This document shows, in pieces, positions 1 through 33,541 of a DNA stretch of 33,541 nt. The notes beneath the pieces were generated by a model, which ran no database searches, was not told where the DNA came from, and worked only from the letters and a program-made list of their open reading frames with translations. The translations under genes were made by a program, and so were the position numbers. Source of the stretch: a virus. Lineage: Duplodnaviria; Heunggongvirae; Uroviricota; Caudoviricetes. The stretch is taken from the IMG/VR virus record IMGVR_UViG_2627853869_000007; one strand, 5' to 3'. Within the stretch, counting starts at the first letter, position 1. Every line of letters begins with the position of its first letter.

Positions 1-194
1 TTACGGGGTAATGCCAACCGCTGCCGCCACTTTGTCGCCACTTGGCAGCGTTGCCAGAGGATTGAAACGGAGCGCCGTTTCCAGATGATCCGGTGCCAGA
101 TGTGCGTAACGCATAGTCATTTTTATATCGTGGTGTCCGAGAATTTTTTGTAAGGCCAGAATGTTTCCACCCGACATCATGAAGTGCGCCGCAA
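1..194 (-). pseudogene. int: P2/186-family tyrosine integrase, C-terminal remnant (about 64 codons); upstream part replaced by IS911
   Basis: Translation ends ...HFMMSGGNILALQKILGHHDIKMTMRYAHLAPDHLETALRFNPL, a tyrosine-recombinase C-terminus with the RYAH catalytic Tyr region; reading frame runs into the IS911 terminal repeat at 195. Confidence 0.65.
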
Positions 195-1150
<956 letters not shown>

Positions 1151-1193
1151 TTGAACCGCCCCGGGTTTCCTGGAGAGTGTTTTATCTGTGAAC

Positions 1194-2084
1194 TCAGGCT
1201 GCCAGATCATCGTTTCCGATGGAAGCATAATAAGCTTTTTCTGCTTCTGCCGGAGGGATGTGGCCCAGCCTTTCCAGCAATCGTCGATTATTATACCAGT
1301 CCACCCACGTGAGTGTGGCCAGTTCCACTTCTGCACGGTTTTTCCAGCTCTTACGGTGTATTACCTCCGCTTTGTAAAGACCATTGATGCTCTCCGCCAT
1401 CGCGTTGTCATACGAGTCGCCTGTACTTCCTGTTGATGCCAGTAATCCGGCTTCCTTAAGCCGCTGTGTGTAGGCCAGCGATACATACTGAGAACCTTTA
1501 TCACTGTGATGGACCGTGCCGGACGGTCGACGGGCCCATAACGCCTGCTCCAGTGCATCCAGCACGAATGTCGTCTCCATGGACGATGAGACCCGCCACC
1601 CCACGATGTATCCGGCAAACACATCAATGATGAACGCCACATAGACGAAGCCCTGCCATGTGCTGACGTAAGTAAAATCAGCCACCCACAGCTGGTCAGG
1701 TCGTTCTGCCACGAACTGACGGTTTACGCGGTCGCCTGCGGCAACGGCTTTCCGGCTGATGGTCGTACGGACCTTTTTACCCCGGAGAACACCGGCAAGT
1801 CCCATAACCGCCATGAGACGTGCCACAGTGCATCTGGCCACTCTGATGCCTTCCCGTAACAACTGACGCCAGACTTTACGCACACCGTATACCTGATGAT
1901 TCCCATCGTATACGCGCAGTATCTCTTTCTTCAGCCAGTCATCGCGCTGCGCACGGGCACTGCGTTTATCAGGATGATGTCGCTGTTGCTGACAGTGGTA
2001 ATACGTTGACGGGGCAATATGTAGTTCACTGCATACCGGTCCGACCCCGTACAGCTTACGCAGCTTATCCAGCAGTGGCATCAC
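1194..2084 (-). CDS. IS629-like transposase OrfB (DDE integrase domain)
   Basis: 296-aa ORF with IS3-family DDE region ([11 protein letters not shown]...HHSDKGSQY...[13 protein letters not shown]). Confidence 0.85.
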
Positions 2085-2407
2085 TTTTTCCAGAGGCGGT
2101 CGAACTCCGCCTTCGCAAAATAAGCGGAAGCCTGGCGAAGGATATCGTTACTGCGGCGCAGTTCACGATTTTCACGTTCCAGCTCTTTCAGACGCTGACG
2201 TTCAGCGGTGGTGAGCCCGCCATCACCGCCTCCGGTATCCCGCTCATGCTGGCGTACCCAGACACGCAGAGTCTCCGGTGTACAGCCAATCTTTGGGGCA
2301 ATGGAACAAATTGCCGCCCACTGTGAGTCATATTCGCCCTGACTTTCCAGAACCATACGAATCGCCCTCTGACGGACTTCGGGGGAAAAACGAGTATTTT
2401 TAGTCAT
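2081..2407 (-). CDS. IS629-like transposase OrfA (HTH and leucine zipper)
   Basis: 108-aa [29 protein letters not shown]...; overlaps orfB by 4 nt as in IS3-family frameshift pairs. Confidence 0.85.
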
Positions 2408-2473
2408 CCTGTTTACCTCTTTCTCAGGGAGTTTAGTCTCCAGGATTCCCGGGGCGGTTCAAATGACTCCAAC

Positions 2474-2977
2474 TTACTGATAGTGTTTTATGTTCAGATA
2501 ATGCCCGATGACCTTGTCATGCAGCTCCACCGATTTTGAGAACGACAGTGACTTCCGTCCCAGCCTTGCCAGATGTTGTCTCAGATTCAGATTATGTCGC
2601 TCAATGCGCTGAGTGTAACGCTTGCTGATAACGTGCAGCTTTCCCTTCAGGCGTGATTCATACAGCGGCCAGCCATCCGTCATCCATACCACGACCTCAA
2701 AGGCCGACAGCAGGCTCAGAAGACGCTCCAGTGTGGCCAGAGTGCGTTCACCGAAGACGTGCGCCACAACCGTCCTCCGTATCCTGTCATACGCGTAAAA
2801 CAGCCAGCGCTGACGTGATTTAGCACCGACGTAGCCCCACTGTTCGTCCATTTCAGCGCAGACAATCACATCACTGCCCGGTTGTATGCGCGAGGTTACC
2901 GACTGCGGCCTGAGTTTTTTAAGTGACGTAAAACCGTGTTGAGGCCAACGCCCATAATGCGTGCACTGGCGCGACAT
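2474..2977 (-). CDS. insB: IS1 transposase InsB
   Basis: 167-aa ORF ...[52 protein letters not shown]..., the IS1 InsB sequence. Confidence 0.9.
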
Positions 2978-3171
2978 CCGACGCCATTCATGGCCATATC
3001 AATGATTTTCTGGTGCGTACCGGGCTGAGAGGCGGTGTAAGTGAACTGTAGTTGCCATGTTTTACGGCAATGAGAGCAGAGATAGCGCTGATGTCCGGCA
3101 GTGCTTTTGCCGTTACGCACCACGCCTTCAGTAGCGGAGCAGGAAGGACATCTGATGGAAATGGAAGCCAC
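2896..3171 (-). CDS. insA: IS1 InsA
   Basis: 91-aa [43 protein letters not shown]..., the IS1 InsA zinc-finger protein; A6C frameshift motif TTAAAAAACTC present. Confidence 0.9.
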
Positions 3172-3235
3172 GCAAGCACCTTAAAATCACCATCATACAC
3201 TAAATCAGTAAGTTGGCAGCATTACCAAGCAAAAG

Positions 3236-3427
3236 TTATCGTGAGTTTTTAGTACAGATTTTTTTGGATTTACTAATAGTTCCATCATTGCAAACAAATT
3301 TTCCATCGGAGGTACAGTGAGAGACACCTCCCTTTTTCCCAGAACAAGGATAATTTTTAGCATAGGTAGTTAGTGGGCTTAATAACAAAGAGCATGATAA
3401 AACCACAAAAAATACTTTACCAAGCAT
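3236..3427 (-). CDS. small secreted cysteine-rich protein (predicted signal peptide), function unknown
   Basis: 63-aa ORF; N-terminal hydrophobic stretch [23 protein letters not shown] then a Lys/Cys-rich mature part with 5 Cys; AT-rich by eye. Confidence 0.45.
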
Positions 3428-3442
3428 AGTTTCCTCCCGGTA

Positions 3443-4018
3443 TTATCTAACATATTTAACTGTTAAACTTATAATTTTACCAATTATTTCAATGTCTTCT
3501 ATCTTACATTCGAAGGCTCTGTTTCCACCCTCGACGAAGATTCTTCCACCGGGTAAACGAGTAATGTCACGGATCGTTACTTCGCCATCAATACTTATTA
3601 CCCATTTACCATCACGTATGTCATCAAATTCTTTATCACAAATAAATTCAGAATTGTTATCTGTGATGACAAAAGGTTTTTTAAACGTAGAGGGTAGAAA
3701 TCCCTTATCAAAAATATAAAAACCGTCTTCACGCAAGGCACCATCAGATAATACATATTTAGCAACTTCCATAGTATTTGTATTACCTGAAGTTTGCTTT
3801 GAACCATGTCCGGTTGTGAGCCAATTAAGCGAGGTGCCCGTTTCAAGGGCGCACTGGATTACCCATTCTGCTGGGAATGAGTCACGCATGTAGCGTGTGG
3901 CGAGTGTACTTTTAGAGATTCCTAAATGATCGCACAACGCCTGTCGAGTCTTGAATCCATAAGCTTCTACCATGCGCTCTATGGCGCCTCGTCCGCCTTT
4001 CTCCAAATTCATGGTCAC
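3443..4018 (-). CDS. cI: 186-type CI immunity repressor (N-terminal HTH, C-terminal CI-like domain)
   Basis: 191-aa ORF with EAYGF...LCDHLGISKSTLATRYMRD...CALETGTSLNWLTTG and C-terminal ...IRDITRLPGGRIFVEGGNRAFECKIEDIEIIG pattern resembling phage 186 CI; divergently transcribed from the apl-like gene. Confidence 0.7.
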   Translation of the reverse strand: MTMNLEKGGRGAIERMVEAYGFKTRQALCDHLGISKSTLATRYMRDSFPAEWVIQCALETGTSLNWLTTGHGSKQTSGNTNTMEVAKYVLSDGALREDGFYIFDKGFLPSTFKKPFVITDNNSEFICDKEFDDIRDGKWVISIDGEVTIRDITRLPGGRIFVEGGNRAFECKIEDIEIIGKIISLTVKYVR

Positions 4019-4035
4019 TCCAAGTGAACTTTTAT

Positions 4036-4064
4036 CTTGACGATTTCACTGTGCAATCGTATGT
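4036..4064 (+). promoter_or_regulatory. putative early rightward promoter (TTGACG-17 bp-TATGTT) with overlapping near-palindromic operator 4040-4058
   Basis: TTGACG at 4036-4041, 17-bp spacer, TATGTT at 4059-4064; spacer is the imperfect palindrome CGATTTCACTGTGCAATCG; lies in the cI/apl divergent intergenic region. Confidence 0.35.
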
Positions 4065-4137
4065 TTATGGTGTTCACAAAATACAAACGATCCGTATTCG
4101 TCCTGATTAATCATCATTAAACGAGGAATGTTGCATC

Positions 4138-4359
4138 ATGAGACCTAACATTTCAATCACTCTTACCACGCCTCATGTGACTATTGAACGCTATAGCGAG
4201 CTGACAGGGCTATCCATCGATACCATCAATGACATGTTGGCTGATGGACGCCTTATCCGTCACCGTCTGCGCAAAGATAAAAAACGCGAAAAAGTGATGA
4301 TCAACATAGCAGCAATGACCGTTGATGCGCTTTCAGAATGCAATCTAAACCTTAATTAG
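4138..4359 (+). CDS. Apl/Cox-like small HTH protein (putative excisionase / early regulator)
   Basis: 73-aa ORF with HTH-like segment [21 protein letters not shown]; first gene of the rightward early operon opposite cI. Confidence 0.5.
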
Positions 4360-4385
4360 TTCGATTCTGAAATACATCAGAGGCA

Positions 4386-4571
4386 TTGACCATGTTTGAT
4401 TACCAAGTTTCCAAACATCCACATTTTGATGAAGCCTGTCGTGCATTTGCACTGCGCCACAATCTGGTGCAACTGGCAGAACGTGCAGGCATGAATGTGC
4501 AGATTCTGCGGAACAAGCTGAACCCAGCTCAGCCTCATTTATTAACCGCACCAGAAATCTGGCTGCTTTGA
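4386..4571 (+). pseudogene. cII: CII-like regulator, N-terminal 60 codons only; truncated by IS911
   Basis: [24 protein letters not shown]...[16 protein letters not shown] resembles the 186 CII N-terminus; the stop codon TGA at 4569-4571 is the first 3 nt of the IS911 terminal repeat. Confidence 0.7.
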
Positions 4572-4640
4572 AGTGGCACACTGAATTTGGCCACCTGAAC
4601 AGAGGTGATATGCTCACCTCAGAACAACACAGGTGCTCCA

Positions 4641-5809
<1,169 letters not shown>

Positions 5810-5817
5810 CCACTTCA

Positions 5818-6457
5818 CGCCAGAGTTTTATTTGAGATCGCAAACAGGGAGGTGGCTTATTACAACATAAGGCAGGAGTTTAATTACTCAACTGAAATTA
5901 CTGATTTCATGAAAGCGGTATATTTCCTGTATCTCAATCGTCACGGTTACCGTGGTTTATGTCGCTATAACAAGAGCGGGCATTTCAACATTCCCTACGG
6001 CAATTATAAAAATCCGTATTTCCCTGAAAAAGAAATTCGCGCATTTGCAGAAAAAGCCCAGCGAGCAACGTTTATCTGCGCCAGCTTTGATGAAACGCTG
6101 GCGATGTTGAAGGCGGGGGATGTGGTGTATTGCGATCCACCGTATGACGGTACGTTTTCCGGCTATCACACTGATGGTTTCACTGAAGATGACCAGTATC
6201 ACCTAGCATCCGTTCTTGAACATCGGTCATCAGAAGGACATCCGGTCATTGTTTCTAACAGTGACACATCCCTGATCCGTTCGCTGTATCGCAATTTTAC
6301 TCACCACTATATCAAGGTAAAACGCAGCATCGGTGTGGCAGCTGGCGAGGGTAAATCAGCAACAGAAATCATTGCTGTTTCCGGGCCGCGCTGCTGGGTG
6401 GGATTTGATTATTCGCGTGGCGTGGATAGTTCTGCCGTGTACGGAGTACGTGCATGA
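5818..6457 (+). pseudogene. dam: Dam-type N6-adenine DNA methyltransferase, 5'-truncated (N-terminal SAM-binding region missing)
   Basis: Translation ...YYNIRQEFN...[19 protein letters not shown]...VVYCDPPY... matches the middle and C-terminal parts of Dam including the DPPY motif; the open frame begins inside the IS911 terminal repeat. Confidence 0.7.
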
Positions 6458-8868
6458 GCCATGCCGATATGAACAACTGCTGCGGCTTTAACGAGGCTGC
6501 CGCAGCGTTCTCATGGAACAGCCCGAAAAAGGCCATTAACCCTTATCTGGACCCGGCGGAAGTTGCGCCGGTTTCTGCGCTTTCAAACCTGATCACTCTG
6601 TACGCTGCCGATAACGAGCAGGAACAGTTGCGCCGCGAGGCACTGAGTGATCAGGTCTGGGAGCGTTATTTTTTTTATGAATCACGTGATCCTGTCCAGC
6701 ACGAAATGGAGCAGGATAAGCTCATTAGCCGGGCAAAGCTGGCGCATGAGCAGCAGCGTTTTAATCCGGATATGGTCATTCTGGCGGACGTCAACGCCCA
6801 GCCTTCCCATATCAGCAAGCCGCTGATGCAACGTATTGAATACTTCAGCAGCCTGGGCAGGCCAAAGGCTTATTCCCGCTATTTACGTGAGACGATTAAG
6901 CCATGTCTGGAACGACTGGAGCATGTACGCGACAGCCAGCTATCTGCATCTTTTCGTTTTATGGCAAGCCATGTAGGGCTGGACGGCCTGCTGATTCTGC
7001 CTGAAATGAGTCAGGATCAGGTGAAACGCCTGTCTACCCTTGTCGCTGCGCATATGAGCATGTGCCTTGATGCAGCTTGTGGTGATTTGTATGCCACCGA
7101 TGACGTTAAGCCAGAAGAAATCCGCAAGACATGGGAAAAGGTGGCAGCGGAAACCCTGCGTCTGGATGTCATCCCGCCTGCGTTTGAGCAACTCCGTCGG
7201 AAAAGAAACCGCCGTAAACCCGTGCCCTATGAACTCATTCCGGGTTCGCTGGCGCGTATGTTGTGCGCCGACTGGTGGTACCGGAAATTATGGAAAATGC
7301 GTTGCGAATGGCGGGAAGAGCAGTTGCGTGCTGTCTGCCTGGTCAGCAAAAAAGCATCTCCCTATGTCAGCTATGAAGCCGTGATGCATAAACGTGAGCA
7401 GCGCCGCAAGTCATTGGAGTTTTTCCGTTCTCATGAACTGGTGAACGAAGAGGGCGACACGCTGGATATGGAAGACGTGGTAAACGCCAGCAGCAGCAAC
7501 CCGGCGCACCGCCGCAATGAGATGATGGCCTGTGTTAAAGGTCTGGAGCTTATCGCGGAAATGCGCGGTGACTGCGCCGTTTTCTACACCATTACCTGTC
7601 CGTCACGTTTCCATTCCACGCTCAATAACGGCAGACCAAACCCAACCTGGACAAATGCGACGGTAAGACAAAGCAGCGATTATCTGGTCGGCATGTTTGC
7701 TGCATTTCGTAAGGCGATGCACAAAGCCGGGTTGCGCTGGTATGGCGTGCGGGTGGCTGAGCCGCATCATGACGGTACAGTTCACTGGCACCTGTTGTGT
7801 TTTATGCGCAAAAAAGACCGCCGCGCCATTACTGCATTGTTGCGTAAGTTTGCCATCCGTGAAGACCGCGAGGAACTGGGTAATAACACTGGTCCACGCT
7901 TTAAATCTGAGCTGATAAACCCGCGCAAAGGAACGCCGACAAGCTACATCGCGAAATACATCAGTAAGAACATTGACGGGCGTGGTCTGGCTGGCGAGAT
8001 CAGCAAGGAAACGGGTAAATCCCTGCGTGATAACGCTGAATACGTTAATCCCTGGGCGTCTCTGCATCGTGTTCAGCAATTCCGCTTCTTTGGTATTCCA
8101 GGGCGTCAGGCTTACCGTGAACTGCGGTTGTTGGCTGGTCAGGCGGCAAGGCAGCAGGGTGACAAAAAAGCAGGTGCGCCGGTACTGGATAACCCGCGCC
8201 TTGATGCCATCCTGGCTGCTGCTGATGCTGGCTGTTTTGCCACCTACATTATGAGGCAGGGCGGCGTGCTGGTTCCTCGCAAATATCACTTGATCAGAAC
8301 CGCTTATGAAATCAATGAAGAGCCGACCGCCTATGGCGATCACGGTATTCGTATTTATGGCATCTGGTCACCCATTGCAGAAGGCAAGATCTGCACTCAT
8401 GCAGTGAAGTGGAAAATGGTTCGTAAAGCCGTTGACGTTCAGGAGGCGGCAGCCGACCAGGGCGCTTGCGCCCCTTGGACTCGTGGCAATAACTGTCTCC
8501 TTGCTGAAAATTTGAACCAACAGGAGAAAGATAAATCAGCTGATGGGAACCCCAGAACGGACATTACCAGCATGGATGACAAGGAGTTGCACGATTACCT
8601 GCACAGTATGAGCAAAAAAGAGCGCCGGGAACTGGCAGCAAGGTTACGCCTGGTGAAACCGAAACGGCGTAAAGACTACAAACAGCGAATTACAGACCAT
8701 CAGCGACTGCAGCTCGTGTATGAGCTGAAGTCCAGAGGATTTGATGGCAGCGAGAAAGAGGTCGATTTACTCCTTCGCGGAGGCAGTATTCCGTCAGGAG
8801 CAGGCCTGCGTATCTTCTATCGGAACCAGCGTTTGCAGGAAGATGATCAGTGGCGGAACCTGTATTAA
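6454..8868 (+). CDS. A: P2-family replication initiation endonuclease GpA (HUH rolling-circle initiator)
   Basis: 804-aa ORF with HUH-type motif TVHWHLLCF and tyrosine motif [12 protein letters not shown]; start ATG overlaps the dam stop (ATGA). Confidence 0.85.
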
Positions 8869-8962
8869 TTACGCGGGTTAACAATTCGTGCTCTTAATAA
8901 TACCAGGCATATCAGGCTGATGAACGTAAAAAAACGTTTTACATCAGTAAGATTATTATATG

Positions 8963-8978
8963 CTGTAAATATAAACAG
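8963..8978. promoter_or_regulatory. LexA (SOS) box CTGT-N8-ACAG
   Basis: CTGTAAATATAAACAG, a 16-bp match to the CTGT-(AT-rich)8-ACAG SOS-box pattern, about 45 bp upstream of the RBS-preceded ORF at 9022. Confidence 0.55.
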
Positions 8979-9021
8979 TGGTTATGCATACAGTATTGCG
9001 TGTGGTGTCATAGGAGGAAAG

Positions 9022-9210
9022 ATGCAGGACTATTTTTTGGAGTCTTTGAAGCTCCAGCGCATTGATTTTTTTCTTAAGCTTGTAGCGGCTAGTGAGTGTA
9101 GTGATGAAGAGAAGGGGCTGGCTCTGCAGTGGGTTTCTGAATTGACTGATGAACTCATGGCAAAAATCAGAACCCACGAATACAACCGCTCAATGGATGT
9201 CATCAGCTGA
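9022..9210 (+). CDS. small hypothetical protein (62 aa), possibly the N-terminal part of a 186 Tum-like antirepressor module
   Basis: ATG at 9022 preceded by AGGAGG; position between gene A and the DinI-like gene. Confidence 0.45.
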   Translation: MQDYFLESLKLQRIDFFLKLVAASECSDEEKGLALQWVSELTDELMAKIRTHEYNRSMDVIS

Positions 9211-9230
9211 GGTGACTTTTATGCGCATTG

Positions 9231-9454
9231 AAATAATGATCGATAAAGAGCAGAAGATTAGCCAGTCTACCCTGGACGCTCTTGAATCCGAGCTTTACCG
9301 CAATCTGCGCCCTCTGTATCCCAAAACGGTAATTCGTATCCGCAAAGGTAGCTCTAACGGTGTGGAACTTACTGGATTGCAACTGGACGAAGAAAGAAAA
9401 CAAGTGATGAAAATTATGCAGAAGGTGTGGGAAGACGACAGCTGGCTGCATTAA
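9231..9454 (+). CDS. DinI-like protein
   Basis: 74-aa ORF MRIEIMIDKEQKISQSTLDALESELYRNLRPLYPKTVIRIRKGSSNGVELTGL...VWEDDSWL, the DinI family pattern. Confidence 0.75.
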
Positions 9455-9589
9455 GAAACGTTGCTGGCGTCTGAACTAGCTTCTGGCGTCAGCAAGGTTG
9501 AACAACGAGCCCTTGCGAGGCGTTAGCTCTGTAGTGCATGTCTATGCCGCATGAGATCGCATGATCGTTTGAGGATCGTTTTTGCTAAG

Positions 9590-9614
9590 GCCCGCCAGAA
9601 CTGGCGGGCTTTTG
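9590..9614 (+). terminator. rho-independent terminator after the DinI-like gene
   Basis: GC-rich hairpin GCCCGCCAG/CTGGCGGGC followed by TTTTG. Confidence 0.6.
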
Positions 9615-9656
9615 CGTAGATCATGCAGGTGCATGAAAACCTCTACATAAAGCGGG

Positions 9657-9675
9657 CAGGCGTGGCGGGGATACG
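9657..9675. other. cos-like sequence (candidate cohesive-end site)
   Basis: GGCGTGGCGGGGATACGAT resembles the 19-nt P2/186 cohesive-end sequence as I recall it (GGCG(A/T)GGCGGGGAAAGCA-); first 13 nt identical to the 186 version; recalled, not searched. Confidence 0.35.
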
Positions 9676-9746
9676 ATTGCGCGCTAGGTATAAGTGTGTA
9701 AAATAATTCCAAAATAAATCATCACTAATGAAGTGAGAGGGTAATA

Positions 9747-11396
9747 ATGTTAGTCAAGAAAAATAAAAATTATAGTTTATATTTTTTAATTACAAATAAT
9801 CAACAGATATCTGATTCTGGTAATTATATAAAAATAGTCCCATCAAGAAGCGATTGGAATGATTTTGGATATTTGAGTAGAGTCGAAATATCTATTTTTA
9901 ATAAAAAAGAGTGTAAGGATATAATTTCACTGAATGGTTATATTGGTTTTTTGAATTCAGAGGAGGAACGAAATGGAAAAGCAGAACTGATAAGGCGAGT
10001 GAAGAAAAAGGAAGAATCTAATTTAAAGGATGAGGGGTTTAATGATTATTTTGTCATGCTTCAGGATATGAATAATTATCGAAGACTAGTAAGATTTTTT
10101 GGGGTGAATGAATCCAAATATATATTAAATTTCATTAATGATGTTGTTTCTAAGAAAAGTGACGCTAGTGCAGAGAATTTGAGGAAAAAAGCAATCTCTT
10201 CTGATATCTTTAATAAATCTTTCATTAGAGAGTCTGAGTCGTATTTTACTTTCAAAAATGCAGGAACAGTTCTTTCCGGTATTCAATATGAGGAGTTGGG
10301 TAATTTATCACAGCACATCAAGATTAGCTATTCGAATAAAGTTAATGAAGAAGATGTATCTTATGTTTTTAATTTTGATCACGAGCATGATTTACCAAAA
10401 AGAATTTCCATAATTATAGGCGAGAATGGTGTAGGAAAAAGCCAAACGCTTAGAGAAATCGCATTGGCTGCGATTAAAGGAAAGGATAATTTGGTGGCTG
10501 TAGTTGATTCTAACGGTGTGAGCATTGAAGAACGAATTCAAATTAGTAGGCTCATTGCTTTTTCTCCAACAAATGAAAGTAAGTGTTCATTTCCAACCGA
10601 TAAAAGAATAAAATCATTGATATGGTACAAAAGATTGACTTTAAATCGTGAATCAAAATCCAAATTAAACTTGAATGATTTAATAGTGCAACTAGCGAGG
10701 AGTAACGACGCTATCGGCTATAATCAAAGGTGGAATATATTTGTTGATGCACTGAGTGTTCTAAATAGTAACAACGATTTAGTAATCAAATGTGGCGGTG
10801 AAAATTCACCATTTGTTAAATTAAATGAGCTTAATTCTCGAGGCGAAGAATCTAGACTATCATTATATTCTGAAATTATTCTCTCTGGCGAGCCTTTGAG
10901 GCTTATTGAAAATAAATGTTACCCTTTGAGTAGTGGGGAAATATCGTTTATTAAGTTTTGTGTACAAGTCTGTTTGTATATTGAGAATGGGACTCTTCTA
11001 TTAATAGATGAGCCAGAAACACATCTCCATCCTTCATTTATTAATAAATTTATGGCATTGCTTGATAATTTATTAGAAAAGACAGGCTCTTCAGCTATCA
11101 TAGCAACGCATTCGGTTTATCTTGTTCGGGAGGTTTTTAAGGAGCAAGTGACAATACTCAGAAGACGAGATGATGGGGTAATTGTTAGCGAAAAACCGAG
11201 ATTGAGTACTTTTGGGGCGAATATAGGAAATATCTCATATTTTGTTTTCGGTGAGAGTGAACCAACTCAAATTTTAAATAAAGTAAAAAACAATATAATT
11301 GCAAAGAATATGTCTTGGGATGATGTTGAATCTAAATATAGCGAGGACTTATCACTTAATGTATTAACTGCGTTGAGAAATGAAATGGGCAATTGA
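9747..11396 (+). CDS. ABC-type (AAA_15/AAA_21-like) ATPase with an unassigned ~215-aa N-terminal domain; candidate defence ATPase (Septu PtuA-like architecture)
   Basis: 549-aa ORF; Walker A GENGVGKS (Lys231, nt 10437-10439), signature-like LSSGE (394-398), Walker B LLLIDEPETHLHP (D421-E422), H-loop IATHS (H455); AT-rich and Asn/Lys/Ile-rich unlike flanking phage genes. Confidence 0.7.
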   Translation: MLVKKNKNYSLYFLITNNQQISDSGNYIKIVPSRSDWNDFGYLSRVEISIFNKKECKDIISLNGYIGFLNSEEERNGKAELIRRVKKKEESNLKDEGFNDYFVMLQDMNNYRRLVRFFGVNESKYILNFINDVVSKKSDASAENLRKKAISSDIFNKSFIRESESYFTFKNAGTVLSGIQYEELGNLSQHIKISYSNKVNEEDVSYVFNFDHEHDLPKRISIIIGENGVGKSQTLREIALAAIKGKDNLVAVVDSNGVSIEERIQISRLIAFSPTNESKCSFPTDKRIKSLIWYKRLTLNRESKSKLNLNDLIVQLARSNDAIGYNQRWNIFVDALSVLNSNNDLVIKCGGENSPFVKLNELNSRGEESRLSLYSEIILSGEPLRLIENKCYPLSSGEISFIKFCVQVCLYIENGTLLLIDEPETHLHPSFINKFMALLDNLLEKTGSSAIIATHSVYLVREVFKEQVTILRRRDDGVIVSEKPRLSTFGANIGNISYFVFGESEPTQILNKVKNNIIAKNMSWDDVESKYSEDLSLNVLTALRNEMGN

Positions 11397-12261
11397 AATG
11401 AATAAATTAAAAAGACCTGTTTTTAAAGATTATTCTGCATTTAAAAAACTATCTGCAAATAAGAGATTAAAACATCATTCTGTTCTGAATGGACAGGATA
11501 CATTTATACTTAATGCATATAGATCGTACATAAAGAATAAAGGGTATCTTAATGTCAATTCTTGTGGCGTATTGAGTAACAATATTGCTGAAGCTTTGAG
11601 ATATTATTATAACAATCCCGCAAAGTGTTTATCTATAATTGATGATATAAGAGCAGCTAATTCTAACTCTCTATGTCCAATGTGTGGTTCAATGCATAGC
11701 GGGACTTTGGATCATGTTTTACCCAAGGAAAACTATCCAGAATTTTCTTTATTCACTAAGAATTTGGTTCCTGCTTGCAAATGTAATACTTTCAAAAGTA
11801 CTACTATAGCTAATTCTGCAGGCCATCGGATGCTGCATCCATATTTTGATAATATATTAAAACAAAGATTAATATGTGCTAATTTTTCTAAATTAGGGCG
11901 AACACCTACAATTGATGTAAAAATCATAATTGACCCAATGTCACCAGAATATAACAATGTTAAGTATCATCTTGATAATGTTGTTATCAAGAATAATATT
12001 AAGGGGTATTTGTCTGAACAATGGGAGTCGTTTTACTTATATCCTGAGCTTGTTATTAGAGGACTGAATAAGAGTCTTTCTACTTATAGCGATGTATATG
12101 AGTTGTTGACTCGCGAGTTGTTGCTGTTGGATGAAAAACATAAAGGTAAAAATAATTGGAATTCGGTTTTTGTAGCTGGGTTAATTCGACCTGATGTGAT
12201 TAGGTGGATACTCTGTGAATTACATTTAGGTAACAGAAGTCCAGACGGTCGTCTCATATGA
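11380..12261 (+). CDS. HNH-family nuclease (PtuB-like partner); overlaps the upstream ATPase by 17 nt
   Basis: 293-aa ORF with CPMC(99-102)...DH(111-112)...N128...CKC(133-135)...H149/H153 arrangement typical of zinc-finger HNH endonucleases; alternative start at 11398. Confidence 0.7.
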   Translation: MKWAIEMNKLKRPVFKDYSAFKKLSANKRLKHHSVLNGQDTFILNAYRSYIKNKGYLNVNSCGVLSNNIAEALRYYYNNPAKCLSIIDDIRAANSNSLCPMCGSMHSGTLDHVLPKENYPEFSLFTKNLVPACKCNTFKSTTIANSAGHRMLHPYFDNILKQRLICANFSKLGRTPTIDVKIIIDPMSPEYNNVKYHLDNVVIKNNIKGYLSEQWESFYLYPELVIRGLNKSLSTYSDVYELLTRELLLLDEKHKGKNNWNSVFVAGLIRPDVIRWILCELHLGNRSPDGRLI

Positions 12262-12271
12262 TTTTTTGCAT

Positions 12272-12297
12272 CTTCAGCGTGTATCTGCACGCTGAAG
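12272..12297. repeat. perfect 10-bp inverted repeat hairpin just downstream of the HNH gene
   Basis: CTTCAGCGTG-TATCTG-CACGCTGAAG; no U-tract on either strand, so function (terminator vs protein-binding site) is unclear. Confidence 0.5.
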
Positions 12298-12367
12298 AAA
12301 TTCATAAAAACTGCTGGCTATTAATAAATTTTTTAGCTGTGTTAAAGAACCTCATTTAGTGATTACG

Positions 12368-13402
12368 TTAAGTAGCTAGTTTATAACTATCAAATTTAAC
12401 AATGTTCTCACTTACCAATTTATTTATTTCCATCATTCTTTTTTGTAACGGTATTAACTCGTTACGTACAAACTCCAGGCTCGCCTTCTCCACATCCCCA
12501 AACCCCCCGACATTATTAGGCATAATCCCCATCATTTGCGGTGGCACACGATGCGCCGCCATCATGTCATCCCGGCTCACGTTCTTGATGTTCAGAAACT
12601 CATCCTTCGCCGCGACTTCTGACAACGGGATGATCTGAAGCCCGTCCTTTTTGCCGTTAGGCGAGTACATAAACAGATTGCGGAAGTTACCTGGTCCTTT
12701 GGCGCTTTTCATCGCATTGCGGAGGTTGTTCACATCCTCCTGGTTTTGCGCGGCATCGGTCATGTACATGATGAAGCCTGCATGACTGCCGTTAATGTAA
12801 TACTATCGGCGGAACAGCGTGGCGGACTCGTTGAGCAGGGCTGACGGAATGGCAGAAAGGTAACCTGGCAGGCCGTAGATCTCTTGGTTGATGTCCGGTT
12901 CCATCAGATGAAAGATGCTTCCTTTCGTGAACTGATACGGCTGCGTGGTCATGCCGTATTGCACAAACCAGTAGGTATCCAGGTCTAATCCGCGTCGGGT
13001 GTATTTTGCCAGAGCAGGCTCAAGAGCGATGACCTCTCCGAACCGGTTTGTGCGTTTCTCCAGGTAAGCGTTACCAAATACCAGATAATCCTGCACAAAA
13101 CGTGAAAAAGCCTGCTGGCTGAGCAGCGGGTGAGGGATGTAGGTACTGATCAGAATGTTGCATTTCACCGCAATTGGTGAACTGTGATGCACGGCGGCGC
13201 GGAAGGTGCGCGCCAGTCCGTCAAAACTCACTGGCGGCTCATACCAGCGATCTGTCTGTACGCATTCCACATAGTCCAGTAGTTCACGGCGGTCCAGAAC
13301 CGGAACGGGATCGCCGAAGCTGAATGCTTCGGCTGAAGTCTGGTTTTTATGCTGGGTCTGTTTCGTCGCCGCAGCGCGGTTCTTCTTACTCTTTCCCATC
13401 AA
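12368..13402 (-). pseudogene. Q: portal protein GpQ interrupted by a single in-frame amber (TAG) codon at 12803-12805
   Basis: ORFs 12803-13402 and 12368-12769 are in the same frame; read through the TAG they give a continuous 344-codon portal-like protein (...ATLFRR*YYINGSHAGFIMYMTDAAQ...). Confidence 0.8.
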
Positions 13403-15165
13403 AAAATCTCCACAATATTGCTGGTATTGGCGGACTCGCCCTGCAGCGGTTCGTTAAACAGTGCGTGCATTGTTGCCCAGGCCAGATCGGCATGGCTGGC
13501 TTCTTCGCTGCGGCTGGCTTCATAGGTCGGGCGGTTGCCGCTGGCGGTGGTGGCGCGACGGATTGCCATGAATGACTGCGCAATGTCGGTGTGCCCGGCG
13601 TCAAACTCAAGACGGCGGTGGCTGATAATGTCGTAGGCCTTGAGTACCAGGGCGTTTTTAACGTTGGGGTTGTAGACAAACTCCCGGACGGCAGGAAAAA
13701 ACGCTTTCACGTTCTCGTAAACCCCGTGACCAACGCCGGTTGAGTCGATGCCGATATAGGTCACGTTGTACTGTTCAGTCAGTTTTTTGATGGCGTCAGC
13801 CTGGGCGCGAAAGTCCATTCCGCGCCACTGGTGACGCTCAAGAATGCGGAACTTACCGCCTGGCACGGCTGGCGGTGCCACCACCACGCATCCGGCGCTG
13901 TCGCCGTTCTGCGTACCTTTTGCCGGGTCATAACCGATCCACACTTCGCGCCAGCCAAACGGGCGCAGGGCCAGTGCATGAAAGTCGGTCCAGACTTCCC
14001 AGCTGTCCACCATGCACGCCTGCAATTCGCTGAGCGGGAACACGGACGCGAGATCGTCCACGAACTCGCACATCAGCAGGTTCTGGTATTCGTCAGGGCT
14101 GTACTCCATGCGCAACTGGTCAAGGTCGAACAGGTTACAGGCGCCGCGCACCGCATCTTCCACGGTGACTATCTGGCGGTATTGCCCGTCTGCGCACAGC
14201 CGGCCGGGGGCCAGATTGCTGTGGGACAGGTCGATGTCCACCTTGTCAGCTTTGTTGCGCCCACGGTTGAACAGCGCACCGGACCAGAACGGATAAGCAC
14301 TGTGGGTCAGACTGGATGGTGTGGAAAAATAGGTCTGCCGCCATTTCTTGTGAATAGCCATACCGGAAGCCACTTTGCGTAGCTCCTGAAATTTCGGTAT
14401 CCAGAAATATTCATCCAGATACAGGTTACCGTGATAACTCTGGGCAGTGCGGGCATTGGTGCCGAGGAAATACAGTGTGGCCCCGTTGGGAAGCACCATC
14501 GGATCGCCTTTCAGCTCCACCTCCACTTCTTTGGCAAAGTCGATGATGTACTGTTTGAAGACGTGGGCCTGTGCCTTACTGGCAGAAAGGAAAATCTGGT
14601 TACGTCCGGTAAGCAGGGCGTCAATCAGGGCTTCACGGGCAAAATAGAAGGTCGCGCCGATCTGGCGTGACTTCAGCAGGTTGCGGATGCGGTTGGTTTT
14701 TCCGGCTTCCCACCAGTGGCGCTGGTAGTTGAACATGGAGGAATGGAAAATTTTTTCCAGCTTCTCAATCTGGTCATCGGTGAAAACATTCTTTTCAGGC
14801 TGACGGCGTGGGCCTTTGTTGCGGTTGGCGACGTTAGGGTTTAAGTCGGCTTCGTTGCCGCCATTGTTAAACTTGCCGATCCGCGCGTGGCGCTCAGACT
14901 GGCGCGCCAGCAGGTCAATCTCTTTGAAATCTTTCCCTTCTTTGTGCTCCTTCATGATGAGCTGGCAGTAGCGTGCGGCGGTGGTGAGCTGCATCTGATC
15001 CAGAGGCCCATAGTCACCCCACTTGTCGCGTTTTTTCCAGCTGTGAACGGTTGCAACTTTCTCGCCCAGCATTTCAGCAATGCGGGCTACGCGGTATCCC
15101 TGAAAGTACAGCAGCATGGCCTGCCGACGGGGATCGAGATCTGCGGGTGTCAGTGTGGTGTTCAT
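13399..15165 (-). CDS. P: terminase large (ATPase) subunit GpP
   Basis: 588-aa ORF upstream of and overlapping Q, divergent from O; P2-family terminase pattern. Confidence 0.85.
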   Translation of the reverse strand: MNTTLTPADLDPRRQAMLLYFQGYRVARIAEMLGEKVATVHSWKKRDKWGDYGPLDQMQLTTAARYCQLIMKEHKEGKDFKEIDLLARQSERHARIGKFNNGGNEADLNPNVANRNKGPRRQPEKNVFTDDQIEKLEKIFHSSMFNYQRHWWEAGKTNRIRNLLKSRQIGATFYFAREALIDALLTGRNQIFLSASKAQAHVFKQYIIDFAKEVEVELKGDPMVLPNGATLYFLGTNARTAQSYHGNLYLDEYFWIPKFQELRKVASGMAIHKKWRQTYFSTPSSLTHSAYPFWSGALFNRGRNKADKVDIDLSHSNLAPGRLCADGQYRQIVTVEDAVRGACNLFDLDQLRMEYSPDEYQNLLMCEFVDDLASVFPLSELQACMVDSWEVWTDFHALALRPFGWREVWIGYDPAKGTQNGDSAGCVVVAPPAVPGGKFRILERHQWRGMDFRAQADAIKKLTEQYNVTYIGIDSTGVGHGVYENVKAFFPAVREFVYNPNVKNALVLKAYDIISHRRLEFDAGHTDIAQSFMAIRRATTASGNRPTYEASRSEEASHADLAWATMHALFNEPLQGESANTSNIVEIF

Positions 15166-15211
15166 GGCACAAACCTACAGCCTTGAATGAAGGCTTTCCC
15201 CGCCTGCGGTT

Positions 15212-15229
15212 TGTGTGGTTGTCGGTACA
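15212..15229. promoter_or_regulatory. Ogr-type late promoter element TGT-N12-ACA in the divergent P/O control region
   Basis: TGTGTGGTTGTCGGTACA between the divergent P (leftward) and O (rightward) genes. Confidence 0.5.
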
Positions 15230-15307
15230 AATACCGCGCATTGTTTCACTGCCCCTATCACCGCAACCATAAGGCTCCAGTAAGTTTTTTCTAACGGAGC
15301 ACGGCTC

Positions 15308-16141
15308 ATGACAGTGAAAGCAAAGCGTTTTCGCATCGGGGTGGAAGGTGCCACCACCGACGGACGCGAAATCCAGCGTGAATGGCTGGAACAGATGGCA
15401 GCCAGCTATAACCCGGCGGTGTATACCGCGCTGATTAACCTTGAGCACATCAAGTCTTATCTGCCGGACAGCACCTTTAACCGCTACGGCAAGGTGACGG
15501 CGCTGTTTGCTGAAGAAATCACGGAAGGTCCGCTGGCAGGCAAGATGGCGCTGTATGCTGACGTTGAGCCAACGGAGTCCCTGGTGGAACTGGTGAAAAA
15601 AGGCCAGAAATTATTCACCTTTATGGAAGTCAGCCCGAAGTTCGCTGATACGGGCAAAGCCTACCTAGTCGGCCTGGCTGCCACTGATGACCCTGCCAGT
15701 CTGGGCACTGAAATGCTGACATTCAGCGCCAGTGCAGCCCATAACCCGCTGGCAAACCGCAAGCAGAATCCCGCCAATCTCTTTACCGCCGCAGAGGAAA
15801 CGGTGATCGAACTGGAAGAAGTCCAGGACGACAAACCGTCCCTGTTTGCCCGCGTCACGGCGCTGTTTACCAAAAAAGAGCAGTCCGATGACGCCCGGTT
15901 CTCTGATGTGCATAAGGCCGTGGAGCTGGTCGCCACTGAGCAGCAGAACCTGAGCGCACGCACCGAAAAATCCCTGTCTGAGCAGGAAGAACGCCTGTCT
16001 GAGCTGGAGACTGCCCTGCAGGCACAGCAAACCGCCTTTAACGAACTGGTGGACAAGCTGAGTCATGAAGACAGCCGCCAGGACTACCGCCAGCGTGCAA
16101 CAGGCGGTAACGCCCCCGCTGACACTCTGACCAATTGCTGA
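15308..16141 (+). CDS. O: capsid scaffolding protein GpO
   Basis: 277-aa ORF ...RFRIGVEGATTDGREI...INLEHI...YLVGLAATDDPASLGTE...; P2 O-like, first gene of the rightward head operon. Confidence 0.85.
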   Translation: MTVKAKRFRIGVEGATTDGREIQREWLEQMAASYNPAVYTALINLEHIKSYLPDSTFNRYGKVTALFAEEITEGPLAGKMALYADVEPTESLVELVKKGQKLFTFMEVSPKFADTGKAYLVGLAATDDPASLGTEMLTFSASAAHNPLANRKQNPANLFTAAEETVIELEEVQDDKPSLFARVTALFTKKEQSDDARFSDVHKAVELVATEQQNLSARTEKSLSEQEERLSELETALQAQQTAFNELVDKLSHEDSRQDYRQRATGGNAPADTLTNC

Positions 16142-16157
16142 TGGAGCACAAAACCTG

Positions 16158-17216
16158 ATGAAGAAGAATACCCGCTTTGCTTTTAACGCTTACCTGCAGC
16201 AACTGGCGCGTCTGAACGGTGTGGCAGTTGAAGAACTGTCCAGCAAGTTCACCGTAGAGCCGTCCGTGCAGCAGACGCTGGAAGACCAGATCCAGCAGTC
16301 CGCCGCTTTCCTGACTCTGATTAACGTCACGCCAGTGACTGAGCAGTCCGGTCAGCTGCTGGGGTTGGGAGTTGGCAGCACCATTGCCGGAACCACTGAT
16401 ACCACTGCGAAAGAGCGTGAACCTGTCGATCCGACGCTGATGGTCGATGTGGAATATAAATGCGAGCAGACCAACTTTGACACGGTGCTGACCTACGCGA
16501 AGCTGGACCTGTGGGCGAAGTTTCAGGATTTTCAGGTGCGTATCCGTGACGCCATCGTGAAACGTCAGGCACTGGACCGCATCATGATCGGCTTTAATGG
16601 CGTGAAGCGTGCGAAAACCTCCAACCGTAGCGAAAACCCGCTGCTGCAGGATGTGAATAAAGGCTGGCTGCAGAAAATCCGTGAGGATGCACCGGATCAC
16701 GTCATGGGCAGCACCACCACGGGCGGTGAAACCACACCGGGCGCAGTGAAAGTCGGGAAAGGTGGCGAATATGCCAACCTGGACGCCGTGGTGATGGATG
16801 CCGTCAATGAGCTTATCGACGTGGTCTACCAGGACGATGACGATCTGGTGGTGATTTGCGGTCGTGAACTGCTGTCTGACAAGTATTTCCCGCTGGTCAA
16901 CAAAGAGCAGGAAAACAGTGAAAAACTGGCTGCCGATATGATCATCAGTCAGAAACGCATGGGTGGCCTGCAGGCCGTGCGTGCGCCGTTCTTCCCGCCG
17001 AATGCGCTGCTGATCACCCGTCTGGATAACCTGTCCATCTACTGGCAGGAAGACACCCGCCGCCGTTCAGTTATCGACAACCCGAAACGTGACCGGATTG
17101 AAAACTTTGAATCCGTTAACGAAGCCTATGTGGTTGAGGACTACCGCTGCGCCGCACTGGTGGAAAACATCCAGATTAGTGATTTCAGCGCCGCCGCAGC
17201 CGAAACCGGAGCGTAA
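16158..17216 (+). CDS. N: major capsid protein GpN
   Basis: 352-aa ORF ...TRFAFNAYLQQLARLNGV...KFTVEPSVQQTL...; P2 N-like. Confidence 0.9.
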   Translation: MKKNTRFAFNAYLQQLARLNGVAVEELSSKFTVEPSVQQTLEDQIQQSAAFLTLINVTPVTEQSGQLLGLGVGSTIAGTTDTTAKEREPVDPTLMVDVEYKCEQTNFDTVLTYAKLDLWAKFQDFQVRIRDAIVKRQALDRIMIGFNGVKRAKTSNRSENPLLQDVNKGWLQKIREDAPDHVMGSTTTGGETTPGAVKVGKGGEYANLDAVVMDAVNELIDVVYQDDDDLVVICGRELLSDKYFPLVNKEQENSEKLAADMIISQKRMGGLQAVRAPFFPPNALLITRLDNLSIYWQEDTRRRSVIDNPKRDRIENFESVNEAYVVEDYRCAALVENIQISDFSAAAAETGA

Positions 17217-17219
17217 TCC

Positions 17220-17870
17220 ATGAGCCTGAGTCCCGCACGGCAGCATCGCCTGCGCGTTCAGGCTGAACAGGCCGTCCGTGAGGGTGGCAGTGTTCGCCAC
17301 GCATCGGGCTATGACCTGATGCTGCTGCAACTGGCGGAAGACCGCCGCCGTCTCAAGGGCGTTCAGTCCACGGTCAAAAAAGCGGAAATCAAAGTGGAGC
17401 TGCTGCCGAAGTACGCCGCCTGGGCGGAGGGTGTCCTGGCTGCCGGAGGCGCTCAACAGGATGACGTGCTGATGTACGTGATGTTGTGGCGCATTGATGC
17501 CGGAGATTATGCCGGGGCGCTGGAGATCGGGCGTCATGCCCTGCGTCATGGATGGGTGATGCCGCTGGGCAACCGCAACGTGCAGACCGTGCTGACAGAG
17601 GAAATGGCAGATGCAGCGCAGAGCGCAATGCTTGCCGCCACCGGCTTTGATGCCGATCTGTTGCTGCAGACGCTGGAGCTGACAGACGGTCTGGATATGC
17701 CGGACCAGTCACGGGCACGTCTGCATAAAGCGATTGGCGCGGTCCTGAGTGAAAGCAATCCGGCTTCCGCCCTTAATCATCTCAACCATGCGTTACAGCT
17801 CGATCCCCGCTGTGGCGTGAAAAAAGACAAACAGCAGCTGGAGCGCAGACTGCGCAATGACAGCCGCTGA
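17220..17870 (+). CDS. M: terminase endonuclease (small) subunit GpM
   Basis: 216-aa ORF ...QDDVLMYVMLWRIDAGDYAGALEIGRHALRHG...; P2 M-like. Confidence 0.85.
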   Translation: MSLSPARQHRLRVQAEQAVREGGSVRHASGYDLMLLQLAEDRRRLKGVQSTVKKAEIKVELLPKYAAWAEGVLAAGGAQQDDVLMYVMLWRIDAGDYAGALEIGRHALRHGWVMPLGNRNVQTVLTEEMADAAQSAMLAATGFDADLLLQTLELTDGLDMPDQSRARLHKAIGAVLSESNPASALNHLNHALQLDPRCGVKKDKQQLERRLRNDSR

Positions 17871-17966
17871 CAGAACGTGCCCCCGCGCACGGGCGGCACG
17901 GGGTGGCGAAAGGCACAGCCACATCAAAACCCCGTCCACCGCCCTTTATTTCAGGAGAAAGCAGCA

Positions 17967-18430
17967 TGAAGTTTGTTGCGCCAGAACAGGCACCGGAACA
18001 GGCGGAAATCATTAGAAATACGCCGTTCTGGCCTGATGTGGACCTGTCGGAGTTTCGCAGTGTCATGCGCACTGACGGCACGGTGACGCAGCCGCGTTTA
18101 AAGCAGGTTGCACTGTCGGCAATTTCGGAGGTTAACGCAGAGCTGTATGAGTTTCGCAGACGCCAGCAGATGCTGGGGTATGCGTCGCTGGCTGAGGTTC
18201 CGGCGGAACAGCTGGACGGGAAAAGTGAGCGCATTCAGCACTATTTCAACGCGGTTTACTGCTGGGCTCGCGCCATGCTCAACGAACGTTTCCAGGACTA
18301 TGACGCCACGGCATCCGGTGCGAAGCGGGGCGAAGAACTGGCGGAAGCAAGCGGTGATTTGTGGCGTGACGCCCGCTGGGCCATCAGCCGGGTGCAGGAC
18401 GCGCCGCACTGCACAGTGGAGCTTATCTGA
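17967..18430 (+). CDS. L: head completion/stabilisation protein GpL
   Basis: ATG at 17967 preceded by AGGAGA; ...NTPFWPDVDL...NAELYEFRRRQ...DLWRDARWAISRVQDAPHCTVELI; P2 L-like. Confidence 0.8.
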
Positions 18431-18633
18431 TGAAAGTGCGTGCGCATCAGTATGACACGGTGGACGCGCTTTGCTGGCGTCATTACGGGCGCACGCAGGG
18501 TGTCACGGAGCAGGTACTGAAGGCAAATCCGGGGCTTGCCGAATACGGCCCCTTTTTACCTCACGGGCTGCAGGTGGAGCTGCCGGACATTCCGACCACC
18601 ACCACCGTGCAGACCGTCCAGCTATGGGACTGA
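18430..18633 (+). CDS. X: tail protein GpX
   Basis: 67-aa ORF at the P2 X position. Confidence 0.7.
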   Translation: MKVRAHQYDTVDALCWRHYGRTQGVTEQVLKANPGLAEYGPFLPHGLQVELPDIPTTTTVQTVQLWD

Positions 18634-18636
18634 ATT

Positions 18637-18852
18637 ATGACGCTTGAGCGAATCAGCGCCTTTATCACGTATTGCATCGCCGTCGTGCTGGCCTGGCTGG
18701 GCGATTTGTCCATCAAGGATGCCTCAACGCTGGGCGGCCTGATGATTGGTGTGCTGATGCTGGCTATCAACTGGTACTACAAACACAAAGCCTACCAGCT
18801 TCTGCGCGACGGGCAGATCTCGCGGGAGGACTATGAATCCATCAATCGTTAA
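18637..18852 (+). CDS. holin, two-TMD pinholin-like
   Basis: 71-aa ORF with two hydrophobic segments and charged C-terminus, immediately upstream of and overlapping the endolysin. Confidence 0.6.
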   Translation: MTLERISAFITYCIAVVLAWLGDLSIKDASTLGGLMIGVLMLAINWYYKHKAYQLLRDGQISREDYESINR

Positions 18853-19345
18853 ACGCTGCCTTGTCGGGGCCGTGCTGGCTATTGCTGCCACGCTGCCGGG
18901 TTTTCAGCAGCTTCACACCTCCGTGGAGGGACTGAAACTGATTGCCGATTACGAAGGTTGTCGTCTGCAGCCGTATCAGTGCAGCGCGGGTGTCTGGACC
19001 GACGGTATTGGTAATACGTCGGGCGTCATTCCCGGCAAAACCATTACGGAGCGACAGGCAGCAGAAGGGCTGATCTCCAACGTGCTGCGTGTGGAGCGGG
19101 CGCTGGAAAAGTGTGTGAAGCAACAGCCGCCGCAGAAGGTGTATGACGCTGCGGTGTCGTTTGCCTTCAACGTGGGTACGGGCAATGCCTGCAGTTCCAC
19201 GCTGGTGAAATTGCTCAATCAGCGGCGCTGGGCGGATGCGTGCCGACAGTTGCCGCGCTGGGTTTATGTGAAAGGTGTTTTTAATCAGGGGCTGGATAAC
19301 CGCCGTGCGCGGGAGATGGCCTGGTGTTTACAGGGAGCAAACTGA
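18833..19345 (+). CDS. endolysin, lysozyme-like, with N-terminal signal-anchor-release (SAR) type hydrophobic segment
   Basis: 170-aa ORF; N-terminal CLVGAVLAIAATLPG weakly hydrophobic Gly/Ala-rich segment followed by lysozyme-like region ...DYEGCRLQPYQCSAGVWTDGIGNT... Confidence 0.75.
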   Translation: MNPSIVKRCLVGAVLAIAATLPGFQQLHTSVEGLKLIADYEGCRLQPYQCSAGVWTDGIGNTSGVIPGKTITERQAAEGLISNVLRVERALEKCVKQQPPQKVYDAAVSFAFNVGTGNACSSTLVKLLNQRRWADACRQLPRWVYVKGVFNQGLDNRRAREMAWCLQGAN

Positions 19346-19346
19346 A

Positions 19347-19724
19347 ATGAAAAAGAAATTAATCAGCGGGCTGTTTCTGATGTTATGGATGGCGCTGTTA
19401 ATCGCAGCAATGGTGTATCCGCAGGGGATTTTTCCGGTACTGGCAGCGTCCGGCGTTTGGGTAGCCTGTTTACTGACATGGGCGGTAATTCCGGTAGCAC
19501 TGGCTTCGTTAATTAAGAATGGCCCGCTCTGGCAGGAGTTGAGGGCATCTTTACTGAAGACAATTACCCGAAAAGAAAACGTATTTATCAGCTGGGTGAT
19601 ACGATTGCTGATTGTCGTCAGTCTCGCCTGGACGGGGTGGGCCATTACCCTGGTCTTTTATCTGCTGACCGTTATTGCCTTCTGGATCACCCATAATCAG
19701 ATGGCGCAACAGGTAGCCGCATGA
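19347..19724 (+). CDS. LysA-like membrane protein (lysis accessory)
   Basis: ATG at 19347 after GGGAG; 125-aa protein with several hydrophobic helices; position as P2 lysA. Confidence 0.6.
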   Translation: MKKKLISGLFLMLWMALLIAAMVYPQGIFPVLAASGVWVACLLTWAVIPVALASLIKNGPLWQELRASLLKTITRKENVFISWVIRLLIVVSLAWTGWAITLVFYLLTVIAFWITHNQMAQQVAA

Positions 19725-20149
19725 ACCGGTTGCTGCTGGTTGTGCTGGCGTTATTATTGGCGGCGCTGGGCTGGCAGACGTGGCGGCTGGCTGATGCCAG
19801 CCAGACCATCAGCACGCAGGCAGACGAGCTGCAGAGCAAAAGCCAGGCACTGGCAAAGAGCAACAGCCAGCTTATCAGCCTGTCCATTCTGACTGAAACC
19901 AATAACCGGGAGCAGGCGCGGCTCTATGCCGAAGCAGAACAGACCAGTGTACTGCTGAGACAACGACAACGCCGGATTGAGGAACTGAAACGTGAGAACG
20001 AGGATTTACGTCGCTGGGCTGATACTCCTTTGCCTGCTGACATTATCCGGCTGCGGGAACGTCCGGCACTCACCGGAGGTGCAGCTTACCGTCAGTGGTT
20101 GTCCGCGAGTGACGCCGTGTCGGCTGGAGCAGGCAGCGCCGCGCACTAA
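19721..20149 (+). CDS. LysB, Rz-like i-spanin
   Basis: N-terminal TMD then coiled-coil Gln/Arg/Glu-rich periplasmic domain. Confidence 0.7.
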   Translation: MNRLLLVVLALLLAALGWQTWRLADASQTISTQADELQSKSQALAKSNSQLISLSILTETNNREQARLYAEAEQTSVLLRQRQRRIEELKRENEDLRRWADTPLPADIIRLRERPALTGGAAYRQWLSASDAVSAGAGSAAH

Positions 20150-20282
20150 CGGTGATCTGAATGCGTTGCTGGATGAAACGGAGGCCGCCTGGGCGGTCTG
20201 TGCAGACAAAGTGGACATGATTATTGCGTGTCAGGAGCGAAACAGTGAACAAACCACAATCCCTGCGCCACGCCCTCAATAA
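19992..20282 (+). CDS. LysC, Rz1-like o-spanin lipoprotein, out of frame across the lysB 3' end
   Basis: Signal peptide with lipobox LTLSGC; Pro-rich short mature part; starts inside lysB in a different frame. Confidence 0.65.
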   Translation: MRTRIYVAGLILLCLLTLSGCGNVRHSPEVQLTVSGCPRVTPCRLEQAAPRTNGDLNALLDETEAAWAVCADKVDMIIACQERNSEQTTIPAPRPQ

Positions 20283-20676
20283 AGCAGTGCCTTATGTCCG
20301 TAATAACCCGGACAAACTGCATCTGTTTGTGGATAACGGTTCGCTGGTTGCCTCCGGGGCTAGCTCCATGTCATGGGAGTACCGCTACACCCTGAACGTG
20401 GTGATTGAAGATTTCAGCGGCGACCAGAATCTGCTGATGGCCCCGGTTTTGCTGTGGCTGCGGGATAACCAGCCCGATGCGATCAATAACCCGGCGTTAC
20501 GGGAAAAGCTATTCACCTTTGAGGTGGATATTCTGCGCAACGATGTCTGTGATATCAGCCTTAACCTGCAACTGACGGAGCGTGTGCTGGTCAGCACTGA
20601 CGGCAGTGTGTCGAACGTTGAAGCGGTAGCGGAACCTGATGAACCTGAAGAAATGTGGACGGTGAAACGTGGCTGA
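20245..20676 (+). CDS. R: tail completion protein GpR
   Basis: ...LHLFVDNGSL...RYTLNVVIEDFSGDQNLLMAPVLLWLRDNQPD...; start probably GTG at 20245 after AGGAGCG. Confidence 0.8.
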   Translation: MNKPQSLRHALNKAVPYVRNNPDKLHLFVDNGSLVASGASSMSWEYRYTLNVVIEDFSGDQNLLMAPVLLWLRDNQPDAINNPALREKLFTFEVDILRNDVCDISLNLQLTERVLVSTDGSVSNVEAVAEPDEPEEMWTVKRG

Positions 20677-21112
20677 ATTGCAGAAGGTGGACGACTGGCT
20701 GAGTGCATTATTGGCGAATCTGGAGCCAGCCGCAAGAAGCCGCATGATGCGCCAGCTGGCGCAGGAACTGCGCCGGACACAGCAGCAGAACATCAGGATG
20801 CAGCGCAATCCTGATGGCAGCAGTTATGAGCCGCGCAGGGTAACAGCACGCAGCAAAAAGGGGTGCATCAAACGTCAGATGTTTACAAAGCTGCGCACCA
20901 CAAAATACCTGAAAACTGCAGCCAGCGCCGATTCTGCCAGCGTACAGTTTGAAGGTAGGGTGCAGCGCATTGCCCGTATTCACCATTACGGCTTGAGTGA
21001 TCGCGTCAGTCGAAAAGGTATTTATACCATCTATGCGAAAAGGCAGTTATTAGGTTTTAATGTCCAATCTATTGAGTTAATTGAAAGAATGTTCATTAAA
21101 AACCTAACTTGA
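20669..21112 (+). CDS. S: tail completion protein GpS (appears complete; 3' end AT-rich)
   Basis: 147-aa ORF ...MMRQLAQELRRTQQQNIRMQRNPDGS...IARIHHYGL...YAKRQLLGF...; P2 S-like through the C-terminus. Confidence 0.75.
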   Translation: MAELQKVDDWLSALLANLEPAARSRMMRQLAQELRRTQQQNIRMQRNPDGSSYEPRRVTARSKKGCIKRQMFTKLRTTKYLKTAASADSASVQFEGRVQRIARIHHYGLSDRVSRKGIYTIYAKRQLLGFNVQSIELIERMFIKNLT

Positions 21113-21190
21113 TTTTTATTTGTTTTCAATTGAGTGGTAATGCTGCCAACTTACTGATTTAGTGTATGATGGTGATTTTAAGGTGCTTGC

Positions 21191-21466
21191 GTGGCTTCCA
21201 TTTCCATCAGATGTCCTTCCTGCTCCGCTACTGAAGGCGTGGTGCGTAACGGCAAAAGCACTGCCGGACATCAGCGCTATCTCTGCTCTCATTGCCGTAA
21301 AACATGGCAACTACAGTTCACTTACACCGCCTCTCAGCCCGGTACGCACCAGAAAATCATTGATATGGCCATGAATGGCGTCGGATGTCGCGCCAGTGCA
21401 CGCATTATGGGCGTTGGCCTCAACACGGTTTTACGTCACTTAAAAAACTCAGGCCGCAGTCGGTAA
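21191..21466 (+). CDS. insA: IS1 InsA
   Basis: Identical 91-aa translation to copy A. Confidence 0.9.
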
Positions 21467-21888
21467 CCTCGCGCATACAACCGGGCAGTGATGTGATTGT
21501 CTGCGCTGAAATGGACGAACAGTGGGGCTACGTCGGTGCTAAATCACGTCAGCGCTGGCTGTTTTACGCGTATGACAGGATACGGAGGACGGTTGTGGCG
21601 CACGTCTTCGGTGAACGCACTCTGGCCACACTGGAGCGTCTTCTGAGCCTGCTGTCGGCCTTTGAGGTCGTGGTATGGATGACGGATGGCTGGCCGCTGT
21701 ATGAATCACGCCTGAAGGGAAAGCTGCACGTTATCAGCAAGCGTTACACTCAGCGCATTGAGCGACATAATCTGAATCTGAGACAACATCTGGCAAGGCT
21801 GGGACGGAAGTCACTGTCGTTCTCAAAATCGGTGGAGCTGCATGACAAGGTCATCGGGCATTATCTGAACATAAAACACTATCAGTAA
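21385..21888 (+). CDS. insB: IS1 InsB
   Basis: Identical 167-aa translation to copy A. Confidence 0.9.
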
Positions 21889-21903
21889 GTTGGAGTCATT
21901 ACC

Positions 21904-22002
21904 CACCCGACTTAACGCCGTGTTGGATTACATTGACGCGGTGGCGGCAACAGATACCAGCACCGCGCCGGATGTCATCTGGCCTGAACTGCCGGAGGCG
22001 TA
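21904..22002 (+). pseudogene. tail fiber assembly gene, 3' remnant (5' part removed by IS1)
   Basis: Frame from 21904 reads ...NAVLDYIDAVAATDTSTAPDVIWPELPEA*, a typical tail-fiber-assembly C-terminus; converges on and overlaps the 3' end of the opposite-strand tfa gene. Confidence 0.6.
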
Positions 22003-22412
22003 GGCCATTCAATATCTGGAGCACTGGAGGTATCAATCAGTTCCAGTGCGTCCAGATAATCCAGCCACAAATTATATTGCGCCAGTTCCTCACCTTTCAG
22101 ACGACCAATAGCGGCTTTACCGGGCCATTGTTTACTGTTCATGTATTCGTTGGCCTGATTAAGCAATAATTGCCTTTCTGATTCTGCCTGTTGAATAAGT
22201 TCTTCATATGATGGTGGAGGTATTAGTGCCCATGTGGGTAATCCATTTTTTCCTGCAACACGAATTTTGTCATCTGGGGGCGTATTGATTGCAAATTCAT
22301 TATAAACATCATCACTGACAGCCAGAGCATCATCTGGCCATGAATTTGCATTAATGTAATCATCCTTAAGCGCAGGATTCACAAAAATGTTTAAAGATGG
22401 ACTATAAAACAT
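21975..22412 (-). CDS. tail fiber assembly protein (Tfa/U-type chaperone) of the invertible segment
   Basis: 145-aa ORF ...NSKQWPGKAAIGRLKGEELAQYNLWLDYLDALELIDTSSAPDIEWP... Confidence 0.8.
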   Translation of the reverse strand: MFYSPSLNIFVNPALKDDYINANSWPDDALAVSDDVYNEFAINTPPDDKIRVAGKNGLPTWALIPPPSYEELIQQAESERQLLLNQANEYMNSKQWPGKAAIGRLKGEELAQYNLWLDYLDALELIDTSSAPDIEWPTPPAVQAR

Positions 22413-22413
22413 A

Positions 22414-22803
22414 TTAAACCCCTATAGCGATATAACGACCTAATACAGCATTTGCAGCAGTCGCTATGCTTGAAAAACCGCGGAACTGATTTGATGTAAT
22501 TGCAGAAGCCGACAGGATTCCTGCGCCTGAAGGTGTATGCCCCACATGACTAACTATCATCCCATAACATGCTGACGGAAAGGCAAAAGGAAAATCATTA
22601 AGATATCCTGCATCTTCACCACCAGACCCACCAAATCTCGCCTGCCCCCACTGAATAATCAGTGTTCTCCGGGAACCTGAAATAATTAACGGAATCGTTA
22701 CATACCCATTCAGGCCAATGACACCCGATGCAGTGCCAGCCAGAGATAATTCTCCCAAACCAACGTTTAAGAAAATGCAGAGATAATGGCTAACTGGCAT
22801 CAT
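22414..22803 (-). CDS. tail fibre C-terminal variable segment (alternative cassette; constant part absent)
   Basis: 129-aa ORF immediately upstream of tfa on the same strand; its 5' end contains the recombination site, so the N-terminal residues are read-in sequence. Confidence 0.6.
   Translation of the reverse strand: MMPVSHYLCIFLNVGLGELSLAGTASGVIGLNGYVTIPLIISGSRRTLIIQWGQARFGGSGGEDAGYLNDFPFAFPSACYGMIVSHVGHTPSGAGILSASAITSNQFRGFSSIATAANAVLGRYIAIGV
22750..22775. promoter_or_regulatory. serine-invertase crossover site (gix/hix/pix-like)
   Basis: TTCTCCCAAACCAACGTTTAAGAAAA fits the 26-bp pattern TTCTC..AAACC...GTTT..GA.AA of Hin/Gin/Pin inversion sites; lies inside the tail-fibre segment about 55 bp before the invertase start. 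Confidence 0.5.
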
Positions 22804-22829
22804 CCCCGGTTTTTATTCAGGGGATTGAT

Positions 22830-23397
22830 CATGCTTATTGGCTATGTACGCGTGTCAACAAATGACCAGAACACCGATTTGCAACGTAATGCACTGAACT
22901 GCGCGGGATGTGAGCGGATTTTTGAGGATAAAATCAGTGGCACTAAGCCCGACAGACCGGGGCTTAAAAAACTGCTCAGGACACTATCGGCAGGAGACAC
23001 GCTGGTTGTCTGGAAGCTGGACAGACTGGGACGCAGTATGCGGCATCTTGTTACGCTGATAGAAGAGTTGCGCCAGCGTGGTGTGAATTTCCGAAGCCTG
23101 ACTGACAGTATTGATACCAGTACCCCAATGGGCCGTTTCTTTTTTCACGTCATGGGGGCTCTGGCTGAAATGGAACGTGAACTGATAGTTGAACGTACCA
23201 GAGCAGGGCTGGCTGCAGCTCGTGCCAAAGGCAGAGTAGGTGGACGCCGTCCTAAGTTGACCACCGAACAGTGGGCACAGATTGGACGTTTACTCGAGGC
23301 CGGAGAATCAAGACAGCGTATTGCACTGATTTTTGATGTGGGCGTTTCTACCATTTATAGAAAATTTCCGGCGAATGAGAGCAATGAATCGCCCTGA
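22830..23397 (+). CDS. serine site-specific DNA invertase (Hin/Gin/Pin/Cin family)
   Basis: MLIGYVRVSTNDQNTDLQRNAL...TLVVWKLDRLGRSMRHL... with catalytic Ser in VRVSTNDQ and C-terminal HTH. Confidence 0.9.
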
Positions 23398-23445
23398 GTC
23401 AGTATTATTTTGATTTTTCCTGTAAGCGGACAAATACCGTCATTT

Positions 23446-23463
23446 TGTGTGAATAACGACACA
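23446..23463. promoter_or_regulatory. Ogr-type late promoter element TGT-N12-ACA upstream of FI
   Basis: TGTGTGAATAACGACACA, about 75-95 bp upstream of the FI start codon. Confidence 0.5.
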
Positions 23464-23539
23464 ACTGCGCTTAGCTGTTTGTCAGGCACAATCACTTCAA
23501 CATAGGGCGAAGCCTAATCCAATCAGGAGGTTCGCCACT

Positions 23540-24712
23540 ATGGCTCAGGATTACCACCACGGGGTGCGCGTTGTTGAAGTCAACGAAGGCACCCGATCCA
23601 TTACCACGGTGAGCACCGCCATCGTGGGTATGGTCTGCACGGGCGATGATGCCGATGCAAAAATGTTTCCTCTTAATAAACCTGTGCTGATCACTGATGT
23701 GCTGACCGCCAGCGGTAAAGCGGGTGAGTCTGGCACGCTGGCCCGTTCGCTGGATGCCATCGCTGACCAGGCAAAACCCGTGACCGTTGTTGTGCGTGTG
23801 CCGCAGGGTGAAACGGAAGAAGAAACCACAACCAATATCATTGGCGCAGTGACCGCCGAGGGTAAAAAAACAGGTATGAAAGCCCTGTTATCTGCCCAGT
23901 CACAGCTCGGCGTTAAACCGCGCATTCTCGGCGTGCCAGGTCACGACACGAAGGCGGTAGCTACTGAGTTGCTGAGCGTGGCGCAAAGCCTGCGTGGATT
24001 TGCTTACCTGTCAGCGTATGGTTGCAAGACGGTGCAGGAAGCAATCACTTACCGTGAAAACTTCAGTCAGCGTGAAGGAATGCTGATCTGGCCCGACTTT
24101 ACTGGCTGGGACACGGTGCTGAATGCCGAAGCAACGGCTTATGCCACCGCCCGTGCGCTCGGTCTGCGCGCTAAAATTGATGAGCAGACCGGATGGCACA
24201 AAAGCCTGTCCAACGTGGGCGTGAACGGTGTCACCGGAATTTCTGCTGATGTGTTCTGGGATCTGCAGGACCCGGCAACCGATGCAGGTCTGCTTAACCA
24301 GAACGATATCACCACGCTTATCCGCAAAGACGGTTTCCGCTTCTGGGGTTCCCGCTGTCTGAGCGATGATCCGCTCTTTGCCTTCGAAAACTACACCCGC
24401 ACGGCGCAGGTGCTGATGGACACGATGGCAGAAGCGCACATGTGGGCGGTGGACAAACCGCTGAACCCGTCGCTGGCCCGCGACATTATCGAAGGTATCC
24501 GCGCCAAAATGCGTAGCCTGGTCAGTCAGGGCTATCTCATTGGTGGTGATTGCTGGCTGGACGAGTCGGTGAACGATAAAGACACGCTGAAAGCCGGGAA
24601 ACTCACCATCGATTACGACTACACGCCAGTGCCGCCACTTGAAAACCTGATGCTGCGTCAGCGCATCACCGATCAGTACCTGGTGAATTTCTCCAGCCAG
24701 GTCAGCGCGTAA
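23540..24712 (+). CDS. FI: tail sheath protein FI
   Basis: 390-aa [38 protein letters not shown]... P2 FI-like. Confidence 0.9.
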
Positions 24713-24721
24713 GGGGACAAC

Positions 24722-25237
24722 ATGGCTTTACCACGCAAATTAAAACACCTGAACCTGTTTAACGACGGGAACAACTGGCAGGGGATCGTTGAGTCGCTGA
24801 CGCTGCCGAAATTCACCCGCAAATATGAGAAGTATCGCGGCGGCGGTATGCCCGGAGCGGTGGATGTGGATCTGGGACTGGATGACAGTGCACTGGATAC
24901 AGAATTTTCCATTGGTGGTACTGAACTGCTGCTGTTTAAGCAGATGGGCAAAGCCACGGTGGATGGCATCCAGCTGCGCTTTACCGGCTCTATTCAGCGT
25001 GATGATACCGGGGAAGTGCAGGCCGTGGAGCTTGTGGTGCGTGGACGTCACAAAGAAGTAGATTCCGGCGAGTGGAAGACGGGCGAAAGCAACACTACCA
25101 AAGTGACCAGTACCAACAGCTACGCGAAGCTGACCATCAATGGTGAGGTGCTCTATGAAGTGGACCTGATCAACATGGTGGAAATTGTGGACGGTGTGGA
25201 CCTGATGGAAGCGCACCGCAACGCCCTCGGCCTCTGA
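24722..25237 (+). CDS. FII: tail tube protein FII
   Basis: 171-aa ORF MALPRKLKHLNLFNDGNNWQG... P2 FII-like. Confidence 0.9.
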   Translation: MALPRKLKHLNLFNDGNNWQGIVESLTLPKFTRKYEKYRGGGMPGAVDVDLGLDDSALDTEFSIGGTELLLFKQMGKATVDGIQLRFTGSIQRDDTGEVQAVELVVRGRHKEVDSGEWKTGESNTTKVTSTNSYAKLTINGEVLYEVDLINMVEIVDGVDLMEAHRNALGL

Positions 25238-25291
25238 TGTATCTGAACGGCGCGGAATGCCGCGCCAGAACCTAATTTACAGGACAACAAA

Positions 25292-25594
25292 ATGAGCGAT
25301 AAGCAGACTGAAAAGACCATTCAACTGGATACTCCCATCATGCGCGGTAAAACAGAAATTACCGAAATTGTGTTGCGTAAACCGCAGTCCGGTGCGCTGC
25401 GCGGCACACGCCTGCAGGCCATTATGGATATGGATGTGAACGCGATGATGACCGTGATCCCCCGCATCTCCAGTCCGGCACTGACTGCACAGGAAATTGC
25501 AGAGATGGACCCGGCAGATCTCACTGCCATGTCGGTTGAGGTTGTCACTTTTTTGTTGAAGAAGTCGGTGCTTGCCGGTTTACCGACAGCCTGA
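25292..25594 (+). CDS. E: tail assembly chaperone GpE
   Basis: 100-aa ORF preceding the tape-measure gene; contains the slippery heptamer T-TTT-TTG. Confidence 0.8.
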   Translation: MSDKQTEKTIQLDTPIMRGKTEITEIVLRKPQSGALRGTRLQAIMDMDVNAMMTVIPRISSPALTAQEIAEMDPADLTAMSVEVVTFLLKKSVLAGLPTA

Positions 25595-25728
25595 CGGTTG
25601 ACGATCTGGTGGCTGATATCGCCACCATCTTTCACTGGCCGCCATCCGTTACTGACGTTATGCCGCTGACCGAAGTGCTGGAATGGCGGGATAAAGCGAT
25701 TCAGAGAAGCGGGGCCAGCCATGAGTGA
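25292..25728 (+). CDS. GpE+E' fusion produced by programmed -1 frameshift at T-TTT-TTG (25549-25555)
   Basis: From 25555 the -1 frame is open for 57 codons to the TGA at 25726-25728, which overlaps the T start codon. Confidence 0.6.
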
Positions 25729-28700
25729 CAATAACCTGCGTCTGCAGGTGATTCTTAATGCGGTTGACAAACTCACCCGCCCATTTCGATCCGCGCAGGC
25801 CAGTTCAAGAGAACTGGCTGCTGCTGTCAAAAAATCCCGCGATGCAATAAAGCAGCTTGATCAGGCCGGGAGCAGTCTGGACAGCTTCCGAAAGCTGCAG
25901 GCAGAAAATCAGAAATTAGGCGACAGGCTGAACTATGCCCGCCAGCGTGCAAATTTGCTCAGTCAGGAACTGGGAGCGATGGGGCCGCCTTCGCAACGTC
26001 AGGTTGTTGCTCTGGGCCGTCAACGGCTGGCTGTTCAGCGCCTAGAAGAACGCCAGAAAAAGCTGCAGCAGCAGACGGCGCTTGTGCGTGCAGAACTTTA
26101 TCGTGCTGGTATTTCAGCTAATGATGGCGCCAGTGCGACGGCCCGCATTACCCGTGAAACGATGCGTTATAACAGGCAGCTTTCTGAGCAGGAAGCGAGG
26201 TTACGACGTGTCGGGGAGCAACAGCGAAAAATGCACGCCGCCCGGGGGGCTTACGCCAGGCGTCTTGAGGTAAGGGATCGTATTGCAGGTGCCGGAGCCA
26301 CCACCACGGCTGCAGGGCTGGCAATGGGCGCACCAGTGATGGCGGCAGTAAAAAGCTATACCAGCATGGAAGATGCCATGAAAGGTGTGGCAAAGCAGGT
26401 CAATGGTCTGCGTGACGATAATGGCAACCGCACTGCGCGTTTTTACGAAATGCAGGGTGCCATCAAGGCTGCCAGCGAACAGTTGCCGATGGAAAACGGT
26501 GCTGTGGACTTCGCCGCACTGGTTGAAGGTGGTGCGCGCATGAACGTCGCAAACCCTGACGACAGCTGGGAAGACCAGAAACGTGACCTGCTGGCCTTCG
26601 CCAGCACGGCGGCAAAGGCGGCAACAGCCTTTGAACTGCCAGCGGATGAACTGTCAGAAAGTCTGGGGAAAATCGCCCAGCTCTACAAAATCCCTACCCG
26701 CAATATTGAGCAGCTCGGTGATGCGCTGAACTATCTGGATGATAACGCCATGTCGAAAGGGGCGGACATCATTGATGTCATGCAACGCCTGGGCGGTGTG
26801 GCTGACCGTCTGGATTATCGTAAAGCGGCGGCGCTGGGTTCCACCTTCCTGACACTCGGCGCTGCGCCTGAGGTTGCAGCCAGTGCAGCAAACGCGATGG
26901 TGCGTGAATTGTCCATTGCCACCATGCAAAGCAAGAGTTTCTTTGAAGGGATGAATCTGCTGAAACTCAATCCAGAAGTGATTGAAAAGCAGATGACGAA
27001 GGATGCGATGGGAACTATCCAGCGGGTGCTGGAGAAGGTGAATGCGCTGCCACAGGATAAGCGCCTGTCTGCCATGACCATGTTGTTTGGTAAAGAGTTT
27101 GGCGATGACGCAGCGAAACTGGCAAACAACCTGCCGGAACTTCAGCGCCAGTTAAAACTGACTGCGGGCAATGATGCGCTCGGTTCCATGCAGAAAGAAT
27201 CCGACATCAACAAGGATTCACTTTCTGCTCAGTGGTTGCTGGTCAAAACCGGAGCACAGAACACCTTCAGCAGCCTGGGGGAAACGCTGCGCCAGCCGCT
27301 GATGGATATTCTGTACACGGTGAAAAGCGTCACGGGGGCGTTGCGTCGCTGGGTGGAAGCTAACCCGGAACTGACGGGCACTCTGATGAAAGTAGCCGCT
27401 GTGGTAGCTGCCGTTACCGTGGGCCTCGGCACCTTAGCGGTGGCGCTGGCTGCAGTGCTGGGGCCGCTGGCAGTCATCCGTCTGGGATTCTCTGTGCTGG
27501 GTATCAAAACGTTACCTTCCGTTACGGCAACAGTAACCCGAACCAGCAACGCGTTGTCCTGGCTGGCTGGCGCACCACTGGCACTGCTGCGACGCGGGCT
27601 TGCTTCATCGGGCAACGCTGCAGGTTTACTTACTGCGCCGTTGTCGTCTTTGCGCCGCACGGCATCACTGACGGGAAATGTCCTGAAAACTGTAGCAGGT
27701 GCGCCGGTTGCACTTTTGCGGTCTGGATTATCCGGTTTACGTGCGGTTGCTGTGATGTTTATGAATCCACTGGCGGTACTACGCGGCGGACTGGCTGCCA
27801 CAGGCACGGTGCTGCGTATGCTCGCATCCGGTCCACTGGCGATGCTGCGCGTTGCCCTGTATGCCGTCTCTGGTCTGTTAGGTGCTCTGCTCAGTCTGAT
27901 AGGTCTTGTGGTTACTGCACTGGCGGGTGTGGCGCTGGTTGTCTGGAAATACTGGCAGCCCATCACCGCATTTCTCGGTGGCGTGGTGGAAGGATTCAAA
28001 GCGGCGGCAGGTCCTGTCAGTGCCGCGTTCGAACCGCTTAAGCCTGTGTTCCAGTGGATTGGCGACAAAGTACAGGCGCTGTGGGGCTGGTTTACTGATC
28101 TGCTGACGCCCGTTAAGTCGACCTCTGCCGAACTGCAGAGTGCAGCGGCAATGGGGCGACGATTCGGGGAGGCTCTGGCGGAAGGGCTGAATATGGTCAT
28201 GCATCCGCTGGACTCCCTGAAATCCGGCGTTTCCTGGTTGCTGGAGAAACTTGGCATTGTCAGTAAAGAGGCCGCAAAGGCGAAACTGCCGGAAAGCGTG
28301 ACGCGTCAGCAACCTGCGACGGTGAATGCAGACGGTAAAGTGATGATGCCATCGGGTGGTTTTCCGTCATGGGGATATGGCTTTGCGGGGATGTATGACA
28401 GCGGCGGGTATATCCCGCGCGGGCAGTTTGGCATCGTCGGTGAAAACGGGCCGGAAATTGTTAACGGCCCGGCAAATGTGACCAGCCGGAGAAATACAGC
28501 TGCACTGGCTGCCGTTGTTGCCGGAATGATGGGTGTTGCTGCTACGCCAGCAGAGCTTCCACCGTTGCACCCTTTGGCACTTCCCGCGAAAGGCGGTGAA
28601 GCGATGGTGAGTCGTGCAGCCACTGTGCCGCCCGTTCAACGGATTGAGGCACCGATGCAGATCATCATTCAAACGCAGCCAGGACAAAGTGCGCAGGATA

Positions 28701-28798
28701 TTGCGCGGGAGGTGGCCCGCCAGCTTGATGAACGTGAACGCAGGCTGAAGGCAAAAGCCAGGAGTAACTACAGCGATCAGGGGGGATACGACGCATGA
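25721..28798 (+). CDS. T: tail tape measure protein GpT
   Basis: 1025-aa ORF with coiled-coil N-terminus and Ala/Gly/Leu-rich hydrophobic repeats. Confidence 0.85.
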   Translation: MSDNNLRLQVILNAVDKLTRPFRSAQASSRELAAAVKKSRDAIKQLDQAGSSLDSFRKLQAENQKLGDRLNYARQRANLLSQELGAMGPPSQRQVVALGRQRLAVQRLEERQKKLQQQTALVRAELYRAGISANDGASATARITRETMRYNRQLSEQEARLRRVGEQQRKMHAARGAYARRLEVRDRIAGAGATTTAAGLAMGAPVMAAVKSYTSMEDAMKGVAKQVNGLRDDNGNRTARFYEMQGAIKAASEQLPMENGAVDFAALVEGGARMNVANPDDSWEDQKRDLLAFASTAAKAATAFELPADELSESLGKIAQLYKIPTRNIEQLGDALNYLDDNAMSKGADIIDVMQRLGGVADRLDYRKAAALGSTFLTLGAAPEVAASAANAMVRELSIATMQSKSFFEGMNLLKLNPEVIEKQMTKDAMGTIQRVLEKVNALPQDKRLSAMTMLFGKEFGDDAAKLANNLPELQRQLKLTAGNDALGSMQKESDINKDSLSAQWLLVKTGAQNTFSSLGETLRQPLMDILYTVKSVTGALRRWVEANPELTGTLMKVAAVVAAVTVGLGTLAVALAAVLGPLAVIRLGFSVLGIKTLPSVTATVTRTSNALSWLAGAPLALLRRGLASSGNAAGLLTAPLSSLRRTASLTGNVLKTVAGAPVALLRSGLSGLRAVAVMFMNPLAVLRGGLAATGTVLRMLASGPLAMLRVALYAVSGLLGALLSLIGLVVTALAGVALVVWKYWQPITAFLGGVVEGFKAAAGPVSAAFEPLKPVFQWIGDKVQALWGWFTDLLTPVKSTSAELQSAAAMGRRFGEALAEGLNMVMHPLDSLKSGVSWLLEKLGIVSKEAAKAKLPESVTRQQPATVNADGKVMMPSGGFPSWGYGFAGMYDSGGYIPRGQFGIVGENGPEIVNGPANVTSRRNTAALAAVVAGMMGVAATPAELPPLHPLALPAKGGEAMVSRAATVPPVQRIEAPMQIIIQTQPGQSAQDIAREVARQLDERERRLKAKARSNYSDQGGYDA

Positions 28799-29280
28799 TG
28801 ATGGTGCTGGGATTGTACGTGTTTATGCTGCGCACCGTGCCGTATCAGGAGCTGCAGTATCAACGCAGCTGGCGACATGCGGCAAACAGCCGGGTAAACC
28901 GACGCCCGTCAACGCAGTTTCTGGGACCGGACAACGACATGCTGACGCTTTCTGGTGTTCTTATGCCGGAGGTAACGGGCGGCAGGCTGTCGTTGCTGGC
29001 TCTGGAGCAGATGGCAGAACAGGGAAAAGCATGGCCCCTGATTGAAGGCAGCGGCACGATTTACGGCATGTATGTGATTGAGGGACTGAATCAGACTAAA
29101 ACGGAGTTTTTCCGCGACGGTATGCCGCGCCGGATTGAGTTCACCCTGTCGCTAAAACGCGTGGATGAATCCCTGTCCGATATGTTCGGTGATCTCAGTG
29201 CGCAACTGAATAATCTGCAGGGAACGGCAACATCTGCCTTAAGCGATATCAGTAAAACGGTGGGAGGGCTGCTGTCGTGA
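28795..29280 (+). CDS. U: tail protein GpU
   Basis: 161-aa ORF at the P2 U position, overlapping T and D. Confidence 0.8.
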   Translation: MMMVLGLYVFMLRTVPYQELQYQRSWRHAANSRVNRRPSTQFLGPDNDMLTLSGVLMPEVTGGRLSLLALEQMAEQGKAWPLIEGSGTIYGMYVIEGLNQTKTEFFRDGMPRRIEFTLSLKRVDESLSDMFGDLSAQLNNLQGTATSALSDISKTVGGLLS

Positions 29281-30377
29281 ATTTCAGCTCTGAACTGCTT
29301 AACAAAGGCAACAAAACTCCGGCATTCAGCATCAGTATTGAAGGCAGGGATATCACCACTGTGCTGGACAACCGCCTGATGGGGCTGACGCTGACGGATA
29401 ACCGGGGCTTTGAAGCGGACCAGCTTGATCTGGAGCTGGACGACGCCGATGGAAAAATCGTGCTGCCGCGCCGTGGGGCTGTCATTACGCTGGCGCTGGG
29501 CTGGAAGGGACAGCCGCTTTTCCCGAAAGGGGCATTCACGGTGGACGAGATTGAACACACTGGCGCACCGGATCGCCTGACTATCCGGGCGCGAAGTGCT
29601 GATTTTCGTGAAACGCTGAATACCCGCCGTGAAAAGTCGTGGCACAAGACCACCGTTGGGGAAGTGGTGAAGGAAATAGCTGCGCGGCACAAACTGAAGA
29701 TGGCATTGGGTGAAGACTTGTCGGATAAACTCGTGGAGCATATAGACCAGACTAATGAGAGTGACGGCAGTTTTTTGATGCGGCTGGCGCGCCAGTACGG
29801 TGCTATTGCGTCGGTGAAAAATGGCAATCTGTTATTCATCCGGCAGGGGCAGGGTAAAAGCGCCAGCGGTAAACCACTACCGGTGATCACTATCACACGC
29901 AAGGACGGCAACAGTCACCGCTTTACCCTGGCAGATCGCGGAGCTTACACGGGCGTCATTGCCAGCTGGTTGCATACCCGCGAACCCGCGAAGAAAGAAA
30001 GCACCACGGTGAAGCGTAAGCGCAGGACTAAGAAGCAGAAGAAAGAGCCGGAAGCGAAGCAGGGCGATTACCTGGTGGGTACGGATGAAAACGTGCTGGT
30101 ACTTAATCGCACTTATGCCAACCGGAGCAACGCCGAACGGGCAGCGAAAATGCAGTGGGAACGCCTGCAACGCGGCGTTGCATCATTCTCGCTACAACTG
30201 GCGGAAGGGCGGGCAGATCTCTACACAGAAATGCCTGTGAAGGTCAGTGGCTTTAAACAGCCGCTAGATGATGCGGAATGGACCATTACGACTCTGACGC
30301 ATACTGTCAGCCCGGATAACGGTTTTACGACCAGTCTGGAGCTTGAAGTGAGGATTGATGATTTCGAAATGGAATGA
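29277..30377 (+). CDS. D: tail protein / late-control protein GpD
   Basis: 366-aa ORF at the P2 D position immediately before ogr. Confidence 0.8.
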   Translation: MNFSSELLNKGNKTPAFSISIEGRDITTVLDNRLMGLTLTDNRGFEADQLDLELDDADGKIVLPRRGAVITLALGWKGQPLFPKGAFTVDEIEHTGAPDRLTIRARSADFRETLNTRREKSWHKTTVGEVVKEIAARHKLKMALGEDLSDKLVEHIDQTNESDGSFLMRLARQYGAIASVKNGNLLFIRQGQGKSASGKPLPVITITRKDGNSHRFTLADRGAYTGVIASWLHTREPAKKESTTVKRKRRTKKQKKEPEAKQGDYLVGTDENVLVLNRTYANRSNAERAAKMQWERLQRGVASFSLQLAEGRADLYTEMPVKVSGFKQPLDDAEWTITTLTHTVSPDNGFTTSLELEVRIDDFEME

Positions 30378-30467
30378 TTCTTCGCAATGGAGAACTTTTA
30401 AGTTTGCAAAGTGGAATAATGCGGTATCATTATTGTGAATTTAGCAAAAATGGGGAGAGCTCGAAAA

Positions 30468-30686
30468 ATGATGATTTGCCCACTGTGTGGAAGTGCCGCC
30501 CATACTCGCAGCAGTTTTCAGGTATCTTCATTGACCAAAGAGCGTTACAACCAGTGCCAGAACATTAACTGCAGCCATACTTTTGTTACCCATGAAACTT
30601 TTGTTCGTTCGATTGCAACGCCAAAAGAGTCAAATCCGGTTCAGCCGCATCCAATGAAATCAGGACAGGTGGCGCTCTCTCTTTGA
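30468..30686 (+). CDS. ogr: Ogr-type zinc-finger late transcription activator
   Basis: MMICPLCGSAAHTRSS...YNQCQNINCSHTFVTHE... with the Cys-x2-Cys...Cys-x4-Cys Ogr/Delta pattern. Confidence 0.8.
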   Translation: MMICPLCGSAAHTRSSFQVSSLTKERYNQCQNINCSHTFVTHETFVRSIATPKESNPVQPHPMKSGQVALSL

Positions 30687-30760
30687 CGCTGCCGCCATTT
30701 TGTCGCCATCGTTAAAAAACAGTGCTTCTAACATCATGATTTTAAAAGGCATAAATTTCA

Positions 30761-30809
30761 GACAACAAAAAACCCATCAACCTTGAACCGAAATGGCGGG
30801 GTTGATGGG
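30761..30809 (-). terminator. rho-independent terminator (minus strand) in the prophage-host junction region
   Basis: On the minus strand, 10-bp stem CCCATCAACC/GGTTGATGGG followed by TTTTTTGTTGTC. Confidence 0.45.
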
Positions 30810-30921
30810 CTCCACAAAATGGGGACATCAAAGAAAAGCAGTGGCACTAATTAAGACTGATGCCCTGCGGAAAAGTTCTGCGGTTGTGCAAAAAAATTTC
30901 ATTTTCAGGGCAACTTCAGTT

Positions 30922-32607
30922 TTATCCTAATCCTGGCCATACCATGACGATGATTGTCCCTGCCAGCGTCAGCAGGACGTTGGCGATTGCGTAGGTGCCC
31001 GCATAGCCCAGCGCAGGGATGTTACTGTGAGCTGTATCACTGATGATCTCCATTGCCGGCGCGCAGGTGCGTGCGCCCATCATTGCGCCGAACAACAGTG
31101 CGCGGTTCATTCGCAATACATAAGCACCGAACAAGAAACAGATAACCACGGGCACAAGACTGACAATTAATCCGGCAATCAACATCTGACCGCCAATCGC
31201 GCCCAGGCCGTTATTAATACCGCTACCGGCGCTCAGACCAACGCCTGCCATAAACACCATCAAGCCGAACTCTTTCACCATGCTTAATGCACCTTGCGGA
31301 ATGTAACCGAAGGTCGGGTGGTTAGCACGCATAAAGCCCAGCATAATTCCGGCGAATAACAACCCGGCAGCGTTCCCCATGCCGAAACTGAATGTGCTGA
31401 ACTGGAAGGTGATCATCCCGATCATCAGCCCAATAACAAAGAAGGCGCAAAATGCCAGCAGGTCAGTGACCTGGCTGTGAATCGAGATAAAGCCGATGCG
31501 ATCGGCGATGGTTTTTACGCGACGGGCATCACCGCTGACTTGTAAAACGTCACCTTTGTTAAGCACGACGTTGTCATCTATCGGCATCTCAATCTGGCTA
31601 CGAATGACGCGGTTAAGGAAGCAACCGTGATCGGTCAACTTCAGTTGTGCGAGACGTTTACCTACAGCGTTATGGTTTTTAACGACCACTTCTTCAGTGA
31701 CGATACGCATGTCGAGAAGGTCACGATCGAAAACTTCTTTACCGTTACGGAAGCTGGGATCGAGTCGGGCATGGGCGTCGGGATAGCCTACCAACGCTAT
31801 TTCATCGCCCATTTGTAGCACGGCATCACCGTCTGGATTTGCCAGAATCCCGTTACGTCGAATACGTTCAATGTAGCAGCCGGTTTGTCGATAAATACCC
31901 AGTTCACGCAGATTTTTGCCGTCGGTCCAGGCCACCAGCTCCGGGCCGACGCGATAGGCGCGGATCACCGGTAAATAAACCTTACGGTTGGCATCAGTGT
32001 CCAGGCCACGTTCGCGGGCGATTTGCTGGGCGCTGGTCTGTAAGTCCTGATGCTGCAATTTCGGCAAGTAACGCGCACCAACAATCAAACTCACCAGACC
32101 GATTAAATAGGTTAAGGCATACCCGAGGCTCAGATTATCCAGTGCCAGTGAGAGCTGCCTGCTTTCCATGCCGGAATGACGCAGTGTATCGCCAGCACCG
32201 ACCAGAACCGGTGTCGACGTCATAGAGCCTGCTAACATACCGGCCGTCAGGCCAATATCCCAGCCAAACAGCTTACCTAACCCTAAGGCGATCACCAGCG
32301 CACTGCCAACCATCACCAGTGCTAACATTAGGTAATTTTTCCCATCGCGAAAAAAAATGGAAAAAAAGTTCGGTCCGGCTTCGACCCCGACGCAGAAAAT
32401 AAACAGCATAAAGCCAAGATTAAGCGCATCGGTGTTAATGCTGAAATGTTGTTGGCCTAATAACAGCGATACGACTAAAACGCCAATGGAATTACCCAGT
32501 TGGATCGAACCAAGTCGTAACTTTCCGAGACATAGCCCAAGCGCGAGGACCACAAATAATAACAGAATGTAATTCCCATTTAACAATTCGGCGACGTTTA
32601 TATTCAC
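30922..32607 (-). CDS. ybjL: YbjL putative transporter (host)
   Basis: 561-aa [58 protein letters not shown]..., the E. coli YbjL sequence. Confidence 0.9.
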
Positions 32608-32876
32608 GGAGGCTAACTTCTTGTTTACTAGTAAGCTGTTGAAAGAAATGGTAATTTACGATAATGTTTTTTACCAGAATTCAGGGCGCAGATTCATTCA
32701 GCGCACCTAAACGATAGTAAAGTAACAATATATTTTACTAGTGTAATCACATTAGGTATCAACGGCTATATGAATTGCGTTGGCCTATATTAGCATGGAA
32801 TGCGAAGCGGCTTTATCTTACTGAACGCCACACTGGCGAAAAATGTGTTCGATAGACGCAGTGTCAGGAGGAACGA

Positions 32877-33254
32877 GTGAAACATAAACAACGTTGGGCG
32901 GGGGCAATCTGCTGTTTTGTCCTCTTCATTGTGGTGTGCCTTTTTCTGGCGACGCACATGAAAGGCGCTTTTCGGGCTGCCGGGCATCCTGAAATCGGCT
33001 TGCTGTTTTTCATTCTTCCTGGAGCAGTTGCCAGTTTCTTTTCACAGCGTAGAGAAGTCCTGAAACCTCTATTTGGCGCAATGCTGGCGGCACCCTGTTC
33101 AATGCTCATTATGCGGCTGTTTTTTTCACCGACGCGCTCATTCTGGCAAGAGCTGGCATGGTTACTAAGCGCGGTGTTCTGGTGTGCGCTGGGGGCACTG
33201 TGTTTCTTATTTATCAGTAGTTTGTTTAAACCACAGCACAGAAAAAATCAGTAA
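32877..33254 (+). CDS. ybjM: YbjM inner membrane protein (host)
   Basis: 125-aa hydrophobic ORF between ybjL and grxA as in the E. coli chromosome. Confidence 0.8.
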   Translation: MKHKQRWAGAICCFVLFIVVCLFLATHMKGAFRAAGHPEIGLLFFILPGAVASFFSQRREVLKPLFGAMLAAPCSMLIMRLFFSPTRSFWQELAWLLSAVFWCALGALCFLFISSLFKPQHRKNQ

Positions 33255-33273
33255 AGCCCTCAACGCGAGGGCT
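33255..33273. terminator. intergenic hairpin between convergent ybjM and grxA (likely terminator)
   Basis: AGCCCTC-AACGC-GAGGGCT hairpin; T-rich tract on the minus-strand side. Confidence 0.4.
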
Positions 33274-33283
33274 TGTCAGACGA

Positions 33284-33541
33284 TCAGGCGTCCAGATTTT
33301 CTTTCACCCATGCAGCAAAATCGGTATAGCCGCCGATATGTTGCTGATCGACAAAAATCTGCGGCACGGTTTCTACGGGTTTACCTGCCTTTTGTTGTAG
33401 ATCTTCTTTAGTGATCCCTTCCGCACGAATATCTACATACTGATACTGAAAATCATCGCGTTCATTGCTCAATTTCTCAGCCAGATCTTTTGCACGCACA
33501 CAGTAAGGGCAACCCGAACGACCAAAAATAACGGTTTGCAT
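33284..33541 (-). CDS. grxA: glutaredoxin 1 (host)
   Basis: 85-aa ORF MQTVIFGRSGCPYCVRAKDLAEKL... with CPYC active site; start codon is the last 3 nt of the window. Confidence 0.9.
   Translation of the reverse strand: MQTVIFGRSGCPYCVRAKDLAEKLSNERDDFQYQYVDIRAEGITKEDLQQKAGKPVETVPQIFVDQQHIGGYTDFAAWVKENLDA

Follow-up and report, generated by a model that had tools for sequence, protein, structure and literature searches.

A probable LexA-controlled two-gene tum operon in a defective prophage of the Fels-2/186 type

The tum locus and its prophage setting

The window, i.e. the whole 33,541-nt stretch of DNA that we analysed, is a prophage of the Peduoviridae (P2/186-like, Fels-2 type). Its replication gene A lies at positions 6454–8868 (PF05840, E 8e-128) and is followed on its 3′ side, after a gap of 152 nt, by two small genes that mark the site of the SOS module considered here. 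The first, tumA (9022–9210, plus strand), begins with ATG 9022, ends with TGA 9208–9210 and encodes a protein of 62 aa, a predicted antirepressor to judge from its homologues, a match to phrog_698 and published deletion primers for the prophage DuoHS (see below). The second, tumB (9221–9454, plus strand), runs from ATG 9221 to TAA 9452–9454 and encodes a DinI-like protein of 77 aa (PF06183, E 6.6e-23). The genes are in different frames with a 10-nt spacer between them, and each has its own ribosome binding site (RBS) on the plus strand: AGGAGG at 9012–9017 for tumA, which is invariant in a four-way alignment, and GAGGTG at 9209–9214 for tumB, which is held by the spacer, overlaps the tumA stop codon and is likewise conserved in the four-way comparison.

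An earlier note on this DNA, made from its letters only, had described an RBS-led 62-codon ORF and, in another frame, a DinI-like gene, at a site directly downstream of gene A and equivalent to that of tum in phage 186. Each of these points was borne out: the gene A product ends at 8868, and the position of the module immediately downstream is syntenic with Fels-2, 186, PSP3, DuoHS (a prophage of E. coli HS) and UPEC-245U. The same pair of a 189-nt and a 234-nt gene is found in E. coli HS, in UPEC-245U and in many phages. Compared with its nearest intact relative (L012, a prophage of E. coli UPEC-245U), the module of the window has four differences in 878 nt.

The longest version of the tumA frame would start at ATG 8920. 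We rejected this start because the 34 codons that it adds lie across the promoter and operator and lack conservation in homologues; conservation in the TumA family begins exactly at MQDY (ATG 9022), and in those homologue gene calls that extend further upstream, the extra residues are translated operator sequence and show no conservation. At the other end of the operon, an RNA fold of 9452–9625 placed a probable intrinsic terminator at 9587–9613 (plus strand), with a GC-rich stem (GCCCGCCA / UGGCGGGC) followed by UUUU; a consensus terminator scan does not report it, as its T-run has just four residues. A long hairpin (9457–9499) lies between tumB and this terminator. Another hairpin, at 9199–9216 over the RBS of the dinI-like gene, looked terminator-like in the scan and was dropped, its fold z-score being only −1.15. 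An Rfam scan of 8700–9800 returned nothing credible.

The same element also encodes a cognate immunity repressor of the 186 type, the presumed target of TumA. Its cI gene (3443–4018, minus strand) specifies both the Phage_CI_repr and the Phage_CI_C domain (PF07022, E 2.8e-33; PF16452, E 5.4e-29), and the product is 32% identical to 186 CI and 96% identical to DuoHS CI. A pR-like early lytic promoter lies at 4037–4065, and a small ORF at 4138–4359 occupies the cox/apl position.

The prophage is defective and degraded. Only 61 codons of cII are left before an IS3-family element, dam has no N-terminus (Pfam profile positions 87–253 only), and the genes between cII and dam, from fil through the dam N-terminus, are absent by reference to UPEC-245U and DuoHS. 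A stop codon interrupts the portal gene, and IS3-family and IS1 elements occupy the integrase region. Given this degradation, the function of induction cannot be completed in cis, and no phage would be produced from the window. The earlier note mentioned neither the defective state of the prophage nor the second, overlapping LexA box described below.

The predicted LexA operator and promoter

The earlier note had pointed to a well-formed SOS box, CTGTAAATATAAACAG, at 8963–8978. In its bare form, CTGT-N8-ACAG, such a motif says little: the window has one match against 0.45 expected, and at least one match occurred in 36 of 100 shuffles. We therefore built a LexA weight matrix, 20 bp in length, on the basis of 27 SOS boxes of E. 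coli from the compilations of Lewis (1994) and Fernandez de Henestrosa (2000). With this matrix the box held up. Extended to 20 bp, box 1 (TGCTGTAAATATAAACAGTG, 8961–8980, plus strand) scored 22.1 bits (heterology-type index 5.3), above the median of the training sites themselves (20.0 bits); it is the top LexA site of the 33.5-kb window, and none of 200 shuffles attained its score.

The second-best site of the whole window lies directly beside it. Box 2 (CAGTGGTTATGCATACAGTA, 8976–8995, plus strand) scored 14.1 bits; its 16-bp core (8978–8993) has one base in common with the core of box 1, and its left half is a degenerate GTGG, as in the tandem operators of colicin genes. Box 1 was kept in nine other related loci that we compared. 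Tandem boxes in the same register, with a box 2 of 10.5–19.2 bits, were found in Fels-2, vB_EcoM-813R9, SopEPhi, ST13-OXA48phi12.1, ST437-OXA245phi4.1 and Yersinia phage MLG42, and this register was kept although the surrounding non-coding sequence has diverged. A single strong LexA box is present in 186, PSP3, ESSI-2 and ESSI2_ev015. On these alignments and scores, the boxes at 8961–8995 form a predicted colicin-type tandem SOS operator that is conserved across the Fels-2 lineage.

The likeness to colicin operators is close. A 51-nt stretch of the Fels-2 operator, used as query, matched more than 1000 plasmid records; about eight of these, the best matches, were prophage-like and in large records, and the remainder were mostly small mobilizable plasmids. 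In the two plasmid records that we opened, the match lay just 5′ of the colicin N gene and of a gene for a colicin-like pore-former (whose operator we label ‘E1-like’ here). Both operators align base for base with the window through both boxes (81–85% identity over ∼47 nt) and in identical register, CTGT-N8-[AC]CAG|TGG-N8-ACAG. The colicin double boxes differ in that they precede a toxin gene and are carried by small plasmids, and that their flanking promoter hexamers are differently placed. In the colicin systems, binding of two LexA dimers to the double box results in tight, late expression (PMC2994835). The likeness between the colicin and the Fels-2 operators could reflect common descent or convergence.

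A generic σ70 scan of 8700–9800 returned no promoter, and so we assigned the promoter from conserved hexamers and from the annotation of 186. Eight of ten other related loci have TT[TC]ACA, then 17–18 nt of divergent spacer, then TACTGT, and the GenBank record of 186 marks the equivalent hexamers as the −35 and −10 of promoter p95; in PSP3 the −35 is a weaker TTCCCA. In the window, the corresponding p95-type SOS promoter would have its −35 hexamer, TTTACA, at 8938–8943 and its −10 hexamer, which the alignments place at 8961–8966 (both on the plus strand), within the left half of box 1, so that the LexA operator lies over the −10.

This −10 hexamer reads TGCTGT, with an A-to-G change at position 8962. 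Every relative compared has TACTGT; the G was unique among 11 loci and is one of the four differences from the UPEC-245U prophage. An exact search of representative genomes with the G-allele operator gave no match. In a σ70 −10 element no base matters more than the A at −11, and for this reason G8962 may be a promoter-down allele.

TumA, TumB and the split form of tum

TumA is nearly invariant among its closest relatives: 61 of 62 residues (98.4%) are identical to Fels-2 STM2728, and 61 of 62 to ECHS_RS04495 of E. coli HS. It matches no Pfam or NCBIfam family, and BLASTP gave no alignment of TumA with either 186 Tum or PSP3 TumA. The relation to Tum emerged at the profile level. In hhalign, the TumA alignment matched residues 3–44 of 186 Tum with a probability of 94.9% (E 4e-8, ∼19% identity). 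A bridging member of the family, P0147, is 54% identical to TumA (E 4.5e-9 database-wide) and can itself be aligned pairwise with 186 Tum (41% identity, E 7e-11). The PHROG families cross-match as well, TumA hitting phrog_698 (E 3.6e-38), phrog_8554 and, weakly, phrog_1993, 186 Tum hitting phrog_1993, phrog_8554 and phrog_698, and PSP3 TumA hitting phrog_1993. The link to PSP3 TumA was the weakest (hhalign E 0.0038, probability 8.7%). Taken together, the profile comparison, the bridging protein and the PHROG cross-matches identify TumA, at the level of sequence, as a homologue of the N-terminal, antirepressor half of 186 Tum. Similarity of the 62-aa ORF to antirepressors, on which the earlier note had made its proposal depend, was thus found.

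The TumA family is large, with 484 matches in a database clustered at 90% identity and 66 representatives at 50% identity, and almost all of its members are stand-alone proteins of 55–75 aa. An alignment of 30 sequences yielded the motif M-D-x3-E-x5-R-I-x11-C-x10-W-x2-E-L-x3-L. The AF2 model of TumA (mean pLDDT 87.5) is a two-helix hairpin formed by helices 2–23 and 28–61, with the conserved Cys26 in the turn. A sequence-profile search of the PDB with TumA returned nothing, and Foldseek with the AF2 model returned generic α-hairpins only (best E 1.3). In databases the homologues are called ‘hypothetical protein’ nearly everywhere, or else ‘levan regulatory protein’, and the PHROGs entry for the family reads ‘unknown function’.

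TumB is readily placed. It scored 81.3 bits against PF06183 (gathering cutoff 24.2) over profile positions 1–63 of 63, which makes it a member of the DinI family, and it is 78% identical to PSP3 TumB, 41% identical to residues 71–145 of 186 Tum and similar to E. coli DinI (PDB 1GHH, E 2.7e-6). Against the NCBIfam DinI equivalog NF007893 it reached only 42.7 bits, below the cutoff of 111, and we thus regard it as a phage DinI-like paralogue rather than as the chromosomal dinI. When the products of 9022–9454 are compared with 186 Tum, as the earlier note had suggested, TumB is therefore recovered by BLASTP, whereas TumA is missed by BLASTP and recovered by hhalign. Together with the 186-type CI, these two homologies support the description of the locus as a 186 Tum-like module.

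Genetic evidence comes from DuoHS, the prophage of E. coli HS in which Ortiz de Ora et al. constructed an in-frame ‘tum’ deletion (Nat Microbiol 2025, PMC12055606; preprint PMC11195241). Both this deletion and a lexA(Ind−) allele abolished mitomycin C-induced lysis and viral foci (PMC12055606). The junction primers of the deletion correspond to the reverse complement of GTGGTGTCATAGGAGGAAAGATG-TGA and to ATAGGAGGAAAGATG-TGAGGTGACTTTTATGCGCATTG, and their flanks match the window exactly at 9002–9024 and 9208–9230. The exact match of these flanks means that the ‘tum’ deleted in DuoHS is precisely the 62-codon ORF, and the deletion spares the DinI gene and its RBS. The operator region of DuoHS differs from that of the window by a few bases. 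In a module 98% identical to the one studied here, it has accordingly been shown in the literature that tumA and a cleavable LexA are both required for induction by mitomycin C.

As to the two separate ORFs, the earlier note had offered a two-protein variant or a frameshifted tum; the former stood and the latter fell. The window does not encode the single 146-aa Tum fusion, and one might suppose that its ORFs are a 186-type tum broken by a frameshift or nonsense mutation, i.e. a pseudogene, given that they lie in different frames 10 nt apart, that the homologous parts form one 146-aa polypeptide in 186, and that the surrounding prophage contains other pseudogenes. We give this reading virtually no credence. 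The split form, with an RBS for each gene, is present in PSP3, Fels-2, DuoHS and hundreds of other loci; dozens of phages have, at 84–100% protein identity, a 62-aa upstream gene followed by a DinI gene with its own RBS and ATG, and of 5426 complete E. coli genomes, 1281 (about a quarter) contain the 878-nt module. Among the 66 family representatives, no long match carries a C-terminal DinI-like extension, and in most of these long proteins the TumA-like part lies at the C-terminal end. The PSP3 pair is annotated as tumA/tumB, and Lemire et al. (PMC3121763) treat the split in Fels-2 and PSP3 as the normal arrangement, with the upstream gene as the antirepressor. A frameshifted 186 tum is effectively refuted by this conserved split form with its own RBSs, and we assign the window, with its two ORFs in separate frames and with separate RBSs, to the PSP3/Fels-2 tumA/tumB subtype. 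It may even be 186 that departs from the rule. Within the 186 tum gene, the DinI part still has an RBS and a GTG start of its own, which points to the fusion as derived, and ESSI-2-type phages have a LexA box and tumA but lack a DinI gene; the two observations suggest an ancestral modular form of tum, with the 186 fusion as a derived outlier.

Two further readings accept two intact ORFs and differ from ours on what they do. In one, the effector would be the DinI-like protein alone, a RecA modulator or moron, and the 62-aa ORF would be unrelated to Tum and have no antirepressor role. The missing Pfam and NCBIfam family, the mostly uninformative names of the homologues and the failure of BLASTP against 186 Tum are what one would expect in that case. 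We consider it very improbable, however, in view of the profile-level homology of the 62-aa ORF to the antirepressor half of Tum, the retention of LexA box and tumA in ESSI-2-type phages that have no DinI gene, and the loss of induction in DuoHS when exactly this ORF is removed and the DinI gene is left intact with its RBS; moreover, non-polar dinI deletions in Gifsy prophages were without effect on induction (PMC3121763). The other reading takes the module as an inert relic, with its promoter silenced by the −10 A-to-G change and the prophage beyond induction. A substitution that is unique among 11 loci and hits −11 of a conserved hexamer speaks for it, as do the IS3 element in cII, the missing fil-to-dam N-terminus segment, the internal stop in the portal gene and the IS elements in the integrase region. 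We nevertheless think it rather unlikely, because cI and the two ORFs with their RBSs and the pair of LexA boxes are all intact, with only four substitutions in 878 nt relative to the intact relative; transcription could also use alternative hexamers (e.g. TATGCT with a 15-nt spacer) or read through from gene A. Since no lytic cycle is possible from the window and the −10 probably carries a down-mutation, the module may be weakly expressed here, or active only in trans.

Proposed mechanism and comparison with known systems

We conclude that the region of this Fels-2/186-type prophage is, with high probability, an SOS operon of two genes under LexA control, in which TumA is an antirepressor that acts on CI. 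In the undamaged cell, two LexA dimers would occupy the tandem operator at 8961–8995 and so mask the p95-type promoter at its −10 hexamer and start site. Upon DNA damage, RecA-stimulated cleavage of LexA would free the promoter, giving a predicted transcript from ∼8973 to the terminator at ∼9613 and, from it, TumA and TumB. TumA would then bind CI and keep it from binding its operators, and the early lytic promoter near 4037–4065 would be derepressed. The probable role of TumB is to bind RecA filaments and to modulate the SOS signal, in keeping with the GenBank record of 186, which says of the short Tum forms ‘modulates SOS induction’; for induction itself TumB would be dispensable.

The repressors of phages that share TumA offer a hint as to which part of CI is recognized. 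In phages whose TumA is at least 98% identical to that of the window, CI is only 38–56% identical overall to the window CI. Its N-terminal helix–turn–helix (HTH) domain is 59–100% identical in these phages, with the common block SKST[LM]A[TN]RY[LM]RD[ST]FPA[ED]W[VI]IQCALETG, whereas identity in the C-terminal domain falls to 24%, a divergence as great as that of 186. Over 13 phages, with pairs that are not independent, TumA identity was correlated with CI N-terminal identity at a Spearman coefficient of 0.85 and with C-terminal identity at 0.26. From these comparisons we tentatively raise the possibility, which we hold to be less probable than its opposite, that one TumA could serve many immunity types by way of the conserved N-terminal HTH domain of CI; shared ancestry combined with recombination of the CI C-terminal domain could produce the same pattern. 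In the accessible literature we found no statement that TumA contacts the DNA-binding domain of CI or serves several immunity types. If TumA did so, DNA damage could lead even a defective prophage of this kind to induce, in trans, heteroimmune Fels-2-like prophages residing in the same cell, and the colicin-type tandem operator for LexA would make this trans-induction depend on a high level of damage.

As a system, the module is already known: it is the device by which, in textbook manner, prophages of the 186/Fels-2 type respond to SOS induction, and the form seen here is very common. What it adds is, in part, an annotation gap, an antirepressor for which Pfam and NCBIfam have no model and which is a ‘hypothetical protein’ in the RefSeq records that we inspected; BLAST cannot see the homology between TumA and 186 Tum, which accounts for the failure of the annotation to spread. 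Its value lies further in the tandem operator, in the unusual −10 hexamer and in the covariation of TumA with the CI N-terminus. The tandem operator, like the combination of a single Tum with many CIs, bears on the coordination of induction in polylysogens.

Among named systems, DuoHS is the closest. Its ‘tum’ ECHS_RS04495 and the DinI-like gene ECHS_RS04500 follow gene A in the same order and under the same tandem LexA boxes as in the window, and both prophages lie in the same chromosomal neighbourhood, next to ybjL. DuoHS is intact and inducible and has the −10 hexamer TACTGT, whereas the copy in the window is ridden with IS elements, has TGCTGT and carries different cargo 3′ of the DinI gene. 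Fels-2 likewise has a two-gene tum (STM2728/STM2726.1) after gene A, with a LexA box and the same tandem operator; its CI shares ∼70% identity with the window CI in the N-terminal domain and ∼25% in the C-terminal domain. We considered whether STM2726 of Fels-2, equal in length to orf97 of 186, might be a homologue of it that was lost in the window; BLASTP showed no similarity between the two. In PSP3, tumA/tumB form a two-gene tum after gene A under a LexA box, as in the window; there the LexA box is single, and the sequence relation of TumA is marginal.

Phage 186 itself has tum at the same site after gene A, with a LexA box over the −10 hexamer TACTGT. In its Tum, the antirepressor segment is N-terminal and the DinI-like segment C-terminal, an order that matches the two genes of the window, and the CI of 186 has the same two Pfam domains. 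Tum of 186 inhibits the DNA binding of CI, according to the GenBank annotation of 186 and to papers that cite Shearwin et al. (1998), e.g. PMC3121763. The differences lie in the form of the product, one 146-aa fusion from which internal starts also give the DinI part alone, as opposed to two proteins in the window, and in the operon, which in 186 has one LexA box and orf97. A functional parallel is provided by the Gifsy-1, -2 and -3 prophages, whose small antirepressors GfoA and GftA are expressed from a LexA-repressed promoter, are co-transcribed with a dinI homologue and inactivate non-cleavable repressors (PMC3121763). In contrast to the operon of the window, dinI comes first in these lambdoid phages, the antirepressors are unrelated proteins, and the repressor belongs to a different family.

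The tumA start, the -10 hexamer and the DinI-like partner

Some gene callers start tumA, the antirepressor gene of the LexA-controlled operon (62 aa, 9022-9210), at an upstream in-frame ATG at 8920, which yields a protein of 96 aa. The extension (8920-9021) is an annotation artefact, because it represents translated promoter and LexA operator sequence and is not conserved. Likewise, the name 'levan regulatory protein', which some sources give to the tumA product, appears to be without basis.

Within this promoter, the window carries an A-to-G change of its own at position 8962, which converts the conserved TACTGT to TGCTGT. The altered hexamer is the p95-type -10 element (named after the 186 promoter p95), and it also flanks LexA box 1 on the left. 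The equivalent position was A in all ten other loci examined, and an exact search for the G allele in the representative-genome collection returned no match.

The tumA gene is not always accompanied by a DinI-like gene such as tumB (9221-9454 in the window). In phage ESSI2_ev015 (locus positions 1380-1713) and Cronobacter phage ESSI-2 (1383-1680), a homologue of tumA (41-49% identical) occurs with a single LexA box, and the DinI-like gene is absent from both loci; the antirepressor therefore exists apart from its usual partner.

The repressor CI of two other phages showed a further variation. In PSP3 (cI at locus positions 7-867) and Klebsiella phage Kp4860-7 (22-861), the reading frames encode 286 aa and 280 aa, respectively, and the N-terminal HTH domain is present in two tandem copies, both preceding the C-terminal domain. 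The DNA-binding module of these repressors is thus duplicated.

Decay of the prophage and its chromosomal site

In the region 4386-6457, an IS3-family element (orfA, 4605-4943; orfB, 4970-5809) cuts cII off after 61 codons. The expected int region to the left of cI (203-3171) is occupied by IS elements instead: here the IS3-family orfB occurs a second time (203-1042), together with a further IS3-family transposase (1194-2084) and IS1 (InsB, 2474-2977; InsA, 2896-3171). The fil, DUF5347, DUF2732 and TraR/DksA genes, which are present in intact relatives, are missing from the window, and dam lacks its N-terminal third, covering Pfam profile positions 87-253 only. An internal stop codon divides the portal gene (12368-13402, minus strand) into two shorter ORFs (199 aa and 133 aa); therefore, the prophage cannot produce particles. 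At the other end, ybjL lies at 30922-32607, which places the element at the chromosomal site that prophage DuoHS occupies in E. coli HS.

The hairpin and the cargo slot downstream of the SOS operon

Directly past the DinI stop codon lies a strong hairpin (9457-9499) with a core stem of 11 bp and no T-run, for which Rfam gave no match. The whole 9452-9625 stretch folded better than its shuffles (z -3.1), and in PSP3 tumB is likewise followed by a similar non-coding stretch.

On its downstream side, the SOS operon is directly adjoined by a candidate two-gene anti-phage system (9747-12261, plus strand), both genes of which have PADLOC matches. The first protein is an AAA_21/PtuA-like ATPase of 549 aa (PDC-M01A, E 3e-55) and its partner has 293 aa (PDC-M01B, E 1e-33); the two genes overlap by 17 nt. 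In the closest intact relative, from E. coli UPEC-245U, the partner gene is annotated as an HNH endonuclease. The pair occupies a variable cargo slot, which lies between the DinI and portal genes and in which the related phages Fels-2, DuoHS, 813R9 and SopEPhi, in contrast, carry other genes.

What the first reader, a model, noticed from the sequence alone, without database searches (positions are those of the whole stretch)
9455..12367. Cargo lies between a cos-like site and the portal gene, bracketed by hairpins
A sequence matching 16 of 19 positions of the P2/186 cohesive-end sequence (as I recall it) lies at 9657-9675, after a strong terminator (9590-9614) that closes the A/DinI-like operon. 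The AT-rich cargo begins about 70 bp later and ends in a perfect 10-bp inverted repeat (12272-12297) about 70 bp before the portal stop codon. The cassette is thus a discrete insertion at the genome end adjacent to cos, the same neighbourhood where P2 carries old and tin.
Basis: partly seen in the sequence, partly recalled or inferred. Interest (0 to 1): 0.5.

Follow-up and report, generated by a model that had tools for sequence, protein, structure and literature searches.

The report
Defence cassette at P2-phage cos hotspot
A two-gene Septu-like (ATPase plus HNH nuclease) cassette sits in the well-known gene-swapping hotspot next to the DNA-packaging (cos) site of a decayed P2-like prophage; the layout is ordinary for this phage family, with the small twist that the swapped unit also carries the last ~25 codons of the portal gene.

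Summary
The cos 19-mer is at 9659-9677, not 9657-9675. It matches 186 cos at 16 of 19 positions, is the only such site in the window, and lies in a 56-bp core as similar to P2 and 186 as they are to each other. Both hairpins are real.

- The AT-rich segment is a discrete, exchangeable cassette: a PtuA-like ABC ATPase (9747-11396) and a PtuB-like HNH nuclease (11398-12261), PADLOC candidate PDC-M01.
- It occupies the cos-to-portal slot. P2 old/tin and 186 orf97 lie on the other side of cos; that slot (9455-9535) is empty here.
- The edges are not the hairpins. Variability starts 7-8 bp after the cohesive end (about 9685) and ends inside the portal gene (about 12418-12442).
- Across about 80 related loci the portal's last ~25 codons travel with the cargo.
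- There are no transposon-type ends.

The hotspot is published (Dodd & Egan 1996; Rousset 2022), and this cassette's proteins appear in Rousset's Table S5A.

The window's cos-to-portal stretch (9659-13402) is identical to Shigella boydii CP000036. That prophage is defective (amber codon in portal, IS insertions), but the cassette is intact.

Low novelty, modest interest.

The parts
9221..9454 (+). DinI/Tum-like gene, the last conserved gene on the A (right-end) side. It is preceded by a small conserved ORF at 9022-9210.
   Evidence: Pfam DinI 1.3e-22; phrog_189 and phrog_698; annotated as a DinI-like family protein in E. coli UPEC-245U.
9455..9535 (.). Empty A-side variable slot, the position equivalent to P2 old/tin and 186 orf97.
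   Evidence: Relatives carry 0.7-2.4 kb here: Fels-2, Klebsiella phage 4LV2017 and E. coli Z1322. In 79 IMG/VR loci the DinI-to-cos gap ranges from 202 to 3441 bp.
9536..9684 (+). Conserved cos block, an island of homology between the two variable slots. It contains GCAT-type repeats and the 56-bp core at 9629-9684.
   Evidence: Identity to relatives is 92-98% whatever cargo flanks it. The 56-bp core matches 186 at 46/56 and P2 at 44/56; P2 versus 186 is 48/56. Consensus frequency is at least 0.95 up to +25, then about 0.4.
9587..9612 (+). G+C-rich hairpin followed by UUUU: a terminator-like element inside the cos block, facing the DinI-side transcripts.
   Evidence: Free energy -23.4 kcal/mol, z = -4.65. 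It is conserved in relatives, with one compensatory C-G to A-T pair in Z1322.
9659..9677 (+). cos 19-mer (predicted cohesive end) GGCGTGGCGGGGATACGAT.
   Evidence: 16/19 match to the annotated 186 cos; single hit in the window with 0.02 expected by chance. 18/19 match to the cos reported for phage SEN8.
9685..9746 (+). Cassette leader: AT-rich, cassette-specific, with the ribosome-binding site GAGAGGG. A promoter here is only inferred.
   Evidence: Unrelated between phages that carry different cargo. Partly conserved with the Scandinavium copy of the same cassette.
9747..11396 (+). PtuA-like ABC/AAA_21 ATPase, 549 aa. Motifs: Walker A 225-232, signature LSSGE 394-398, Walker B 417-424, H-loop 453-456. 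About 190 aa precede the Walker A motif.
   Evidence: PADLOC PDC-M01A 3.2e-55 and PtuA 9.6e-32, nearly full length; Pfam AAA_21 3e-16; phrog_8066 8.8e-211; motifs located.
11398..12261 (+). PtuB-like HNH nuclease, 287 aa from the RefSeq start, or 293 aa from the ATG at 11380. Motifs: CxxC 99-102, DH 111-112, N128, CxCN 133-136.
   Evidence: PADLOC PDC-M01B 1.2e-33; phrog_10378 'HNH endonuclease' 2.7e-22; BLASTP to an E. coli Septu PtuB, E = 1e-7 over the H...N core; RefSeq names it 'HNH endonuclease'.
12272..12297 (.). Cassette-borne hairpin between the convergent HNH and portal genes. It has no U-tract on either strand.
   Evidence: Free energy -19.6 kcal/mol, z = -5.7. Two compensatory pairs distinguish it from the Scandinavium copy, whose cassette DNA is about 78% identical. 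A comparable hairpin lies within 100 nt of the portal stop in 87% of 52 distinct cassettes, against 8% of interior controls.
12368..12442 (-). Cassette-linked portal C-terminal tail: the last 24 codons plus the stop codon, G+C 0.23.
   Evidence: Homology to relatives resumes only at 12418-12441. The tail differs between phages whose portal bodies are otherwise about 99% identical. The tail co-segregates with cargo, and its G+C tracks cargo G+C.
12368..13399 (-). Portal gene Q, inactivated here by an amber codon at 12803-12805.
   Evidence: Translation shows the stop. The change is AAG to TAG relative to UPEC-245U. The same amber is present in six Shigella-type genomes. Pfam Phage_portal fragments.
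13399..15165 (-). Terminase large subunit P, the enzyme expected to act at cos.
   Evidence: Pfam Terminase_6N 1.2e-64, Terminase_6C 1.7e-49, Terminase_5 3.3e-27.

Best explanation
The window is a P2-like (Fels-2-type, Peduoviridae) prophage.

What the parts are:
- 9629-9684 is its cos packaging core, with the 19-nt cohesive end at 9659-9677.
- About 9685-12442 is one allele of the known cos-proximal defence hotspot. It lies in the slot between cos and portal gene Q, which is the left end of the virion DNA.
- The allele is a two-gene Septu-like system: a PtuA-type ABC ATPase and a PtuB-type HNH nuclease (PADLOC candidate PDC-M01).

How the cassette probably works (inferred by analogy). The two proteins form an ATPase-nuclease complex that is held inactive until phage infection. 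It then cleaves host or phage nucleic acid (tRNA-Tyr or DNA in characterised Septu systems) and aborts the infection.

What the exchange unit is (shown here by comparison). It comprises a leader, the two genes, a cassette-specific hairpin downstream of the portal stop, and the last ~25 codons of the portal gene. That hairpin occupies the place held by terminators tQ and tW in P2 and 186.

How exchange probably happens (inferred). Cassettes are swapped between co-resident P2-like phages. One crossover or end-joining event falls at the short conserved cos block. A second, homologous crossover falls in the conserved body of Q.

State of this copy. The prophage is dead: amber codon in portal, IS insertions. 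The cassette ORFs are intact, which fits retention as a host defence locus.
For: cos:
- Single 16/19 hit, with 0.02 expected by chance.
- The 56-bp core is 46/56 identical to 186 and 44/56 to P2.
- The sequence was named cos in phage SEN8.

Hotspot:
- Phages 92-98% identical in the flanks carry a retron, AIPR/Abi, TIR, Hypoth_Ymh or other genes at this position.
- In IMG/VR loci with the same cos, the cos-to-Q gap is 138-3362 bp. It exceeds 170 bp in 71 of 81 loci.
- Conservation stops at +26/+27.
- Published: PMC9122126, and PMC5694545 citing Dodd & Egan 1996.
- The cassette's proteins WP_000960488 and WP_024199288 are listed at this locus in Table S5A of PMC9122126.

Cargo identity:
- PADLOC PDC-M01A/B at 3e-55 and 1e-33; PtuA at 1e-31.
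- ATPase and HNH motifs are intact.
- Septu mechanism: PMC12819146 and PMC13096335.

Portal tail linkage:
- Portal body at least 95% identical with different cargo: tail 59 +/- 6% identical (n = 19 pairs).
- Same cargo with body under 93% identical: tail 94% identical (n = 15 pairs).
- Tail G+C correlates with cargo G+C (r = 0.69, p = 3e-10), whereas cargo G+C does not correlate with portal-body G+C (r = 0.16, p = 0.22).

Hairpin:
- Two compensatory pairs.
- Enriched next to the portal stop across cassettes, p = 8e-18.

Defective host copy:
-.
Against: - No experiment shows that PDC-M01 defends against phage. The literature search found it only in survey papers.
- The ATPase scores far below NCBIfam's PtuA cut-off (41 against 500 bits). 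It matches solved PtuA only weakly (E = 0.0017).
- The HNH protein has no Pfam, NCBIfam or PDB sequence hit.
- The ATACGA variant of cos has never been mapped biochemically. PSP3, whose ends were mapped, has the 186-type sequence.
- The exchange mechanism is inferred from mosaic boundaries only. The cos block offers just ~150 bp of homology, so breakpoints near cos are expected under plain homologous recombination too.
- The hairpin has no U-tract, so its role is unproven.
Confidence: 0.85

Rival explanations
1. The AT-rich block is a mobile element (transposon, IS-borne or integron-like cassette) that inserted next to cos. On this reading the two hairpins are its terminal structures.
For: The block has a sharp compositional contrast with its flanks, and strong hairpins lie near both ends.
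Against: - No target-site duplication or terminal inverted repeats were found; only AT-rich chance repeats appear.
- The left hairpin lies in DNA conserved in all relatives whatever their cargo.
- The right boundary is an in-frame, homologous but diverged portal C-terminus.
- The cassette encodes no transposase or integrase.
- The cassette has co-diverged with the phage backbone in Scandinavium: about 78% cassette identity against 80-82% for the backbone.
Confidence: 0.03
2. The HNH protein, with its ATPase, is a packaging accessory that helps terminase cut cos, as HNH proteins encoded beside the terminase genes do in HK97-like phages (own knowledge). On this reading it is not a defence system.
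For: An HNH gene sits between cos and the portal/terminase genes. Phage SEN8 also has an HNH gene in this slot.
Against: - Relatives with 92-98% identical cos blocks and portal bodies about 93% identical carry entirely different genes here, or nothing. Ten of 81 loci have an empty 138-161-bp slot, as do P2 and 186.
- The protein pair matches defence-system profiles over nearly its full length.
Confidence: 0.03
3. The cassette is real and sits in the hotspot, but its selected function is not antiviral defence. It could be an addiction or toxin module, or a restriction-like nuclease acting on plasmids.
For: PDC-M01 is only a candidate family. Rousset et al. found non-defence cargo, such as partition systems and toxins, at this hotspot. 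The displaced retron-Ec78 PtuAB complex is toxic to the host.
Against: The pair shows nearly full-length homology to PtuA models and carries a PtuB-type HNH core. In Septu Ec-B88 the Walker and H-N-H motifs are essential for phage defence. The cassette stays intact in a prophage that is otherwise decaying.
Confidence: 0.1
4. The 16/19 match is a relic or a chance resemblance, and the functional cos lies elsewhere, for example between the HNH gene and Q.
For: Three mismatches fall within the 19-mer, and there is no biochemical mapping for this sequence variant.
Against: - It is the only hit in the window.
- The surrounding 56-bp core is as conserved as P2 is against 186.
- The block is conserved in at least 120 viral contigs and 90 phage records.
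- 12262-12367 has no cos-like sequence and differs between cassettes.
Confidence: 0.02

Closest known systems
Cos-proximal gpA-gpQ defence hotspot of P2-like phages (Rousset et al. 2022, PMC9122126; also PMC13586616)
   Same: The locus is the same: between gene A/DinI and portal Q, directly beside cos. Gene content changes there between otherwise near-identical phages. This cassette's proteins (WP_000960488 and WP_024199288) are listed at that locus in their Table S5A.
   Different: In the text I read, those papers treat A-to-Q as one interval. Here it resolves into two independently filled slots separated by a ~150-bp cos island. The Q-side unit extends into the portal's last ~25 codons.
Retrons Ec67/Ec86 in 186-related prophages (Dodd & Egan 1996, known here only from its title as cited in PMC5694545); also the extra ORFs between cosL and gpQ in phiRSY1-like phages
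   Same: Foreign genes replace the DNA between cos and the terminator of the portal operon, which is the same cos-to-Q slot. A retron occupies this slot in Klebsiella phage 4LV2017, a close relative of the window.
   Different: The cargo type differs. I could not read the 1996 paper, so I do not know whether its right boundary also lies inside the portal gene.
P2 old/tin and 186 orf97
   Same: These are cos-adjacent, non-essential, AT-rich phage-exclusion genes of a P2-family prophage. Old also couples an ABC-type ATPase to a nuclease; the window's ATPase gives a weak PDB hit to an OLD-family protein (6p74).
   Different: They lie on the opposite side of cos, between A and cos. Old is a single ATPase-nuclease polypeptide (own knowledge), not an ATPase plus a separate HNH protein.
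Septu (PtuA/PtuB), e.g. Septu Ec-B88, and the effector pair of retron Ec78/Eco7
   Same: It is a two-gene ATPase plus HNH nuclease operon. Walker A, Walker B and signature motifs are intact. The HNH core aligns with PtuB residues H75 and N91, which are essential for defence.
   Different: - The best profiles are PADLOC PDC-M01, not PtuA/PtuB.
- NCBIfam PtuA scores 41 bits against a cut-off of 500.
- Walker A lysine is at 231 rather than 43, so about 190 extra N-terminal residues are present.
- There is no PDB sequence hit for the nuclease.
- The family is untested experimentally.

Membership tests
P2/186-type cos site | 19-nt cohesive-end sequence of the GGCG(A/T)GGCGGGGA... type | tested here: met
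   9659-9677 matches 186 at 16/19, P2 at 14/19 and the reported SEN8 cos at 18/19. It is the single hit in the window, with 0.02 expected by chance.
P2/186-type cos site | Conserved ~55-bp core around the cohesive end (Ziermann & Calendar 1990, as cited in PMC5694545) | tested here: met
   9629-9684 is 46/56 identical to 186 and 44/56 to P2; P2 versus 186 is 48/56. The next 54 bp are 13-15/54 identical, which is random level.
P2/186-type cos site | Position between the A/DinI end and the portal-terminase operon | tested here: met
   Gene A 6454-8868, DinI 9221-9454, cos 9659, Q 12368-13399(-), P 13399-15165(-).
P2/186-type cos site | Terminase cleavage producing 19-nt 5' overhangs | not testable with these tools
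   This needs mapping of virion DNA ends. This copy cannot make virions because its portal gene carries an amber codon.
P2-like cos-proximal defence hotspot | Variable gene content at a fixed position between conserved anchors in otherwise near-identical phages | tested here: met
   At least 63 distinct cargo types were found among 81 loci.
Septu (PtuAB) | ABC/AAA_15-21 ATPase with intact Walker A, Walker B and signature motifs | tested here: met
   AAA_21 3e-16; PtuA PADLOC model 9.6e-32 covering residues 32-535; motifs at 225-232, 394-398 and 417-424.
Septu (PtuAB) | Adjacent HNH nuclease with the catalytic H and N residues | tested here: met
   The ATPase stop is at 11396 and the HNH start at 11398. 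H112 and N128 align with PtuB H75 and N91. phrog_10378 'HNH endonuclease' 2.7e-22.
Septu (PtuAB) | Scores as PtuA/PtuB with curated family models | tested here: not met
   NCBIfam PtuA scores 41.1 bits against a cut-off of 500. There is no NCBIfam or Pfam hit for the nuclease. The best PADLOC models are PDC-M01A/B, a separate candidate family. It is therefore filed as Septu-like, not as Septu.
Septu (PtuAB) | Demonstrated anti-phage activity that depends on both enzymes | not testable with these tools
   This requires a cloning and plaque assay.
Intrinsic (Rho-independent) terminator: hairpin 12272-12297 | Stable G+C-containing stem-loop | tested here: met
   Free energy -19.6 kcal/mol on the plus strand and -18.1 on the minus strand; z = -5.7 and -5.0.
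Intrinsic (Rho-independent) terminator: hairpin 12272-12297 | U-tract immediately 3' of the stem | tested here: not met
   The plus strand continues AAAUUCAUAAA and the minus strand AUGCAAAAAAUC. The scanner did not flag it.
Transposon/IS-type insertion | Terminal inverted repeats and a target-site duplication at the edges of the foreign DNA | tested here: not met
   No repeat pairs 9680-9750 with 12260-12450 beyond low-complexity AT-rich matches.

The most novel reading that the evidence does not exclude
The swappable unit at the P2-family cos-to-portal slot is not just intergenic cargo.
- It begins 7-8 bp beyond the cohesive end.
- It carries its own hairpin.
- It always drags along the last ~25 codons of the essential portal gene, so every cassette exchange rewrites the portal C-terminus.

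This geometry would fit exchange that starts from heterologous annealing or joining of cohesive ends between co-resident P2-like phages, as Rousset et al. speculated. A homologous crossover at the last conserved stretch of Q (around RNELxPLQ) would then resolve it.

A stronger version holds that portal-tail variation is itself selected, for example to escape portal-sensing immunity.
Probability: 0.3. Interest if true: 0.45.

Novelty: already known. Interest (0 to 1): 0.25.

Why it matters
The finding adds little to what is known about the hotspot. P2-family phages are already known to keep exchangeable defence genes beside cos, and this cassette is already tabulated at that locus.

Three points give modest value:
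1. Base-level anatomy of the hotspot. There are two independent slots around a ~150-bp cos island, a sharp left edge at cos +26/+27, and a right edge inside the portal gene. This gives anchors for mining cassettes and constrains models of how they are exchanged.
2. The cargo belongs to an untested Septu-like family (PDC-M01) with an extra N-terminal domain on the ATPase. It is a reasonable candidate for a phage-challenge experiment.
3. The Shigella copy shows a defence cassette kept intact in a prophage that has lost its portal and early region.

Tried and rejected
- The consensus promoter/terminator scan flagged neither hairpin, and its hit counts equalled those of shuffles, so it was uninformative.
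- The cargo DNA has no match in the INPHARED phage collection, even in distant mode.
- The cargo DNA occurs in only 3 of 5426 complete E. coli genomes.
- The GTDB-representative scan returned a single relative, in Scandinavium.
- The PDB sequence search gave only weak ABC-ATPase hits for ORF1 and nothing meaningful for the HNH protein.
- Pfam and NCBIfam do not recognise the HNH protein.
- I looked for an experimentally mapped cos of the ATACGA type. PSP3 turned out to have the 186 sequence, and the SEN8 cos comes from annotation only.
- The Dodd & Egan 1996 paper is not held in the library.
- I tested the transposon-like insertion idea and rejected it.
- I considered the idea of an HNH packaging accessory and rejected it, because the slot is empty or filled differently in phages with the same cos block and closely related portal genes.
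- I tried to separate cos-end joining from ordinary recombination using the mismatch distribution left of cos in same-cargo pairs. Breakpoints fall within about 25-125 bp of cos, but the homology island is only ~150 bp long, so the test does not decide between the two.
- I read a possible promoter by eye: -35 TTGCGC overlapping the end of cos, then 16 nt, then TAAAAT at 9699-9704. It is too weak to claim.


Full report
**What the window is.** It is a P2-family prophage.
- Early and replication side: CI-type repressor (3443-4018), replication gene A (6454-8868), a small conserved ORF (9022-9210) and a DinI/Tum-like gene (9221-9454).
- Late side: portal Q (12368-13399, minus strand), terminase P (13399-15165, minus strand), then the capsid and tail genes.
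- The closest phage records are Fels-2-type Peduoviridae of Klebsiella, Escherichia and Salmonella. They are 86-94% identical in the flanks but cover only about 40% of 8800-13500, because the middle differs.

**Checking the observation.**
- The 19-mer GGCGTGGCGGGGATACGAT is at 9659-9677, two bases right of the stated coordinates.
- P2 and 186 carry GGCGAGGCGGGGAAAGCAC and GGCGTGGCGGGGAAAGCAT, annotated as cohesive ends at position 1 of their records.
- The window matches 186 at 16 of 19 positions. It is the only hit with up to 3 mismatches on either strand, with 0.02 expected by chance. The P2 version gives no other hit.
- The next seven bases, TGCGCGC, are identical in all three phages.
- In ungapped register the 56-bp core 9629-9684 is 46/56 identical to 186 and 44/56 to P2. 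P2 versus 186 is 48/56. The following 54 bp drop to 13-15/54, which is random level.
- The same 19-mer apart from its last base was reported as the cos of the isolated phage SEN8, whose record starts at it.
- The hairpin near 9590-9614 is real: -23.4 kcal/mol, z = -4.65, UUUU tail.
- The perfect 10-bp inverted repeat at 12272-12297 is real: -19.6 kcal/mol, z = -5.7. It lies 70 bp from the portal stop codon.
- G+C falls from about 0.52 to 0.27-0.35 between about 9700 and 12400.

**Where the variable DNA really begins and ends.**
- Left flank. Pairwise BLAST against four relatives with different cargo shows homology running to 9684-9687.
- Right flank. Homology resumes at 12418-12441, which is inside the portal ORF (stop codon at 12368).
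- In Fels-2 and Klebsiella phage 4LV2017, homology is also interrupted between 9452 and 9536. So 9536-9684 is a conserved island between two variable slots.
- The alignment shows this island shared even with P2 and 186: GCATGAGAT.GCAT, GTGCAT.AAAACC and AAGCGGGC motifs, then cos, then GCGCGC.
- I retrieved 120 IMG/VR contigs carrying the same cos 27-mer. Over 99 distinct downstream sequences, consensus frequency is at least 0.95 through cos position +25, 0.83 at +26, 0.53 at +27 and about 0.4 beyond.
- The left edge of the cassette is therefore about 9685, not the ORF start 62 bp further on. The first hairpin belongs to the conserved cos block rather than to the cargo.

**Two slots, and which one is filled.**
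- In P2, old and tin lie between orf91 and cosR. In 186, orf97 lies between tum and cos. Both are on the A side of cos.
- In the window that slot is the empty 81 bp at 9455-9535.
- E. coli Z1322 carries the same Q-side cassette plus 2.4 kb in the A-side slot.
- In the IMG/VR sample the DinI-to-cos gap is 202-3441 bp and is empty in 26 of 79 loci.
- The cos-to-Q gap is 138-3362 bp, with a median of 1555 bp. It is empty in only 10 of 81 loci; those empty gaps measure 138-161 bp, comparable to P2's 167 bp.
- Of 49 loci with both gaps measured, 31 have both slots filled, 12 only the Q side (like this window), 5 only the A side (like P2 and 186) and 1 neither.
The cassette sits on the other side of the packaging cut, at the left end of the virion DNA.

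**The portal tail travels with the cargo.**
- Portal proteins of close relatives are nearly identical up to the ...FVRNELxPLQ motif. They then diverge over the last ~25 residues while keeping a motif pattern (N.W....I..F..Y.L).
- Among 78 loci, pairs whose portal bodies (600 nt) are at least 95% identical but whose cargo differs have tails only 59 +/- 6% identical (n = 19, maximum 69%).
- Pairs with the same cargo but portal bodies under 93% identical have tails 94% identical (n = 15, minimum 87%).
- Over 63 distinct cassettes, tail G+C (mean 0.33) tracks cargo G+C (mean 0.37; r = 0.69, p = 3e-10). Cargo G+C does not correlate with portal-body G+C (mean 0.52; r = 0.16).
- In the window the tail (12368-12442) has G+C of 0.23.
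- The exchange unit is therefore about 9685-12442: leader, two genes, hairpin and portal tail.

**The second hairpin.**
- It lies between the convergent HNH and portal genes. Neither strand has a U-tract after it, so it fails the definition of an intrinsic terminator.
- It is nevertheless under selection. The Scandinavium copy of the cassette, about 78% identical in cassette DNA (82% ATPase protein identity), keeps the stem through two double (compensatory) changes.
- It is also a general feature. A hairpin of -12 kcal/mol or better lies within 100 nt downstream of the portal stop in 87% of 52 distinct cassettes, against 8% of interior control segments (Mann-Whitney p = 8e-18).
- In empty slots the equivalent hairpin is a canonical terminator with a T-run, as annotated for tQ and tW in P2 and 186.
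- I infer that each cassette brings its own insulator or 3'-end structure for the P-Q operon and the cargo. This is not shown.

**The cargo.**
- ORF1 (549 aa) is an ABC/AAA_21 ATPase with intact Walker A, signature, Walker B and H-loop motifs.
- It matches PADLOC PDC-M01A (3e-55) and a PtuA model over nearly its whole length (1e-31).
- ORF2 is called 'HNH endonuclease' in RefSeq. It matches PDC-M01B (1e-33) and an HNH PHROG.
- Its DH...N...CxCN core aligns with an E. coli Septu PtuB (E = 1e-7) at the residues equivalent to H75 and N91. Those residues are essential in Septu Ec-B88.
- Characterised Septu and retron-Ec78 PtuAB complexes are ATPase-regulated nucleases. They cut tRNA-Tyr and DNA and act by abortive infection.
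- Membership in Septu proper is not met with curated models: NCBIfam PtuA scores 41 bits against a cut-off of 500, and the nuclease has no Pfam, NCBIfam or PDB hit.
- The ATPase has about 190 extra residues before the Walker A motif. I file the pair as Septu-like, PADLOC candidate PDC-M01, for which I found no experimental paper.

**How it got there.**
- There are no terminal inverted repeats, target-site duplications or recombinase genes.
- The same cassette sits in the same slot in three E. coli genomes (at least 99.5% identical), one IMG/VR contig and a Scandinavium prophage. In Scandinavium the backbone is 80-82% and the cassette about 78% identical, so the cassette is an old resident of this phage lineage.
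- Same-cargo pairs can be 100% identical to the right of cos while the cos block to the left is only about 80% identical. This places one exchange boundary within tens of bases of cos.
- This fits the speculation of Rousset et al.: cohesive ends start the exchange and a second, homologous event completes it. Here the second event would fall in the portal body.
- Ordinary recombination within the 150-bp island would give the same picture, so the mechanism remains inferred.

**Prior knowledge.**
- The cos-proximal A-to-Q hotspot is the subject of PMC9122126, which found 1650 arrangements in 18,150 loci, and of PMC13586616.
- The cos-to-Q position was proposed as a pick-up site for foreign genes in the 1990s (Dodd & Egan 1996 and Nakayama 1999, as cited in PMC5694545).
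- Table S5A of PMC9122126 lists an E. coli locus with WP_000960488 and WP_024199288. These are the ATPase and HNH accessions annotated in strain Z1322.
- The finding is therefore an instance of a known system. What I could not find in the papers I read is the two-slot anatomy and the portal-tail linkage.

**State of this copy.**
- The exact ATPase protein occurs in many assemblies. CP000036.1 (Shigella boydii Sb227, by my own knowledge of that accession) is identical to the window from cos to the portal start.
- The portal carries an amber codon (AAG to TAG, 12803-12805) that is absent from E. coli UPEC-245U. The amber is present in all six Shigella-type genomes examined.
- The early region holds IS3-family and IS1 copies. 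One of them truncates the Dam-like methylase.
- Both cassette ORFs are intact in all copies.
- In this genome, then, cos is a fossil and the cassette is effectively a chromosomal defence locus.

**Verdict.** The kind of system is already known. Interest is low to modest.

Noticed in passing
window 12803-12805 (portal gene Q, minus strand): In-frame amber codon at portal codon 199 (AAG to TAG relative to E. coli UPEC-245U). The same stop is present in six Shigella-type genomes, including CP000036.1, while the ATPase and HNH ORFs remain intact. The prophage cannot make capsids.
   Followed up: yes
window 195-1150 and 4862-5817; also 1194-2084 and 2474-2977: Two 956-nt IS3-family copies in perfect inverted orientation flank a 3.7-kb segment that holds another rve transposase, an IS1 transposase and the CI repressor. 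The copy at 4862-5817 truncates the Dam-like methylase (5852-6457 matches only profile positions 87-253). No integrase was found in the ORFs I scanned.
   Followed up: partly
window 21975-23397: A resolvase/invertase gene (22786-23397, plus strand) lies next to oppositely oriented ORFs for a tail-fibre C-terminus and a tail-fibre assembly protein (21975-22803, minus strand). This looks like a Gin/Cin-type invertible host-range switch.
   Followed up: no
window 30922-32607: An Asp-Al_Ex/TrkA_C permease gene on the minus strand is probably a host gene, marking the end of the prophage.
   Followed up: no
window 12402-12410 (portal tail); L131 8603-9655: The portal tail linked to this cassette reads NKL, where nearly all of the ~70 other tail variants and the Scandinavium copy of the same cassette keep a conserved Trp (NxW). 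The E. coli copies share the Leu, so it predates the Shigella pseudogene.
   Followed up: partly
window 9496-9527: A 32-bp stretch in the otherwise empty DinI-to-cos slot is 94% identical to 186 DNA between orf97 and terminator t95b (186 coordinates about 30383-30413). It may be a conserved remnant or a signal of the A-side slot.
   Followed up: no
L139 (Salmonella phage SEN8) 128-2142: SEN8 carries a different two-gene set in the cos-to-Q slot: a hypothetical protein and an HNH endonuclease on the opposite strand. HNH nucleases therefore recur in this slot in unrelated cassettes.
   Followed up: no
L011-L130 (IMG/VR loci with the same cos): Only 18 of 70 distinct cos-to-Q alleles have a canonical T-rich tail after the hairpin downstream of the portal stop. 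The empty slots almost always do. How the P-Q operon terminates in cargo-bearing phages is unclear.
   Followed up: partly

Follow-up and report, generated by a model that had tools for sequence, protein, structure and literature searches.

A prophage-borne ABC ATPase–HNH nuclease cassette related in sequence to phage lambda Ea59/Ea31 (PDC-M01) and, probably, a deep branch of Septu PtuA/PtuB

The window (the whole 33,541-nt stretch of DNA that was analyzed) contains, inside a P2/186-type prophage, a cassette of two genes on the + strand coding for an ABC-type ATPase and an HNH nuclease (Table 1). The cassette lies between a 19-mer, which we take to resemble the cos sequence of P2/186, and the portal gene, as had been deduced in a previous reading from the letters alone (hereafter, the sequence-only reading). 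Its foreign composition, formerly judged by eye, is confirmed by computation: GC content is 32.0% in the cassette vs. 54.5% in the remaining prophage, and the residues N, K, I, Y, and F amount to 35% in both cassette proteins vs. 21–25% in gpA and TerL, in agreement with the richness in Asn, Lys, and Ile previously noted. The backbone shared by P2-type phages ends around position 9697, beyond which about 1200 other E. coli prophages cease to be similar, and this similarity returns at approximately 12408–12489; the right junction of the cargo island is thus inside the portal gene, at its 3′ end. The segment 9600–9697 has matches in 1188 of 5426 E. coli genomes, and the cassette in three.

Table 1. 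Features in and around the two-gene cassette (positions in the window).
Feature	Coordinates	Strand	Basis or remark
Terminator-like hairpin, 8-bp GC stem, 4-nt loop, TTTT	9590..9613	+	Read from sequence
cos-like 19-mer GGCGTGGCGGGGATACGAT	9659..9677	n/a	Read from sequence
Variable AT-rich cargo island, ~32% GC	9698..12410	n/a	Composition and similarity breakpoints
Gene 1, PDC-M01A / Ea59-type ABC ATPase (PtuA-like), 549 aa	9747..11396	+	ORF
Family-specific N-terminal domain, residues 1–178	9747..10280	+	Invariant columns, predicted model
ABC ATPase core	10419..11114	+	Motifs, invariant columns
Near-invariant motif PxLxTFGAxxGxISYFVFGE, residues 484–503	11196..11255	+	Invariant columns
Gene 2, PDC-M01B / Ea31-type HNH nuclease (PtuB-like), 287 aa	11398..12261	+	Homolog starts, PGAP
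HNH / zinc-finger core: CxxC, DH, N, CxCN, H	11674..11838	+	Invariant residues
12-bp perfect hairpin	12271..12298	n/a	RNAfold −19.6 kcal/mol
Portal gene, right edge of the hotspot, outside the system	12368..13402	-	Inactivated by amber codon 12803–12805

The amber codon of the portal gene (TAG) is AAG in E. coli prophage L001, which is 99.8% identical. The prophage is decayed, having lost the portal, baseplate, and tail-fiber genes, and the cassette is still intact. The upstream hairpin ends a DinI-like gene ahead of cos and, with four T only, falls under the threshold of the terminator scan. A scan for promoters and terminators between 9400 and 12420 yielded 14 promoter-like sites vs. 13.3 expected from shuffled sequence, and none was identified upstream of the cassette. 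The second hairpin, which has no U-tract on either strand, sits where the HNH and portal genes converge and is a possible terminator or transcript end.

The product of gene 1 possesses the full set of ABC ATPase motifs recognized in the sequence-only reading: Walker A (GENGVGKS, 10419–10442), which is indeed far inside the protein (residues 225–232), the signature (LSSGE, 10926–10940), Walker B with the D-loop (LLLIDEPETHLHP, 10995–11033), and the H-loop (ATHS, 11103–11114), with an insertion of around 160 residues separating Walker A from the signature. The key motif residues are invariant in 37 homologs and, as the catalytic residues of the HNH protein are likewise invariant (see below), the motifs did not prove degenerate on alignment, a finding that would have spoken against the sequence-only reading. 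The ATPase matches AAA_21 (60.8 bits vs. a cut-off of 27), and searches of PDB sequences with the single protein and with family profiles retrieved generic ABC matches alone (UvrA, EF3, and AriA), while residues 1–190 are not covered by any Pfam or NCBIfam model. The N-terminal domain (~180 residues) has no match in Pfam, NCBIfam, or PDB; its predicted fold comprises a beta-sheet and then a helical bundle, with pLDDT values mostly of 80–93 and of 65–73 at residues 31–40, 91–100, and 171–178, and it contains the invariant motifs WNDFG, ML, YR, SFxR, and KN. Fold searches with the ATPase model showed nothing for this domain, since their results consist mainly of ABC-core matches, and profiles of the N-terminal domain and of the HNH protein retrieved nothing meaningful from PDB (S100-A9, E 0.015; a designed scaffold, E 0.29). 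The domain was therefore rightly regarded as unassigned, but it is not peculiar to this locus: it occurs across the family, and is confined to it, in approximately 270 clusters at 50% identity, and among the 150 best hits listed it is almost always N-terminal on ATPases of around 550 aa. We propose that it is a sensor or regulatory domain. Toward the other end of the protein, the near-invariant motif of 20 residues falls in the stretch of lowest confidence of the predicted model (pLDDT <50, residues 487–505) and could be a candidate interface for protein or nucleic acid.

The longest ORF for gene 2 (11380..12261, 293 aa) overlaps gene 1 by 17 nt, which had been taken as a translational overlap. 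However, in about 115 of the 120 HNH homologs listed the start coincides with the second ATG, most of them having 287–288 aa, and PGAP also places the start at this ATG. Since homolog starts and PGAP annotation agree, the real gene 2 most likely begins at 11398, 1 nt past the TGA of gene 1 (11394–11396), and the overlap is an artifact of using the longest ORF. In the resulting 287-aa numbering, in which the former H112 becomes H106, residues C93, C96, D105, H106, N122, C127, C129, N130, and H147 are invariant in 41 homologs. The zinc-finger HNH motif described previously is thus well-founded, but the idea of a C-terminal extension is not supported: in the alignment with PtuB (187 of 234 residues), this helical part corresponds to the PtuB body.

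A comparison with PADLOC, which had been suggested as a check, showed that both proteins match the candidate family PDC-M01. Gene 1 matches the PDC-M01A model PDLC04242 (E 3.2e-55, residues 27–539 on profile positions 31–551 of 566) and gene 2 the PDC-M01B model PDLC04270 (E 1.2e-33, residues 8–270), so that the models are matched along nearly their whole length; additionally, the architecture is that of the family, A then B, with the two matches adjacent on the same strand and 1 nt apart. PDC-M01 is listed by PADLOC as an unpublished candidate, and the family is also represented by PHROGs 8066 and 18937. Furthermore, the cassette corresponds to system 155 from the P2 gpA–gpQ hotspot, labelled “NLR-like” (Rousset et al., 2022, Table S5B), whose ATPase differs from ours in one residue over the compared part of the sequence. 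The cassette is therefore not an undescribed ATPase-nuclease system, as had been considered. Neither the cassette sequence nor the term “HNH” is present in the table of tested systems of that work (Rousset et al., 2022, Table S2), which gives no sign of system 155 having been tested, and our literature searches found no phenotype, phage-challenge data, or experimental test for the PDC-M01/Ea59 family.

Sequence comparisons also indicate that genes ea59 and ea31 of phage lambda and the cassette belong to the same family. Using tblastn, the ATPase aligned with Ea59 along residues 21–549 (E 3e-13, 24% identity), including the N-terminal region with the WND(F/Y) motif; the similarity of the N-terminal domain to Ea59 in hhalign was marginal (18%, E 1e-3). 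The HNH core is 37% identical to that of Ea31, and hhalign aligned the HNH profile to Ea31 with a probability of 98% over 179 columns, running through the C-terminal domain. Conversely, Ea59 matches PDC-M01A (E 4e-201) and the PADLOC model PDLC00282 (E 5e-184), and Ea31 matches PDC-M01B (E 6e-113). Homology is therefore full-length for both proteins, and the order of the genes is the same, with a 4-nt overlap in lambda and a distance of 1 nt in the cassette; the products are also similar in size (525 and 296 aa in lambda vs. 549 and 287 aa). The two pairs differ in the sub-family models that they match (PDLC04235/04256 in lambda vs. PDLC04242/04270), and in their genome position, adjoining att/int in the b region in lambda vs. 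cos and the portal gene here; both are non-essential phage cargo.

The nearest predicted-structure matches of both proteins are the PtuA and PtuB proteins from Septu and retrons, whose fold they share in the predicted models. As occurs with Septu and retron type I-A PtuAB, an ABC ATPase with Walker A, signature, Walker B, and H-loop is followed directly by an HNH nuclease; the HNH cores are also related in sequence, with 33% identity to canonical Septu PtuB over 79 columns (hhalign 93.9%), and canonical PtuB matches the PDC-M01B models at ~1e-7. The ATPase matches PADLOC PtuA1 models, the best of which, PDLC00282 (E 1e-31), is the lambda Ea59-type model. Conversely, the ATPase reaches 41.1 bits with the curated PtuA model NF041760 from NCBIfam (cut-off of 500), the nuclease reaches 13 bits with the curated PtuB model TIGR02646 (cut-off of 52), and the ATPase sequence finds the PtuA structure 8ee4 in PDB at E 2e-3 only. 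The kinship to Septu advanced in the sequence-only reading is supported by pair architecture, fold, and the sequence of the HNH core, but not by the scores with curated models. The Walker A lysine and the HNH histidine are K231 and H106 in the cassette vs. K43 and H75 in Septu EcB88, whose defense depends on the ATPase motifs as well as on those of the HNH nuclease (PMC13096335). Compared to PtuA, the ATPase has the extra conserved N-terminal domain; compared to PtuB, the nuclease has some 85 extra N-terminal residues; and, in contrast to retron type I-A, the cassette lacks a retron RT and ncRNA.

OLD, Gabija, and PARIS likewise combine an ABC ATPase, as the sensor, with a nuclease, as the effector, and the cassette gives weak AriA and OLD matches; however, their effector is a Toprim domain or subunit instead of a separate HNH protein. 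We rejected membership in these systems because neither protein has a Toprim match and the partner is an HNH nuclease. The cassette shares hotspot and phage family with P2 old and tin and with other gpA–gpQ cargo, supporting the idea that it occupies the variable cargo region of P2 near cos but, unlike old, tin, and the other cargo compared, it lies on the portal side of cos.

Pairing of the two genes is strict: the HNH gene is directly downstream of the ATPase gene in all 78 testable species, which represent at least eight phyla. The module consists strictly of two genes, and neither a methyltransferase nor an antitoxin-like small gene is conserved beside them. A genome scan and context look-ups located most of the members in bacterial chromosomes, islands, and ICEs, and not in recognizable phages. 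For instance, a Salmonella relative is in an island flanked by an integrase, together with HipA and a ScoMcrA-type HNH, and another is at the end of an ICE, adjoining a RES toxin. In some relatives, AbiJ_NTD3 or DUF4062 domains are present at the N-terminus.

We consider it probable that the cassette is an Ea59/Ea31 (PDC-M01) module from a deep branch of Septu PtuA/PtuB, carried as cargo by a P2/186-type prophage and acting as a Septu-type ATP-regulated nuclease for defense or inter-phage competition. Complex formation, trigger, substrate, and defense phenotype would be as modelled by analogy with the Septu and retron I-A PtuAB complexes. The ATPase would oligomerize through its ABC heads and the insertion domain, Septu PtuA being a hexamer with bound PtuB, and the HNH protein would dock on it, its nuclease kept silent for as long as the ATPase binds and cycles ATP. 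A cue from infection, such as a protein of the phage, DNA in an unusual form, or a fall in ATP, would probably be read by the family-specific N-terminal domain and would free or activate the HNH nuclease; this would then cut DNA or a tRNA, blocking replication of the incoming phage and possibly sacrificing the infected cell. The persistence of an intact cassette in a decaying prophage is what would be expected for a gene pair benefiting the host.

An alternative that we deem unlikely is that the nuclease serves the phage during lytic growth or induction, for degradation of host or competitor DNA or for processing in replication or packaging, rather than being an immunity expressed by the lysogen. 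The lambda homologs, situated in the b region beside int, were named “early” genes and are non-essential, so the family may serve the phage's own lytic cycle and not the lysogen; additionally, its PHROG entries imply that it recurs in phage genomes, and an ssDNA-dependent, lambda-specified endonuclease was purified in 1982 (Benchimol et al., as cited in PMC5241400). Against this, most of the members found reside in chromosomes, islands, and ICEs, some have Abi-type fusions, the cassette has stayed intact in a prophage no longer capable of forming particles, and the gpA–gpQ hotspot of P2-family phages is rich in validated defense genes. Still less plausible is a toxin-antitoxin or addiction module, or a Type IV-like restriction of modified DNA, that would stabilize the element or restrict DNA instead of acting as an infection-triggered abortive defense. 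The description of AAA_21 names a putative AbiEii toxin domain, the ATPase has PADLOC AbiLi and MADS matches as well as a partial match to the restriction-system-associated AAA ATPase TIGR04435 (E 1e-20), and HipA and RES toxins are neighbors in other genomes; but membership in TIGR04435 was rejected, with 73.6 bits vs. a cut-off of 300 and over residues 392–506 alone, the pair is not accompanied by a conserved methyltransferase or antitoxin-like gene, and the relationship to PtuA/PtuB is stronger than any of the AbiEii, TIGR04435, AbiLi, or MADS matches. Finally, the reading under which system 155 was labelled, an NLR-like (STAND) NTPase whose effector is a nuclease, is scarcely credible: there are weak NACHT and nSTAND matches around the P-loop (E 0.007–0.015), but the reading is contradicted by the motifs and the fold, the ABC signature being foreign to a NACHT/NB-ARC NOD. 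The label is unfit, and ABC ATPase, PtuA-like, should take its place.

Returning to the Septu-type nuclease, a broader proposal, which we advance only tentatively, is that Ea59/Ea31 modules form a distinct and widespread class of Septu-related immunity, in which the N-terminal domain senses infection and licenses an ATP-driven HNH nuclease, and that temperate phages as distant from each other as lambda and P2 use as a weapon against competitors. This sensor would possibly recognize single-stranded or aberrant DNA, fitting the ssDNA-dependent endonuclease that was obtained in 1982 from cells infected with lambda, which presumably is the ea59/ea31 product. If the family does defend against phages, Septu-type immunity would gain a new sensor module and two classic lambda genes a function. 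The locus offers a clean natural case of a phage-borne ATPase-nuclease cassette, where the N-terminal domain and the 20-residue motif left unplaced by AlphaFold are good targets in the search for the trigger and the subunit interface. PDC-M01, the PADLOC Septu PtuA model PDLC00282, and lambda ea59/ea31 describe one superfamily, which explains why a single locus is often assigned by PADLOC to PDC-M01 and to Septu at once, as in the duplicate calls reported by its users.

The window carries a P2/186-type prophage (CI repressor, CII, gpA replication endonuclease, a DinI-like gene, cos, portal, terminase, capsid and tail genes) with 99.8% identity over 15 kb to a prophage located near rcdA/ybjL in E. 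coli UPEC-245U. The cassette has 32.0% GC, versus 54.5% in the remaining prophage, and both products have a high content of N, K, I, Y and F. The sequence shared with ca. 1200 other E. coli P2-type prophages breaks off at position 9697 and returns around 12408–12489, and the variable island therefore spans ca. 2.7 kb; the cassette itself was present in only three of 5426 complete E. coli genomes. The last 15–40 codons of the portal gene (window 12368–12489) are AT-rich and unlike those of most other P2-type prophages, so the hotspot recombination junction is inside the portal coding sequence and the cargo supplies its own portal C-terminus. A perfect 12-bp hairpin (-19.6 kcal/mol) separates the convergent HNH and portal genes, with no U-tract on either strand. 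The right flank comprises host genes, ybjL-like (Asp-Al_Ex/TrkA_C) and ybjM, the same chromosomal neighbourhood as that of the intact E. coli relative.

Features of the prophage and of the cassette locus, with window coordinates
Feature	Coordinates	Strand	Remark
IS3-family transposase ORFs	203-1042, 1194-2084		integrase end of prophage
Second IS1 copy	2474-2977		integrase end of prophage
Terminator-like hairpin	9590-9613		left of cassette
cos-like 19-mer	9659-9677		left of cassette
Gene 1 ORF, ATPase	9747-11396	+	549 aa
Gene 2 longest ORF, HNH protein	11380-12261	+	293 aa
Perfect hairpin	12271-12298		between HNH and portal genes
Portal gene	12368-13402	-	right of cassette
Portal amber codon	12803-12805	-	
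gpS-like gene	20669-21112		
IS1 transposase	21385-21888		in place of baseplate/tail-fibre block
Tail-fibre assembly gene and fibre C-terminal remnant	21975-22803	-	in place of baseplate/tail-fibre block
Cin/Gin-type invertase	22786-23397		in place of baseplate/tail-fibre block
Tail sheath	23540-24712		
ybjL-like gene	30922-32607	-	right flank
ybjM	32877-33254		right flank

The two-gene cassette described in the sequence-only reading was confirmed, with a correction to the start of gene 2. All the ATPase motifs are at the positions proposed and are invariant in 37 homologues, and the arrangement CxxC...DH...N...CxCN...H of the HNH protein is likewise borne out, being invariant in 41 homologues. 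Conversely, the 17-nt overlap between the genes results from choosing the longest ORF: about 115 of the 120 gene 2 homologues listed have their start codon where the second ATG lies (mostly with an MNK... N-terminus), most are 287–288 aa long, and the PGAP annotation begins at this same codon. The start of gene 2 is thus most likely at 11398, 1 nt past the TGA of gene 1.

Comparison with the PADLOC models assigned gene 1, over nearly its full length, to PDC-M01A (E 3e-55) and gene 2 to PDC-M01B (E 1e-33), the next models for gene 1 being those of Septu PtuA1 (best E 1e-31). In the literature PDC-M01 is described as a candidate system of PADLOC, as yet unpublished, and loci with this call often receive a Septu call too (PMC11811056). 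Pfam detected only AAA_21 and AAA_15 in gene 1 (residues 221–460) and had no match to gene 2; NCBIfam matches (restriction-associated ATPase, PtuA, TIGR02646) were all sub-threshold, and the corresponding PHROGs families, 8066 and 18937, are both annotated as function unknown. AlphaFold models built from the family alignments were good for the ATPase (pLDDT 79, pTM 0.76) and for the HNH protein (pLDDT 88, pTM 0.87). The HNH profile matched canonical E. coli PtuB with 93.9% probability and 33% identity in the core, and this PtuB in turn matched the PDC-M01B models at ca. 1e-7. Nevertheless, the cassette proteins score below the thresholds of the curated NCBIfam PtuA and PtuB models, and their catalytic residues are displaced with respect to Septu EcB88 (Walker A lysine K231 versus K43; HNH histidine H106, counted from the second ATG, versus H75); we therefore regard the family as a deep sister branch of Septu rather than as Septu sensu stricto.

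The cassette is not an undescribed system, as had been considered, since it was already catalogued both as PDC-M01 and by Rousset et al. (2022), who defined the gpA–gpQ region of P2-like phages as a hotspot of anti-phage systems. Their Table S5A includes WP_112048222, the accession of the ATPase from the 99.8% identical E. coli prophage; the listed sequence runs to about residue 400 and has N at residue 125, versus Y in the window. Their table of tested systems contains neither the cassette sequences nor the term "HNH"; apparently, therefore, the cassette was not assayed there.

A search of 50,697 phage records with the ATPase retrieved 19, of which 17 were lambda-type (one deposited under a Campylobacter phage name) and two were uncultured faecal phage contigs. 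Lambda Ea59 (525 aa) aligns with residues 21–549 of the ATPase (24% identity); Ea31 (296 aa) is 37% identical to the HNH protein in the HNH core, with an hhalign probability of 98% over 179 columns that include the C-terminal domain. In lambda (NC_001416, 24509–26973), ea59 and ea31 overlap by 4 nt; they belong to the b region, which is non-essential and adjoins attP and int. Benchimol et al. (1982, as cited in PMC5241400) purified a lambda-specified, single-stranded DNA-dependent endonuclease. Ea59 matched, over its full length, both PDC-M01A (PDLC04235, E 4e-201) and PtuA1 (PDLC00282, E 5e-184), and Ea31 matched PDC-M01B (E 6e-113). From these matches, PDC-M01, the PADLOC Septu PtuA model PDLC00282 and lambda ea59/ea31 are one superfamily; PADLOC has a single family under two system names, which explains the duplicate Septu/PDC-M01 calls that users report. 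The endonuclease of 1982 is probably the ea59/ea31 product.

A scan that took one genome from each species returned 79 loci; in all 78 that extended far enough, an HNH homologue lay directly downstream of the ATPase gene, on the same strand. These span Proteobacteria, Myxococcota, Verrucomicrobia, Bacteroidota, Actinobacteria, Acidobacteria, Elusimicrobia and a CPR lineage. Where genomic context was inspected, it was mobile: an island flanked by an integrase, with HipA, a ScoMcrA-type HNH, TraI and ArdC, in Salmonella, and the end of a T4SS ICE, adjoining a RES toxin, in Pseudoxanthomonas.

In the model, residues 1–178 of the ATPase form a beta-sheet and, after it, a helical bundle, mostly with pLDDT 80–93 and dips to 65–73 at residues 31–40, 91–100 and 171–178. 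This N-terminal domain contains the invariant motifs WNDFG, ML, YR, SFxR and KN, and has no relatives in Pfam, NCBIfam or PDB. It is not unique to the cassette, as its profile retrieved 270 clusters from 1.84 billion representative proteins; almost all of the 150 best matches listed are ATPases of ca. 530–580 aa (or fragments) that carry it N-terminally. The domain is a family hallmark and not a shuffled module. Similarity to the Ea59 N-terminus is marginal, with the WND(F/Y) motif in register. A few relatives carry an extra DUF4062 or AbiJ_NTD3 ahead of the family-specific domain (P0304 and P0320, ca. 705 aa; P0305, 812 aa); both of these extra domains are linked with conflict systems. Additionally, the near-invariant 20-residue motif PxLxTFGAxxGxISYFVFGE (residues 484–503; window 11196–11255) coincides with the least confident segment of the model (pLDDT 31–50), which suggests a segment folding only against a partner and, likely, an interface.

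Family membership, motifs, gene pairing and fold of the cassette are shown, and we infer its complex formation, trigger, substrate and phenotype: by analogy, it most likely operates as a Septu-like, ATP-regulated HNH nuclease complex that infection would trigger, the N-terminal domain of the ATPase being the candidate sensor. The proposal of a candidate defence system is borne out in part: the cassette is cargo related to Septu and sits in a defence hotspot, yet it is neither undescribed nor alone in having the N-terminal domain. As a further member of a catalogued family, the cassette is a reasonable experimental target because of the lambda link and its uncharacterised, sensor-like domain.

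The main alternative is a nuclease in the service of the phage, a role that may hold for lambda ea59/ea31. However, the prophage in the window is defective and can no longer form particles. An amber codon (TAG, versus AAG in the UPEC-245U prophage), either a genuine inactivating mutation or a sequencing error, splits the portal gene into two ORFs (199 and 133 aa); between the gpS-like and tail sheath genes (21113–23539), the expected baseplate and tail-fibre genes are missing; and the integrase of the intact relative is matched only by window positions 1–194. In spite of this decay both cassette genes are intact, which agrees with selection acting on the host and argues against a solely lytic role. 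The "NLR-like" label that the cassette bears as system 155 in Table S5B of Rousset et al. (2022) was rejected: NACHT/nSTAND matches were sub-threshold and confined to the P-loop, the ABC signature motif is present, and the structural matches listed comprise ABC, SMC or Rad50-type ATPases, followed further down by a few RecA-type recombinases, and include no STAND protein. The IS load of the window looks Shigella-like, and a cluster representative with 99.7% identity to the HNH protein carries the name Shigella dysenteriae.

Follow-up and report, generated by a model that had tools for sequence, protein, structure and literature searches.

Among the closest described systems are the laboratory amber (sus) mutants of bacteriophage P2, in which one sense codon of an essential morphogenetic gene has become TAG and which can in principle be suppressed in a sup+ host; in the classical amber mutants of Q, the portal gene, procapsid assembly and DNA packaging fail. 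Decay of cryptic prophages by IS insertion, deletion and point mutation is a general phenomenon that has been reviewed (PMC6379469). The window analysed here, a stretch of 33,541 nucleotides, contains a P2-family (Peduoviridae) prophage whose portal gene is interrupted by an in-frame TAG. We conclude with high confidence that this codon is a fixed loss-of-function mutation of AAG (Lys199) to TAG in a cryptic, non-inducible prophage, and that it is a product of ordinary decay. Unlike the laboratory sus mutants, the amber of the window is natural, is fixed in a bacterial lineage and stands beside irreparable lesions.

Translation of positions 13402-12368 in one frame meets one stop inside the sequence and a TAA at its end. 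As the initial annotation had proposed, the minus-strand ORFs at 12803-13402 (199 aa, TTG start) and 12368-12769 (133 aa) thus lie in the same frame, with TAG as the sole stop between them (minus strand around the stop: GCC ACG CTG TTC CGC CGA TAG TAT TAC ATT AAC GGC). Its count of 344 codons (199 + 1 + 11 + 133) is arithmetically sound for these ORFs, but Q almost certainly starts at the ATG at 13399, which overlaps the terminase TGA by one base, and the gene consequently has 343 codons, laid out as 198 aa, the TAG and 144 further codons. The RefSeq annotation of the closest intact relative uses the same ATG and describes a 1032-nt, 343-aa portal gene. The conserved YY.NG.HAG motif falls between the TAG and the internal ATG and is absent from the 133-codon ORF. 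Gene order and strand suggest that P and Q form an operon in that order; as Q would be the distal gene of this unit, the amber would have no polar target. Coordinates of the features are collected in Table 1.

Table 1. Features of the portal locus and of the surrounding prophage, with the blocks shared with the intact prophage of E. coli UPEC-245U (H1).
Feature	Position in window	Strand	Remarks
Colinear block, H1 3145-3338	1-194		100% identity
IS cluster	195-3232		Partial IS911 195-1150, IS3-family 1151-2461, IS1 2462-3232
Colinear block, H1 4377-5718	3227-4568		99.9% identity
Full IS911	4569-5817	+	Replaces 1,835 bp, end of cII to start of dam
Colinear block, H1 7554-22875	5815-21135		99.8% identity
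dam remnant	5852-6457		Retained beyond IS911
Portal (gpQ) pseudogene	12368-13399	-	343 codons + TAA; colinear with intact P2-family portals
Downstream 133-codon ORF (portal C-terminal part, internal ATG)	12368-12769	-	Split artefact, not a gene
V309E (derived), codon 309	12473-12475	-	Val in 8/8 intact homologues aligned
Amber TAG, portal codon 199	12803-12805	-	Ancestral AAG (Lys); T to A on + strand at 12805
N-terminal fragment, 198 aa	12806-13399	-	Sole product expected under normal translation
T84I (derived), codon 84	13148-13150	-	Variable position
Terminase ATPase subunit (gpP)	13399-15165	-	Open; directly upstream of Q, probably in the same transcription unit
IS1 downstream of S	21130-21900		Right side abuts 5,545-bp deletion
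Colinear block, H1 28421-40059	21903-33541		99.9% identity
Tail-fibre assembly gene	21975-22412	-	
Alternative tail-fibre C-terminal piece	22414-22800	-	
Hin/Gin-type recombinase	22831-23397	+	

Pfam, tblastn and a nine-sequence alignment bore out that the ORFs make up the two halves of a single, colinear P2-family portal gene. With K placed at codon 199, the read-through product scored 64.6 bits against Pfam PF04860 (Phage_portal), above the curated cut-off of 39.1. It is 61% identical to P2 gpQ (query residues 8-343), 93% to the portal of Escherichia phage Cartapus and 99% to the intact 343-aa portal of the prophage in E. coli UPEC-245U; identity to Burkholderia, Pseudomonas phiCTX and Mannheimia phages was 54-61%, and to HP1 about 33-35%. 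No PDB chain matched the portal at E ≤ 0.001. By tblastn, 98-100% of the query was covered end to end in P2, Cartapus and Yersinia phages, and the alignment contained 59 invariant columns distributed on both sides of the TAG, in keeping with the claim that conserved sequence flanks the stop. As in P2, Q is colinear over its full length, lies immediately 3' of gpP and diverges from the O-N-M-L capsid operon; unlike P2 gpQ, the window gene has TAG at codon 199, V309E and an AT-rich, divergent stretch over its last ~5-16 codons. Because the frame is interrupted at codon 199, we regard the gene as a pseudogene rather than a functional member of the portal family.

The ancestral codon is apparent from intact relatives. 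A megablast search of 5,426 complete E. coli genomes returned 1,200 in which at least 80% of the query was matched; UPEC-245U (H1) was the best of these (99.4%), followed by two Korean isolates (97.4%). On base-by-base comparison, position 12805 is A in the window and T in H1 and H2, the two closest intact prophages, which read AAG; the lesion is therefore one A>T transversion on the coding strand that converts Lys199 to amber, a one-base nonsense change as first supposed. AAG was also found in the sole GTDB representative contig with identical flanks when any codon was allowed, although dereplicated GTDB is uninformative on Shigella. This contig (L020:338-366) is 4.5 kb long and belongs to a MAG labelled "Bacillota bacterium"; its closeness to an enterobacterial P2-like portal suggests that it is a binning contaminant. 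Codon 199 lies inside the conserved motif LNESATLFRR[K/R]YY.NG.HAG, in which F196, R197, R198, Y200, N203, G204, H206 and G208 are invariant, and of the eight intact Peduoviridae portals aligned at column 199, six have K and two have R. A functional portal in two pieces (198 aa + 133 aa) was considered and rejected, as the 12 missing residues include the invariant Y200, N203, G204, H206 and G208.

The stop is not the only change in Q, and the gene cannot be called otherwise intact, as it was initially: in addition to T84I, it carries V309E at a position occupied only by Val in the eight homologues. Glu309 is what unconstrained drift would be predicted to produce. The 3' end of the gene is also unusual. 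Its last ~5-16 codons (12368-12415, minus strand) are AT-rich, unlike those of other P2-like portals, ending in …EINKLVSENIVKFDSYKLAT where the consensus reads …EINxxxGEEVVKF…, and megablast matches to most E. coli prophages start only at window 12383-12415; the adjacent variable cassette thus appears to be swapped at a junction within the 3' end of Q.

The same lesion is widespread in Shigella. The exact 198-aa fragment was found on at least 1000 contigs (1377 position-index blocks), the longest of 4.8 Mb, in records that include Shigella flexneri and "Tax=Shigella", and the exact 133-aa ORF on 825 contigs, S. flexneri CDC 796-83 among them. None of the amber-bearing contigs fell in the 20-50 kb class and most were of 5-20 kb, as expected from IS-bounded segments in draft assemblies. 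In ten distinct contexts, drawn from independently assembled complete or near-complete Shigella chromosomes, a stop was present at codon 199 in all ten. One of these, CP000036.1, matches the window at 20,593 of 20,597 bases (4 differences; 99.98%); it is the chromosome of S. boydii serotype 4 strain Sb227, of which S. flexneri 6 is a close relative (PMC8767353). The window must accordingly derive from a very close relative of Sb227, and in the S. boydii / S. flexneri serotype 6 lineage the amber is both fixed and inherited.

The prophage of the window occupies the same site, between rcdA and ybjL, as the intact H1 prophage, which is complete from integrase to ogr. When the window was searched by BLAST against the H1 prophage, four colinear blocks were obtained (Table 1); the window lacks H1 reference positions 3339-4376, 5719-7553 and 22876-28420, and an IS bounds each gap. 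The IS cluster at 195-3232, whose IS3-family element (1151-2461) contains ORFs of 108 and 296 aa, has displaced about 1,038 bp of int, and only the last 194 bp of that integrase gene remain, at window 1-194. At the full IS911 (4569-5817), the end of cII, fil, DUF5347, DUF2732, a traR-like gene and the start of dam have been lost, and the 5,545-bp deletion took DUF5677, V, W, J, I, H and most of G, including the baseplate and tail-fibre genes. The element is accordingly not a complete P2-like prophage, having losses in the integrase, the cII-dam 5' part and DUF5677-V-W-J-I-H-G, and because integrase, baseplate and tail fibres are gone, neither excision nor infectious particles would be expected whatever codon 199 reads. 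Against these three IS-associated deletions, the description of the lesion as a point mutation rather than decay fails, and survives only in the narrow sense that the amber is the sole point-type knockout in the window copy. Within the ~27 kb retained, the amber is the one nonsense codon and the only stop or frameshift; every other retained late gene is open, so decay has not been uniform.

In these respects the locus resembles other cryptic prophages of Shigella and E. coli, which likewise show multiple IS1, IS911 and IS3-family insertions with essential modules lost beside the IS, an accumulation of nonsense and missense changes and, in the amber copies, further lineage-specific decay. Nothing essential sets the window apart from them, its head, lysis and tail-sheath/tube blocks being unusually well preserved. 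Shigella genomes typically show decay of this kind, by IS1, IS911 and IS3-family elements. The elements also form perfect inverted repeats, of 956 nt for IS911 (195-1150 / 4862-5817) and 771 nt for IS1 (2462-3232 / 21130-21900), and large parts of the prophage would be inverted if either pair recombined; in one related copy (L013) the early region is rearranged. Beyond the second IS1 lies the remnant of an invertible tail-fibre segment (21975-23397), all three parts of which are identical to those of the intact relative; because the main fibre gene H is deleted, they are orphaned.

Comparison among the Shigella copies gives the order of some of these events. In L013 (CP026766), which bears the amber, the same IS1 is present as a simple insertion with a 9-bp duplication (reference 22867-22875), and DUF5677 and V are retained beyond it; the amber is therefore older than the baseplate/tail-fibre deletion. 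It also predates V309E, because the amber-bearing copies L004, L008, L009 and L013 keep Val309. Every amber context seen also has the IS1 and the IS911/dam junction, as such or in rearranged form, and the amber may itself have been the lesion that first grounded the prophage. A second amber-bearing sub-lineage (L004, CP026807; L008, PSSQ01000001; L009, CP026834; L010, CP026823; L012, CP026840) differs in its IS1 junction, which leaves only 133 aa of S, and in its tail-fibre remnant; it also has the replication gene A interrupted by IS66 and the head-completion gene L split by an 18-bp deletion, and is an instance of independent, continuing decay.

For 18 genes, the window was compared with ten amber-bearing Shigella copies, and every variable site entered the count only once. 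The late genes differed by 25 nonsynonymous, 1 nonsense (Q669 to stop in A of copy L007) and 16 synonymous changes, and the terminase alone by 9 nonsynonymous and 2 synonymous; other lesions were the 18-bp deletion in L (five copies), a 21-bp insertion in O and IS66 in A. There are, as a rule of thumb, about three nonsynonymous sites per synonymous site, and an N:S ratio of about 1.6 then corresponds, given this approximate site ratio and small counts, to a dN/dS of order 0.5 rather than 1. Such a value is well above those usual for functional phage structural genes, which suggests that the late region is under relaxed constraint; that it falls short of 1 speaks, within the limits of the small counts, against wholly neutral decay.

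From these data, the effect of the mutation can be outlined. Translation of the portal must stop after Arg198 unless the UAG is suppressed, and no programmed reading of the TAG is expected. The resulting 198-aa product would lack the YY.NG.HAG motif and the C-terminal 144 residues (42%) and would probably be unable to form a dodecameric portal; procapsid assembly and DNA packaging would then be expected to fail, in line with the head-assembly defect named in the initial annotation. The amber is one of several lesions that prophage decay under relaxed selection has left; the protein would be non-functional and the mutation is probably neutral.

Three other explanations were weighed against ordinary decay. 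The TAG might have entered the source record through an error of sequencing or assembly, the real gene being intact; it differs from the closest intact relative by a single base, and the G-run of the same gene contains 1- or 5-bp deletions in three other, amber-bearing assemblies, which may be homopolymer sequencing errors. The codon-199 lesion is a substitution and not a homopolymer indel, however, and with the identical 198-aa product on that many contigs and index blocks and the stop in ten independent chromosomes, Sb227 included, this explanation is vanishingly improbable; an error, the possibility on which the initial annotation would have been refuted, is excluded by these population data. 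One could alternatively envision a suppressible lesion, in which a suppressor tRNA or UAG read-through yields portal at a useful level and the head module remains functional. P, O, N, M and L are all open, a capsid requires only 12 portal copies, and the N-terminal fragment is exactly conserved in many genomes, although the last is expected from recent common ancestry. On the other hand, no tRNA gene was found in the 33.5-kb window, and supE, supF and supD insert Gln, Tyr and Ser, which may not be tolerated because position 199, within an invariant motif, is always K or R. V309E was gained after the amber, frameshifts are present in some lineages, and both the excess of nonsynonymous changes in the terminase and the L deletion in five copies count against a maintained head module, as does the fact that heads would be useless without baseplate, tail fibres and integrase. 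Programmed read-through would predict a stop conserved at codon 199 in functional relatives, but the intact relatives have K or R, with AAG in the closest, and TAG was found only in decayed Shigella copies. An alternative genetic code was also rejected, as the apl-like gene ends in TAG, which is thus a normal stop here, and relatives encode Lys at codon 199. We consider it extremely unlikely that the lesion is suppressed to any effect, and the original proposal of restoration by a suppressor or by reversion would apply to the portal protein at most, and not to the phage.

The remaining alternative concerns the sequence next to Q. Between a cos-like site and the portal stop lies a two-gene AT-rich cassette (30-33% GC; 9747-12261, plus strand) encoding a 549-aa AAA_21 ATPase and a 287-aa protein, annotated as an HNH endonuclease by RefSeq in a relative; both genes are open. 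Their best PADLOC matches are PDC-M01A (3e-55) and PDC-M01B (1e-33), with weaker matches to PtuA (Septu), and the cassette may be a defence system retained in a dead prophage. The cos-like site, GGCGTGGCGGGGATACGAT at 9659-9677, is a G-rich 19-mer recognised by eye that presumably resembles the cohesive ends of P2 and 186. A search of the window for P2 cos itself, GGCGAGGCGGGGAAAGCAC, gave nothing with up to 3 mismatches. If GGCGTGGCGGGGATACGAT is cos, the defence-like cassette sits between cos and Q, at the left end of the genome. Under a selective explanation, the amber would have been favoured because it grounds the prophage and spares the host from lytic killing while its cargo (ATPase and HNH, PDC-M01 / Septu-like) is kept, and the portal fragment may, hypothetically, poison the portals of incoming P2-like phages. 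Such an explanation would agree with the age of the amber, which all copies seen have inherited and which preceded the large tail deletion, and with the state of the adjacent cassette, intact and with only synonymous changes among Shigella copies; across ten of them its ATPase shows two synonymous changes, plus 1 bp deleted in a single assembly, against a background of drift in the neighbouring late genes. However, the shared IS911 early-gene deletion and loss of the integrase would ground the prophage equally well, neutral fixation is expected in a clonal, small-population pathogen such as Shigella, and the substitution counts are too small to show selection, so we regard selection for the amber as very unlikely and retain neutral decay as the explanation.

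The portal amber is therefore of an already known kind, a pseudogene in a decayed Shigella prophage, and is not surprising. No paper describing it was found in a literature search, and both portal fragments are already present in public Shigella annotations under generic names. For annotation, the finding calls for a single portal-pseudogene entry in place of the two ORFs, and for labelling the element as a defective prophage instead of a candidate inducible P2-like phage. For the biology of Shigella, it provides a clean, datable case of prophage pseudogenisation, of little wider importance, and within the S. boydii / S. flexneri 6 lineage the amber serves as a shared derived marker of the prophage.

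Follow-up and report, generated by a model that had tools for sequence, protein, structure and literature searches.

What can an intact DNA invertase still act on when it lies beside a single crossover site, with an insertion sequence in the place of baseplate and tail-fibre genes, and how did it come to be left there? This question is raised by a 33,541-nt stretch of prophage DNA (hereafter, the window), which is nearly identical in sequence to Shigella boydii Sb227. The invertase gene occupies positions 22831..23397 on the plus strand and encodes an intact protein of 188 aa, combining a Resolvase domain (PF00239; E = 2.8e-53, residues 3-135) with a C-terminal HTH_7 domain (PF02796; E = 1.4e-15, residues 138-181). 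Its Ser9 (Gin numbering) falls in the invariant YVRVSTNDQ block common to PinE and Gin, and the protein is 100% identical to the invertase of an intact prophage in E. coli UPEC-245U (NZ_CP049845.1; L001), 85% identical to PinE and 74% identical to Gin, with the Gin structure 3UJ3 as its best solved relative (E = 2.4e-92 over 1-184). The resolvase domain with its serine, the C-terminal HTH_7 and a 26-bp site of the 12+2+12 form beside the gene place it among the Din-family serine DNA invertases of the Pin/Gin type, in agreement with the first-pass annotation, which had called an intact invertase of the Hin/Gin/Pin type. The pinB invertase of the B segment described from 'S. boydii' (Tominaga 1991) was considered as its identity and rejected: bix is gix-like, the GA core shared by gix and bix is incompatible with the AA core found here, and the source was later assigned to S. 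sonnei (PMC3241671).

The surviving, invertase-proximal crossover site is of the Din/pix type and spans positions 22750..22775. Its 26 bp read TTCTCCCAAACCAACGTTTAAGAAAA, that is, TTCTCCCAAACC-AA-CGTTTAAGAAAA, with the core at 22762-22763. It matches pixR of e14 at 25/26 positions with the same AA core (published site table, PMC3241671), with no such site expected by chance, and the invertase ATG follows it at a distance of 55 bp, which is also the spacing in e14; the relative position is the same in Mu. The sequence had been described as crossover-site-like, and its similarity to pixR, its core and its spacing from the invertase bear this out. In L001 and in two further relatives (L027 and L031), the same site is the right-hand member of an inverted pair that brackets a segment, with inner half-sites that form perfect inverted repeats and AA/TT cores. 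No such bracketing pair exists in the window, where a search for a second 26-bp site at up to 3 and up to 8 mismatches found none. The partner site (L001 10994-11019) lies inside the fibre gene H, which is deleted here; within the 33.5-kb window, the claim that a single site is left is therefore correct.

Between the insertion sequence and this site lie the remaining tail-fibre cassettes. The first is a 3' stub of a TfaE-like tail-fibre assembly gene, tfa (21904..22003, plus strand), which comprises the last 32 codons and the stop, in frame from 21905, is still recognized as Caudo_TAP (E = 3.5e-8) and matches residues 169-200 of the 200-aa Tfa of L001 at 100% identity; it derives from the cassette that is expressed in the present orientation. 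The silent cassette on the minus strand has kept an intact alternative assembly gene, tfa' (21975..22412; 145 aa, Caudo_TAP E = 8e-33), whose protein is 100% identical to that of L001, and Hv' (22414..22761; Gp53-like_C E = 1e-12), the alternative variable C-terminal segment of H, with about 115 codons and a stop. As annotated, the Hv' ORF is 128-129 aa long and extends to 22800/22803, over the crossover site and into spacer DNA. Hv' has no constant part to join, and a simple scan revealed no consensus promoter upstream of it; what is annotated here as a 'gp53-like domain-containing protein' is a promoterless alternative C-terminus of the deleted fibre gene, not a free-standing gene. The joined form can be seen in the flipped isomer L031, where Hv' is the C-terminus of a 465-aa H. 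L001 and L031 are 99.95-100% identical, but the stretch bounded exactly by the two 26-bp sites is inverted in one relative to the other, which swaps a 513-aa H and a 200-aa Tfa for a 465-aa H and a 145-aa Tfa. Judged from the sequences of these isomers, the tail-fibre switch of the relatives is real and its sites recombine; which invertase acts is not told by the isomers.

The extent of the loss became apparent by alignment to L001, which occupies the same ybjL site and is 99.8% identical on both flanks. Window positions 14681-21135 correspond to L001 1-6455 without gaps (11 mismatches) and positions 21903-33541 to L001 12001-23639, again without gaps (16 mismatches), leaving a clean deletion of 5,545 bp (L001 6456-12000) with an IS1 element, copy B, exactly in the gap. 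According to the annotation of L001, the gap accounts for a cargo gene foreign to P2 (DUF5677), for V, W, J, I and H, and for 168 codons at the 5' end of tfa (about five-sixths of the gene); the left crossover site falls within the same stretch. The L001 proteins for DUF5677, V, W, J, I and H had no tblastn match anywhere in the window; that the module was lost and not moved holds for these 33.5 kb. That IS1 stands in place of the V-W-J-I-H baseplate and fibre module, as proposed in the first-pass annotation, is thus supported both by the alignment to a related P2-like prophage with an inversion system and by the tblastn result. The elements listed there were all found at or near their given positions, but the list of losses was incomplete, as the DUF5677 gene and most of tfa have been lost too.

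Gene S (20669..21112, plus strand; tail completion/virion morphogenesis) is the last late gene ahead of the deletion; it is intact (147 aa; Phage_tail_S E = 5e-37; TIGR01635) and its protein is 98% identical to S of L001. It had been described as followed directly by IS1, but a 23-bp remnant (21113..21135) intervenes, consisting of the 3-bp spacer between S and DUF5677 and of 20 bp from the 3' end of the deleted DUF5677 gene, which ran on the opposite strand, in gapless identity to L001 6433-6455. The last 9 bp of this remnant (21127-21135) are CAATTGAGT, the left copy of an IS1 target duplication that is intact in the progenitor. IS1 copy B itself (21136..21903, plus strand) is complete at 768 bp, with 23-bp terminal inverted repeats (IRL 21136-21158 and IRR 21881-21903; GGTAATGCTGCCAACTTACTGAT versus ATCAGTAAGTTGGAGTCATTACC, 20/23 complementary), insA (21191-21466), the insB' frame (21385-21888) and the A6C motif AAAAAAC (21442-21448), at which a -1 frameshift joins insA and insB'. 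Gene calling on an identical IS1 in another genome (L004) gives a 232-aa InsAB' that carries the Pfam domains Zn_ribbon_InsA, HTH_Tnp_IS1 and DDE_Tnp_IS1. Copy B is not flanked by a 9-bp target duplication, its flanks (caattgagt versus cacccgact) matching at 5/9 positions, as is expected following an adjacent deletion.

A second IS1, copy A (2462..3226, minus strand), is located at the int/CI end of the same prophage, 17.9 kb away and inverted relative to copy B. The two are identical except that the IRR of A stops 3 terminal bases short (GGT is missing), at the point where an IS3-family element adjoins. A 6-bp extension of the identity past IRL given by a repeat finder (21130-21135 versus 3227-3232) proved to be a chance match at 4/6 positions (ttgagt versus ttgctt). 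IS copies are sites of heavy rearrangement in Shigella chromosomes, and an inverted pair in one window invites the explanation that the module was moved elsewhere by IS1-mediated inversion or translocation, or that an assembly collapsed across the IS1 repeats. We consider this very improbable. Both flanks of copy B are arranged and oriented as in the IS-free relative, which excludes an inversion of the DNA lying between the IS1 copies, and copy A is flanked by int/CI DNA and another IS and not by any of the missing module; inversion between the two copies was therefore rejected as the cause. Moreover, identical S-IS1-stub junctions occur in Sb227 (CP000036.1), CP162080.1, CP182558.1 and CP026731.1, and so in four or more complete assemblies obtained independently, one of them (Sb227) of the Sanger era, which argues against an assembly artefact. 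Two short-read contigs (L009 and L010) end exactly at the stub, as expected of a real IS1 junction. Neither junction was found in 5,426 complete E. coli genomes, in which the matches at >=80% coverage were AT-rich chance flanks of only 82-87% identity. The IS1 junctions mark the lineage of S. boydii Sb227-type strains.

The state that preceded the deletion is preserved in L027 (GenBank CP026766.1). At the same chromosomal site, this genome carries a 768-bp IS1 that is 100% identical to copy B and has the same left junction, is flanked on both sides by CAATTGAGT as a perfect 9-bp duplication, and is followed by the full DUF5677-V-W-J-I-H-tfa module with both crossover sites. Because L027 shares the left junction and retains the duplication and the whole module, the window is best read as an L027-type insertion with a later rightward deletion. 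At the window IS1 the left junction is as in L027 and the right flank changes from L001 6447 to L001 12001, precisely at the IRR terminus; the retained IS, the one old junction, the new flank, the lost duplication and the start of the deletion at the IS end together form the signature of an IS-promoted adjacent deletion. In two further genome types (L005/L024 and L008) the IRR|stub junction is kept and more DNA has been lost leftward, from the IRL end, indicating that the same IS1 promoted deletions repeatedly. On the basis of L005 and L008, the IRR|stub junction could be taken for the ancestral insertion point with deletion proceeding leftward, an order that is overturned by the insertion beside S, with its duplication, in L027. 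The structure of L027 instead gives the order as insertion, rightward deletion and, in some sister strains, leftward deletions, making the locus a fully reconstructable case of one IS1 dismantling a Shigella prophage.

In the very probable history that we propose, IS1 first inserted by conventional transposition 14-23 bp downstream of gene S, into the 3' end of the opposite-strand cargo gene, generating the 9-bp duplication CAATTGAGT. A second, IS1-associated event then removed the DNA from the IRR end to a point inside tfa, namely 5,545 bp of phage DNA and the right copy of the duplication. We infer the chemistry of this event, for which the most likely mechanism is intramolecular transposition, in the form of an adjacent deletion promoted by IS1. 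An alternative that we regard as possible, if somewhat doubtful, is RecA-dependent recombination between two direct IS1 copies, one at S/DUF5677 and a second, now lost, in tfa: recombination and transposition would yield the same product (one IS1, no duplication, flanks otherwise unchanged), IS1 is abundant in these genomes, and E. coli G5 carries a simple IS1 insertion in the same tfa gene, at another position. However, an IS1 at L001 12000/12001 with an intact 5' tfa flank was found in none of the 5,426 complete E. coli genomes or the fetched Shigella loci, and the two further one-ended deletions from the other end of the same IS1 follow the classical pattern of IS1-promoted adjacent deletion. 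The remnants of the invertible segment (tfa', Hv', the invertase-proximal site and the invertase) are all sequence-identical to a working system.

Inversion by Hin and Gin requires two sites and an enhancer in cis, within one supercoiled domain. With one site, no inversion would be expected at this locus and the fibre cassette should not be expressible, so that the local switch appears to be a relic; the orphan 'recombinase family protein' annotated here is explained by this partial loss of the switch. The invertase protein is probably still active, in which case it would be limited to a role in trans, with pairs of AA-core Din sites at other genomic loci as substrates; we infer that no other substrates are present. 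Din-family invertase genes contain a Fis-dependent recombinational enhancer in their 5' part. Positions 21903-24600 have 0 mismatches to L001, whose segment is found in both orientations among relatives, and any recombinational enhancer in this region is therefore unchanged. A simple scan found no sigma-70 consensus promoter upstream of the invertase, a negative that carries no information; by analogy, the gene would be expressed as in the identical region of functional relatives.

The intactness of the invertase might be taken as a sign that the gene and its lone site are retained as a functional module, acting in trans on, for example, an e14-type P segment, or by pairing of the lone site with a distant one. 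Din invertases are interchangeable (PMC12529663), the protein is intact and 85% identical to PinE, and the site is 1 base off pixR. Nevertheless, this reading is unlikely. The remnant is only ~0.15% divergent from L001, from which ~0.85 changes are expected in the 567 bp of the gene and P(0) is ~0.43, so that its intactness is uninformative, and a second site is absent from the 33.5-kb window. Intactness here reflects a recent deletion, not selection. That the orphan invertase is in use at present, inverting an e14-type or other AA-core Din segment in trans or flipping a large region between the lone site and a distant one, strikes us as quite unlikely; if it were true, the phenotype of the trans-acting enzyme could resemble the PinQ/StfE2 anti-phage effect of E. 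coli K-12.

Decay is also seen elsewhere in the prophage. Only the last 66 codons of int are left, an IS911-like element has taken the place of the Dam-to-CII region, and the portal gene contains an internal stop (12803-12805). A functional P2/186-like prophage would have complete int, early, head, baseplate and tail-fibre sets; here, V, W, J, I and H are missing, and neither tail production nor host-range switching is possible. The window is thus very probably a dead P2/186-like prophage, extending from int/rcdA to ogr/ybjL in an S. boydii Sb227-type chromosome, in which an IS1 insertion and then an IS1-associated deletion left a relic of the local switch. The loss of the module is ordinary IS-driven prophage decay, every component of the locus from S to the invertase is of a known kind, and the finding carries little weight beyond annotation.

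Among known systems, the e14 P-pin system of E. coli K-12 (pixL/pixR, pinE, stfP/tfaP/tfaE/stfE) has the same layout, with Hc, site, Hv-tfa, tfa'-Hv', site and invertase in this order, and is also similar in sequence, its TfaE being 87% identical to the parent Tfa of the stub. Both prophages are defective, but e14 keeps both sites and still inverts, whereas the window has lost the Hc-side site, the constant part of the fibre and the expressed cassette, and its host phage is P2/186-like rather than e14. Prophages of the P2/186-like group (UPEC-245U, NZ_CP049845.1, and JAKLOE010000001.1) carry the identical invertase, right site, tfa' and Hv' between H and the sheath gene FI; where those prophages have both sites and occur in both orientations, only half of the segment is left in the window. 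A 26-bp dix-type site and an invertase just outside the segment are also features of Mu G-gin and P1 C-cin, which differ in their fibre genes. Parallels to the present condition are offered by PinQ (Qin) and PinR (Rac) of E. coli K-12, orphan serine invertases in cryptic prophages that lie by fibre remnants with no complete local segment. The P segment of e14 can be inverted by any of PinQ, PinR and PinE, and the H segment of Salmonella by Fin from the P2-like prophage Fels-2 (PMC12529663). Trans action on e14 has been demonstrated for PinQ and PinR, which share only 38% identity with PinE (PMC12529663), whereas the window invertase is a close Pin/Gin relative for which a trans role would be an extrapolation. 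Finally, in classical IS1-promoted adjacent deletions (gal/Tn9) and in IS decay in Shigella, as in the window, the IS is kept and the duplication lost, with one progenitor junction and one new flank; the nested deletions that extend in either direction from this IS1 among sister strains follow the same pattern. We detected no difference in mechanism from these classical IS1 deletions, and what is notable about the present one is only which genes went.

The prophage in the 33.5-kb window is P2/186-like, with ybjL-ybjM adjoining its right end (D, ogr) and the left end of the window starting within the integrase gene. It is 99.98% identical across 17.8 kb to CP000036.1, the genome of Shigella boydii serotype 4 strain Sb227 (PMC8767353), and 100% identical across 11.6 kb to another Shigella-type assembly. 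The closest intact relative was the prophage of E. coli UPEC-245U (NZ_CP049845.1; loci L001 and L003), which occupies the same chromosomal site.

Alignment to this relative, a P2-like prophage with an inversion system, revealed a clean gap of 5,545 bp (L001 6456-12000; right junction ambiguous by one base) with an IS1 copy, IS1 B, in its place. The left block (14681-21135) matches L001 1-6455 gaplessly with 11 mismatches, and the right block (21903-33541) matches L001 12001-23639 with 16, none of them in 21903-24600. IS1 B itself is complete (21136-21903; 768 bp, 23-bp terminal inverted repeats, insA/insB’, A6C motif at 21442-21448). The absent DNA carries, in the relative, an opposite-strand DUF5677 gene, the baseplate genes V, W, J and I, the 513-aa fibre gene H and the first 168 codons of tfa, a TfaE-like assembly gene encoding 200 aa. 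No tblastn match to the DUF5677, V, W, J, I or H proteins was found elsewhere in the window, supporting the first-pass annotation, which had held that the baseplate genes and the constant part of the fibre were lost. All the elements it listed are present, except that the intact gene S (20669-21112) is not followed directly by IS1: 23 bp (21113-21135) separate them, consisting of the S/DUF5677 spacer and the final 20 bp of the cargo gene. Beyond IS1 B, a stub of tfa (its final 32 codons, 21905-22003) is followed by tfa’, intact on the opposite strand (21975-22412), and by Hv’, a variable fibre C-terminus of gp53-like type (22414-22761; the ORF extends to about 22800); the 26-bp crossover site (22750-22775) and the invertase (22831-23397) come next. 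An assembly artefact is argued against by identical window-type junctions in 4 complete genomes. Of the 11 mismatches in the 6.4-kb left flank, 5 cluster in the 3’ half of S (20812-20996), where they alter three amino acids; no mismatch occurs in the 2.7 kb right of IS1 B.

IS1 B is not flanked by a 9-bp duplication (caattgagt vs cacccgact). CP026766.1 (L017/L027) was identified through its invertase protein. Its prophage insertion site likewise adjoins ybjL, and an IS1 matching IS1 B at 100% identity shares the left junction (...TTTTCAATTGAGT|GGTAATGC); the right side of that IS1 (CAATTGAGT|TAGATATAG...) completes a perfect 9-bp target duplication. Beyond this IS1 the DUF5677-V-W-J-I-H-tfa-tfa’-Hv’-invertase region is complete, with both crossover sites; H carries a point nonsense mutation. 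CP026766.1 represents the simple-insertion progenitor of the window state. Compared with it, the deletion begins exactly at the terminus of the right inverted repeat (IRR) and stops in tfa, a pattern that most likely marks an adjacent deletion promoted by IS1. IS1 would have inserted beside S, in DUF5677, with a 9-bp duplication, and would subsequently have promoted an adjacent deletion from its IRR terminus into tfa. Recombination between IS1 B and a second direct copy in tfa would yield the same product, but is less likely: a two-IS1 intermediate was not found, and the right junction was absent from 5,426 complete E. coli genomes.

The decay began with an IS1 insertion into the S/V intergenic position, a slot whose cargo varies (L001 6436-7455; L029 3723-4538): L001, L027 and L031 carry DUF5677 there, L029 a TIR_2-domain protein and E. 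coli G5 a pair of hypothetical genes, and the slot is empty in L026 and L028. In E. coli G5 (NZ_CP060065.1; L002 7607-8986), a different IS1 variant (91% identical) has independently made a simple insertion at another position in the tfa of a related prophage, with both tfa halves kept; the module has therefore been hit recurrently by IS1.

Two other genomes retain the IRR-stub junction of the window with additional DNA lost leftwards from the left inverted repeat (IRL): IS1 is joined to window position 14321, in the terminase gene, in L005/L024, and to the int-CI spacer in L008 (CP160651.1). Since these deletions and that of the window share their IS1, a single copy has generated at least three deletions within the lineage. 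In L008 (4375-5416) the IRL of this IS1 is joined to L003 12045, and in the window (3226-3227) that of another copy, IS1 A, to L003 12044; the two junctions are immediately adjacent and do not overlap by 9 bp, which could reflect a hot spot for IS1 targeting within the AT-rich int-CI spacer, or a deletion that ran leftwards and halted 9 bp outside IS1 A.

The left prophage end (1-3226) is an IS pile-up and has lost ~1 kb of int (L003 12045-13082): the final 66 codons of that gene (1-194) are followed by a partial IS911-like element (195-1150; 956 bp), an entire IS3-family element whose ends are IS629-like (1151-2461) and IS1 A (2462-3226), missing the terminal GGT of its IRR. The partial element is 100% identical to a complete, inverted 1,249-bp copy (4569-5817), which occupies the place of L003 8868-10702 (the Dam 5’ end, TraR, DUF2732, DUF5347, Fil and the 3’ two-thirds of CII). 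The portal gene Q (12368-13402, minus strand) is full length, with an internal stop codon (12803-12805) splitting it into 199-aa and 133-aa ORFs. The prophage is thus dead several times over. Between the replication region and Q (9747-12261) lies an intact cargo pair, a 549-aa AAA_15/AAA_21 ATPase and a 293-aa HNH endonuclease, matching the PADLOC candidate system PDC-M01A/B and, more weakly, Septu PtuA; the pair, at the hotspot usual for P2, is likely an anti-phage system.

The surviving site matches published pixR (site table in PMC3241671) at 25/26 positions, AA core included, and its distance from the invertase start equals that in e14 and Mu. The 188-aa invertase is intact as first described, with catalytic Ser9 and an HTH_7 domain (85% identity to PinE, 74% to Gin), and the cis sequences are identical to those of a flipping relative. 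The partner site, already suspected missing, falls in the deleted DNA on the H side, and the 33.5-kb window contains no other at up to 8 mismatches. Because Din invertases require two sites and an enhancer in cis, we infer that local inversion is impossible here; the tfa’/Hv’ cassette, with no constant part to join, would be silent. If expressed, the invertase might act in trans only, as precedented by PinQ, PinR and PinE, each of which inverts the e14 P segment, and by Fels-2 Fin, which inverts the Salmonella H segment (PMC12529663). With the window diverging by ~0.15% from the intact relative, the invertase gene would be expected to carry ~0.85 substitutions (P(0) ~0.43, worked out by hand from the mismatch counts of the window-L001 alignment), so its intact reading frame says little. 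At least 26 public contigs carry the identical invertase sequence, as do 2,070 index blocks in the collection. Invertase, site, IS1 and deletion mechanism are all of well-described kinds, and the locus is already annotated in public genomes; the finding, which supports the first-pass interpretation, amounts to ordinary decay of a prophage driven by IS elements, whose evolutionary steps can be tidily reconstructed.

E. coli CP148297.1 (L030 8535-10567) has this 188-aa invertase and right site in another context, near ssrA/smpB, with an e14-type left site (CTCTCGAAAACCTTGGTTTGGGAGAA), a shorter segment of ~1.4 kb, a Mu Gp48-like gene and an IS3-family element. In L001, the right site (TTCTCCCAAACCAACGTTTAAGAAAA; 12848-12873) lies 1,828 bp from an inverted left site within H (TTCTCACATACCTTGGTTTGGGAGAA; 10994-11019), with inner half-sites forming perfect inverted repeats and TT/AA cores. 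JAKLOE010000001.1 (L021/L031) is 99.95-100% identical to L001, yet has exactly the segment between the sites inverted: H is 465 aa with a gp53-like C-terminus, followed by a 145-aa Tfa, and the silent cassette comprises a Collar-type C-terminus and the 200-aa Tfa. As these near-identical genomes carry the segment in both orientations and the window’s invertase at 100% identity, the comparison points to a working tail-fibre host-range switch on a P2/186-like phage, of the same kind as those of e14, Mu and P1.
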